Shown: positions 1 through 36,663, counted from the first letter of the stretch. The stretch: DNA of 36,663 nt from Candidatus Komeilibacteria bacterium CG_4_10_14_0_8_um_filter_37_78 (GCA_002785295.1 PFMC01000013.1:1-36663); one strand, 5' to 3'. A program made the numbers and translations. Notes: generated by a model from the sequence alone, not told the origin.

Positions 1-111
1 CATAACTACTTAACACCATATGAGGTGTTCAATACTAATTAAGCTTTGGAATAGAATTTAAGAGGTAATATGGATTAGTTATTGATTATTTTTTTTATTA
101 ACTCGCATCTC

Positions 112-140
112 TTTCAAAAATGTAAGTTTTATGTTATAAT
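112..140 (+). promoter_or_regulatory. candidate sigma70-type promoter with extended -10
   Basis: TGTTATAAT at 132-140 (TGn-TATAAT) with a weak -35 TTTCAA 17 nt upstream. The AT-rich context makes chance matches common. Confidence 0.25.
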
Positions 141-286
141 TTTAACAGAAAATTTATGTTTTATGGTCAAAAATAAAAACAACAAGTTGATTTTTGTAAT
201 GGTGGCCTATTTAGCTTCTGTACAAACACAATTAAGCGATTTATTTGAATTTTATTATACTATCAAACGATGATAGTTTTTTGTTT

Positions 287-940
287 ATGCTATTTATGCT
301 AAAAGAAAAAGATTTTAATAAGCTGTGGAATCTGCTAGAGCAGCCACTGTTTGTGATCGATCAAGATGGCAGGATTATGCTGTGGAGTAAGGGTTGTGAG
401 CGAGAAACTGGTTATGACACTGAAGAAGTGGTGGGTCAAAAAAAATGGAATTTTTTATTTGCCAAAGAGGCAGATTTAGTTGCTATTATGGGTGAACTTA
501 GCCCATTAATAGATAAGAGTTGGCAAATAAATTTGTTGCGATTGCGGAAAGATGCATTTTTTGCTGATTTACAGATCAAAGCTATCAGTTTTACTGATCA
601 GAGTCCTATTTTCTTAGTTAGTTTTTCAAATATTACACAAGCCAAGGGGGTTAGCAAGGAATTACAAGAAGCTAAATTGCAAGCTCGGCAAAAGACTTTG
701 GCTTATGAACGTGCACAAGAATTATTAGTCCAAAAAGAAAAACTTTTAATTTCCAATATGACAGAGATGAAGAGGCTTTATCGTCAGGTCAAAGAGTCAG
801 AAACAGAGTTGAAAGCCAAAGCTGAGCAATTGGAGCAAAAAGTGGGTGAGTTGAATCGTTTTAATAAACTGATGATTGGCAGAGAGCTGAAGATGGTGGA
901 ATTGAAAGAAGAACTAAAGAAGTTAAAAGGTAAAAGTTAA
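287..940 (+). CDS. PAS-domain signalling protein with a long C-terminal coiled coil and no recognisable output domain
   Basis: The ORF opens at 245 (TTG); the first ATGs are at 287 and 296. PAS-like core FVIDQDGRIMLWSKGCERETGYDTEEVVGQ. The C-terminal about 90 aa are heptad-like and E/K/L-rich. Confidence 0.75.
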   Translation: MLFMLKEKDFNKLWNLLEQPLFVIDQDGRIMLWSKGCERETGYDTEEVVGQKKWNFLFAKEADLVAIMGELSPLIDKSWQINLLRLRKDAFFADLQIKAISFTDQSPIFLVSFSNITQAKGVSKELQEAKLQARQKTLAYERAQELLVQKEKLLISNMTEMKRLYRQVKESETELKAKAEQLEQKVGELNRFNKLMIGRELKMVELKEELKKLKGKS

Positions 941-954
941 AAGTGAAAAGATTT

Positions 955-1039
955 ATTCAACCATTTAACCATTCAACCATTTAACTAAATAACTATTAAA
1001 CTATTTACAACCTAAATACCTAATTACCTAAATACCTAA
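955..1039. repeat. two adjacent tandem duplications, each with a 16-bp period
   Basis: ATTCAACCATTTAAC at 955-969 and 971-985. CCTAAATACCTAA at 1011-1023 and 1027-1039. Both pairs are perfect copies. Confidence 0.9.
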
Positions 1040-1050
1040 CCAATATCCAT

Positions 1051-1920
1051 ATGCGCAGAGTAATTATCATTATTACAGTCATTTTTTCTAGCCTTTTATG
1101 GTGGGGAGTTTATATGGCTGATAATAGCAATAAAGAGAGTACAGTGTACTTTTTTCAAGATGTCCAGCGAGATGTCTTAAGAGTGGCTAGTAGTTCACTG
1201 AATAATTGGTTAGTCAATCACGTGCAAAACAATCCAACTTTAGATTTAAGCAAATTGCCGCAGGATTATTTCCGTGAACAACGCAGCCCTATCTCACCAA
1301 CAACTTATGGTGATGTCTTTATTTTTCAAAATGGTAGTCCTATTTTTGATAATTATCGGATGTTTTTAGATAAGTATCCGGGTCAGAATATCAAAGATTT
1401 TATTGAAGTCCAGTCAGAAACAGCTGGTGCTGATCATTATTATCAATTGGTAGATGAAATTAATAAAAATTCCGAAGGACAAGGATATTGGACTTGGGAT
1501 GCTGAGCGGCGTGGTGTGGAATGGGCAGTCTGGATGCCGATGAGTTTTGAGGGGCAAGATTTTGTTTTATTGATTACTACACCACAGCAGATCATTTTTG
1601 ATGTTGCTAGTGTTTCTCAAAACAAACTGTACTATATGTTTATTGCCAGTATTGCCAATATTTTGCTGATTTTGGTCTTTATTTTCTTCTATTATTGGCA
1701 AGAAAAGAAGATTCGGGACGCTTTATCTGAGTCTGGCAATGTCACTAAGATTGGTGAGCTGCAGCATGATCTGGAAACATGTAAGTTGAAGTTGGAAAAT
1801 CAAAGCAATCAGTATCAGAAAGTGTCAGAAGAGCTGGAATCAGCGATGAATATGATGATCGATAAAGATATGAAGATCAATGAAGTCCAAAATAAATTAA
1901 AAGATCGCATGAATGGTTAA
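1051..1920 (+). CDS. membrane protein: N-terminal TM, about 190-aa extracytoplasmic domain, second TM, cytoplasmic coiled coil (putative accessory sensor)
   Basis: Hydrophobic segments VIIIITVIFSSLLWWGVY and MFIASIANILLILVFIFFYYW. C-terminal heptad-rich tail. The stop overlaps the kinase start by 8 nt. Confidence 0.7.
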   Translation: MRRVIIIITVIFSSLLWWGVYMADNSNKESTVYFFQDVQRDVLRVASSSLNNWLVNHVQNNPTLDLSKLPQDYFREQRSPISPTTYGDVFIFQNGSPIFDNYRMFLDKYPGQNIKDFIEVQSETAGADHYYQLVDEINKNSEGQGYWTWDAERRGVEWAVWMPMSFEGQDFVLLITTPQQIIFDVASVSQNKLYYMFIASIANILLILVFIFFYYWQEKKIRDALSESGNVTKIGELQHDLETCKLKLENQSNQYQKVSEELESAMNMMIDKDMKINEVQNKLKDRMNG

Positions 1921-3508
1921 ATATCCTCGCAGAGTTCGCAATCGTTTATTGGCCTGGTTTATTATCAGTTCTTTATTGCCTTTGATTTTTTTGACTTTGG
2001 CTTTGGTTTTCTATTTAGCGCCGTTTTCAACTTGGCCAGAAATGGTTAACTTGATCAGACATACATTATTAGTTCCACTACTAGCAAGTTTTATTTTGAT
2101 TTTAACTTTGGCTGTGATTATTGCGCGAGCAATTTCTAGACCAATTAGAAAATTGACTACAGCAGTAGAAAAAATCATGGCTGGGGAGACTGATGTTACA
2201 GTTAAGATCACAACCAAGGATGAAATTGCCAAGCTAGCAGACAGTTTCAATAAGATGACCACTGAAGTTCTGCAAGCCAAGCAGGAGTTAGAAATCAAGG
2301 TGCGAGCTAGAACCAAAGAATTACTCTCCACGAATCAGGAATTACAAGGATCAAAAACAGCCATGCTCAATATTTTGGAGGATGTGGAGCTGGAAAAGCA
2401 TAAAGCTGAAGAACAAAGAAATAAAATTGAAATTATTATCAATAGTATTGGTGATGCTGTGATTGTAACCGATCAACAAGGCAAGATTATGATGTTCAAT
2501 CCTGCCGCTGGTACAATGTTTGATTTAGCGGTCACTTCGGTCAGTAAAAGTTTTGATCAGATCGTAAATTTTCATGATGCTAAACAAAAAGATATTGCCA
2601 TTGATCAGTTTTTAAGTACCGAAGAAAATGTATTTACGATCAATCGAGTTGTTTTGCCGGAGGATGAGCATCATCGATTTTTTGATATAAATATTAGTAA
2701 GTTTAGAAATATTGATAAAAATGTTTCAGGTGCTGTCATTGTCATTCGGGATATTACGAGAAATGTAGAAATTGAGAATGTTAAGTCCGAATTTGTCTCT
2801 GTTGCTTCGCATCAATTGCGGACACCACTTTCGGCTATTAGATGGTTTCTTGAAATGATATTGGCTGGTGATTTGGGATCTATCAATGATGAACAAAAAG
2901 ATATCTTAAATGACACTTTGGAGTCTAATAAGCGCATGATATACTTAGTTAATGACCTGTTGAACGTTTCCAGGTTAGAGGATGCTAAGCTCAATGTCAC
3001 TCCAGTACCTACTGATTTTACAGCATTATTGACTAGTATTATTAGAGAAAGTGAATCTTTGGCCCTGAAGAAGAAGATTAAGATCGATTTACAAACAGTG
3101 ACAATACCGGAGATCAGCATTGATCCTTCATTGATCGGGCAAGTGGTACAAAATTTACTATCCAATGCGATCAAGTATTCAGATAAGGGCACGACAGTGA
3201 AAGTGGACCTAGTAATCAAGGATCAGGATCTTTATTTAGCGATCACAGATCAGGGTCATGGTATACCAATAGAACAACAAAAAAGAATTTTTGAAAAGTT
3301 TTTCCGCGCCAATAATGTGATCAAGATGGAAACTGAAGGAACTGGCTTGGGTCTTTATATTGCCAAGATGTTAGTTGAGCTATCAGATGGACATATTGGT
3401 TTTACTTCCACCGAGGGTCAGGGCAGTACTTTTTATTTAACTTTACCATTGATTGGCAGTAAAGCTAAAAAAGGTACACGTAGTTTGGCGCAAGTTGTTA
3501 ATAAATAG
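1913..3508 (+). CDS. sensor histidine kinase (2 TM, HAMP, coiled coil, PAS, HisKA, HATPase_c)
   Basis: HAMP-like RPIRKLTTAVEKIMAGE...IAKLADSFNKM. PAS IGDAVIVTDQQGKIMMFNPAA. H-box FVSVASHQLRTPLSAI. G-boxes DQGHGIP and GTGLGLYIAK. Confidence 0.95.
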   Translation: MVKYPRRVRNRLLAWFIISSLLPLIFLTLALVFYLAPFSTWPEMVNLIRHTLLVPLLASFILILTLAVIIARAISRPIRKLTTAVEKIMAGETDVTVKITTKDEIAKLADSFNKMTTEVLQAKQELEIKVRARTKELLSTNQELQGSKTAMLNILEDVELEKHKAEEQRNKIEIIINSIGDAVIVTDQQGKIMMFNPAAGTMFDLAVTSVSKSFDQIVNFHDAKQKDIAIDQFLSTEENVFTINRVVLPEDEHHRFFDINISKFRNIDKNVSGAVIVIRDITRNVEIENVKSEFVSVASHQLRTPLSAIRWFLEMILAGDLGSINDEQKDILNDTLESNKRMIYLVNDLLNVSRLEDAKLNVTPVPTDFTALLTSIIRESESLALKKKIKIDLQTVTIPEISIDPSLIGQVVQNLLSNAIKYSDKGTTVKVDLVIKDQDLYLAITDQGHGIPIEQQKRIFEKFFRANNVIKMETEGTGLGLYIAKMLVELSDGHIGFTSTEGQGSTFYLTLPLIGSKAKKGTRSLAQVVNK

Positions 3509-3520
3509 TTTTTAAAATAT

Positions 3521-3901
3521 ATGACTAAGCAAGATAAAAAAGTATTGGTTGCTGAGGATGATCATTTCTTAGCCAAGATATACAAAATAAAATTAGCTAA
3601 GGAAGGGATCAATGCGGAGATTGCTACAGACGGTAATGAAGCGCTAGCCAAGATTAAGGAGTTGAAACCAGACTTGGTGCTTTTGGATTTGGTGATGCCT
3701 GGCAAGGATGGCTTTGAAGTGCTGGAGGAATTGCAATCTGATAAGGGATTGAAAAAAATTCCGATTATTATTTTATCCAATTTGGGTCAGGAAGCAGATA
3801 TCATCAAAGGAAAGTCATATGGCATTGTCGATTATTTTATTAAGAGTGATATCTCCATTCATGATGTTGTTAAAAAAATAAAGGAAATATTAAATGACTA
3901 A
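3521..3901 (+). CDS. single-domain (receiver-only, CheY-like) response regulator
   Basis: 126 aa. Acidic pocket EDD, phospho-acceptor context LVLLDLVMPG, conserved S in ILSNLG and K in YFIKS. No output domain. Confidence 0.93.
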   Translation: MTKQDKKVLVAEDDHFLAKIYKIKLAKEGINAEIATDGNEALAKIKELKPDLVLLDLVMPGKDGFEVLEELQSDKGLKKIPIIILSNLGQEADIIKGKSYGIVDYFIKSDISIHDVVKKIKEILND

Positions 3902-5567
3902 TGAGGATATTAAAAAAATAGTTTTGGAAACCGGTTTGATCACCGAAGAAAAGTTGAAAGAAGTAGAAGAATTAGCCAAAGATAATGGTGAATCCTTCGA
4001 GGAAGAAGTGGTTAATCAGGGTTTGATGTCAGATGAGAATCTCGGACAGTTAATTGCTGATAGTAAAGGCTATCATTATGTTAATCTGAAAAATACTGAG
4101 ATTGAAGATGAGGCCTTAGCCGTCATCCCAGAAGTTGTCGCTAAGAATCAAATGGCGATTGCTTATAGTATTGCTGGAGATACTTTGAAGGTAGCGATGC
4201 ACGATCCTGGCAATTTGGATTTTATCCACTTATTAGAGAAAAAGGGTAGCAAATTTATCGAACCATATTTTGCCACTTTGCGAGATTTGAAACAAGCTTT
4301 GAACAAATATCGCAAGAATATCACAGAAGAATTTGACGACATTATGAAAGTCAATGTCGAAGAGGCAAAAAAGTCGGCTAAGGCTGAAGATTTGCCAGTG
4401 ATCAAAATCGCTGATACCTTACTTGCTTATGCATATCAAAATGGTGCTTCAGATATTCATTTGGAGCCATATGAAAAAAAGAGTTTAGTTCGTTATCGGA
4501 TTGATGGTGTTTTGCATGATGTCGTTGATTTACCGAAGAAGGTTCATGATTTGCTGATTACACGTTTTAAGATCTTAGCAAAGCTTCGTATTGACGAACA
4601 TCGGGCTGCTCAAGATGGCAAACTACAATTTATGACCGAAGATGGCAGAGTGGATGTTCGTGTTTCGATTGTGCCGATTACTGAAGGAGAGAAAGTGGTG
4701 ATGCGTTTATTATCTGCCAAGAATAGGCAGTATCGACTTGAAAGTTTAGGTTTTTCAGACAAGGATTTGAAAATTGTTAGTAAGGCTATCAAAAAACCGC
4801 ATGGCATGATCTTGGCTACTGGTCCAACTGGTTCTGGTAAGACTACAACTTTATATGCCATCCTTTATGTCGTCAATTCACGTGAAGTAAATATTTCAAC
4901 GGTGGAAGACCCAGTCGAATATGATATGGAAGGGGTTAATCAGATTCAGGTCAATCGTACTACAGATTTGACCTTTGCCAATGGTTTACGATCACTCCTG
5001 CGACAAGATCCGGACATCATCATGGTTGGTGAAATTCGTGATGAAGAAACAGCCAATATCGCGATCAATGCAGCGATGACTGGCCATTTGGTTTTGTCTA
5101 CTTTACATACCAATGATGCCGCAACAACTATCCCTCGTTTTATGGATATGGGTGCAGAACCATTTCTTGTATCTTCAACTATCAATGTTGTGATTGCGCA
5201 ACGTTTGGTTCGTAAAAACTGTGTCAAATGTATGGCTAGTTACACGATCACTTATGAAGAATTGGTCAAATCATTGACTGCACCGATGATTGCTCAGACC
5301 TTGGGTAAAAAAAAGAGCTATCGTTTTTATCAGAGCAAGGGTTGTGCTGTTTGTCATCATTCTGGTTATCGTGGGCGAATGGGTATTTACGAAGTCTTAG
5401 AAGTAACGCCAGCGATCAAAGAGATGATCATGCAAAGGGCCAATGCTGATGAGATCAAAGTGCAGGCGATCAAAGAGGGGATGACTACTATCTTAGAAGA
5501 TGGTATTCAGAAAGTAGCCAGTGGTCAGACCACGATCGAAGAAATCTTGCGTGTTTCGAAAGAATAG
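3894..5567 (+). CDS. pilB: type IV pilus assembly ATPase PilB (GspE family)
   Basis: Walker A GPTGSGKTTT. T2SSE_N-like N-terminus (GLITEEKLKEV.., GLMSDENLGQLI). Tetracysteine CVKC...CAVC. 557 aa. Confidence 0.96.
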   Translation: MTNEDIKKIVLETGLITEEKLKEVEELAKDNGESFEEEVVNQGLMSDENLGQLIADSKGYHYVNLKNTEIEDEALAVIPEVVAKNQMAIAYSIAGDTLKVAMHDPGNLDFIHLLEKKGSKFIEPYFATLRDLKQALNKYRKNITEEFDDIMKVNVEEAKKSAKAEDLPVIKIADTLLAYAYQNGASDIHLEPYEKKSLVRYRIDGVLHDVVDLPKKVHDLLITRFKILAKLRIDEHRAAQDGKLQFMTEDGRVDVRVSIVPITEGEKVVMRLLSAKNRQYRLESLGFSDKDLKIVSKAIKKPHGMILATGPTGSGKTTTLYAILYVVNSREVNISTVEDPVEYDMEGVNQIQVNRTTDLTFANGLRSLLRQDPDIIMVGEIRDEETANIAINAAMTGHLVLSTLHTNDAATTIPRFMDMGAEPFLVSSTINVVIAQRLVRKNCVKCMASYTITYEELVKSLTAPMIAQTLGKKKSYRFYQSKGCAVCHHSGYRGRMGIYEVLEVTPAIKEMIMQRANADEIKVQAIKEGMTTILEDGIQKVASGQTTIEEILRVSKE

Positions 5568-5582
5568 ATCATTAAATTACAA

Positions 5583-5597
5583 TGTACAAATTGTACA
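5583..5597. promoter_or_regulatory. perfect 7-1-7 palindrome TGTACAAATTGTACA (candidate operator)
   Basis: Read directly. It also forms a tandem 9-mer TGTACAAAT x2 (5583-5600) inside the 240-bp pilB-pilC spacer. Confidence 0.3.
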
Positions 5598-5641
5598 AAT
5601 AACAAACAAATTACAAATTTCAATATTCAAATTGTTTAGTC

Positions 5642-5686
5642 TTTGTGATTTGGTGCTTGATTCTTGTTTGTATTTTGGTGCTTGAT
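5642..5686. repeat. direct repeat with 25-bp period
   Basis: TTTGGTGCTTGAT at 5649-5661 and 5674-5686 (perfect). The flanks TTTGTGA/TTTGTAT extend the similarity. Confidence 0.85.
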
Positions 5687-5807
5687 AATTGTTATTTATT
5701 AAACTGCAATGTTCATTTTCTTAATAGCTAATTAGGTATTTAGCTACTTAGCCTTTAATTTTTCACTTTTTACTCATAACTTATAATTTTTAACTTAATC
5801 CACCCCC

Positions 5808-7016
5808 ATGCTATTTGATTATGTCGCTACATCAGCCGACGGTGCTGTTAAAAAAGGTGAGATCGAAGCTCCTGATAAAGGTGCGGCAATTTTATTATTG
5901 AAAAAACAAACACTGCAGATCGTCAAAGTAGAGCGTAAAACAAAGAAGGCAAAAAATGATATTGCGATTGGCGGCATAAAATTTGTTGATAAGGTCTTGT
6001 TGGCTAGGCATTTGGCAATTATGATCAAGGCAGGTGTCAATATGGCTGAAGCCTTGGAAATCTTAGTGGAGCAAGCTAGCAATCCAAAATTAAGAAAAAT
6101 ATTGACAGCAGTGTCGGCTAGAGTGGTAAATGGTCATACTCTATCTTCTTCCCTGGCCCTTTATCCTAAGGAGTTTTCTGAATTATTTATCAATATGATT
6201 GCGGTCGGCGAAACTAGTGGTACTTTAGCTGCCAATCTTGAGTATCTAGCTGGTGAGATGGAAAAAAGCTATGAATTAAAGAAAAAAATAAAATCAGCCT
6301 CAATTTATCCAATGATTGTCCTGATTGCTACTTTTGGGTTGGCTTTTATCTTGGTCTATTTTATTCTACCAAAGATGACAAAACTATTTGAAACCATGAC
6401 TGTCGAGCTACCATTATCGACTAGAATTTTGATTGCTGTGGCTAAGGGTTTTGAAGAACATGGTTTATTAATCTTGGTTATACTAGTGGCTGTGGTGGTT
6501 GGTGGATTTTTTACTCTACGACAAAAGAAAGTAAAAAAATATACCCACAAATTTTTATTAAAATTACCAGTGATGGGTCATATTTCTAAACAACTAAATC
6601 TAGCCAATTTCAATCGAACATTGGGCATTCTATTAACTAGTGGTGTGCCAGCAGTTGAAGCTTTGAATATCACCGCTGGCGTATTAAACAATTATACTTA
6701 TAAAGAAGAGGTTAGACTTTTGGCCAAAGCCGTGGAAAGAGGATTGTCTATTTCTGAAGCTTTGAGCACTCGTTCAACGAAAATCTTTCCACGCATGTCA
6801 ACCAGACTTTTAGGGGTGGGCGAAAAGACTGGTGAACTAGATAGCTCCCTCAACTATTTAGGAGATTTTTATAGCCGAGAAGTTGATAATATTACTAAGA
6901 ACTTATCAAATATTTTAGAACCAATGCTCTTGATCATTATTGGTCTGGCCGTTGGTTTTGTCGCTATTTCTATTATTCAGCCAGTTTATAAGATCTCTGG
7001 TGGTTTAAGAAAATAA
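5808..7016 (+). CDS. pilC: type IV pilus platform protein PilC (GspF family)
   Basis: 402 aa. N-terminus FDYVATSADGAVKKGEIEA. Two T2SSF-type repeats and three hydrophobic segments. Confidence 0.95.
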   Translation: MLFDYVATSADGAVKKGEIEAPDKGAAILLLKKQTLQIVKVERKTKKAKNDIAIGGIKFVDKVLLARHLAIMIKAGVNMAEALEILVEQASNPKLRKILTAVSARVVNGHTLSSSLALYPKEFSELFINMIAVGETSGTLAANLEYLAGEMEKSYELKKKIKSASIYPMIVLIATFGLAFILVYFILPKMTKLFETMTVELPLSTRILIAVAKGFEEHGLLILVILVAVVVGGFFTLRQKKVKKYTHKFLLKLPVMGHISKQLNLANFNRTLGILLTSGVPAVEALNITAGVLNNYTYKEEVRLLAKAVERGLSISEALSTRSTKIFPRMSTRLLGVGEKTGELDSSLNYLGDFYSREVDNITKNLSNILEPMLLIIIGLAVGFVAISIIQPVYKISGGLRK

Positions 7017-7017
7017 A

Positions 7018-7470
7018 ATGATTTTTTATCAAGCTAGAGGGTTCAATTTAGTACAAGTACTTTTGGTATTAGCAATCTTTATGATCATTGCTAGTTTTGC
7101 TATACCAAGTTTGTACCAATTGCAGACTGGTGTGCAGATTGATACTGTCGCTTCAGAAATGTCTCATAATTTACGGCGAGCGCAAATCAGAGCACTGAGT
7201 GGTTTTAATGATTCAAATTGGGGAGTCTATTGGCAAGAACGAAGCTATACTATTTTTGCTGGTGATTCTTTTGTTGCTAGAGATCAAGATTGGGATGAAG
7301 ATTATTTAATAACTGGTTCAGTGTTGATCAGCAATGATTTGGGTGACGAGATTATTTTTACTAAACAAACAGGTGAGCCAGATACTGCCGGTAGTATAAT
7401 TTTGACCAATCCCGCTAATGAAACATCCACTGTTTATATTAGTGAGTTGGGAGTGATTGATTTACAATAA
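7018..7470 (+). CDS. minor pilin-like protein (GspH/FimT-like) with Gln instead of Glu at mature position +5
   Basis: Class III-like signal MIFYQARG|FNLVQVLLVLAIFMII. Start is 1 nt after the pilC stop. 150 aa. Confidence 0.7.
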   Translation: MIFYQARGFNLVQVLLVLAIFMIIASFAIPSLYQLQTGVQIDTVASEMSHNLRRAQIRALSGFNDSNWGVYWQERSYTIFAGDSFVARDQDWDEDYLITGSVLISNDLGDEIIFTKQTGEPDTAGSIILTNPANETSTVYISELGVIDLQ

Positions 7471-7476
7471 ATTTTT

Positions 7477-10437
7477 ATGAAGCAACGAGAGAAAAATTTA
7501 GGATTTTCATTAATCGAAGCAATTGTTGCTTTGGGAGTTTTTTCTCTATTAGTAGCTAGTATTTCGGGCACCGCCGGATTGACCTTTCTTTCTGAGATTC
7601 AGGGTGGGGAAAGGACTGTGGCCCAAGCTTATGCTGTCGAAGGAATGGAGGCAATTCGTTCGATCAGAGAATTGGGTTGGTCAGAACTAACAATTGGTCA
7701 ACACGGTTTATCCAAGGAGCAAGGCTATTGGGAATTATCTGGTAGTGAAGATATTTTAGGACAATTTACCAGGACAATTACCATTGCTGAGGTTTATCGT
7801 GATGTTGATCAAACTATTTTAGCTGAGGGTGGTAGTCTGGACCAACATACTAAACTTATCTCTGTTTTAATATCTTGGGAAATATCACCAGGTAATGATA
7901 ATGAATTTTTATTAGAAAATTATTTGACCAATTGGGCTAGTCTTGATTGGTCACAAACAAATTGGTCTGGTGGTGCTGGTCAAGCTAGTTGGAGTATTGA
8001 CAATCAATTTTGGACAGCTGATGAAAGTATTGATGTTAATACAGTTGGAGAATTATCACTGAATCAGGCGGGAACTAACCCCAGTCCTTATGCCTTATTA
8101 ATGCATTTTGATGGCTCTCGCTATCAAAGCCAAGACAGTATTGATAATTATAGTTTTGAAAATTATCTAGGAATAGCCCCCAATATTGACTTTGATGATT
8201 GGACTGAATATCAGCTAGGTGCAGATTTTAGTGTGGAACCAGGCTATCAAGGTAGTTCCGCGGTGCGGATTGATTATCAGTGGCCTTTGGCTTTAGGGGG
8301 GGTCTATCAAGCAGCAATTCCGGTCGTTGGTGATACGACTTATCAGTTATCATTTTTTGTCAAAGGTAATGTAGCTTACAATGATTTAATTGTCCATGAT
8401 GAGGATAATTATTATTTGCGTTCTAATGGTAGTTTTACTTGGTGGTTTACTGATATTGCGATTGATGTGTTTTATACAGAAAATGATTGGGCTCAATACA
8501 CAATTTCTTTTACGACTCGTAGCAATGCTAGCTATCTCTATATTACTATTAATGGGTGGGCTATGGATTCTGGTCAATGGTTGGCACTAGACAATATAGT
8601 ATTATCACAAGAGATCGTTTATGATGAAGGTTCTTATCAGAATCATGGTTTTAAAAAACCAAACGATGACGCGGGACCAGAATATGTTACTGGTCAGTTT
8701 GATCAAGCTTTGGACTTTGATGGTGCTGGTGGCAGTACCAGTGGTGATTATGTTTTGGTTCCAGCTGCAGATAGTTTAAATGTTACTGGTCCAATCACCT
8801 TGGAAGCTTGGATCAATCCAGACAGTCTGGGGAGTGGTATTGAAAGGCCAATTATTACTAAATGGAGTGATGCTGGTGGTGATTGGCGGTCTTATTCTTT
8901 ATCTGTTTTAGCCAATGGTAAATTGCGCTTTAGTTTGAGTAGTGATGGTGAAAGTGGCAATGGTCACACTTATTCTCTTGATAGTAGTGAGCAAATAGAA
9001 ACAGGTGAATGGCAACACGTAGTTGGAGTTTACGACAATACTGAAATGCGAGTTTATATCAATGGTGAGCCAGAAGGTTCTCAAGCTTATGATCAGGGCA
9101 TCTTTGATAGTGGTACCAATGCTGATGTGTTAATTGGCTCAACTTATAATAATTTGTACAATGACAATCGTTTCAATGGTCAGATTGACGAAGTTTCCAT
9201 TGAACTAATTGCTTTGACAGACACTCAGGTTGAAGATCATTATAGCAACTCACCTCTGACCCCAGAAGATGTGATAGTTTGGTTTGCGCCAACACCAATT
9301 GGAGTTTTCATGGCTGATAAGAAGGTTGCTGGTATGCACGTCAATAGTAGCTATCTCTATATTGCTTTACTGGACAAAAAAAGAGTAGAGATTTTTGATC
9401 TTAGTTCAAATCCTGAAAACCCACCATCTTTGGGCGTTTTTAATACGATCAATAAATCAGAAGATGTTTTTACTTATGGTAATTATTTTTATGTGATGAC
9501 TGATATTGCTTCACCAGGTATTGAGATTTATTATTATGATAGCAATCCGATAGAGGCAATATCAATTGGAACAATCAACCTTAATGATCAACCCGCTGGT
9601 ATTTGGATTGATGGTGATATCTTATATGTAGCTCTCAATGATGACAGCGTTCAAGTCTTTGATTTAAATCCTGATCCAGCAGTGCCTATTTCTTTAGGCG
9701 ATTTTGCTACTACCAATACCGCTACTGATATTTCTATTTATGGCGATTATGCCTATGTTTCACTTGATGATGATGTTGAAGCTTTACAAACCTTTGATAT
9801 TTCTATTGATCCAGCCAATCCTACTTCTACCAGTATTGCCAGCGCGATTGAAGAAGTAAATGGTGTGACAGCGATGGAAGATTATCTATTCTTGATTACC
9901 AAGGGTACTAGTCGGAAGGTCTTGGTTTATAATATTGGCGATGAACCAGCAATACCAGTAGCTCTTGGCGATCTTACTATTTTTGATAATGGTTGGGATA
10001 TCGCGGTGCGTGGTAGCTATATTTATGTGGGTTTGGGTGGCAGTACCAAGGGTGTCCAAGTATTTGATATGACTTTTATGCTCGCTGGCGGTAGTGGTGA
10101 TACCAATTTTGAAGTTTACGGCACTCTAGAATCCTCAGCTTTTGATACTGGCAATGCTAGTGGTTTTAACTTTATTTCCTGGTCAGAAACATTGCCAGCA
10201 CCAGAAGATAATATCAAGGTGCAAATCAAAACAGCGCCAACAGAAGCTGGTTTATCAGCTTCTTCCTGGGTTGGTTTAAGTGGTATCAATACTTACTATG
10301 AAGTAGGTAATGAAACAATTATTTATCCGAGCAATGGTCACAATGAAGATCGCTGGATCAAATATCTCGTTAGTTTATATGGTTCTGGAGACACCAGTCC
10401 GATTTTACACGATTTTAAAATAAATTATACACCCTAA
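7477..10437 (+). CDS. giant pilin-headed protein: prepilin N-terminus plus small pilin-like domain, jelly-roll CBM-like module, LamG/concanavalin-like module, six LVIVD-like beta-propeller repeats and a C-terminal beta domain (putative pilus tip adhesin)
   Basis: MKQREKNLG|FSLIEAIVALGVFSLLVA. LamG-like ...ITLEAWINPDS...RFNGQIDEVSIE. Repeats such as YLYIALLDKKRVEIFDLSSNPENP, ILYVALNDDSVQVFDLNPDPAVP and YAYVSLDDDVEALQTFDISIDPANP. Confidence 0.85.
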   Translation: MKQREKNLGFSLIEAIVALGVFSLLVASISGTAGLTFLSEIQGGERTVAQAYAVEGMEAIRSIRELGWSELTIGQHGLSKEQGYWELSGSEDILGQFTRTITIAEVYRDVDQTILAEGGSLDQHTKLISVLISWEISPGNDNEFLLENYLTNWASLDWSQTNWSGGAGQASWSIDNQFWTADESIDVNTVGELSLNQAGTNPSPYALLMHFDGSRYQSQDSIDNYSFENYLGIAPNIDFDDWTEYQLGADFSVEPGYQGSSAVRIDYQWPLALGGVYQAAIPVVGDTTYQLSFFVKGNVAYNDLIVHDEDNYYLRSNGSFTWWFTDIAIDVFYTENDWAQYTISFTTRSNASYLYITINGWAMDSGQWLALDNIVLSQEIVYDEGSYQNHGFKKPNDDAGPEYVTGQFDQALDFDGAGGSTSGDYVLVPAADSLNVTGPITLEAWINPDSLGSGIERPIITKWSDAGGDWRSYSLSVLANGKLRFSLSSDGESGNGHTYSLDSSEQIETGEWQHVVGVYDNTEMRVYINGEPEGSQAYDQGIFDSGTNADVLIGSTYNNLYNDNRFNGQIDEVSIELIALTDTQVEDHYSNSPLTPEDVIVWFAPTPIGVFMADKKVAGMHVNSSYLYIALLDKKRVEIFDLSSNPENPPSLGVFNTINKSEDVFTYGNYFYVMTDIASPGIEIYYYDSNPIEAISIGTINLNDQPAGIWIDGDILYVALNDDSVQVFDLNPDPAVPISLGDFATTNTATDISIYGDYAYVSLDDDVEALQTFDISIDPANPTSTSIASAIEEVNGVTAMEDYLFLITKGTSRKVLVYNIGDEPAIPVALGDLTIFDNGWDIAVRGSYIYVGLGGSTKGVQVFDMTFMLAGGSGDTNFEVYGTLESSAFDTGNASGFNFISWSETLPAPEDNIKVQIKTAPTEAGLSASSWVGLSGINTYYEVGNETIIYPSNGHNEDRWIKYLVSLYGSGDTSPILHDFKINYTP
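9325..10074 (+). repeat. six protein-level repeats of about 40 aa (LVIVD-like) inside the giant pilin gene
   Basis: Recurrent pattern aromatic-x-Y-[IV]-x-L...[VL]-x-[IVT]-[FY]-[DN]-[LI]-x2-3-P-x2-P at aa about 617-866. Confidence 0.7.
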
Positions 10438-10440
10438 AGA

Positions 10441-10944
10441 ATGAAGATTAATAAATTACAAAATTCTCAAGGATTTACCTTGCTAGAAGTCATCATCTAT
10501 ATGGCGATTGTTTCTGCTATTTTGACTGTGGCAATCTTTTTTGCTTGGTCGATTATTGGTAATCAATCTAAGAGTATGGTGGTGACTGAAGTCAATCAGA
10601 ATAGTAGATTTATTTTAGAAAGAGTGGGTCGTGACTTAAGGCAAGCGAGTAGTATTGCTAGTCTGGCTAGTGAACAGCTAGTACTCAATATCCTTGGTGG
10701 AGATCAATTAACTTTTGTTTTTGATGATATTAATCAGCAATTGACTAGACAATTAAACGAAGATACAGCAACTATTTTAAATAGCTCCTTGGTGGATGTT
10801 AGTGGTGCTTGGCAGAATTTGTCAGCCAATGATTCTGCTACTATTGGTCTGGATTTGACAGTTGCTTTCAAGACTAATAGCAATCACACAGACTGGCAAG
10901 CCAGCACCAGCACCTCATCAAGTTATGAATTACGAGTAAAATAA
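10441..10944 (+). CDS. minor pilin (PilW/GspJ-like)
   Basis: Prepilin signal MKINKLQNSQG|FTLLEVIIYMAIVSAIL. 167 aa. Confidence 0.75.
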   Translation: MKINKLQNSQGFTLLEVIIYMAIVSAILTVAIFFAWSIIGNQSKSMVVTEVNQNSRFILERVGRDLRQASSIASLASEQLVLNILGGDQLTFVFDDINQQLTRQLNEDTATILNSSLVDVSGAWQNLSANDSATIGLDLTVAFKTNSNHTDWQASTSTSSSYELRVK

Positions 10945-11321
10945 TGAAACTACAAAAAGATCAACAAGGTTTAATTGCACTAATATCTATTTTGGTTATT
11001 AGTTCTGTCGTGTTGTTAATCACAATCACGATGAGTTGGCAGTCAACTTCTGAATTACAAATGTCTTGGTGGACCAATCAATCTGAACAGGCTTATAGTT
11101 TGGCTGATAGTTGCTTGGAAGAAGGTTTGAATAAGTTGCGACTGAATTGGCAGAATTACAATGGCAATTTAGAGATTGATAGTAATTCGTGTATAATAGA
11201 AATAGAGACAACAGTTAATCTAGCTACTGTTGCTGTGATGGCCACTGTTGATCAAATCAATCGATCGATCATAGCCACCATTGATCAAAATTTTCAATTT
11301 ACAAACTGGCAAGAAAACTAA
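10944..11321 (+). CDS. PilX/GspK-like minor pilin-type protein lacking Glu+5
   Basis: MKLQKDQQG|LIALISILVISSVVLLITI. Overlapping TAATG junctions on both sides. 125 aa. Confidence 0.6.
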   Translation: MKLQKDQQGLIALISILVISSVVLLITITMSWQSTSELQMSWWTNQSEQAYSLADSCLEEGLNKLRLNWQNYNGNLEIDSNSCIIEIETTVNLATVAVMATVDQINRSIIATIDQNFQFTNWQEN

Positions 11322-13336
11322 TGTCAAAATTAAACAATTTTTTCGCTCTTGATATCAGTGATAATTCACTTGAAGTTTTGGGTTCTCAGAAAAATTTTTG
11401 GGGTCAAACGGTGATCAAAAATGTCAATCGTTTACCGCTAGAAAAGGGTTTGATTGTTGATGGTCAAATCAAAAATGCGAATGCTTTGATCAAGACGCTG
11501 AAAAAATTATTGGCCACAGCTAAGCCAACAAAAATAACTAGTAAGCACTGCTTGCTATCAATCCCGGAAAATAAGGTATTCACTCACATTTTTAAGGTTC
11601 CTAGTGCTCTGAAGGGCGATGAAATTGAGGAGTTTTTACTCAATCAAGCTGAAGGCATCATTCCTTTCAATCGGGAGACGGTTTATGCTGATTATGCTGA
11701 AATGGAGACCGATAATAAAGAAAAAAAGATTTTATATGTTGCTGCGCCAAAAAAATTGATTGATGATATCATTGCTATTTTAAAACAACTCAATATTACA
11801 GTCTTATTCATTGAGTTAGAGTCATTGTGTACATCGCGAGCTTTAATAGATAAAAAAACTGGCAAGAAAGCAACGATGATTATTGATATTGGTGGTAATT
11901 TTTCTAATATTGGCATTTTTGATAAGGGCGGTGTGAAATTAACGGTTAGTTTGCCAGTTGCCGGCAATCATATTACGCAGCAGATCAAAGCCAAAAACAA
12001 ACTAACGCTTGAAAAGGCAGAAGAAATTAAAGTGAGTAAAGGTTTGAAATCACCCAATAAGAAGGTTTTAGAAGCTATTCATAGTAGTCTTGATAAAATT
12101 ATTAGCGAAGCTACTCGTTCGATAGAGTATTATCAGCAAAAAACTGGTCAGGTAGTTGATCAATTATTAATCATTGGTGGTACAGCGCACCTTCCTGGTT
12201 TAAAAGATTATTTTACTCGGCAGATGGGAATGGAGATCATCATGGGCAATCCCTGGAATGTGATCAAAAAGGTGCCTAGTGTCAGTAAATATTTTCGTAA
12301 AGAGGACGCTTATCTATTTACCACAGTGATGGGTTTGATCGTCCGTGGTTTTGCTAAGAATTATAAGCAAGGTATCAATCTATTACCCAATGGTCGTCAA
12401 CAAAAAAAGGGATTTACTCTAGGGGAGGGGATCAAGAAAAGTTGGTGGAAAATTTTGGTTTTGATTTTAATAATTTGTGCTTTTACTGGGATTATTGTTT
12501 TTCGGGATAGTTTAAGAATGTCCAGAAAAGACAAAATAAGTAATACTGAGCAGGCAATTCAGTATCAAGTTGATTTCTCAGTTGATTATGGTAGCGAAGC
12601 AATGACTAGCATTGATATTCCACGTTTGCGGGGAGAGCTTATAGTCAATTATGGTACAGCAGAAGTAGTCTTAGTTAATATTTCAGTGGCAGATTTTCCC
12701 AGTCTGGCTGGTGATTATCTAGATTTACACAATGACACTAGTCAGTCTATTACCCTAAGAAAAGCATCACGTTTGGAGTTTAATGACCAAGTTTATTCAT
12801 TGGCGGAGATTGTCACCTTACCAGCACAAGCAGTGAAAACTGTCCAGGTTGTTAGTGAAGATAATACAGAAGTTGTTTTAGAACCAGGTAATTATAGTTT
12901 TGTTAGTTTAACGGCGGATCAACAACAAACAATTTATGGTATCAAAAATTATGAGTTGGCAACGCTTAGTCCAGAACAAGCCGCCAAGTTTGATATTGTT
13001 GAATTATCAACAGCTCAGGAGAATCTAAAGAAAATAGCAGCTGAAACCGCGACTTCATTTATTGATGATCGTTATATTATTAGTGAGCCAATTGATATTA
13101 AAGTGGTGAATGTGAGCTATCTGAGGCAAGGTGATCAATTAGCATTACGCGGAAATTTTGAATATACTTGGGTCAAAATCACAGAAGATGATTTATATTC
13201 GCTAATATTAGCCAATTATCCTGATAAGAATTTGGCTTTCGCTGAATTGGATCAAGCCCTATTAGAATTGAAGCCACTGAATATTAATGGCGCATCACAA
13301 ACAATGACAGTTTCTTCGCTGTGGACAATTCAGTAG
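11321..13336 (+). CDS. pilM: PilM-PilN fusion protein with a long C-terminal extracytoplasmic domain
   Basis: Actin-like PilM N-terminus (FFALDISDNSLEVLG, MIIDIGGNFSNIG, LLIIGGTAHLPGL). In-frame PilN signature INLLP (12374-12388). One TM segment WWKILVLILIICAFTGIIVF. Then about 277 aa of unassigned ectodomain. Confidence 0.85.
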   Translation: MSKLNNFFALDISDNSLEVLGSQKNFWGQTVIKNVNRLPLEKGLIVDGQIKNANALIKTLKKLLATAKPTKITSKHCLLSIPENKVFTHIFKVPSALKGDEIEEFLLNQAEGIIPFNRETVYADYAEMETDNKEKKILYVAAPKKLIDDIIAILKQLNITVLFIELESLCTSRALIDKKTGKKATMIIDIGGNFSNIGIFDKGGVKLTVSLPVAGNHITQQIKAKNKLTLEKAEEIKVSKGLKSPNKKVLEAIHSSLDKIISEATRSIEYYQQKTGQVVDQLLIIGGTAHLPGLKDYFTRQMGMEIIMGNPWNVIKKVPSVSKYFRKEDAYLFTTVMGLIVRGFAKNYKQGINLLPNGRQQKKGFTLGEGIKKSWWKILVLILIICAFTGIIVFRDSLRMSRKDKISNTEQAIQYQVDFSVDYGSEAMTSIDIPRLRGELIVNYGTAEVVLVNISVADFPSLAGDYLDLHNDTSQSITLRKASRLEFNDQVYSLAEIVTLPAQAVKTVQVVSEDNTEVVLEPGNYSFVSLTADQQQTIYGIKNYELATLSPEQAAKFDIVELSTAQENLKKIAAETATSFIDDRYIISEPIDIKVVNVSYLRQGDQLALRGNFEYTWVKITEDDLYSLILANYPDKNLAFAELDQALLELKPLNINGASQTMTVSSLWTIQ

Positions 13337-13343
13337 AATAAAA

Positions 13344-13372
13344 TTGTCAGAATGTGCAAAAAGTGATATACT
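13344..13372 (+). promoter_or_regulatory. candidate sigma70 promoter for the pilin gene
   Basis: -35 TTGTCA (13344-13349), 17-nt spacer, extended -10 TGATATACT (13364-13372). Confidence 0.5.
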
Positions 13373-13468
13373 ATAAGCAGTTTATTAAGCATATTTATAT
13401 AATAAATTAAATTAAATTGCCCCCACATAATTTTTTACGCGAGGGTAATGTAAGAAAGGGTAACAACA

Positions 13469-13933
13469 ATGCGTAAAGGTTTTACCTTAATCGAGTTGTT
13501 AATTGTTATCGGCATTATTGCCATCTTAGCAGCTTTAACATTCGTCGCTGTAGATCCTGCTACTCGTTTCGCAGAAGCAAGAAATGCAGAACGTTGGTCA
13601 GCTGCTAATTCAGTATTGAATGCTGTGCTTAAGTATCAAGTTGATAATGATGGCACTATGCCATCAGGTCTTGATGCTGTAGCTGGTAGTTCACAGGTAT
13701 TAGGTACAGCTGCCACAGGTTGTGATTCAACTTGTACAGCAGACACTACAGTTGCTACTTGCGTTGATCTAAGTACTGATCTAGTATCAAAGTATTTAGC
13801 ATCAATACCACAAGATCCAAGTACAGGAGCAGCTACTAATACAGATTATTACATCAATGTTGACGCTAATGGTCGTCTAGCTGTTGGTGCATGTGATCCA
13901 GAATTATCTGAAACCATTACAGTTTCTCGATAA
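13469..13933 (+). CDS. pilA: type IV pilin (major pilin candidate)
   Basis: MRKG|FTLIELLIVIGIIAILAAL. 154 aa, A/T-rich, four Cys. Has its own promoter-like element and a terminator. Confidence 0.9.
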   Translation: MRKGFTLIELLIVIGIIAILAALTFVAVDPATRFAEARNAERWSAANSVLNAVLKYQVDNDGTMPSGLDAVAGSSQVLGTAATGCDSTCTADTTVATCVDLSTDLVSKYLASIPQDPSTGAATNTDYYINVDANGRLAVGACDPELSETITVSR

Positions 13934-13948
13934 TAATTTTCTCCTTAG

Positions 13949-13981
13949 AACCCCTCTTCTGTACAGGAGAGGGGTTTTTTG
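13949..13981 (+). terminator. rho-independent terminator
   Basis: Stem CCCCTCT (13951-13957) pairs with AGAGGGG (13968-13974), extendable by two further pairs. It is followed by TTTTTT (13975-13980). Confidence 0.85.
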
Positions 13982-14007
13982 TTATAATTTAATCAAACAA
14001 AAGCAAA

Positions 14008-14976
14008 ATGAAGTGTAAAATACTATGCATTGGTGGTATTAGCCAGGATGTAATTTTTAATACCTCTGATGCCAACATTATCAGCAAAAAAAAGGACAAC
14101 CGTGCTCAGCAGTATATAGCATTTAATTTTGGCTCAAAAAATTCATCTCCTAGTGTGATGCGAACTTATGGTGGTGGTGCTTTAAATAGTGCTGCTTCTT
14201 TTATTTCTTTAGGAATCAAAGCTGTGCCAATGTCTGTTATTGGCGACGATTTTATTGGTCAGGAAATTTTTTTATACTTAAAACGAAAGAAGATTAATAA
14301 AAAGTTGATCAAAGTATTACCTCAAGAGCAAACAGCATTTTCTTTTATTATTAATTTACCACAAGCCAATGAGCACGTTTTATTTTTTAGTAATGAAGTT
14401 TTAAGTAAATTTAGAGTGACTGAAAGTGATTTACGACCAGTATTGACCAATTGGATTTATCTTAGTTCCTTGCGTAGTATTTCTGCACCCTATAGTATTG
14501 CTCGTATTTTTGACTATGCGAAAGAGAAAGCAGCCAAAATATTTTGGAATCCCGGACAACAGCAGATCAGAACTTTTGAACAATATCACAAATATTTACC
14601 ACAGGTTGATTTTTTCAGCATCAACAAAGCCGAGGCATTAGCGCTTGCTAAAGAACTGAAAGTAAAAGGCAAAAGTGAGTCACAAATTGCGCAGGGTTTG
14701 ATCAAATTGGGCGCTCAGGCAGTATTGATAACAGATGGTAGTAAAGGGGTCAATTATTATGATCAAAAAACGCACTATCAACAAGTAGCCAAGACAGTTA
14801 AAGTAGTCAATACTACTGGTGCTGGCGATGCTTTTAATGCTGGTTTTTTAGCTGGTTTCCTGCATTATGATCAAGATATTCAAAGATCTCTTGAATTAGG
14901 AATCAAAAATTCAGCAGCAATCATCCAGACTATGGGAGCTCATCAAGGGTCATTAACGATCAAAAATTTATACTGA
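14008..14976 (+). CDS. PfkB-family carbohydrate kinase (ribokinase-like)
   Basis: N-terminal ILCIGGISQDVIF and C-terminal signature NTTGAGDAFNAGFLAGF. Confidence 0.85.
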   Translation: MKCKILCIGGISQDVIFNTSDANIISKKKDNRAQQYIAFNFGSKNSSPSVMRTYGGGALNSAASFISLGIKAVPMSVIGDDFIGQEIFLYLKRKKINKKLIKVLPQEQTAFSFIINLPQANEHVLFFSNEVLSKFRVTESDLRPVLTNWIYLSSLRSISAPYSIARIFDYAKEKAAKIFWNPGQQQIRTFEQYHKYLPQVDFFSINKAEALALAKELKVKGKSESQIAQGLIKLGAQAVLITDGSKGVNYYDQKTHYQQVAKTVKVVNTTGAGDAFNAGFLAGFLHYDQDIQRSLELGIKNSAAIIQTMGAHQGSLTIKNLY

Positions 14977-17003
14977 TGAATTTAGATAATTTTTTCCAAC
15001 CAAAGTCTATTGCTTTAATTGGTGCTTCTCGAGACACTACTTCTTTAGGTTTTAATCTTCTCAATAATTTATTGAAATATGGCTATGCTGGTAAATTGTA
15101 TCCGGTTAATCCTAAAGCCAAGACCATTCTCAATCTTATTTGCTTTTCAGCAGTCAAAGAGATCAAAGGAATTATTGATTTGGCGATTATCATGGTGCCA
15201 GCAGCAATAGTTAAAAATGTGTTGATTGAATGTGGCCAAAAAAAGATCAAGGCAGCGATTATCATTTCGTCTGGCTTCAAAGAAATGGATGCTACCGGAG
15301 CAGAGTTGGAAAAAGAATTGGTGATGATAGCAGCAAATTATCATATGCGTTTGCTCGGACCAAATTGTTTAGGTTTGATCAACCCACATCTAAATTTAAA
15401 CGCATCATTTGCCGAGGGTTTACCAGAACGGGGGAATATTTCATTGATTTCACAATCTGGTGCGATGGCTGTGGCTATTTTGGACTGGGCTTACCAAACA
15501 AAATTGGGTTTTAGTAAAATTGTCAGTATTGGAAATAAAGCAGACTTGTCAGAGATAGAATTGCTAGAATATTTAGCTCAGGATAAGTCAACTGAGGTTA
15601 TTTTATTATATTTAGAAAGTATCAAAGATGGTCGTCGTTTTATGGAAATAGCTAGTGAGATCAGTTTGCGAAAACCAATCATTGCTTTGAAAGCTGGTAA
15701 TAGTGCTGCAAGTCAGCAAGCGATTTTGTCACATACTGGCTCTTTGGCTGGTTCACTGCAGACAGTTGAGACAGCTTTTAAACAATGTGGCATCATCAAA
15801 GCCAATTCCATTGAAGATTTATTTGATTATGCCAAGGGTTTTAGTTTGGCCCCACCATTAAAGAATAATAGAGTAGCGGTGATCACCAATGCTGGTGGCT
15901 TGGGTATCGTCACTACTGATGCTTTGACTGAGACTACATTGCAATTGGCAACATTATCGACTAGCACAAAAAGCAAGTTAAAAGAAAAATTACCAGCATC
16001 TAGTAGTGTCAACAATCCAGTTGATTTGGTTGGTGATGCTTTAACTGATCGCTATGATTGGGCTTTACAGCAGGTCTTAGCTGACAAGGGCGTTGATGGT
16101 GTGATGGTCATTTTGACATCTCAGACGATGACGCAGGAGGATCAGACAGCAGAGTTGATCGTAAAATATGTTAAGCAAACAAAAAAGCCAATTTTTACTT
16201 GTTTTATGGGTGGTCAAGATATAAATTCTGGGCGTATTATTTTGTATCAAAATAATGTACCAAATTTTGAATTCGTTACTAGAATGGTTAAGACTGTGGA
16301 GCAGATGTATTTATACCAAAGCCAAAAAATAACAGTAAAGTTTGCCAACATTAAGTATCGTGAAAAGCAAATTGTTCATGATCAGCAACAATTACCAACT
16401 ATCGAGTGCGAGAAATTATTAATTAAGCACAAATTACCAGTCTTAAAAAGTGAGTTAATAACCGATCTTGGTGATTTGGTAAAAATAAAACAATGGCCAA
16501 TTGTGATGAAGATTGCTTCAACTGACATTATTCATAAAAAAGCTAGCAATGCTGTCGAGCTTAATATCAATACAATTGAAGCTGCACGGATGTCTTATCA
16601 AAGTATCATTCATAATGTTCAGAAAATTAACCCTAATGCCGACATTGATGGTGTACTATATCAACCCATGATGGCGTTGGGTCAAGAGATCATCATTGGC
16701 ATGAAAAGAGATGCAAGTTTTGGACCGGTGATGATGTTCGGGATGGGTGGTTCATTAGTAGAAATCTTTAAGGATCTTAGTTTTGCGATAGCTCCAGTGT
16801 CCAAAGAACAGGCTATGAAGATGATCACTAGGATTAGGAGTTTTGAGTTAATCAAAGATTATGATTTGTCTGCTTTAGCTGATATAATAGTAAGACTGGC
16901 TAACTTTTCATTAAGCTATAATCAGATCAGCTCGATTGATTTGAATCCAGTAATGCTTTATCAAAAAGGAGCTAAAATAGTAGATGTCAGAATAATGTTA
17001 TGA
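14976..17003 (+). CDS. acd: acetate--CoA ligase (ADP-forming), fused alpha/beta domains
   Basis: CoA-binding N-terminus PKSIALIGASRD, phosphohistidine loop LSHTGSLAG, C-terminal ATP-grasp-like region. 675 aa. Confidence 0.92.
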   Translation: MNLDNFFQPKSIALIGASRDTTSLGFNLLNNLLKYGYAGKLYPVNPKAKTILNLICFSAVKEIKGIIDLAIIMVPAAIVKNVLIECGQKKIKAAIIISSGFKEMDATGAELEKELVMIAANYHMRLLGPNCLGLINPHLNLNASFAEGLPERGNISLISQSGAMAVAILDWAYQTKLGFSKIVSIGNKADLSEIELLEYLAQDKSTEVILLYLESIKDGRRFMEIASEISLRKPIIALKAGNSAASQQAILSHTGSLAGSLQTVETAFKQCGIIKANSIEDLFDYAKGFSLAPPLKNNRVAVITNAGGLGIVTTDALTETTLQLATLSTSTKSKLKEKLPASSSVNNPVDLVGDALTDRYDWALQQVLADKGVDGVMVILTSQTMTQEDQTAELIVKYVKQTKKPIFTCFMGGQDINSGRIILYQNNVPNFEFVTRMVKTVEQMYLYQSQKITVKFANIKYREKQIVHDQQQLPTIECEKLLIKHKLPVLKSELITDLGDLVKIKQWPIVMKIASTDIIHKKASNAVELNINTIEAARMSYQSIIHNVQKINPNADIDGVLYQPMMALGQEIIIGMKRDASFGPVMMFGMGGSLVEIFKDLSFAIAPVSKEQAMKMITRIRSFELIKDYDLSALADIIVRLANFSLSYNQISSIDLNPVMLYQKGAKIVDVRIML

Positions 17004-18187
17004 TCAAAAAAGTAATTATATTAAGTTTTGTTTTGCTCTTTGGTTGCTGGGTCAATAATACTCAAGCAGCGACTTATGATTTGAAACTAGAGAGTGGTGA
17101 TATCAGTTTTTCCGAAAGCGTCTTGATTGCTGGTAGTACAGTCAGAGTTTATGCTCGTATTTATAATACTGGCACTGAAGATATCGCTGGTTATGTCACT
17201 TTTTATCGTGGTGCTGCCATCGTTGATGATTCACAAACTGTTTCAGTCAGGCCAGGCAATTTTGCAGATGCCTGGGTTGATTTCCAAGTGCCAAATACAG
17301 CTTTTAATGTTTTAGCCAGAATTCAAGGCACACAACCAGCTGATCAAAATACCAGTAATAATGAAGCTTTAACTGGTTTGGTCACTCCAGATTTTGATAC
17401 TGATGGTGATGGTATTGCCAATTCGATTGATCCAGATGACGATAATGATAGTTTGACTGATTTGCAAGAACAACAATTGGGAACCAATCCTCTGGATACA
17501 GATTCTGACAATGATGGTGCTAGTGATTCGCAAGATGCTTTCCCTTTAAATAGCAATGAACAATTGGATACAGACAATGATACTATTGGTAATAATGCTG
17601 ATCCAGATGACGATAATGATGGCTTAGTTGATACAGAGGAAATATCTTTAGGAACCAATCCTTTGCTTGCTGACTCTGATGGGGATGGCGTTAATGACAA
17701 AAATGATTTTTATCCTCTGGATGGTAATCGTTCGGTTGAAGTAAGAGACATTTTTGAGCCAACACCAGAACTGAATAATAACGATGATAGTGAATTGCCT
17801 AGCGATACAGATGTTTTGCAAGATTTACAGAATATTTTGGATCAGACACAGGCATTGGATGATCAAGATGAGCCATTGCAAATTGACGCTATTATCAATT
17901 CGAATTTTAATCAATCCAAGGATGATAGTCAGCAAGGTTTTTGGCAAGCAATCTCGCAATGGTGGCTCTGGTTGATCGTCAGCATTGTGATGGTTATCGC
18001 TATTGCAGCTTATTATTTATATTTTCATTGGTTGGATAAAAAATATTTAGTAGCAAGGCCAGTGCAAGAAAAATTGGTTGTGGAAAAAGCCTTACCTGCA
18101 AAAACGATTAAACTGCAGCCAACCGTAACGCCACTTGATTTAAGACAGGGTCGTAGTAATAAGCGTTCACATAAAATGGATTTATAA
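17000..18187 (+). CDS. secreted, C-terminally membrane-anchored surface protein with a CARDB-like domain and thrombospondin type-3-like Ca-binding repeats
   Basis: Signal peptide MIKKVIILSFVLLFGCWVNNTQA. CARDB-like IAGSTVRVYARIYNTGTEDIAG. Repeats DTDGDGIANSIDPDDDND, DTDSDNDGASD, DTDNDTIGNNADPDDDNDG and DSDGDGVNDKND. Acidic linker and TM segment WWLWLIVSIVMVIAIAAYYLYF. Confidence 0.8.
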   Translation: MIKKVIILSFVLLFGCWVNNTQAATYDLKLESGDISFSESVLIAGSTVRVYARIYNTGTEDIAGYVTFYRGAAIVDDSQTVSVRPGNFADAWVDFQVPNTAFNVLARIQGTQPADQNTSNNEALTGLVTPDFDTDGDGIANSIDPDDDNDSLTDLQEQQLGTNPLDTDSDNDGASDSQDAFPLNSNEQLDTDNDTIGNNADPDDDNDGLVDTEEISLGTNPLLADSDGDGVNDKNDFYPLDGNRSVEVRDIFEPTPELNNNDDSELPSDTDVLQDLQNILDQTQALDDQDEPLQIDAIINSNFNQSKDDSQQGFWQAISQWWLWLIVSIVMVIAIAAYYLYFHWLDKKYLVARPVQEKLVVEKALPAKTIKLQPTVTPLDLRQGRSNKRSHKMDL

Positions 18188-18188
18188 A

Positions 18189-19232
18189 ATGAAGAAACTA
18201 TTAACTGGTAATGAAGTGATCGTCCAAGCAGCTCTAGCTTCTGGTGCTTTGGGTTATGCTGGTTATCCGATCACGCCGGCGACTGAGATCATGACTGAGT
18301 GGGATAAAGCCTTTGTTAAAGATAAGAATTTACGTTTTTTACAAACCGAAGATGAGATGTCTGCTGGCTTTGTCACTATTGGGATGATTATGGGTGGAAT
18401 TAAGGCTTTTACAGCTACAGCCGGTCCTGGTAATACTTTAATGCAAGATCCTTTGACCATGGCTGAGAATATGCGTATTCCAATGGTAGTGATTATTGCT
18501 CAACGTGGTGGTCCTTCTACTGGATCTGTGATCTATTCACAGCAAGAAGTAATACTTTCTGGTTGGGGTGGAAATTCAGAGGGATACCGAGTTGTTTATT
18601 CACCTTCAAACATACAGGAGCTTTATGACTATACTATTAAGGCTTTTAATACAGCTTGGACCCATATGTTTCCAACTATTGTTCTGACCGATGGCTATGT
18701 TGTAAAAACTAGACAGTCAGTAGATATTTATCAGCCAAAAAAGCTAGTTAAGTCTCATCCTTTAGTAGTAAAAAGTTATGAGCGGAATGCAGATAAAGAA
18801 TTGGATTACCAGAATCTTTCTAATACTTTTGTGACAGAGGAGCAAAGTTATGAGGTTAATATGGATTTAATGAATGCTTTTAAGAAGATGACACCAAAGG
18901 TTGTAGAATCTGAAGTGTATCAGAAGGGAAACTACAAAACTTTAATAATTGTGCATGGTCTTGTAGCAGGGGCAGCCAAAGAAGCTGTAGATATGAAGGG
19001 TAAAGAAAAGAAATTTGGACTATTTAGGCCAATTACTTTAAACCCGTTCCCAATTAATGAATTAAAGAAGGCAGCTAGGGGAGTGAAACAGATTATTGTC
19101 GCAGAATCAGCTCATAACCAACTACAAAAGCTAGTTAAAGAAGCTTTGTATGGTGAGCATATTAATATTAAACAATATGGCCGACCAGGCCTTGGTATTA
19201 CACCAGAAGAATTAATTAAATTAGTTAAATAA
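18189..19232 (+). CDS. 2-oxoacid:ferredoxin oxidoreductase, alpha subunit
   Basis: LTGNEVIVQAALASGALGYAGYPITPATEI, typical of the POR/KOR alpha N-terminus. 347 aa. Confidence 0.9.
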   Translation: MKKLLTGNEVIVQAALASGALGYAGYPITPATEIMTEWDKAFVKDKNLRFLQTEDEMSAGFVTIGMIMGGIKAFTATAGPGNTLMQDPLTMAENMRIPMVVIIAQRGGPSTGSVIYSQQEVILSGWGGNSEGYRVVYSPSNIQELYDYTIKAFNTAWTHMFPTIVLTDGYVVKTRQSVDIYQPKKLVKSHPLVVKSYERNADKELDYQNLSNTFVTEEQSYEVNMDLMNAFKKMTPKVVESEVYQKGNYKTLIIVHGLVAGAAKEAVDMKGKEKKFGLFRPITLNPFPINELKKAARGVKQIIVAESAHNQLQKLVKEALYGEHINIKQYGRPGLGITPEELIKLVK

Positions 19233-19233
19233 T

Positions 19234-19716
19234 ATGAAAAAAACAAAAGGTTTTACACTATTAGAATTGCTAGTTGTTATAGCTATTATTGGCTTGATCT
19301 CAACTTTTGCTGCTGTTCAGTTGAATTCGGGTAGAGAAAAAGCTAGAGATGCTAAGAGAATAGCGGATGTTAAGGCTGTGCAAACAGCGATGGAGTTTAT
19401 TTATGATGATAATGGTGATTATGATTTAGCAGCATGTACTGATACGGATGATCCTATCGGAATACATACCTGTACTAGTTCTGGTCTGGAAACATATATT
19501 CCTCGGGTAGCTGATTTGCAAGATCCCAGTGCAACAACCCTTGCAGGGTGTATTGATGCTGCTGCTGCTGTCTGCCAGATGAGTTTTGCTACCCGACCTA
19601 CTGGTAGTGCTCAAGCTTACACAATCCATTTTTATTTAGAACAAGCAAATGCAGCTCTGGGGACAACAGCGGCGGCTGATTGTACTGCCACTGAAAACGG
19701 TATTGACTGTTCCTAA
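19234..19716 (+). CDS. type IV pilin / GspG-like pseudopilin
   Basis: MKKTKG|FTLLELLVVIAIIGLISTFA followed by REKARDAKRIADV. Six Cys, including the C-terminal loop CTATENGIDCS. Confidence 0.9.
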   Translation: MKKTKGFTLLELLVVIAIIGLISTFAAVQLNSGREKARDAKRIADVKAVQTAMEFIYDDNGDYDLAACTDTDDPIGIHTCTSSGLETYIPRVADLQDPSATTLAGCIDAAAAVCQMSFATRPTGSAQAYTIHFYLEQANAALGTTAAADCTATENGIDCS

Positions 19717-19741
19717 TTAATAATTTATTTAGTGTCAGAAT

Positions 19742-20230
19742 ATGAGAAGAGCTGGATTTACATTACTGGAATTACTTGTAGTTATTGCGATCATTGGTTT
19801 ACTTTCTACTTTTGCTGTTGTTAGTTTAAATTCTGGAAGAGCCAAGGCAAGGGATGCGAGAAGAGCTTCAGATATTCGTCAAATAATGACAGCTTTAGAG
19901 TTTTATTTTGATGATGTTGGTGAATATCCGGAAACTATTGCCACAAGAATAATTTTAATCGGCAGTTCGGCAGCAGATGTGTTGTGTTATGATCAAGGAG
20001 ATAGTATACCAACGATTGGCTTTTATTCTAGTGAAGCACCGTGTGAAATAGTCTATATGGCTGAAGTGCCGACGGATCCACAAAATTCTAGTCCTTATCG
20101 TTATACATATTTGAATAATACAGGCGCTACCGATTCCTATACAATTACTTTTGAATTAGAAAATCCTAATACAGCCTGGGGGGCAGATACAGATTGTCAA
20201 GCCAGTCCAGGAATAGTAGTTTGTGATTAA
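19742..20230 (+). CDS. type IV pilin / GspG-like pseudopilin (paralog of the preceding gene)
   Basis: MRRAG|FTLLELLVVIAIIGLLSTFA followed by RAKARDARRASDI. C-terminal loop CQASPGIVVCD. Confidence 0.9.
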   Translation: MRRAGFTLLELLVVIAIIGLLSTFAVVSLNSGRAKARDARRASDIRQIMTALEFYFDDVGEYPETIATRIILIGSSAADVLCYDQGDSIPTIGFYSSEAPCEIVYMAEVPTDPQNSSPYRYTYLNNTGATDSYTITFELENPNTAWGADTDCQASPGIVVCD

Positions 20231-20245
20231 TTTTTTAAAAATTTA

Positions 20246-20974
20246 ATGTCAGATTTAACAGTTCCAAAGTGTTGGAAGTTATCTTCCAAGCCACATAACT
20301 TTTGTCCAGGCTGTGGATACCCAATAATGTATAAAGCATTGGGTGAAAACATAGATGAGATGAAATTACAGAACAAGACCTTTATTGGTTTAGATATTGG
20401 TTGTGCTTTACTTTCCTGGGATTTTTTTAATGTCGATACGATGCAGACACATCATGGCCGAACCATCCCAGTTGTGGTTGGTTTTAAAAAAGTTCAACCA
20501 GATTCTGTCGGCATTGCAATTGTTGGCGATGGTGGTGGCTACGCAATTGGAGCACAGCACCTGATCAATGCTCGGATGCGTAATGAACCAATGACAGTAA
20601 TAGTAGTCAACAATGCTGTCTATGGCATGACTGGTGGACAAGAAGCACCAACATCCTTACCTGGTCAGATAACATCTACTTCAGTGACTGGAGCAGATCA
20701 ACATATTATTCAAGGATCAAGGATGTTAACTGAAATGCTCGATGATGAGGTGTATATAGCTCGTGGCTCGGTAGACAATCTAATTCAACTAAAGACATTT
20801 ATTAAAAGAGCTCTAGAGTGGCAAATCAATAAGAAAGGTTTTTCTCTGGTTGAAGTATTGTCTTTTTGTCCAACCAATTGGCATACTGACGCCAAACAAA
20901 CTAGAGCCTTTTTAAATACCATGAAGCAGCGTTATCCAGTAGGCGAATTTAAATTAAAAAAGAATAAAGAGTAA
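20246..20974 (+). CDS. 2-oxoacid:ferredoxin oxidoreductase, beta (TPP-binding) subunit
   Basis: FCPGCGYP and the TPP motif region IVGDGGGYAIGAQHLINA...NNAVYGMTGGQ. Confidence 0.92.
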   Translation: MSDLTVPKCWKLSSKPHNFCPGCGYPIMYKALGENIDEMKLQNKTFIGLDIGCALLSWDFFNVDTMQTHHGRTIPVVVGFKKVQPDSVGIAIVGDGGGYAIGAQHLINARMRNEPMTVIVVNNAVYGMTGGQEAPTSLPGQITSTSVTGADQHIIQGSRMLTEMLDDEVYIARGSVDNLIQLKTFIKRALEWQINKKGFSLVEVLSFCPTNWHTDAKQTRAFLNTMKQRYPVGEFKLKKNKE

Positions 20975-21526
20975 ATGATAAAGCGTTTAGAAAAAAAATT
21001 GAATATTTGTATTGCTGGCGAAGGTGGTCAAGGAGTGCAAACTATTGCCAAGGTGATTGTTAACACAGCTTTTCAGCAAAATTTGGAAGCAACTTATGTC
21101 CCCAATTATGGCGTTGAACAAAGAGGTGGAGTTTCGATTGCTTTTGTTCGTTTAGCTGACCAGCACATTTCTTATCCCAAGTTTGAGACAGCAGATGTGG
21201 CCATTCTTTTATCAGATCGATCTTATGAGCGGATCAAACAGCATATTGGTCAGCAGACCAAGGTTATTTATAATAAAGATTTTATTACCAGGAGATTGCC
21301 GTTTAAATTCAAGGGTTATCGTTTTGATCAACTCGCTAATGATTTGGGCGAGCATCGTGTTTTTAATATGTTGATTCTAGGAAAACTAGTAAAGATGATC
21401 AATATTTTTGAGCTAGAGGATATCATCAATACTACCCATCAGAAGTTTGCCAGTAAATATGAGAAGAATCAGAAATTGAAAGAATTCAATGCTCAGGCAA
21501 TAGAAATGGGTTATCAATTGAAATGA
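20975..21526 (+). CDS. 2-oxoacid:ferredoxin oxidoreductase, gamma subunit
   Basis: ICIAGEGGQGVQTIAKV (GxGGQG). 183 aa. Start abuts the beta stop. Confidence 0.9.
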   Translation: MIKRLEKKLNICIAGEGGQGVQTIAKVIVNTAFQQNLEATYVPNYGVEQRGGVSIAFVRLADQHISYPKFETADVAILLSDRSYERIKQHIGQQTKVIYNKDFITRRLPFKFKGYRFDQLANDLGEHRVFNMLILGKLVKMINIFELEDIINTTHQKFASKYEKNQKLKEFNAQAIEMGYQLK

Positions 21527-21792
21527 TGGAAAAAAAAGATTTTAAAACATATCGTCAGGAAACCAAGGAGATGATTTATGACAATCATCTAGCTTTGTGT
21601 AAGGGTTGTGGTCTTTGTATCGAGTATTGTCCTGTGAAGTGTATCAAATTTCACGAAACAAATCGGGGACATTTTGGCAGTCCAGCTATTAACGCTGATC
21701 TTGATATTTGTACAAAATGTCGGATGTGCGAGCGGATTTGCCCTGATGGGGCAATTCATATTAAAATAAAGGAACTAAAGGAGAAGAAATAG
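21523..21792 (+). CDS. 2-oxoacid:ferredoxin oxidoreductase, delta subunit (2x[4Fe-4S] ferredoxin)
   Basis: Two cluster motifs, CKGCGLCIEYCP and CTKCRMCERICP. 89 aa. ATGA overlap with gamma. Confidence 0.9.
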   Translation: MMEKKDFKTYRQETKEMIYDNHLALCKGCGLCIEYCPVKCIKFHETNRGHFGSPAINADLDICTKCRMCERICPDGAIHIKIKELKEKK

Positions 21793-21909
21793 TCTTTTCA
21801 GTTTTTTTTGATATTATGATAAAATAAGGTATTATGGTTAAATTGTTAAATGGTTGTTGAGAGTGAAATTAACAATTTAACAATATGACAATTTATCAAT
21901 TTAATTAGT

Positions 21910-21934
21910 AGTTGGGTCGCCAACTTTTTATTTT
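21910..21934 (+). terminator. weak hairpin plus T-tract (possible terminator of the OFOR operon)
   Basis: AGTTGG (21910-21915), loop GTCG, CCAACT (21920-21925), then TTTTATTTT. Confidence 0.35.
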
Positions 21935-21945
21935 CAATAAACCTT

Positions 21946-23694
21946 ATGAAGTGGGTTTTGAGAGAACAGCTGAATAAAAAACAAATCGATCATTTTCCAG
22001 AGATTAATCCAATTGTTGTGCAATTATTGCATAATCGTGGTTTAGACACACAACTCGAGATTGACCAATTTTTGACTCCTGATTATTCTCAGGATATTCA
22101 TGATCCATATTTATTCAATCAGATGCAGGCCGCAGTTGATCGTATTTTTTTGGCCAAGAAAAATAAGGAAAAAGTTTGTGTTTTTGGTGATTATGATGTG
22201 GATGGCGTCACAGGTTCGGCAATTATTAGCACTTTCTTGGCAGAACAGGGTTTCAATTATACTTGTTATATTCCACATCGAGATCGCGAAGGCTATGGTC
22301 TAAATGAACAAGCAGTTGATAAAATTGCGCAAACTGGCGCCAGTTTGATTATCACAGTTGATTGCGGTATTAGTAATGGTGCGGAAATCAAAATTGCCAA
22401 AGATAAACACAAGATTGATACGATCATTGTTGATCATCATGACTTGTCTAAGAAACAACCACCAGCTGTCGCAATTGTGCACGCTCGTCTGCCCCATGAA
22501 AATTTTCCTTACAAGACGTTGTCTGGTGGGGGCACTGCTTTTAAATTGGTGCAGGGTTTGCTGAGAGATAAATCATTGAAATATGATCAGGCCATGATAG
22601 AGAGTAAAGAAAAGTGGTTACTCGATTTAGTAGCTTTGAGCACGATTGGCGATATGATGCCGCTTTTGGGAGAAAATAGAACTTTGGTAAAATATGGTTT
22701 GATTGTCTTGGGTAAGACACGTCGCTTGGGTTTGCAAAAATTAATGGAAGGTGCTGGTGTTGATCTTAATCAAATGAATACTCAGAAAGTTGGTTGGCAC
22801 ATCAATCCACGAATCAATGCAGCGGGGCGATTGCAGCATGCCAATCTGGCTTATCAGTTGATCATGACTGATAATATTGAACAGGCGATCATGATGTCTA
22901 GCGAATTGAATAAGAGTAATCAGGAAAGACAAAAGCTGACCGAACAATATGTCAAAGAGGCTGACGAGCAAGTACAAAAACAATTAGCTGGCAAAAATCA
23001 AGCTTTGATTGCTTATAATGATGATTGGGCGCCTGGTGTTTTGGGATTGGTAGCTGGTCGCTTGTCTAGTCGTTATTATCGACCAGTTTATGCTCTGACC
23101 AAATTGGATAATAAATATGTAGCTTCTGGTCGCAGTATCGCTGAATATAATATTACAGAATCATTAGAAGATAATAAAGAATTATTTATTAAGTATGGCG
23201 GTCACCCAGTAGCTTGTGGGTTTAGTATTGAAGAAGATAAATTGTCGCTATTTATTGAGCAATTGACCAAGTATAGCCAGAATAGATTGGCAAAGATGAA
23301 ACTAGAACCACAAATCTGGATTGATAGCGAGATCAAACTAATCGATTGTAATTGGGATTTGTTTAAGTTTTTGAAAGATTTTGAGCCATATGGTGGTAGT
23401 AATGAAGAGCCATTATTTTTGATCAGAGATTTGGCTGTTACTGATTGGCAGACTGTGGGTAAAGATAGTAAACACCTCAGGCTTTATGTGAAGCAGGGTG
23501 AAGTGATCAAGAAAGCAATTGCTTTTGGTTTAGGAGAGTGGGCGAAAGATCTTAAGATAGATTCAAGAGTAGATATTATTTGTAAGATTGGAGTCAATGA
23601 GTGGAATGGTAACCGTGAATTGCAAATTACTATTGAAGATTTAAAATTAACTCCAGTTGCTGGACAGCAGGCTAGCATAGCGGGTAAGGATTAA
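21946..23694 (+). CDS. recJ: single-stranded-DNA-specific exonuclease RecJ
   Basis: DHH motifs VFGDYDVDGVTG, ITVDCG and IIVDHHD. DHHA1 motif GGHPVACGF. Confidence 0.95.
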   Translation: MKWVLREQLNKKQIDHFPEINPIVVQLLHNRGLDTQLEIDQFLTPDYSQDIHDPYLFNQMQAAVDRIFLAKKNKEKVCVFGDYDVDGVTGSAIISTFLAEQGFNYTCYIPHRDREGYGLNEQAVDKIAQTGASLIITVDCGISNGAEIKIAKDKHKIDTIIVDHHDLSKKQPPAVAIVHARLPHENFPYKTLSGGGTAFKLVQGLLRDKSLKYDQAMIESKEKWLLDLVALSTIGDMMPLLGENRTLVKYGLIVLGKTRRLGLQKLMEGAGVDLNQMNTQKVGWHINPRINAAGRLQHANLAYQLIMTDNIEQAIMMSSELNKSNQERQKLTEQYVKEADEQVQKQLAGKNQALIAYNDDWAPGVLGLVAGRLSSRYYRPVYALTKLDNKYVASGRSIAEYNITESLEDNKELFIKYGGHPVACGFSIEEDKLSLFIEQLTKYSQNRLAKMKLEPQIWIDSEIKLIDCNWDLFKFLKDFEPYGGSNEEPLFLIRDLAVTDWQTVGKDSKHLRLYVKQGEVIKKAIAFGLGEWAKDLKIDSRVDIICKIGVNEWNGNRELQITIEDLKLTPVAGQQASIAGKD

Positions 23695-23698
23695 TAGT

Positions 23699-24106
23699 AT
23701 GGAACAGAAATTAAAACTTTATACAGATGGTGGCGCACGTGGCAATCCTGGACCAGCAGCGGCTGGTATTGTCATTATGAATCTACAAAATACAGTGATC
23801 GAATCATTTGGTCAATGCTTAGGCACCACAACAAATAATCAAGCAGAGTATCAAGGTTTGATTTTGGGTTTGAAAAGAGTGACTGAGCTAGGCGCAACAG
23901 AAGTAGAAGTTTATATGGATAGTGAGTTGATCATTGAACAGATGAAGAGAAATTATAAAGTGAAAAATGCAGAATTAGCAACACTCTTTGTTAAAGCTTG
24001 GAATCTTAGCTTAGCTTTTAAGAAAATATCATGGCGCCATGTTAGTCGGGGTGATAATAAATTGGCTGACGCAGAGGTCAACAAGGCTTTAGACGAGAAT
24101 CTATAA
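23699..24106 (+). CDS. rnhA: ribonuclease HI (short type 1 RNase H)
   Basis: LYTDGGARGNPGPAAAG, NNQAEYQGL, MDSELIIEQM and NKLADAEVN supply the D-E-D-D catalytic context. Confidence 0.88.
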   Translation: MEQKLKLYTDGGARGNPGPAAAGIVIMNLQNTVIESFGQCLGTTTNNQAEYQGLILGLKRVTELGATEVEVYMDSELIIEQMKRNYKVKNAELATLFVKAWNLSLAFKKISWRHVSRGDNKLADAEVNKALDENL

Positions 24107-24172
24107 TGGTCTAGTGGGGCAGTCGATTAACGCTTCATATTTTTAAGCTTTTATGTTATATTAATAACTGAT

Positions 24173-25180
24173 ATGGAGATAAAAAACGATCAAAAGTGGC
24201 CGATAATTGGTCATCACAATATTGTCAGTTATTTGCAGAACTCCGTGGCCAAAAAGCAGTTTGTCCACGCCTATCTTTTTAGTGGTGCAGAGTCAATTGG
24301 TAAGAGCACTGTTGCTGATCATTTTATTCGTTCTTTGCTTTGCCTAGATAAACAGAGTGGTCAGGTTGATTGTCAGTGTCAGTCTTGTCAGCAGTACCAA
24401 CGGCACCTCCATTCTGATTGCTTTACTTTATCTCTGGCCGAAGATAAGAAAAATATTCCGATTGAACAGATCAGAGAATGGCAGTCAGCACTTAGTCGCA
24501 AATCTTTCTTGAGTCAATATCGGGTTGGCTTGGTCAATGGTGTTGAGCATTTGTCTTTGGGTGCGGCCAATGCCTTATTAAAAACCATTGAAGAACCAAG
24601 TGCCAATACCATAATTATTTTATTAACGCACGATAGCAATTTATTATTGCCTACTATTATTTCACGTAGTCAGGTGATTCACTTTAAAAAAGTGATTGAC
24701 CGTGAGATCTTCCTTGGTTTGTTGGATCAGGGTATTGAGCGACAAACAGCCAGTCTGATCACTCAACTAGCTCAAGGCTTGCCAGGTAAAGCTTTGGCCT
24801 TATCCCAGTCAGCAGATTTGCTGAGTCAAGAAAAAGAGAATATTGTTGAGATTCTCAATTTGTGGCAGCAAAAGCTAGATCAGAAATGGGTTTTTTTGGA
24901 TAATTATTTGAAAAATTACGAGGGCATAGCTAAAAGCAAACAAGCTCAATTATTATTGGATCGGATGTTACTGATTTATCGTGAGTTGTATTTGATTAAA
25001 AATAATAATGTTGATAGCCAGTTTTTATCAAACTGGCAAGAAGAGCTAGCTAAAATCGCTCAGCAGTATGAATGGCAGAAGTTATTATCAATTGGTGACA
25101 AAATATTTTATATAAAGAGTAAGTGGTTGTATAACCCAAATCCAAGACTGATGCTCGAGGATTTATTATTAAACATTTAA
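24173..25180 (+). CDS. holB: DNA polymerase III delta' subunit
   Basis: HAYLFSGAESIGKST, Cys cluster CQCQSCQQ, LLKTIEEP and SRSQ sensor motif. Confidence 0.88.
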   Translation: MEIKNDQKWPIIGHHNIVSYLQNSVAKKQFVHAYLFSGAESIGKSTVADHFIRSLLCLDKQSGQVDCQCQSCQQYQRHLHSDCFTLSLAEDKKNIPIEQIREWQSALSRKSFLSQYRVGLVNGVEHLSLGAANALLKTIEEPSANTIIILLTHDSNLLLPTIISRSQVIHFKKVIDREIFLGLLDQGIERQTASLITQLAQGLPGKALALSQSADLLSQEKENIVEILNLWQQKLDQKWVFLDNYLKNYEGIAKSKQAQLLLDRMLLIYRELYLIKNNNVDSQFLSNWQEELAKIAQQYEWQKLLSIGDKIFYIKSKWLYNPNPRLMLEDLLLNI

Positions 25181-25183
25181 GTT

Positions 25184-26236
25184 ATGAAGTTTATCAAATT
25201 AGTATCATTATTAATAATCATTACCATCGCTGTCAGTGGTTGTATTATCAAAGTAACTGACAATCCGCTTAATAGTGATGGCGGTATTTATATTACTCAG
25301 GACGCTGGTACCACTTGGGGTAATATTTCAAATTTGCTAAATGTCAGTGGTAGTGGATCATTTAAGAATGCTAGTGTCACCGTCTTAGAGGTTGATCAGG
25401 GCGAACCATTTGCGATGTATGCTGGTACACTGGAACATGGTTTATTGTATTCCATTGATAAAGGTTTGACTTGGCAGGCAACTTTGACTGGCGTTGGTCG
25501 GATCAATGATGTCCAAATTAGTCGTCAAAATCAATGCTTATTGTATGTTGCCGTTAATAATTTTGTCTACCGTTCTCGTGATTGTGCTCGTAACTGGGAG
25601 ATTATGTTGAGAGAAGCAGCGCAAGGGGCAATAGTCACATCTGTTGGTATTGACCCAGTTGATGAGGCACGAGTTTATGCTGTGACCAATAAAGGAGCCT
25701 TTCATCAATCATCTGATTATGGTGTTTCTTGGCAAACTAGAGACTTTCTGGATGTTTACTTGAAAGATATCATTATTAACCCAGATAATGGCAATGTGAT
25801 TTATTTAGCAACAAGAGATAAGGGTATTTATCGATCTTTAGACAGAGCCCTCAATTGGACTCTTTTGTATAGTGATTATACTGCTCAATTCAATGAGTTT
25901 GGCACCCACCATCAATTGATTCTTGACCCTCACAATACTGATCGTCTTTACTATGTCAATGATTATGGTATTTTGGTTAGTGAAAACAAGGGGAGTGATT
26001 GGACAGCTTTATCATTGTTGACCCCAGCAAATTCAATTTACATTTATAATTTAGCAATCTCTCAACAAGATCCAGACAAATTGTATTATTCTACGGCTTC
26101 AACTTTTTACTACTCAGTAGACAGTGGTCTGAATTGGTTGACGAAGAAAATCCCAACCAGCAAAGTCTTTTTGAGATTATTAGCTAGTCCAGATAAAGAC
26201 GGTACTATTTATGCTGGTACTTGGACATTACAATAA
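25184..26236 (+). CDS. lipoprotein with seven Asp-box (BNR) motifs, predicted beta-propeller
   Basis: Lipobox-like IAVSGC. Asp-boxes TQDAGTTW, SIDKGLTW, SRDCARNW, SSDYGVSW, SLDRALNW, SENKGSDW and SVDSGLNW. Confidence 0.8.
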   Translation: MKFIKLVSLLIIITIAVSGCIIKVTDNPLNSDGGIYITQDAGTTWGNISNLLNVSGSGSFKNASVTVLEVDQGEPFAMYAGTLEHGLLYSIDKGLTWQATLTGVGRINDVQISRQNQCLLYVAVNNFVYRSRDCARNWEIMLREAAQGAIVTSVGIDPVDEARVYAVTNKGAFHQSSDYGVSWQTRDFLDVYLKDIIINPDNGNVIYLATRDKGIYRSLDRALNWTLLYSDYTAQFNEFGTHHQLILDPHNTDRLYYVNDYGILVSENKGSDWTALSLLTPANSIYIYNLAISQQDPDKLYYSTASTFYYSVDSGLNWLTKKIPTSKVFLRLLASPDKDGTIYAGTWTLQ

Positions 26237-26251
26237 TTATTAATTTATTAT

Positions 26252-26812
26252 ATGGAAGATCAAACACATATTAGTGATTTTAAAGAGTCTTTACAAAAAG
26301 CTCTTGACTATTTCACTGCTGAAATTAAAAACATCAAAACTGGTCGAGCTACACCTTCATTGGTTGAGAATATTGAGATTGAAGTTTATGGCTCTAGAAT
26401 GCCTTTGGTTCAATTAGCTTCTATTACTTCTCCCGAGCCAAGTCTCTTAGTGATCAAGCCTTGGGATCAAAGCAATGCCAAGGACGTCAACAAAGCTTTA
26501 CAAAGTGGCGATTTGGGTGCAACTTGCAGTATGGACGGTGATTTAATTAGGGTGAAGTTTGCCCCACCAACAGAAGAAAGACGATTGGAGTTAGTCAAGA
26601 AAGTTAAAGAAAAGGCTGAGGCGACACGAGTCAAAGTACGTTTAGCGAGAGATAAGGTCAGAGAAGCTGCTGCCGGGGCCGCACAAGACAAGGCTATTTC
26701 AGAGGATGAGAAGTTTAGTCAATGGGAAGATGTCGACAAGAAGACTAAAGCAGCTAATGAAACAATCAAAGAATTAGCTGATCAAAAAGAAAAAGAAGTA
26801 ATGACTTTATAA
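26252..26812 (+). CDS. frr: ribosome recycling factor
   Basis: 186 aa. IKTGRATPSLVENIEIEVYG...LLVIKPWD...PPTEERR, typical of RRF. Confidence 0.96.
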   Translation: MEDQTHISDFKESLQKALDYFTAEIKNIKTGRATPSLVENIEIEVYGSRMPLVQLASITSPEPSLLVIKPWDQSNAKDVNKALQSGDLGATCSMDGDLIRVKFAPPTEERRLELVKKVKEKAEATRVKVRLARDKVREAAAGAAQDKAISEDEKFSQWEDVDKKTKAANETIKELADQKEKEVMTL

Positions 26813-26813
26813 T

Positions 26814-27917
26814 ATGTTTTTAACTATCATCACCTTTATCATCATTTTAACGATTATTGTCTTTGCTCATGAGCTGGGACATTTTTGGACGGCCCGAAAG
26901 CTGGGTGTCACTGTCGAAGAGTTTGGTTTTGGTTTTCCGCCACGACTTTGGAGTTTTATCAAAAAGAAAACTGTTTATTCGATCAACTGGATACCACTTG
27001 GTGGCTTTGTCAGAATTAAGGGAGAGTCTGGCGAGGATCGAGATGCTGAAGATAGTTTTGCTAGCAAGGCAGCTTGGAAAAAGGCAGCCATTCTTTCTGC
27101 TGGTGTGATCATGAATGTAGTGCTAGCTTTCATTGCCTTGAGTATTGGTTTTATGATGGGTTTGCCAACAGTGGTTGATCAGGAGACGGCTGGAGTTTCT
27201 GTTTCTGATCGGGCAGTACAGATCGTCAGTGTTGAAGAGGGTAGTGTTGCCCAATCAATTGGTTTGGAAATGGGTGATCGGATTGTCAGTATTGATCAGC
27301 AAGTTTTTAGTAGTGATCAACAAATTATTGAATATATTCAAAATGATCAAGATCGGATACTGTCTTTAGTGGTCAATCGTTTTGGTGAGGACCTAAGTTT
27401 AGAAGCTGATCTGACAGGGCAAGAACAGTCAATTTTGGGAGTTTATCTAGCAACGACTGGACTAGTTAAATATCCTTGGTATCGTGCCATTTGGGAGGGT
27501 TTGAGAGCTACTGGCTATGTCTTGGTCCAGATTGTGATGGCTTTTTATTTGATTATTAAGGGTCTTTTTGTTGGTGTTGGTCCTGGTTTGCAAGTGGCTG
27601 GTCCGGTTGGTGTGGCAGTTTTGACTGGTCAAATGGCGCAGCTTGGTTTTGCTTATTTATTGCAGTTTACTGCACTTTTGTCACTCAATTTGGCGATTAT
27701 CAATATTTTACCCTTTCCAGCACTAGATGGTGGACGTTTAGTCTTTGTCTTAATTGAGAAAATAAGGAGAAAGCCAAATAATACCAATATTGAGGCGATG
27801 ATCCATAATACTGGTTTTATTTTATTGCTTTTTCTGATGTTTGTTGTAACCTACAAGGACATTGCTCGAAATAGTGTTCGGATTATGGGTGCTCTAAAAG
27901 GTTTGATCGGCTTATGA
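26814..27917 (+). CDS. rseP: RIP site-2 zinc metalloprotease (M50, RseP family) with PDZ domain
   Basis: HELGHF, PDZ-like GLEMGDRIVSID, and NILPFPALDGG. Confidence 0.93.
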   Translation: MFLTIITFIIILTIIVFAHELGHFWTARKLGVTVEEFGFGFPPRLWSFIKKKTVYSINWIPLGGFVRIKGESGEDRDAEDSFASKAAWKKAAILSAGVIMNVVLAFIALSIGFMMGLPTVVDQETAGVSVSDRAVQIVSVEEGSVAQSIGLEMGDRIVSIDQQVFSSDQQIIEYIQNDQDRILSLVVNRFGEDLSLEADLTGQEQSILGVYLATTGLVKYPWYRAIWEGLRATGYVLVQIVMAFYLIIKGLFVGVGPGLQVAGPVGVAVLTGQMAQLGFAYLLQFTALLSLNLAIINILPFPALDGGRLVFVLIEKIRRKPNNTNIEAMIHNTGFILLLFLMFVVTYKDIARNSVRIMGALKGLIGL

Positions 27918-28207
27918 AGCTAAGAATTACCACAAATTTACAATATTCGTGGGTGCGAATTTTGCAGATGGCTGGCTATCATCAGCATCAAGAAGGCTAT
28001 GTTAAGCGGCTTAGTCGGGATTTTTACCCGCGATTCCATATTTATTTGCAACGTGAAGATGCTAATGAGCTACTTTTTGATTTACACCTTGATCAACGGG
28101 CAGGAGTGCACGTAGGTGTCAAAGCCCACGCTAATGAAAGAGATACAGAAGTAGTTCAAAATGAAGCTAGTAGAGTACAAGAAATTTTTACAGCAAATTA
28201 TAACTAA
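27914..28207 (+). CDS. hypothetical 97-aa His-rich protein
   Basis: ATGA overlap with the rseP stop. No family recognised by eye. Coding call rests on ORF length, the overlap junction and the fit between flanking genes. Confidence 0.5.
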   Translation: MKLRITTNLQYSWVRILQMAGYHQHQEGYVKRLSRDFYPRFHIYLQREDANELLFDLHLDQRAGVHVGVKAHANERDTEVVQNEASRVQEIFTANYN

Positions 28208-28216
28208 TTTTTTTAT

Positions 28217-29455
28217 ATGAGACAATCAGAATATTTTATTAAGACATTGAAAGAGGCGCCTACTGATGAGACGTCGATTAATGCTCAACTATTGATCAGA
28301 GCAGGTTATATCGACAAACTTTTAGCTGGTGCTTATACTTATTTACCACTTGGAGTCAGAGTGCTCGACAAGATTAAGCAGATTGTCAGAGAAGAGATGA
28401 ATAATATTGGGGCTCACGAGATCTTGATGCCAGCTTTGCAACCAAAAAATATTTGGGAAGAAACTGACAGGTGGCAACAAATGAAAGATATTATGTTTCA
28501 GTTTAAAGGACGTGGTGGTATTGATATCGGTCTAGGGACAACTCACGAGGAGCCAATTGTCGATATGCTTCGAAAGAGAGTCAATTCATATCGTGATCTA
28601 CCAGTTTATCTTTATCAAATCCAAGATAAGTTTCGCAATGAGCCTCGTGCTAAGTCAGGACTTTTGCGTGGGCGAGAATTTTCTATGAAAGATCTGTATA
28701 GTTTTCATCAAACAGAGCAAGATTTAAAGGATTATTATGAAGTGGTCAAACAATCCTATGTCAAGATTTTTCAAAAACTGGATATGGAGGTTTTAATTGT
28801 CGAAGCTTCTGGGGGTGTTTTTTCTAAGGAGTACTCTCATGAATTTCAAGTTCTGACACCAAATGGTGAAGATACTATTTACTATTGCCAATGTGGTTGG
28901 GCACAAAACAAAGAAATCGTGAAATTGAAAGTTGGCGATGATTGTCCCAATTGCAATCAAGCCAGTATTCAAGAATCAAAAGCTATTGAAGTAGGTAATA
29001 TCTTTAAACTTGGTCAGAAATATGCCAAAGCGATGAATTTATCTTATCTCGATGATCATGGGAAGAAGCAGTATGTTTATATGGGTTGTTATGGTTTTGG
29101 ACCTTCTCGCGTGATGGGTAGTATTGTTGAGCTTTTCAATGACGCTAATGGTATTATTTGGCCAGCAGCAGTTTCTCCTTGGTCAGCGCATTTATTACTT
29201 TTGGGTAATGATCAAGAAACGAGGGCCAAGGCTGATAAATTGTACGCTGAATTACAAGCCAATAATATTGATGTTCTTTATGATGACCGGGATGAATCAC
29301 CAGGGCTGAAATTAAAGGAAGCCGACTTGATTGGTATTACTAAGCGTTTGATAGTTAGTGACAAAAACAAAGATTTAATAGAATACAAATTAAGACAGGA
29401 GGAAGAGATAAGTAAGCACGCAATCAAAGATATTATTAAACTATTTGATGTTTAG
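28217..29455 (+). CDS. proS: prolyl-tRNA synthetase, short form lacking the INS editing domain
   Basis: N-terminus MRQSEYFIKTLKEAP...LLIRAGYI is close to bacterial ProRS. Motif 2 LRGREFSMKDLYSFH and motif 3 GCYGFGPSRVMG. Only about 125 aa separate motifs 2 and 3. Confidence 0.95.
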   Translation: MRQSEYFIKTLKEAPTDETSINAQLLIRAGYIDKLLAGAYTYLPLGVRVLDKIKQIVREEMNNIGAHEILMPALQPKNIWEETDRWQQMKDIMFQFKGRGGIDIGLGTTHEEPIVDMLRKRVNSYRDLPVYLYQIQDKFRNEPRAKSGLLRGREFSMKDLYSFHQTEQDLKDYYEVVKQSYVKIFQKLDMEVLIVEASGGVFSKEYSHEFQVLTPNGEDTIYYCQCGWAQNKEIVKLKVGDDCPNCNQASIQESKAIEVGNIFKLGQKYAKAMNLSYLDDHGKKQYVYMGCYGFGPSRVMGSIVELFNDANGIIWPAAVSPWSAHLLLLGNDQETRAKADKLYAELQANNIDVLYDDRDESPGLKLKEADLIGITKRLIVSDKNKDLIEYKLRQEEEISKHAIKDIIKLFDV

Positions 29456-30497
29456 AAGATTATTTGGAAAATTTTCAAAAGATATGGGGTTTGATCTGGG
29501 AACAGCAAACACCCTGGTTTATATTAAGGATAAGGGGATCGTGATCAATGAACCATCAATTGTGGCGATCAATAATCGGACAGATCAGATTTTGGCTGTT
29601 GGTGAAGAAGCTCGTCAAATGACTGGCAAGGCACCGTCTTATATTTCTGTGGTGCGACCAATGGTCGCTGGTATAATTTCGGATTTTGAAGTGACAGAAA
29701 AAATGATCAAGCATTTTATTGATCGTGTTCATAAGGAAAATTTTTCACTAGTACCGAGACCACGAGTGGTTATTGGTATTCCACTTGATGTTACTGAAGT
29801 AGAGCGCAAAGCAGTAGAGGATGCTACGATGGGCGCTGGGGCAAGCGAAGTTCATTTGATCGAGCAACCAGTAGCCGCTGCCATTGGTGCCCGTTTACCA
29901 ATTCAGGAGCCTTCGGGCAATATGATTATTGAGTTTGGTGGTGGGACAACAGAAATTGCCGTGATCTCTTTGGGTGGAGTAGTCACTTTTACTTCTATCA
30001 AAAATGGTGGCTTGAAATTGGATCAGGATATTATTCAGTATGTCAGAGAGAATTTCAATCTATTATTGGGAGAAAGAACAGCCGAAGAATTGAAGATCAC
30101 GCTCGGCAATGTGCATCATGATTCTGAATTAGCCGATCGTAAGGCACGTGGTCGGGATTTGTATACAGGTTTACCAAGAGAAATCACAGTTAATAGTGGC
30201 CAGGTGAGAGAAGCAATTATCAAAAATATCAGACTATTGATTGAAAGCGTGCGTGATACTTTGGAAAAGACACCGCCTGAGCTTGTGGCAGAGATTTATC
30301 AAAAAGGAATAGTACTTTCTGGTGGTGGTGCTTTGTTAAGAGGATTAGACAAATTGATCGCTGGTGAACTAAAAATTCCAGTACATATTACTGATGATCC
30401 TCTGACTTCTGTAGTTAGGGGCACGGGTATGGTCTTGGAAGATTTAGATAATTTGAAAGATCTATTATTGCCACCCGCTAATGATATAATTGGTTAA
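29448..30497 (+). CDS. mreB: rod-shape-determining actin homolog MreB
   Basis: DMGFDLGTANTLVY, EPVAAAIGA, IEFGGGTTE and VLSGGGALLRGLD. The ATG at 29448 is preferred over the TTG at 29445. Confidence 0.96.
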   Translation: MFRRLFGKFSKDMGFDLGTANTLVYIKDKGIVINEPSIVAINNRTDQILAVGEEARQMTGKAPSYISVVRPMVAGIISDFEVTEKMIKHFIDRVHKENFSLVPRPRVVIGIPLDVTEVERKAVEDATMGAGASEVHLIEQPVAAAIGARLPIQEPSGNMIIEFGGGTTEIAVISLGGVVTFTSIKNGGLKLDQDIIQYVRENFNLLLGERTAEELKITLGNVHHDSELADRKARGRDLYTGLPREITVNSGQVREAIIKNIRLLIESVRDTLEKTPPELVAEIYQKGIVLSGGGALLRGLDKLIAGELKIPVHITDDPLTSVVRGTGMVLEDLDNLKDLLLPPANDIIG

Positions 30498-30498
30498 A

Positions 30499-31296
30499 AT
30501 GCTTAAAAGAAAAAAATCAAAAGTGATCATCATTACGGTAGTAATTGTCTTACTGCTTTTTTTTCATTATCTTAATTGGTTAAAACCTGTTGAAAGAGGT
30601 GTTTTGTTTGTCTTGGAGCCAGTACAGACAAGTATTTATGGAGCAAGCGCAAGCGTCTATCAGTATTTTGCCAATATTTTTCATAGTCAAAATTTATCCG
30701 TGGAAAATGAAGTACTTAGACAAGAAGTGATCAGATTACGTTTAAATCAACTGGCATTTGAAAGTGTTCAACAAGAAAATGATTATTTAAGGAGAGAACT
30801 TGATTTTATTGAAACCAAGAATTATCAAGCTATTATTACCAAGATTATCAGTAAACCGAGACAGCAAAACGAGATGTTGATCATTGATCATGGATCAGCT
30901 GACGGCTTGGTAGAGGGTTTGCCTGTCTTGGCTGAAGCTGGTGTTTTGGTTGGTAAGATCAGTGAAGTGATGGCAGACCGCGCTTATGTTTCTTTACTGA
31001 CCCATGCCCGTTCTTCAGTGGCGGTGGCCGTTAATAATTTTAAAAATAGTCAGGGTATTGTACAGGGTAATCTAGGTTTAGGTTTGATCCTTGATTTAGT
31101 ACCTTTGGGTGAAGAATTGTCACCAGGCTTATTAGTTTTTTCTTCGGGACTGGAAGATATGATACCTAATAAATACTTGATCGGTGAGGTGACAGCAGTT
31201 TTAGAAAATAATAATGATTTATACCAAAAAGCAGAAGTAATACCAGCAATTGATTATGGCAGTCTTAAAATATTAACAGTTATTTTACCTCAATAA
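30499..31296 (+). CDS. mreC: rod-shape-determining protein MreC
   Basis: N-terminal TM segment, coiled coil (LRQEVIRLRLNQ...ENDYLRREL), beta-rich C-terminal domain, and position after mreB. An alternative TTG start lies at 30490. Confidence 0.88.
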   Translation: MLKRKKSKVIIITVVIVLLLFFHYLNWLKPVERGVLFVLEPVQTSIYGASASVYQYFANIFHSQNLSVENEVLRQEVIRLRLNQLAFESVQQENDYLRRELDFIETKNYQAIITKIISKPRQQNEMLIIDHGSADGLVEGLPVLAEAGVLVGKISEVMADRAYVSLLTHARSSVAVAVNNFKNSQGIVQGNLGLGLILDLVPLGEELSPGLLVFSSGLEDMIPNKYLIGEVTAVLENNNDLYQKAEVIPAIDYGSLKILTVILPQ

Positions 31297-31820
31297 TGAA
31301 GTATAAAATCCATCATTATCTATTCTTCTTTCTTTTTCTATTGCTTTTACCAATTCTGCAATTATCACTTTTTGGCGCTTGGGGCAGCATTGGTACGGCG
31401 ATTCATTTAGTAGCCTGCTTTGTGATCATCGCGTATTTCTATATCAGCCAAACGATGGCTTGGTGGTTGGCTCTAGTTGGTGGCTTTATTTTGGATCTTC
31501 ATGGTCATAATTTTGGAGAGGAAATGATCTTTTTATCGATGATCATTTTGATTCTCAACATATTGTTTAGAAGGTGGTTAGTTAATAGAAATTTGATCAG
31601 TTTATTTTTTGCTGGTTTGATTTCATTTTCATTTTATTATTTGGGTTTGTATCTTTGGCAATTATTATTCGTCAATACTTTTCAGTATTTTCAATACCCA
31701 ACTTTATCATGGTCTGTTTTTGGTATTTTTTTAATGGTTAATATTATTACAATCATTGTTTGTTTTGGGATTTTACGTTTAATCAATAAATTTTTTCGCT
31801 ATGCACCAGCACAAAAATGA
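31296..31820 (+). CDS. mreD: rod-shape-determining protein MreD
   Basis: 174-aa polytopic membrane protein in the canonical mreBCD position. TAATG overlap with mreC. Confidence 0.75.
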   Translation: MKYKIHHYLFFFLFLLLLPILQLSLFGAWGSIGTAIHLVACFVIIAYFYISQTMAWWLALVGGFILDLHGHNFGEEMIFLSMIILILNILFRRWLVNRNLISLFFAGLISFSFYYLGLYLWQLLFVNTFQYFQYPTLSWSVFGIFLMVNIITIIVCFGILRLINKFFRYAPAQK

Positions 31821-33732
31821 TCCTTTTATCGTCAAAATGTCTGGTGGTAAGATCAGAGACAGAGGATTGGATTGGCATCAAAATACTACTGATCGTGATG
31901 GCTATGTCCATCTTGAGACTTATAGTCCGTTGAATTTTGGACCAATCATGGCTGCTAATAAAATACGAATTGCTCTCGGTTTATTATCAATTATTTTTAT
32001 TGTTTTAGGACTCAGAATATTTTACTTGCAGTTTGTGCAGGGAGATTATTATCGTTATTTGGCCGAGGGTAATAGAATTCGTTTAGTGCGAGTCGAGCCA
32101 GCACGCGGTATCATCTATGATACCAATGGTGAACAGTTAGTGAGAAATATCCCTAGTTTCTCGCTACACATCATCCCAGCAGATATGGTGGCTGATCAGG
32201 ATAATGCTAAGATTATTAGCGAGATTGCAACCATCACTGGCTATACTGAAGATGATTTATGGCAGACGATTAATGAATATGGCGCTTACTCTTATGTGCC
32301 AATTCCTCTTGTTGACAACTTGACCAATGAGCAAGCCATTTTATTGAAAATTAAAACAGCAGATTGGACTGGCTTTGAAGTGCATGAGCATTCTGTACGA
32401 GAGTATATTGCGGACTTATCATTGAGCCATGTTTTGGGTTATCTTGGTAAAATCACCGCCGAAGAATATGAAAATTTAAAAACAGAAAATTATCAATTGA
32501 TTAACTCTTTAGGGAAAAGTGGTTTAGAAAAGTATTATGAAGATGATTTAAGAGGACAGGCTGGTATCAAAAATGTTGAGGTTGATGCCTTTGGTAAAGA
32601 ATTGAAAATTTTGGCAGAAGAAAAGGCAAGTGCAGGAAATGATCTTTATTTATACATTGATCAACAATTACAAAGGCAAATTAATGAAGTAATGAGTGAA
32701 TCTTTAGAGAAAAAGAAGTTGACCAAAGCAGTAGCAGTCTTTATTGACCCTCAGAGTGGTGGCGTTTTAGCCTCTTTATCGTATCCAAACTTTGATAATA
32801 ATATTTTTAATCATTCTTTAAGTCAGAAAGATTTTAAGAATCTATTCAATAATCCTGATCAGCCAATGTTTAATCGAGCTATTAGCGGGCAATATCCATC
32901 AGGCTCGACAATCAAGCCACTAATTGCTGCCGCTGCTTTGCAAGAGGGGGTGATCACTCGCTGGACAACATTTAATAGTGTTGGTGGTATTTATTATGAC
33001 ATCTGGTATTTTCCTGATTGGAAGGCTGGTGGTCACGGGACAACAGATGTGGTTAAAGCACTAGCGGAGTCAGTTAATACCTTTTTTTATCGCATTGGTA
33101 TTGACGAATATGATGGTCAGTACGGTCTAGGTCTTGATCGGATGGTGAACTATATGCGCGATTTTGGACTAGGTGTAAAAACAGGCATTGATTTACCAGG
33201 TGAAGTGACAGGTCTGGTGCCAACTCGGGAATGGAAGTGGGATACGCAAGATGAAGTTTGGTATCCTGGTGATACCATGCATCTAGCTATTGGTCAGGGA
33301 AGTCTATTAGTGACGCCCATGCAAATGGCAAACTATATTGCGGCGATTGCCAACGGTGGTACCTTGTGGGCGCCGCAGATTTATAAAGAACTTAAAGATA
33401 GTAGCACGGAAATGGTTTCATCATCGGTACCGACTATTATTCGAGACGATCTGATTGATCAAGAAAATATTGACATTGTCAGAGAGGGGATGCGAGCAGC
33501 TGTCACTAGAGGAAGTGCTCGTTTGTTGAATACTTCTCAGTATCAAGCGGCTGGTAAGACTGGGACAGCACAAGTGGGAGGAGATAAGCAGCCTCACTCT
33601 TGGTTTGTCGGTTTTGCACCTTTTGATGACCCACAAATAGCCTGGGCAGTAGTAGTGGAAAATGGTGGCGACAGTACAGATGCAGCAGTGCCGATTGTGA
33701 AAGAAGTTCTTGATTGGTATTTTAGGGAATAA
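31801..33732 (+). CDS. mrdA: penicillin-binding protein 2 (elongasome transpeptidase)
   Basis: N-terminal TM segment and PBP dimerisation region RGIIYDTNGEQL. Active-site SGSTIKP, and KTGTAQ. Confidence 0.94.
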   Translation: MHQHKNDPFIVKMSGGKIRDRGLDWHQNTTDRDGYVHLETYSPLNFGPIMAANKIRIALGLLSIIFIVLGLRIFYLQFVQGDYYRYLAEGNRIRLVRVEPARGIIYDTNGEQLVRNIPSFSLHIIPADMVADQDNAKIISEIATITGYTEDDLWQTINEYGAYSYVPIPLVDNLTNEQAILLKIKTADWTGFEVHEHSVREYIADLSLSHVLGYLGKITAEEYENLKTENYQLINSLGKSGLEKYYEDDLRGQAGIKNVEVDAFGKELKILAEEKASAGNDLYLYIDQQLQRQINEVMSESLEKKKLTKAVAVFIDPQSGGVLASLSYPNFDNNIFNHSLSQKDFKNLFNNPDQPMFNRAISGQYPSGSTIKPLIAAAALQEGVITRWTTFNSVGGIYYDIWYFPDWKAGGHGTTDVVKALAESVNTFFYRIGIDEYDGQYGLGLDRMVNYMRDFGLGVKTGIDLPGEVTGLVPTREWKWDTQDEVWYPGDTMHLAIGQGSLLVTPMQMANYIAAIANGGTLWAPQIYKELKDSSTEMVSSSVPTIIRDDLIDQENIDIVREGMRAAVTRGSARLLNTSQYQAAGKTGTAQVGGDKQPHSWFVGFAPFDDPQIAWAVVVENGGDSTDAAVPIVKEVLDWYFRE

Positions 33733-33835
33733 TTGTGATATTTGTATTATTGATAGGAAGTTGATAATATATAGTTAAATACTTTGGATAATAATTAGTT
33801 AGGCGACATATTTTTGAAAAATTTGTTTTTAAAAT

Positions 33836-33902
33836 GTTTTTGGTGGGCTTAAGAAATAAGAAATTTGATTTTCTTTAATTTTTAAGAGGGGGGTATAAGG
33901 TG
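33836..33902. repeat. left arm of an imperfect inverted repeat flanking the R-M cassette
   Basis: GTTTTTGGTGGGCTT (33836-33850) is the exact reverse complement of 36636-36650. Further collinear blocks: ATTTGATTTT, AAGAGGGG and GGTG. Confidence 0.7.
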
Positions 33903-33994
33903 TTTTCTCCGCTATCGCTTCGAAAACGATTTATTGATTGAAAATTGCTGTCATTTGAGTATTATAAATTTATCTATTTTAATAAAGAATTATC

Positions 33995-34780
33995 ATGCCA
34001 AGATTTAATGATATAGATTTAGAAAACTGGAAAGAATCAGACATTTGGACTGATAGTCTTTGGATAATTAATGAAAGAGATAAAAGTGGAAAACACAGTA
34101 ATTTTTATCATGGGAATTTTGTTCCACAAATACCTCATCAACTTATTTTGAGATTCTCTAAAGAAGATGATTTAATTTTTGATCCTTTTTTAGGAAGCGG
34201 AACAACTGCTTATGAGTGTGAAACATTAAAAAGGAATTTTATTGGTGTAGAAATACAAAATGAATTAGTTGAGAAAGTTCAAAATAACTTAGATAAAACA
34301 GATAAAAATTCTAAAGTCTTTTGTGGAGATAGTACAAAAAAAGAAACTTTTGAAGAAATAAATCTTTTTTTGAAAGACAAGAAACAAAATAAAGTACAAC
34401 TCGCTATTTTACACCCTCCTTATGCAGATATATTAAAATTTAGTACTTTAGAAAATGATTTATCAAATAAAAAATCTTTGAAAGAGTTTTTAGAAAGTTT
34501 TAGTTTGGTATTGCAAAATACAAAAGGTATAATGAAAAAAGATGGGTATTTAGCAATAGTGATTGGAGATAAATATTCATCAGGGCAATGGATTCCTCTT
34601 GGATTTTATTGTATGAACGAAGCTCAAAAACTTGGAATGATTTTGAAATCAGTAGTTGTTAAAAATATGGAAGGGAATAGAGCAAAAATGAATAAAGAAG
34701 GAATTTGGAGATATAGAGCTTTAACAAGTGATTATTACATATTCAAACACGAATACATTTTTATTTTTAAAGTTAATTAA
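33995..34780 (+). CDS. amino (N6-A or N4-C) DNA methyltransferase with motif I upstream of motif IV and an HPPY catalytic tetrad
   Basis: Motif I IFDPFLGSGTT (aa 61-71) with FIGVEI. Motif IV ILHPPYADI (aa 138-146). Confidence 0.8.
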   Translation: MPRFNDIDLENWKESDIWTDSLWIINERDKSGKHSNFYHGNFVPQIPHQLILRFSKEDDLIFDPFLGSGTTAYECETLKRNFIGVEIQNELVEKVQNNLDKTDKNSKVFCGDSTKKETFEEINLFLKDKKQNKVQLAILHPPYADILKFSTLENDLSNKKSLKEFLESFSLVLQNTKGIMKKDGYLAIVIGDKYSSGQWIPLGFYCMNEAQKLGMILKSVVVKNMEGNRAKMNKEGIWRYRALTSDYYIFKHEYIFIFKVN

Positions 34781-34781
34781 T

Positions 34782-35426
34782 ATGACAAAAAAAGATTTGT
34801 TTATAGAACTTGCAAAACCAAACGAAAACGGCGAAAGTAGATGGGTTTCATCTTCTGAATTTGTTGGGGAATATAAAGTGCTTCAACTTGGGAATGGTGG
34901 TAGTTGGTGTAGAGCCAGTTCAAGTTTAGCAAAAGAATATCAAATTGAATTTGATAGAAGCATAACATCAGGAAATTCTATAGATAAAATTCGCTTAATT
35001 GGTTTTAACGACAAAAAACATTTTAATCATAATATTAGAAAAGATATTAAAGATTTTTATAAAACAAAAAATTGTGTAATGTTAGGTGTTAATGGAAATT
35101 CTGAAAACACAAAAATTGAAATTGACCATAAAGACGGAAGAAAAGATGATCATAGAATTTCTAATCCTCAAGGTCAAGACTTATCAGATTTTCAACCTCT
35201 TGCAAAAGCAGCAAATGATATTAAAAGACAAATTTGCAAAAGATGTAAAGAAACAAATAAAAGATGGAGTGCTAAAAATATAAAAGGAAATCCATATGAT
35301 TTTTATGTTGGAGACGAAAACTATTCTGAAGAATTAGGGTGTAAAGGTTGTTATCAATACGATCCTGTTGAATACAGAAAAGTAGTAGTAAAAAAATTAG
35401 CGAATTATCAGCAAAAGAAGCTGTAG
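34782..35426 (+). CDS. putative type II restriction endonuclease, HNH / beta-beta-alpha-Me type
   Basis: IEIDHKDGRKDDH ... AAND ... CKRCK ... CKGC. ATG is 1 nt after the methyltransferase stop. The track ORF from 34728 has no ATG before 34782. Confidence 0.6.
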   Translation: MTKKDLFIELAKPNENGESRWVSSSEFVGEYKVLQLGNGGSWCRASSSLAKEYQIEFDRSITSGNSIDKIRLIGFNDKKHFNHNIRKDIKDFYKTKNCVMLGVNGNSENTKIEIDHKDGRKDDHRISNPQGQDLSDFQPLAKAANDIKRQICKRCKETNKRWSAKNIKGNPYDFYVGDENYSEELGCKGCYQYDPVEYRKVVVKKLANYQQKKL

Positions 35427-35491
35427 ATGTAGTTTTTAAAAAATTATATCCAGAAGATTAGTTATTTTTTAAATTTTAATTGAGGTAAATT

Positions 35492-36559
35492 ATGAATTAT
35501 ATTGGATCAAAAAAATCACTCTTACAATTTTTAGAAGAATCAATTTATCAAATAGTTGGTAAAAATAATTTTACTTTTTTAGATTTGTTTGCAGGAACCG
35601 GTATTGTCGGACAACATTTTAAAAGCAAGGGACACAAAGTTATTGCCAATGATTTACAATATTATAGCTTTGTTCTTAATAAAAACTATATTGAAAATCA
35701 TCAAGTTTTAAAATTTCTAGGACTAGAGAAGGATTTAAAAGATTTGAAAAATATAGACTTTGAGAAAAGAGCTGATTTTGTCTGTAAATTTTTAGATAGT
35801 TTAGAACTAAAAGAAGGTTTTATTTATAAAAATTATTGTTTAGGTGGAACAAAAGACAAAGAATTTCAAAGACAATACTTTTCTGATGAAAATGGCAAAA
35901 AGGTAGATACAATAAGAGAAAAAATAGAAGACTGGAAAAAAGAAAAGCAAATTAATGATAATGAATACTATTTTCTGCTTGCTACTCTTCTTGAAAATAT
36001 AGATAAAGTTGCAAATACTGCTTCTGTTTATGGAGCTTTTTTGAAACAATTGAAAAGATCAGCACAAAAAGATTTTTTAATGAAGCCAGCAAATTTTGTA
36101 CTCAATGATAATGAGCATGATGTTTATAATGAAGATATCGAGACTTTAGTAAAAACAGTGCAGGGAGATGTTTTATATCTTGATCCACCATATAACCATA
36201 GACAATATGCTCCTAATTATCATCTATTAGAAACTATCGCTAAATATGATAATCCAAAAATAAAAGGAAAAACTGGACTTAGAGATTATTCAAATCAAAA
36301 GTCAAAATTCTCCCAAAAAAAAGATGTGTTAAGATCTTTTGAAAATATTATTCAAAAAGCAAATGTAAAATATATTTTTTTGAGCTATAACAATGAAGGT
36401 TTAATGACAGAAGAAGAAGTTAAAGCTATTATGTCTAAAAGAGGTAAATACGGAATATTCAAAAAAGAATATAGTAGATTTAAGGCAGATAAAACAGAAA
36501 ATAGAAACCATACAGCAAATTCAGTGGTTGAGTATTTACATTATGTTGAATGCAAATAA
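35492..36559 (+). CDS. D12-class (alpha-type) N6-adenine DNA methyltransferase
   Basis: MNYIGSK, motif I DLFAGTG, motif IV LYLDPPYNHRQY, and LSYNNEG. GAGGT lies 7 nt upstream of the ATG. Confidence 0.88.
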   Translation: MNYIGSKKSLLQFLEESIYQIVGKNNFTFLDLFAGTGIVGQHFKSKGHKVIANDLQYYSFVLNKNYIENHQVLKFLGLEKDLKDLKNIDFEKRADFVCKFLDSLELKEGFIYKNYCLGGTKDKEFQRQYFSDENGKKVDTIREKIEDWKKEKQINDNEYYFLLATLLENIDKVANTASVYGAFLKQLKRSAQKDFLMKPANFVLNDNEHDVYNEDIETLVKTVQGDVLYLDPPYNHRQYAPNYHLLETIAKYDNPKIKGKTGLRDYSNQKSKFSQKKDVLRSFENIIQKANVKYIFLSYNNEGLMTEEEVKAIMSKRGKYGIFKKEYSRFKADKTENRNHTANSVVEYLHYVECK

Positions 36560-36580
36560 GGAGTTTTAAAAAATGGAATT

Positions 36581-36650
36581 CACCCCCAGCCCCTCTTCCA
36601 TTTTTCAAAACAAAAAAATCAAATACAATAATAAAAAGCCCACCAAAAAC
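36581..36650. repeat. right arm of the imperfect inverted repeat flanking the R-M cassette
   Basis: AAGCCCACCAAAAAC (36636-36650) plus the blocks AAAATCAAAT, CCCCTCTT and CACC, collinear with the reverse complement of 33836-33902. Confidence 0.7.
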
Positions 36651-36663
36651 GGAATAATATGGA

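What the first reader, a model, noticed from the sequence alone, without database searches (positions are those of the whole stretch)
7477..10437. 986-aa pilin-headed multi-lectin/beta-propeller protein: a tip adhesin fused onto a minor pilin?
- **Pilin head:** the protein starts with a canonical class III signal (MKQREKNLG|FSLIEAIVAL, Glu at +5) and a PilV/GspI-sized domain of about 150 aa.
- **Added modules:** it then carries about 830 extra residues.
  - a WS-x-TNWSGG segment;
  - a jelly-roll CBM-like module (aa about 222-378);
  - a LamG/concanavalin-like module (aa about 395-585);
  - six LVIVD-like repeats of about 40 aa (aa about 617-866);
  - a beta-rich C-terminal domain.
- **Gene order:** the flanking genes run H-like (7018), this gene, J-like (10441), K/X-like (10944). 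That mirrors gspHIJK and fimU-pilVWX tip-complex operons.
- **No separate adhesin:** no pilY1/pilC-type adhesin gene is present, so the adhesin function appears covalently fused to the tip pilin.
- **Why it matters:** for an episymbiotic-type reduced bacterium this would be the prime candidate for host or glycan recognition. I am not aware of an experimentally characterised pilin with this domain stack.
Basis: partly seen in the sequence, partly recalled or inferred. Interest (0 to 1): 0.72.

Follow-up and report, generated by a model that had tools for sequence, protein, structure and literature searches.

The report
Giant lectin-carrying minor pilin of Patescibacteria
This gene encodes a type IV pilus subunit from an ultrasmall Komeilibacteria bacterium that has about 830 residues of sugar-binding-type and propeller domains fused to it, so it is a likely pilus-tip adhesin, a kind of protein ("modular pilin") that is already known, here in a new domain combination.

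Summary
**Observation.** It is confirmed in every detail. ORF 7477-10437 encodes 986 aa with these parts:
- a class III signal (G|FSLIE);
- a pilin head of about 150 aa, modelled at high confidence;
- a conserved WSGG connector;
- a CBM_4_9 module and a Laminin_G_3 module;
- a six-bladed LVIVD propeller (pLDDT >90);
- a beta-rich C-terminal domain.

Eight colinear orthologs (53-89% identity) from independent assemblies rule out a chimera.

**Fusion onto a minor pilin.**
- The gene is the second of four minor-pilin genes between pilB/pilC and pilM/major pilin. All nine other loci examined show the same order.
- Homologs of the head exist as stand-alone 140-160-aa pilins in the same slot. They end exactly where the connector begins here.

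**Wider family.** The head and connector define a large family that appears specific to Patescibacteria, with at least 2,278 clusters at E ≤1e-10. Variable cargo (total lengths 98-2,414 aa) is bracketed by the connector and a conserved C-terminal domain of about 115 aa. Neither element is in Pfam.

**Not tested.** Tip location and glycan or host binding are inferred, not tested.

**Novelty.**
- Modular pilins are published, and pilin+Laminin_G_3 is their commonest architecture.
- S. sanguinis PilC and Saccharibacteria PilX1/PilX2 are studied examples.
- I rate this a new member of a known kind, of moderate interest.

The parts
7477..7503 (+). Class III (prepilin) leader peptide MKQREKNLG, predicted to be cleaved after Gly9
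   Evidence: Read directly from the sequence: G|FSLIE, with Phe+1 and Glu+5. Conserved in the orthologs.
7504..7932 (+). Pilin module (aa 10-152): hydrophobic alpha1 helix plus an antiparallel beta-sheet head
   Evidence: - Pfam N_methyl, aa 6-29, 20.3 bits.
- A profile of the head matches alpha1N of solved pilins.
- AF2 pLDDT >90.
- Homologous to stand-alone 140-160-aa pilins in the same slot.
7933..8076 (+). Conserved connector (aa 153-200), motif DW.QT.WSGG.GQ..WS...GE..L
   Evidence: - Conserved across the family, as a single copy in 140 proteins.
- No Pfam hit.
- Low pLDDT.
8077..8616 (+). CBM_4_9-like jelly-roll module (aa about 201-380)
   Evidence: - Pfam PF02018, aa 221-361, E 6.8e-8.
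- The AF2 model shows a beta-sandwich, pLDDT 64-81.
- It is the most variable module among the orthologs, with 50% mean identity.
8689..9252 (+). Laminin_G_3 / concanavalin-A-like module (aa about 405-592)
   Evidence: - Pfam PF13385, aa 422-585, E 3.9e-31.
- Partial match to the LamG part of NCBIfam TafC.
9295..10074 (+). Six-bladed LVIVD beta-propeller (aa 607-866)
   Evidence: - Pfam PF08309.
- AF2 shows 24 strands at pLDDT >90.
- Foldseek matches it to propellers.
10075..10437 (+). Conserved C-terminal beta-rich domain (aa 867-986) plus the stop codon
   Evidence: - An HMM built from the orthologs finds the domain at the extreme C-terminus of 104 of 145 family representatives.
- No Pfam or PDB sequence hit.
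7018..7470 (+). Slot-1 minor pilin (H-like), G|FNLVQ with Gln5
   Evidence: Sub-threshold hits to ComGD (1.6e-6) and GspH. N-terminus read.
10441..10944 (+). Slot-3 minor pilin (J-like), G|FTLLE
   Evidence: Pfam N_methyl 28.7 bits. Sub-threshold hits to ComGF and HpsC.
10944..11321 (+). Slot-4 minor pilin (K-like), G|LIALI without Glu5
   Evidence: Sub-threshold hit to the GspK N-terminus, 3.1e-5. Glu5 is absent in all 8 loci where this pilin's N-terminus is readable.
3894..5567 (+). PilB-type assembly ATPase
   Evidence: Pfam T2SSE, E 2.2e-133, plus MshEN.
5808..7016 (+). PilC platform protein
   Evidence: Pfam T2SSF, E 5.4e-58.
11321..13336 (+). PilM fused to a transmembrane segment and an unassigned C-terminal part
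   Evidence: PilM_2, E 1.3e-39. TIGR01175 above its cutoff. The C-terminal part has no Pfam hit.
13469..13933 (+). Candidate major pilin, G|FTLIE
   Evidence: N_methyl 30.8 bits. Its first 40 residues are almost identical in the orthologous loci: only position 2 differs in L001, and L002 is identical.

Best explanation
The gene encodes a modular type IV minor pilin of a Candidatus Komeilibacteria (Patescibacteria/CPR) bacterium. The proposed mechanism has four steps.

1. **Processing (inferred).** The prepilin is inserted into the membrane. A prepilin peptidase, not encoded in the scanned part of the window, removes the 9-residue leader after Gly9. This leaves a 977-aa mature pilin of about 107 kDa with pI about 4, anchored by its hydrophobic alpha1 helix.
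2. **Priming complex.** Gene order, Glu5 pattern and head homology are shown; the assembly itself is inferred. As the second of four minor pilins, the protein joins the slot-1, slot-3 and Glu5-less slot-4 pilins in a complex that primes filament assembly on PilC. PilB-driven addition of the major pilin then carries this complex out at the pilus tip.
3. **Cargo display.** The architecture is shown; the geometry is inferred. A conserved connector of about 45 aa leads out of the pilin head. It is followed by a chain of cargo modules: a CBM_4_9-like jelly roll, a Laminin_G_3 jelly roll, a six-bladed LVIVD propeller and a conserved terminal beta domain of about 115 aa. About 830 residues of cargo would not fit in the filament body.
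4. **Ligand binding (inferred by analogy).** The lectin-type modules bind surface glycans, and possibly other ligands through the propeller. The target could be a host cell or a substrate, so the pilus would act as the attachment and recognition organelle.

In evolutionary terms, cargo was fused to the C-terminus of a short stand-alone slot-2 pilin. Across Patescibacteria, this slot accepts variable cargo.
For: **Pilin identity.**
- G|FSLIE motif.
- N_methyl hit at 20.3 bits; orthologs carry PF07963.
- A profile of the head matches alpha1N of solved pilins, E 0.0015.
- AF2 head model at pLDDT >90 with a 55-residue helix and a beta-sheet.

**Fusion onto a minor pilin.**
- Stand-alone 140-160-aa homologs exist, one of them named PilV by JGI.
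- They sit in the same operon slot.
- They end at YLTNW, exactly where the connector starts here.

**Pilus context.** All nine other loci examined show pilB-pilC-pilin-THIS-pilin-pilin-(pilM)-major pilin.

**Tip-complex-like set.**
- The slot-4 pilin lacks Glu5 in all 8 loci where its N-terminus is readable, and the slot-2 pilin always has Glu5.
- Sub-threshold ComGD, ComGF and GspK hits follow the gene order.

**Cargo.**
- Pfam CBM_4_9, Laminin_G_3 and LVIVD score above their cutoffs.
- The propeller is modelled at pLDDT >90.

**Precedents.**
- S. sanguinis PilC is a pilin with a ConA-like lectin module. It binds glycans and is modelled at the tip.
- Modular pilins are proposed to be tip-exposed.
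- Saccharibacteria PilX2 is a pilin with a propeller and is needed for efficient host binding; rhamnose inhibits binding.

**Against DNA binding.** All modules have pI about 4.
Against: - No experiment or complex model supports tip location or any ligand.
- Foldseek found no significant solved pilin match for the head. The best pilin hit is EpsI, E 0.5.
- The N_methyl score is marginally below Pfam's cutoff.
- No prepilin peptidase and no retraction ATPase were found among the scanned window ORFs.
- The connector, the LamG region and the C-terminal domain were modelled poorly, so their spatial arrangement is unknown.
- CBM and LamG folds also occur in proteins that do not bind sugars.
- Komeilibacteria are uncultivated, and their lifestyle and any host are unknown.
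Confidence: 0.7

Rival explanations
1. The protein is displayed on the pilus tip, but it does not recognise a host cell. It would instead capture environmental polysaccharide or particulate substrate, or bind biofilm matrix, for example to help scavenge nutrients.
For: - CBM_4_9 and Laminin_G_3 are typical of polysaccharide-binding and polysaccharide-degrading proteins.
- A pfkB sugar kinase gene lies just downstream of the locus.
- No host is known for Komeilibacteria.
Against: - No catalytic glycoside-hydrolase domain was detected in the protein or its neighbours.
- In the only Patescibacteria tested, a cargo-bearing pilin, PilX2, affects host binding.
Confidence: 0.2
2. The class III signal is used only for export and membrane anchoring. 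The protein would stay on the cell surface or on a short pseudopilus, in the manner of the Sulfolobus bindosome, rather than at the tip of an extended pilus.
For: - The Sulfolobus precedent comes from my own knowledge: archaeal sugar-binding proteins carry class III signals and form a surface "bindosome".
- No retraction ATPase was found among the scanned ORFs.
- The cargo is very large for passage with a filament.
Against: - The position inside a four-gene minor-pilin set next to pilB, pilC, pilM and the major pilin is strictly conserved.
- The head is orthologous to ordinary short minor pilins.
- Glu5 is retained, as expected for a subunit that packs into a filament.
Confidence: 0.1
3. The protein is the DNA receptor of a competence-type pilus, analogous to Thermus ComZ.
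For: - Gene order and weak hits resemble comGD-GE-GF-GG.
- ComZ is cited as a large minor pilin implicated in DNA binding.
Against: - The mature protein has pI about 4.05, with 138 Asp+Glu against 40 Lys+Arg.
- Every module is acidic, and no DNA-binding domain was found.
Confidence: 0.04
4. The long ORF is an assembly or gene-calling artefact that joins a pilin gene to a separate surface-protein gene.
For: The head also exists as a separate gene in other lineages.
Against: - Eight orthologs of 979-987 aa from NCBI, JGI, ENA and Logan assemblies align colinearly.
- The identical protein is on 7 contigs.
- GC content is even along the ORF.
- Hundreds of family members have the same head-connector-cargo-C-terminal domain layout.
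Confidence: 0.01

Closest known systems
Streptococcus sanguinis PilC, a modular minor pilin with a concanavalin-A-like lectin module (Shahin et al. 2023, PMC9934059)
   Same: - Class III signal followed by a pilin moiety.
- Grafted lectin module of the ConA-like/LamG superfamily.
- Works with a GspI-like partner in a minor-pilin complex modelled at the pilus tip.
- The system lacks PilY1.
   Different: - PilC is about 53 kDa, with one Ig-like and one lectin module.
- This protein is about 107 kDa with two jelly rolls, a propeller and a terminal domain.
- It is itself in the I slot.
- Sequence similarity does not go beyond the LamG superfamily.
- Glycan binding is shown for PilC and untested here.
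Nanosynbacter lyticus TM7x PilX1 and PilX2 (Saccharibacteria; PMC11623550, preprint)
   Same: - Patescibacterial type IV pilus minor pilins with C-terminal cargo: a jelly-roll lectin-like domain in PilX1 and a beta-propeller in PilX2.
- Both are proposed tip adhesins.
- Loss of PilX2 lowers host binding.
   Different: - There are two separate proteins on two different pili.
- The PilX2 propeller is seven-bladed and RCC1-type.
- SignalP predicted no PilD-type signal for either protein.
- Here a canonical G|FxxxE signal, both module types and a six-bladed LVIVD propeller are in one chain.
Modular pilins as a class (Raynaud et al. 2021, PMC8179133)
   Same: - An N-terminal IPR012902 pilin module is fused to domains not specific to pilus biology.
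- Pilin+PF13385 is the commonest architecture, with 229 proteins.
- Pilin+LVIVD (IPR013211) and pilin+CBM_4_9 (IPR003305) architectures are listed, including CPR proteins.
   Different: - None of the 264 listed architectures combines CBM_4_9, Laminin_G_3 and LVIVD.
- The conserved connector and C-terminal domain found here have no database signature, so that survey could not detect them.
PilY1/PilC tip adhesins of diderm type IVa pili
   Same: - A large adhesin with a beta-propeller.
- Presented by the minor-pilin tip complex.
- Variable N-terminal effector modules.
   Different: - PilY1 is not a pilin and carries the PF05567 propeller, which was not detected here.
- Here the carrier is the pilin itself.
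CofB/TcpB (type IVb pili) and Thermus ComZ, large minor pilins
   Same: A pilin module with extra beta-rich domains, proposed to sit at the tip and to initiate assembly or bind ligands (as cited).
   Different: The pilus class, the extra folds (beta-repeat/beta-sandwich, beta-solenoid) and the ligands (a secreted protein, DNA) all differ. No homology was detected.
GspI/EpsI/PilV/ComGE, the slot-2 core minor pilins
   Same: - Second position in an H-I-J-K-like gene set.
- Small head with Glu5.
- EpsI was the only pilin among the Foldseek hits.
   Different: - The Foldseek match is not significant (E 0.5).
- There is no sequence-level match beyond alpha1N.
- Known members carry no cargo.

Membership tests
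Type IV pilin (class III signal peptide proteins) | Short hydrophilic leader ending in Gly, then Phe/Met+1, Glu+5 and about 20 hydrophobic residues | tested here: met
   - MKQREKNLG|FSLIEAIVALGVFSLLVASI.
- Conserved in the orthologs.
- Pfam N_methyl scores 20.3 bits against a cutoff of 21.2, which is marginal.
- Orthologs carry PF07963.
Type IV pilin (class III signal peptide proteins) | Lollipop fold: long N-terminal alpha1 helix packed against an antiparallel beta-sheet | tested here: met
   - AF2 head model: helix 12-66 and strands 74-151, pLDDT >90.
- Foldseek gave no significant solved-pilin hit, so the fold class is read from the topology of the model.
Type IV pilin (class III signal peptide proteins) | Cleavage and N-methylation by a prepilin peptidase, and incorporation into a filament | not testable with these tools
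   No PilD gene among the scanned window ORFs. This needs biochemistry.
Modular pilin (sensu Raynaud et al. 2021) | A pilin module fused to one or more domains that are not specific to pilus biology | tested here: met
   CBM_4_9, Laminin_G_3 and LVIVD score above Pfam cutoffs downstream of the pilin module. The definition is quoted.
GspI/PilV/ComGE-type (slot-2) core minor pilin | Second gene of an H-I-J-K-type minor-pilin set, with a Glu5-less K-type subunit | tested here: met
   - The gene order is conserved in all nine other loci.
- The slot-4 pilin lacks Glu5 in all 8 loci where its N-terminus is readable.
- The family-specific HMM hits of the neighbours are all below their cutoffs.
GspI/PilV/ComGE-type (slot-2) core minor pilin | Sequence or fold similarity of the head to GspI/PilV | tested here: inconclusive
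   - EpsI (2ret_A) ranks 10th, with E 0.5, probability 0.57 and target-normalised TM 0.48.
- ComGE matches only at alpha1N, E 0.0068.
- The PDB profile search hits only alpha1N of major pilins.
PilY1/PilC adhesin family | Non-pilin protein with a C-terminal PF05567/IPR008707 propeller | tested here: not met
   No PF05567 hit. The protein has a pilin N-terminus, and its propeller is LVIVD-type with six blades.
LVIVD-repeat beta-propeller | Tandem PF08309 repeats of about 42 aa forming the blades | tested here: met
   38.1 bits against a cutoff of 20.2, in three stretches. Six blades at pLDDT >90.
Laminin_G_3 / ConA-like lectin superfamily | PF13385 match above the cutoff | tested here: met
   108.7 bits against 27.6, E 3.9e-31.
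Laminin_G_3 / ConA-like lectin superfamily | Actual carbohydrate binding | not testable with these tools
   This needs a glycan array or ITC with recombinant protein.
TafC (haloarchaeal Tat-fimbriae subunit, NF052521) | Full-length match above the 410-bit cutoff | tested here: not met
   54.4 bits, covering only the LamG part. TafC belongs to Tat-dependent archaeal fimbriae.

The most novel reading that the evidence does not exclude
The slot-2 (I/PilV-position) minor pilin of Patescibacteria may be a general cargo-display scaffold that has not been described.

- **Layout.** The family has a conserved pilin head, a connector of about 45 aa (DW.QTDWSGG.GQ) and a conserved C-terminal domain of about 115 aa. 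These bracket a region whose content varies widely between lineages.
- **Size range.** It runs from nothing (about 315-aa "empty" forms) to more than 2,000 aa of lectins, propellers and unknown folds. Even within Komeilibacteria the ORF sizes are 684 and 986 aa.
- **Possible role.** If so, this slot would be the main host-range or ligand-specificity determinant of these episymbionts. It would evolve by module swapping, much like phage receptor-binding proteins. The two unannotated conserved elements would be a new docking or folding unit.
Probability: 0.35. Interest if true: 0.6.

Novelty: new member of a known kind. Interest (0 to 1): 0.42.

Why it matters
How ultrasmall Patescibacteria find and hold on to their hosts is largely unknown, and type IV pili are the best lead so far.

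- **A concrete candidate.** This protein could be expressed and tested as a ligand-binding subunit in a lineage, Komeilibacteria, that has no cultured member.
- **A search handle.** The family analysis gives a way to mine thousands of such candidates from metagenomes: pilin head, WSGG connector and conserved C-terminal domain.
- **Annotation gaps.** Two conserved elements have no Pfam model.

The concept itself, an adhesin module grafted onto a minor pilin, is already established, so the gain is incremental rather than conceptual.

Tried and rejected
- **Foldseek on the full-length model.** It returned only generic WD40, Kelch and designer propellers, which gives no functional clue.
- **Foldseek on the confident head model.** No significant hit, so GspI/PilV fold identity could not be established.
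- **Head profile against PDB sequences.** It matched only alpha1N of major pilins.
- **Connector and C-terminal domain.** Neither has a Pfam hit, even at E ≤10. The C-terminal domain has no PDB sequence hit. A profile search with the C-terminal domain returned only 10 short or fragmentary proteins (116-224 aa; three labelled partial). I therefore could not tell whether the domain occurs outside pilins.
- **One split domain?** I considered that the connector and the C-terminal domain form one discontinuous domain with the cargo inserted in a loop.
  - The about 315-aa members, which are head + connector + C-terminal domain only, are compatible with this.
  - However, the C-terminal domain also occurs as internal extra copies without a connector, so it folds on its own.
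- **TafC hit.** It reflects only a shared LamG domain.
- **GTDB scan.**
  - The scan with A2 worked, but its patterns favour close relatives.
- **DNA-receptor idea.** Rejected on charge.
- **Chimera idea.** Rejected on the orthologs.
- **RNA genes.** No tRNA or Rfam element in the window.


Full report
**1.

Coordinates 7477-10437 (+) contain one 986-aa ORF starting at ATG, 6 bp after the stop codon of the upstream gene.

Pfam finds four families:
- N_methyl at aa 6-29: 20.3 bits, against a cutoff of 21.2.
- CBM_4_9 at aa 221-361: E 6.8e-8, above its cutoff.
- Laminin_G_3 at aa 422-585: E 3.9e-31.
- LVIVD at aa 749-783. When the repeat region is scanned alone, this rises to three stretches and 38.1 bits.

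The N-terminus reads MKQREKNLG|FSLIEAIVALGVFSLL. That is a textbook class III signal, with Gly-1, Phe+1 and Glu+5.

The protein has no cysteine and is very acidic. It has 138 Asp+Glu against 40 Lys+Arg, the mature form has pI about 4.05 and a mass of about 107 kDa, and every module has pI about 4.

**2. It is not an artefact**

- A search of 5.8 billion proteins returned eight full-length orthologs of 979-987 aa at 53-89% identity. The ones that carry a name are Candidatus Komeilibacteria MAGs, and they come from NCBI, JGI, ENA and Logan assemblies.
- These orthologs align colinearly over all modules.
- The exact window protein is on record on 7 contigs, and its closest named relative is annotated only as a "LamG-like jellyroll fold domain-containing protein".
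- GC content is even along the ORF.

**3. Structure**

The full-length AlphaFold2 model, built from 9 sequences, has mean pLDDT 59:
- Residues 607-865 are at pLDDT >90. They form 24 strands, which is six four-stranded blades, with strand 607-611 completing the last blade.
- The CBM-like region (243-378) is a beta-sandwich at pLDDT 64-81.
- The LamG region, the connector and the C-terminal domain were modelled poorly.

Foldseek against the PDB returned only generic propellers (WD40, Kelch, six-bladed designer proteins, BtuG2), so it confirms the fold and nothing more.

A second model covered aa 1-215 and used a 43-sequence alignment. It has pLDDT >90 for residues 11-150, with a helix (12-66) followed by an antiparallel sheet (74-151), which is the pilin "lollipop".

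Fold and sequence comparisons of the head were not decisive:
- Foldseek found no significant solved structure for this head. The only pilin in the list was EpsI/GspI (2ret_A, rank 10, E 0.5, probability 0.57).
- A profile of the head matched only the alpha1N segment of solved pilins (Geopilin, E 0.0015; PilA).

So the pilin nature is well supported. The specific GspI/PilV fold assignment is not.

**4. Genomic context**

The window gene order is:
- histidine kinase, response regulator;
- PilB (T2SSE, E 2.2e-133), PilC (T2SSF);
- a 150-aa pilin, this gene, a 167-aa pilin (N_methyl above cutoff), a 125-aa pilin-like protein;
- a PilM fusion, then a 154-aa pilin.

Sub-threshold NCBIfam hits follow the order ComGD/GspH, (ComGE), ComGF, GspK.

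The same arrangement is found in all nine other loci examined:
- Two are Komeilibacteria orthologs (L001, L002).
- Four are distant Patescibacteria whose slot-2 protein has 1,422, 1,004, 1,002 or 1,061 aa.
- Three have a slot-2 protein of only 153, 319 or 140 aa.

The N-termini show a consistent pattern:
- The slot-4 protein lacks Glu5 in all 8 loci where its N-terminus is readable (G|LIALI, G|MIALI, G|FVALF and so on), as GspK/PilX do.
- The slot-2 protein always has Glu5.

No PilY1-type gene, no PilD and no second (retraction) ATPase was detected in the window ORFs that I scanned.

**5. The fusion point and the wider family**

A profile of aa 1-222 finds stand-alone pilins of 140-160 aa, one of which JGI calls PilV. 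In the alignment these end at the motif YLTNW, which is residue about 153 here and exactly where the extra sequence begins.

An exhaustive HMMER search of 1.84 billion cluster representatives gave:
- 4,863 hits at E ≤1e-3;
- 2,278 hits at E ≤1e-10;
- 278 hits at E ≤1e-30.

Of the best 150 listed hits, the 145 not already in hand range from 98 to 2,414 aa, with a median of 821 aa. Most matches run through profile position about 200.

It is a conserved connector with consensus YLTNW.S.DW.QTDWSGG.GQ..WSD...Y.SDDGNID..T.GE.KL. The connector is present once, and never twice, in 140 proteins.

The last 119 residues (868-986) are a second conserved element. An HMM built from the orthologs finds it:
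- at the extreme C-terminus of 104 of these 145 representatives;
- in 92 of the 107 representatives that are at least 500 aa long.

Members of about 310-330 aa consist of head + connector + this domain only.

Neither element has a Pfam hit, and the C-terminal domain has no PDB sequence hit.

The cargo between the two elements is diverse. In 49 sampled members, Pfam found Laminin_G_3 (7), Laminin_G_2 (4), LVIVD (3), BNR-type propellers (3), DUF2341 (3), DUF4082 (3), Pentaxin (2), H_lectin (1) and others. Much of the cargo had no hit at all.

A scan of GTDB species genomes gave the following:
- It found the globular head in Komeilibacteria, Shapirobacteria, Woesebacteria, Paceibacterota, Saccharibacteria, Falkowbacteria and unclassified Patescibacteria.
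- It also found the head in two MAGs labelled Gammaproteobacteria, which are probably mislabelled.
- Hits in lineages clearly outside Patescibacteria mostly covered only the alpha1 helix; a few reached further at 23-34% identity.
- Slot-2 ORF sizes in those genomes run from about 163 to 1,404 aa, and are 684 and 986 aa within Komeilibacteria.

**6. Most likely mechanism**

Shown:
- The protein is a pilin-headed protein.
- It is encoded as the second of four minor pilins of a type IV pilus locus.
- It arose by fusion of cargo to a short minor pilin.
- It carries two carbohydrate-binding-type jelly rolls, a six-bladed propeller and a conserved terminal domain.

Inferred:
- The leader is removed by a prepilin peptidase.
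- The protein assembles with the three neighbouring minor pilins into a priming complex. That complex ends up at the pilus tip, which is the only place where 830 residues of cargo would fit.
- The cargo binds surface glycans or other ligands of a host cell or substrate.

The inference rests on published analogues:
- S. sanguinis PilC is a pilin with a ConA-like lectin module. It binds glycans and is modelled at the tip with a GspI-like partner.
- Modular pilins are in general argued to be tip-exposed.
- In Saccharibacteria TM7x, PilX1 carries a jelly roll and PilX2 a propeller. Loss of PilX2 lowers host binding, and rhamnose blocks binding.

My confidence differs by claim:
- about 0.9 that it is a modular minor pilin;
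- about 0.7 that it is displayed at the tip;
- about 0.55 that it binds glycans or a host.

**7. Rivals**

- **Same display, different target.** The target could be an environmental polysaccharide or biofilm matrix rather than a host. This cannot be excluded.
- **Bindosome-like surface anchoring without a filament.** This is disfavoured by the strictly conserved minor-pilin slot, the orthology to ordinary short pilins and the retained Glu5.
- **DNA receptor of a competence pilus.** The uniformly acidic modules disfavour this.
- **Assembly chimera.** Rejected.

**8. Comparison with what is known, and novelty**

- Raynaud et al. 2021 defined modular pilins and counted 1,219 of them in 264 architectures.
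- The commonest architecture is pilin+PF13385 (Laminin_G_3), with 229 proteins.
- Pilin+IPR013211 (LVIVD) architectures are numerous, and the paper's most extreme example is a CPR Falkowbacteria protein.
- Pilin+IPR003305 (CBM_4_9) is also listed.
- No listed architecture combines the three. I found no paper that describes the conserved connector/C-terminal bracket or the slot-2 specificity.

The finding is therefore a new member, with a new module combination, of a known kind. It is not PilY1-like by membership, because it has no PF05567 domain and has a pilin N-terminus. The partial TafC hit is only a shared LamG domain.

**9. Verdict**

- Function is still inferred, and the claim of unfamiliarity is overtaken by the literature.
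- The most interesting by-product is at the family level. A large scaffold family that appears specific to Patescibacteria has two unannotated conserved elements around swappable cargo. This is worth following up as a candidate specificity determinant of these episymbionts.

Noticed in passing
window 19234-19716 and 19742-20230: Two more type IV pilin genes (G|FTLLE, N_methyl-type) lie between the alpha (18189-19232) and beta (20246-20974) subunit genes of a 2-oxoacid:ferredoxin oxidoreductase. The orthologous locus L001 also has one pilin between POR_N and TPP_enzyme_C, so this odd placement is conserved.
   Followed up: partly
window 11321-13336: PilM is fused to a transmembrane segment and about 280 further residues with no Pfam hit, possibly PilN/PilO-like. 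The 671-675-aa form is conserved in Komeilibacteria, whereas other CPR loci have a PilM of 321-376 aa.
   Followed up: partly
window 7018-7470; L001 9559-10014; L002 9546-9998: The slot-1 (H-like) minor pilin has Gln instead of Glu at position 5 in all three Komeilibacteria loci (FNLVQ, FSILQ, FDMIQ). Other Patescibacteria loci keep Glu5.
   Followed up: partly
window 33995-36559: A restriction-modification cluster sits at the window end. It comprises an N6/N4 DNA methylase, an IceA-family endonuclease (PF05315, E 2.5e-114) whose ORF overlaps the methylase by about 50 bp, and a D12-class Dam-type methylase.
   Followed up: no
window 17000-18187: A 395-aa protein has an N-terminal signal-like segment, bacterial thrombospondin type 3 (calcium-binding) repeats and a C-terminal transmembrane anchor. 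It is conserved a few genes downstream of the pilus locus in L001 and L002, so it may be another surface adhesin.
   Followed up: no
window 5568-5807: A 241-bp AT-rich spacer lies between pilB and pilC and contains the motif TTGGTGCTTGAT twice. In the ortholog locus L001 the two genes are only 6 bp apart. No Rfam or tRNA hit.
   Followed up: partly
window 25184-26236: A 350-aa protein with an N-terminal hydrophobic segment that includes a Cys, suggestive of a lipoprotein signal, has a BNR/Sortilin-Vps10-type beta-propeller. It is conserved after the DNA polymerase III delta' gene in L002.
   Followed up: no
L010 and L023 (GTDB contigs CAYZWC010000023.1, CAYHUY010000001.1): Two MAGs labelled "uncultured Gammaproteobacteria" carry clear members of this Patescibacteria pilin family; L010 is 41% identical over aa 1-203 and its ORF is 980 aa. 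The labels probably reflect mis-binning or mislabelling.
   Followed up: no
locus of P0015 (JGI 3300072015, no DNA held): In this locus all four minor-pilin slots are enlarged: 361 aa with Fib_succ_major, 1,004 aa with LamG/DUF2341, 422 aa with LamG, and 294 aa. The locus is preceded by chemotaxis genes (MCP, CheW, CheA) rather than the usual PAS kinase.
   Followed up: no

What the first reader, a model, noticed from the sequence alone, without database searches (positions are those of the whole stretch)
18189..20974. Two pilin genes sit between the alpha and beta subunit genes of a 2-oxoacid:ferredoxin oxidoreductase
- **Junctions:** the alpha stop is at 19232 and the first pilin ATG at 19234. 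The second pilin stops at 20230 and the beta ATG is at 20246. Beta, gamma and delta then abut or overlap.
- **Transcription:** I see no terminator or obvious promoter between them, so the pilins look co-transcribed with a core energy-metabolism enzyme and split its catalytic subunit pair.
- **Pilin features:** both have intact class III signals (KG|FTLLELLVV.., AG|FTLLELLVV..). Both have GspG-like ARDA[KR]R helices and a C-terminal disulfide loop (C-x8-C).
- **Age of the duplication:** they differ at many synonymous sites in the conserved N-terminus, so the duplication looks old and maintained.
- **Significance:** OFOR operons are normally uninterrupted. This implies either stoichiometric coupling of pilin supply to fermentative flux or an unrecognised functional link. 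It also gives the locus three full-length pilins, so which one is the major subunit is unclear.
Basis: partly seen in the sequence, partly recalled or inferred. Interest (0 to 1): 0.62.

Follow-up and report, generated by a model that had tools for sequence, protein, structure and literature searches.

The report
Swappable pilin slot inside OFOR operon
In a group of ultrasmall groundwater bacteria (Komeilibacteria), one or two genes for pilus subunits sit permanently between two subunit genes of a core fermentation enzyme, and their outer domain is repeatedly swapped by recombination; this looks like a variable surface-protein slot carried in a housekeeping operon, not a working link between enzyme and pilus.

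Summary
Window 18189-21792 encodes OFOR alpha, two intact type IV pilins (pil1, pil2), then beta, gamma and delta, with 0-25 nt spacers and no terminator.

It is not a misassembly. Four independently assembled runs and a second MAG (alpha 97% identical) show the same layout.

The slot is old. Eight lineages of one Komeilibacteria clade (alpha 75-97%) carry a pilin between alpha and beta. One syntenic lineage and a sister clade do not.

New findings:
- **Cassette swapping.** In three close genome pairs, 86-94% identical flanks break at pilin codon 42-60 and resume at the pilin stop. The C-terminal domain is exchanged between the pilin N-terminal helix and OFOR beta.
- **pil1** is the resident slot pilin (dN 0.15 versus L006, like alpha). 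Its C-domain occurs only in this slot.
- **pil2** is not a tandem duplicate of pil1. It groups with the major pilin of a second pilus cluster.
- **The upstream pilin (13469)** is separate, conserved, and has its own terminator.

Related OFOR operons carry other inserts (NUDIX, methylase, Cys-rich protein, another pilin). The premise that such operons are normally uninterrupted therefore fails in this group.

Co-transcription is likely but untested, because no RNA data exist. A functional OFOR-pilus link is unsupported.

The parts
13469..13933 (+). pilA: conserved stand-alone pilin at the end of pilus cluster 1. It is not part of the slot and serves as the comparator.
   Evidence: N_methyl match. 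It is 82-96% identical across lineages. It forms a separate deep clade in the pilin tree. Only 13 of its first 50 mature residues match pil1 or pil2.
13947..13978 (+). Strong intrinsic terminator after pilA. It marks the start of the downstream gene string 14008-21792.
   Evidence: 14-bp stem followed by a T run. Fold energy -22 kcal/mol, z -4.17, and 0 of 200 shuffles fold as well.
14008..18187 (+). Upstream genes of the same tightly packed string: pfkB-family kinase (14008-14976), ADP-forming acetyl-CoA synthetase (14976-17003), and a TSP3-repeat membrane/surface protein (17000-18187).
   Evidence: Pfam and NCBIfam matches. Gaps between genes are -1, -4 and +1 nt.
18189..19232 (+). OFOR alpha subunit.
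   Evidence: POR_N at E 2.7e-42 and PFOR_II at E 2.1e-13. dN 0.019 and dN/dS 0.035 against L023.
19234..19414 (+). pil1 signal peptide plus conserved N-terminal helix. This is the 5' homology arm of the cassette.
   Evidence: The window/L023 flank alignment (86.6% nt) runs through alpha and ends at 19414. The breakpoints are equivalent in the pairs L001/L038 and L040/L028.
19415..19716 (+). pil1 C-terminal globular domain, 'type A'. This is the resident slot allele and carries 6 Cys.
   Evidence: 77% aa identity to the L006 slot pilin; whole pil1 against that pilin has dN 0.154. Only 4 clusters in 5.8 billion proteins have this domain, and all lie between alpha and beta. AF2 model pLDDT 82.
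19717..19741 (+). pil1-pil2 spacer holding a short relic of the beta start (…TTTAGTGTCAGA, against beta's TTTAATGTCAGA).
   Evidence: It aligns with the L023 post-pilX spacer. That spacer continues into a 61-nt copy of the beta 5' end.
19742..20230 (+). pil2: second slot pilin, 'type B', of the cluster-2 major-pilin type, with 4 Cys.
   Evidence: N_methyl and T2SSG matches. Nearest database relatives are 49-55% identical; three whose loci were examined (49-54%) are the pilin of PilB-RR-PilT-PilC-pilin-PilD clusters. It nests in that clade with 97/92 support. 41-43 of its first 50 mature residues match those pilins. AF2 pLDDT 90.6.
20246..20974 (+). OFOR beta subunit. It also serves as the 3' homology arm of the cassette.
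   Evidence: TPP_enzyme_C match. The GDG…NN motif and four Cys (CxxC…C…C) are read directly from the translation. Flank alignments resume at 20244 in the window, and at the pilin stop in the other pairs.
20975..21792 (+). OFOR gamma (20975-21526) and delta (21523-21792; two CxxCxxCxxxCP motifs).
   Evidence: POR and Fer4 matches. The gamma and delta genes overlap by 4 nt.
21910..21925 (+). Weak terminator-like hairpin after delta. It is the first such site downstream of 13978 that lies outside a gene.
   Evidence: Consensus scan. The fold of 21793-21940 scores only z -1.49.

Best explanation
pil1 and pil2 are genuine 'orphan' type IV pilin genes. They occupy a heritable slot between the alpha and beta genes of a 2-oxoacid:ferredoxin oxidoreductase in one Komeilibacteria (Patescibacteria) clade.

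**Shown**
- The slot was already present in the common ancestor of the window/L023 pair and the L006/L001/L038/L040/L028 group.
- It holds one or two pilins.
- The first 40-60 or so codons (signal peptide plus assembly helix) are conserved. The C-terminal surface domain is replaced as a cassette.
- The recombination breakpoints lie in the N-terminal helix and at the pilin stop / beta start.
- As a result, very close relatives carry unrelated alleles (types A, A*, X, Y, Z, B).
- pil1 (type A) is the ancestral resident and is under purifying selection.
- pil2's body is of the type used as the major pilin by a second pilus cluster (PilB-PilT-PilC-pilin-PilD) in relatives.
- A relic of the beta start between the two pilins marks a duplication-type junction.

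**Inferred**
- The pilins are transcribed by read-through with the OFOR genes. There is no room or signal for separate punctuation, so they get constitutive expression from a central fermentation operon.
- They are processed by a prepilin peptidase. Because their assembly helix matches the cluster-2 pilin, they are probably incorporated into cluster-2-type pili as variable or alternative subunits.
- Variation of the exposed domain serves host or surface recognition, or escape from phages.
- Conserved flanking sequence makes allele exchange between strains easy.
- The enzyme and the pilus do not work together.
For: **Identity of the pilins**
- N_methyl and GspG-type N-termini.
- PDB sequence matches to pilin and pseudopilin helices.
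- AF2 models show a helix plus beta-sheet 'lollipop' (pLDDT 82 and 90.6). The top Foldseek hits are almost all type IV pilins.

**Reality and age of the slot**
- Independent assemblies agree.
- alpha-pilin-beta occurs in L001, L006, L023, L028, L030, L038 and L040, from NCBI, ENA, JGI and Logan samples.

**Selection**
- pil1 against the L006 pilin has dN 0.154, compared with 0.140 for alpha. dS is saturated.

**Cassette replacement**
- Window versus L023: alpha, beta and pilA have dS 0.25-0.56 and dN about 0.02. The pilin C-domains have dS 1.2-1.4 and dN 0.47-0.81.
- Breakpoints in the window are at 19414 and 20244.
- L001 versus L038: flanks are 93-94% identical, with the break from codon about 42 to the stop.
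- L040 versus L028: flanks are 88-89% identical, with the break from codon about 57 to the stop.
- Pilin types alternate on the species tree.

**Slot-specific type A.** Only 4 clusters in the database carry it, and all are in the slot.

**Origin of pil2.**

**Junction relic.**

**Read-through**
- Spacers are 1, 25 and 15 nt.
- There is no terminator or hairpin at the junctions, while pilA has a strong one.
- The tight spacing is conserved in all lineages.
- The organism barely uses Shine-Dalgarno motifs, so the lack of an RBS tells us nothing.

**Precedent.** Saccharibacteria TM7x has two pilus systems plus orphan pilins at separate loci (PMC11623550).
Against: - No RNA data exist for this organism. 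Co-transcription is therefore inferred only, and a promoter hidden inside alpha or a pilin gene cannot be excluded.
The presence of a prepilin peptidase and of pilus cluster 2 in this organism is extrapolated from relatives.
- The Foldseek matches are not individually significant (best E 0.09).
- The placement of the pilin-less lineage L024 is unresolved (71/58 support). A single gain and a gain followed by loss cannot be told apart.
- Surface-protein genes recur in OFOR operons of other Patescibacteria. This could mean that the location is selected and is not just tolerated.
Confidence: 0.65

Rival explanations
1. Selected co-expression or functional coupling. The pilins are kept inside the OFOR operon because subunit supply must scale with fermentative flux, or because the pilins tether or serve the enzyme. 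The extreme version has them as conductive 'e-pili' that dispose of ferredoxin electrons.
For: - The slot has been kept in at least 8 lineages with very tight spacing.
- Distant Patescibacteria also place a type IV pilin after gamma (L042) or a Cys-rich anchored protein between alpha and beta (L041).
- Earlier scan notes report VirB2-like pilin genes inside POR operons of Falkowbacteria-type genomes (a lead only).
- The best PDB sequence match of the N-terminal helix is Geobacter PilA-N, at E 1e-9 to 1e-11.
Against: - L024 keeps the whole syntenic operon with alpha and beta 32 nt apart and no pilin.
- Clade B has no pilin either.
- Unrelated C-domains replace one another while alpha and beta remain under the same strong constraint.
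- The Geobacter match covers only the generic N-terminal helix.
- pil1 has 6.5% aromatic residues. pil2 has 10.2% but a 30-residue aromatic-free gap. Both proteins are about 155 aa and have globular domains.
- Non-surface genes (NUDIX, DNA methylase) also interrupt related operons.
Confidence: 0.15
2. Old tandem duplication maintained by selection. Under this reading, pil1 and pil2 are paralogues born in place. They diverged gradually and are both kept as subunits.
For: - The relic of the beta start between the two pilins, in both the window and L023, shows a duplication-type junction.
- The N-termini are 73% identical in nt with saturated dS.
- The two-pilin layout is shared by the window and L023.
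Against: - pil2 groups with cluster-2 major pilins, not with the slot pilins.
- The type A domain sits in position 1 in the window but in position 2 in L023.
- Between the window and L023, C-domain dS is 2-5 times that of the flanks.
- The 61-nt relic in L023 is 95% identical to beta, while the pilin bodies cannot be aligned. Gradual divergence in place cannot produce this.
Confidence: 0.1
3. Neutral, decaying insertion or an assembly artefact. Under this reading, the pilin ORFs are passengers without function, or a chimeric join.
For: - One syntenic lineage lacks the insert.
- Gene order in these co-directional arrays is loose.
Against: - Four independent assemblies and a second MAG agree.
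- All 10 slot pilins examined are intact, with invariant G|FTLLE…, R, D and Y positions.
- Type A orthologues have dN like alpha, with saturated dS.
Confidence: 0.03

Closest known systems
Orphan pilins and dual type IV pilus systems of Saccharibacteria (Nanosynbacter lyticus TM7x; PMC11623550)
   Same: - Both are Patescibacteria with two pilus machineries.
- Both have small major pilins of the lollipop type.
- Both have additional pilin genes (PilJ, PilK in TM7x) at loci away from the machinery.
- In TM7x the pili are tied to host binding and competition.
   Different: - Here the orphan pilins lie inside a metabolic operon, between two catalytic subunit genes.
- Here the pilins show cassette-like allele turnover.
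- Nothing about them has been tested experimentally.
Pilin allele replacement between conserved flanks. Examples are the Pseudomonas aeruginosa pilA groups between pilB and tRNA-Thr, and serogroup variation of Dichelobacter nodosus fimA (from my own knowledge, not checked here).
   Same: - The N-terminal helix is conserved and the C-terminal domain is hypervariable.
- Discrete allele types are distributed without regard to strain phylogeny.
- Exchange happens by homologous recombination that uses conserved flanking sequence.
   Different: - In those cases the flanks are pilus or tRNA genes, and the gene is the single major pilin with its own promoter.
- Here the 3' arm is an OFOR subunit gene.
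- Here the slot can hold two pilins.
- Here a separate conserved pilin (pilA, 13469) exists.
Neisseria pilE/pilS antigenic variation (from my own knowledge)
   Same: The variable pilin C-domain is replaced by recombination, while the N-terminus stays constant.
   Different: - Neisseria uses silent promoterless pilS copies within the same genome and a G4-dependent gene-conversion mechanism.
- No silent copies or G4 motif were seen here.
- The variation here is between strains, not shown within a lineage.
Four-subunit 2-oxoacid:ferredoxin oxidoreductase operons (por/vor/kor type)
   Same: - The alpha, beta, gamma and delta genes are all present, with TPP and Fe-S motifs and strong purifying selection.
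- The neighbouring acetate-forming genes fit a pathway from pyruvate through acetyl-CoA to acetate plus ATP.
   Different: - The catalytic alpha/beta pair is split by 1 kb of unrelated genes.
- Scores fall below every NCBIfam equivalog cut-off, so substrate specificity is unassigned.
POR operons interleaved with VirB2-like (PF18895) Cys-rich 'pilin-like' genes in Falkowbacteria-type Patescibacteria. These are earlier notes of this scan, and are unchecked leads.
   Same: - A core oxidoreductase operon of Patescibacteria hosts fast-evolving genes for surface-filament-type proteins.
- Those follow-up notes read the arrangement as most likely shared transcription, not shared function.
   Different: - The protein family is different. 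Here the proteins are class III-signal type IV pilins (PF07963), not T4SS VirB2-like hairpins.
- The lineage is different.
- No DsbA gene heads the operon here.

Membership tests
Type IV pilin / pseudopilin (class III signal peptide proteins) | A short basic leader ending in Gly, then F/M at +1 and Glu at +5 (the prepilin peptidase site), followed by about 20 hydrophobic residues. | tested here: met
   pil1 reads MKKTKG|FTLLELLVVIAIIGLISTF and pil2 reads MRRAG|FTLLELLVVIAIIGLLSTF. PF07963 matches at E 1.3e-8 and 1.3e-7. TIGR02532 scores are above its cut-off.
Type IV pilin / pseudopilin (class III signal peptide proteins) | A long N-terminal alpha-helix packed against an antiparallel beta-sheet globular domain ('lollipop'). 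| tested here: inconclusive
   - The AF2 models have helices at 9-60 and 8-59, followed by beta-strands. pLDDT is 82.2 and 90.6.
- The top Foldseek PDB hits are nearly all type IV pilins, but E is 0.09-3 and TM is 0.3-0.46.
- The result is consistent with the fold but not significant on its own.
Type IV pilin / pseudopilin (class III signal peptide proteins) | A C-terminal disulfide-bonded loop (D-region) in type IVa pilins. | tested here: met
   The terminal C-x8-C is present in both pilins (pil1 mature C144/C153; pil2 mature C147/C156). The Cys pair is present in all nine slot pilins and in most database relatives in the family alignment. The disulfide bonding itself is inferred.
Type IV pilin / pseudopilin (class III signal peptide proteins) | A prepilin peptidase and assembly machinery (PilB/PilC) in the same genome. 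| tested here: inconclusive
   - PilB, PilC and a PilM fusion are in the window.
- No Peptidase_A24 gene is in the window.
- PilD sits beside the cluster-2 pilin in three relatives.
- The window's own genome could not be searched.
Type II secretion major pseudopilin GspG | Full-length match to the GspG family (TIGR01710 / PF08334), including the C-terminal calcium-binding domain, and a T2SS gene cluster with secretin. | tested here: not met
   - TIGR01710 scores 41 and 51 bits against a cut-off of 88.85, and only residues 5-65 match.
- PF08334 matches only residues 34-68 of pil2.
- No secretin or gspD-M genes are in the window.
Conductive 'e-pilin' (Geobacter PilA-N type) | A short pilin (about 60-90 aa) with high aromatic density and no long aromatic-free gaps (the criteria are recalled from the literature). 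| tested here: not met
   - The mature proteins are 154 and 157 aa and have globular domains.
- Aromatic content is 6.5% for pil1 and 10.2% for pil2. Both have a 30-residue aromatic-free gap at positions 19-49.
- The PDB match to Geopilin covers only the generic helix.
2-oxoacid:ferredoxin oxidoreductase, four-subunit type | Alpha (POR_N + domain II), beta (TPP-binding with GDG…NN and a 4-Cys cluster), gamma (POR domain III) and delta (2x[4Fe-4S] ferredoxin). | tested here: met
   - All four subunits have Pfam hits.
- The motifs were read directly from the translations.
- dN/dS is 0.035-0.09.
- Substrate is not assigned, because all NCBIfam equivalog scores are below cut-off.
Single operon (co-transcription of alpha-pil1-pil2-beta-gamma-delta) | One transcript spans all the genes, with no internal terminator or promoter. 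| not testable with these tools
   The sequence is compatible with this. No RNA runs hold the stretch.

The most novel reading that the evidence does not exclude
The OFOR/POR operon may be a convergently used expression platform for host-contact filament subunits in Patescibacteria.
- Unrelated pilin families have been captured into it in separate lineages and then retained. Type IV pilins appear here and in L042. VirB2-like or Cys-rich anchored proteins appear elsewhere.
- The proposed reason is that tying surface-filament supply to the flux of the main energy-yielding enzyme is adaptive for episymbionts that have almost no transcriptional regulators.
- In the strongest form, pil2 is the relocated major pilin of the second pilus system. 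Pilus production in this organism would then depend on transcription of the fermentation operon.
Probability: 0.15. Interest if true: 0.7.

Novelty: new variant of a known kind. Interest (0 to 1): 0.45.

Why it matters
**Relevance to Patescibacteria biology**
- Type IV pili are the best-supported host-contact organelles of Patescibacteria. How these uncultured episymbionts vary their contact surfaces is almost unknown.
- This locus gives a concrete, sequence-defined example of a hypervariable pilin slot. It has mapped recombination breakpoints, a resident allele under purifying selection, and discrete replacement alleles among near-identical genomes.
- Such a slot can serve as a marker for strain-level host range or phage pressure in groundwater metagenomes.

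**Relevance to operon interpretation**
- 'Operon' context in these co-directional, promoter-poor genomes is a weak guide to function. The catalytic pair of a core enzyme can be split for long evolutionary periods without harm.

**If the placement is selected**
- Surface-protein genes recur in OFOR operons of separate lineages. If this proves non-random, it would point to a simple wiring rule of reduced genomes: put what must always be made into the operon that is always on.

Tried and rejected
I could not scan the window's own genome or a set of relatives for PilD, pilus cluster 2 or further pilins.

**Searches that gave nothing useful**
- The RNA search found no runs. The transcription question stays open.
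- Runs holding only 55-79% of the words were checked for strain variants in the slot. They turned out to hold the same strain at 3-5x depth, so they were uninformative.
- The promoter scan gave chance-level hits only.
- The search for an RBS was uninformative, because about 30 of 34 genes lack a Shine-Dalgarno motif.
- The literature search found no published report of pilin genes inside OFOR operons of CPR bacteria.

**Readings that were tested and rejected**
- Misassembly.
- GspG/T2SS identity. Only the N-terminal helix matches, and scores are below cut-off.
- e-pilin.
- Simple tandem duplication.
- Checking the earlier-note claim of VirB2-like pilins in POR operons on my own loci. L041 has an N-anchored Cys-rich protein between alpha and beta, but with no PF18895 match at E <= 0.1. 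The lead was therefore confirmed only in the general sense that the operon is interrupted by a surface-protein gene.


Full report
**1. What is in the window**

All 37 ORFs of at least 100 aa lie on the + strand and are tightly packed. The layout is as follows.
- Positions 1913-13933 hold a type IV pilus cluster: histidine kinase, receiver, PilB, PilC, minor pilins including a 986-aa lectin-bearing one, a PilM fusion, and a 154-aa pilin, pilA, at 13469-13933.
- pilA is followed by the only strong intrinsic terminator in the region (13947-13978; 14-bp stem; z -4.17).
- From 14008 to 21792 ten genes follow with gaps of -4 to +25 nt. They are a pfkB kinase, ADP-forming acetyl-CoA synthetase, a TSP3-repeat membrane protein, OFOR alpha, pil1, pil2, and OFOR beta, gamma and delta.

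**2. No signals separate the genes**
- No terminator-like site lies at the alpha/pil1, pil1/pil2 or pil2/beta junctions.
- Promoter-like matches are at chance level (37 found, 37.1 expected).
- The junction RNAs fold no better than shuffled sequence (z +0.49, +0.43, -0.83).
- The missing Shine-Dalgarno motifs mean nothing, because about 30 of the 34 genes in the window lack one.

**3. The arrangement is not an artefact**
- Contigs assembled independently from four public groundwater or aquifer runs cross the whole stretch colinearly with 0-1 mismatches.
- A separate NCBI MAG of Candidatus Komeilibacteria (L023) has the same alpha-pilin-pilin-beta order. Its alpha is 97% identical in aa and its flanks are about 86.5% identical in nt.

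**4. Distribution in relatives**

I collected 42 loci from genome, metagenome and assembly collections.
- Eight distinct lineages carry a pilin between alpha and beta: the window, L023, L006, L001 (also seen as L031-33), L028/29, L030/L007, L038/39 and L040. The first two have two pilins and the rest have one. Their alpha is 75-97% identical to the window's.
- In all of them the spacing is tight: 1-8 nt before the pilin and 9-15 nt after it.
- L024-26 (alpha 74%) share the full synteny from pilA to recJ, but alpha and beta are 32 nt apart with no pilin.
- A sister clade (alpha 60-65%; L002-5, L008-10, L013, L015, L027) has alpha next to beta.
- A concatenated tree (pfkB, TSP3, alpha, beta, gamma, delta) gives clade A at 100/100. 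Clade A contains (window, L023), (L006, (L001, L038), (L040, (L028, L030))) and L024.
- The position of L024 inside clade A is unresolved (71/58). The slot was therefore either gained once after L024 split off, or gained earlier and lost in L024.

**5. The operon is interrupted in other ways elsewhere**
- In clade B a NUDIX gene lies between beta and gamma (L010; split into two ORFs in L027).
- In L015 an N6_N4 DNA methylase plus a DUF6996/6997 protein lie between beta and gamma.
- In L041 (alpha 56%) a 130-aa N-anchored Cys-rich protein and two other ORFs separate alpha and beta. Three membrane ORFs separate gamma and delta.
- In L042 (alpha 49%) a 154-aa type IV pilin of the same family (G|FTLIELLVVIAVIGLLAT…ARKKARDAER) follows gamma directly and precedes recJ.
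- The premise that OFOR operons are uninterrupted therefore does not hold in this part of the tree.

**6. What the pilins are**
- Both have the class III signal, Glu5, a hydrophobic helix, and a C-terminal C-x8-C.
- By sequence, only the N-terminal helix matches solved structures: Geobacter PilA-N, GspG, PilA and PilE.
- AlphaFold models built with alignments A4 and A3 give a helix of about 52 residues followed by a beta-sheet domain (pLDDT 82.2 and 90.6).
- Foldseek ranks type IV pilins first, but not significantly.
- They are not GspG. Scores are below cut-off, only the helix matches, and there are no T2SS genes.

**7. The three pilins are three different things (pilin tree)**
- *pilA.* Its orthologues form a deep separate clade. 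They are 82-96% identical across clade A, so they track the housekeeping genes.
- *Resident slot pilins.* Types A, A*, X, Y and Z are monophyletic (100/97).
- *Type A.* This type covers pil1 and the slot pilins of L006, L038 and L040.
  - Its C-domain occurs in only 4 clusters out of 5.8 billion proteins, and all four lie between alpha and beta.
  - pil1 against the L006 pilin has dN 0.154, compared with 0.140 for alpha, with saturated dS. It is therefore under purifying selection.
- *pil2.* It lies outside the slot clade and inside the clade of the pilin that sits between PilC and PilD in a second pilus cluster of relatives (PilB-RR-PilT-PilC-pilin-PilD-minor pilins; 97/92).
- *Assembly helix.* In the first 50 mature residues, pil2 shares 41-43 residues and pil1 shares 33 with those cluster-2 pilins. 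Both share only 13 with pilA.

**8. Cassette turnover**
- *Window versus L023.* The flank alignment runs through alpha into pil1 and stops at 19414 (codon 60). It resumes at 20244, two bases before beta. Within the block:
  - the pil1 N-terminus matches the first L023 pilin;
  - the pil2 N-terminus matches the second L023 pilin (84% nt);
  - the pil1 C-domain matches the second L023 pilin (70% nt).
- *Divergence.* The C-domains have dS 1.2-1.4 and dN 0.47-0.81. Alpha, beta and pilA have dS 0.25-0.56 and dN about 0.02.
- *Other close pairs.* Two more close pairs show the same geometry.
  - L001 (type Y) versus L038 (type A): flanks 93-94% identical, with the break from pilin codon about 42 to the stop.
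  - L040 (type A) versus L028 (type Z): flanks 88-89% identical, with the break from codon about 57 to the stop.
- *Conclusion.* The exchanged unit is the C-terminal domain. The homology arms are the pilin's own N-terminal helix and OFOR beta.
- *Junction relic.* In L023 a 61-nt copy of the beta start, 95% identical to the real one, lies between the two pilins. The window's 25-nt pil1-pil2 spacer keeps the same spacer sequence plus the first 8 nt of beta with one change. This is a duplication-type junction that predates the window/L023 split.

**9. Interpretation**
- The best reading is a long-lived, hypervariable orphan-pilin slot carried in a constitutively needed operon.
- The pilins are probably assembled by cluster-2-type machinery.
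- Surface variation is the likely selective driver.
- Conserved flanks ease exchange between strains.
- Two pilus systems and orphan pilins are documented experimentally in Saccharibacteria TM7x, where pili mediate host binding and competition (PMC11623550).
- Co-transcription with OFOR is likely but not shown.
- A mechanistic enzyme-pilus link is unsupported, for three reasons: L024 lacks the slot, the alleles are interchangeable, and the OFOR genes are under unchanged constraint.

**10. Context from earlier notes of this scan (leads only)**
- Other readers saw pilA as an autonomous unit and noted the TSP3 gene embedded in the same string.
- In Falkowbacteria-type genomes they saw POR operons interleaved with VirB2-like pilin genes.
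- My own sampling confirms only that surface-protein genes recur in these operons (L041, L042). Whether this is more than chance needs a survey that I could not run.

**11. Limits**
- No RNA data exist.
- The e-pilin criteria and the Pseudomonas, Dichelobacter and Neisseria parallels come from my own knowledge.

Noticed in passing
window 14976-17003, compared with L006:3157-4868, L001:3148-4862 and L024:3106-4817: The acetate-forming step differs at the same position between pfkB and the TSP3 gene. The window and L023 have a 675-aa ADP-forming acetyl-CoA synthetase. L001, L006, L024, L028 and L038 have a PduL-type phosphotransacylase plus acetate kinase. This is a non-orthologous replacement inside a conserved gene string.
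   Followed up: partly
window 20975-21526 (OFOR gamma): Gamma is only 73% nt / 76% aa identical between the window and L023 (dS 1.9). The neighbouring alpha, beta, delta and recJ genes are 88-90% nt identical. This suggests a second local recombination import next to the pilin slot.
   Followed up: partly
L023:7521-7581: A 61-nt relic of the beta 5' end forms a 19-codon ORF (MSDLTVPKCWKLSSKPHNF*). Its stop lies 4 nt before the ATG of the second pilin. It is 95% identical to the real beta start, although the junction appears older than the window/L023 split. Possible causes are gene conversion or selection, for example as a coupling leader.
   Followed up: partly
L015:6872-8456; L010:6772-7407; L027:6392-7044: In the sister clade, OFOR beta and gamma are separated by an N6_N4 DNA methylase plus a DUF6996/6997 protein (L015), or by a NUDIX hydrolase gene (L010). 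In L027 the NUDIX gene is split into two ORFs.
   Followed up: partly
L042:7660-8124: A distant Patescibacteria genome (alpha 49%) has a 154-aa type IV pilin (N_methyl + DUF1559) directly after OFOR gamma and before recJ. No delta gene is present. The OFOR-recJ-RNase H synteny is shared with the window.
   Followed up: partly
L041:6044-7036 and L041:8449-9347: Another Patescibacteria lineage (alpha 56%) has three ORFs between alpha and beta: a 32-aa ORF, a 130-aa N-anchored Cys-rich ORF (leader ...RTRG|FILPLALIV, which is pilin-like but lacks Glu5), and a 144-aa acidic ORF. Three membrane ORFs lie between gamma and delta.
   Followed up: partly
window 17000-18187: A 395-aa signal-peptide, TSP3-repeat, C-terminally anchored surface protein overlaps the acetyl-CoA synthetase stop and ends 1 nt before alpha. 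It is conserved at this position throughout clade A (46-85% identity) and absent from clade B. It is a second surface-protein gene fixed in the same metabolic string.
   Followed up: partly
window, all gene starts: Only about 4 of 34 genes have any Shine-Dalgarno-like motif upstream. The whole 36.6-kb window is co-directional, and most intergenic gaps are under 20 nt.
   Followed up: partly
L034:440-8935, L035 and L036: Relatives carry a second complete pilus cluster (PilB with MshEN, receiver, PilT-like ATPase, PilC, a 157-159-aa pilin, PilD, minor pilins) next to DNA ligase. Komeilibacteria therefore have two type IV pilus systems, like Saccharibacteria.
   Followed up: partly
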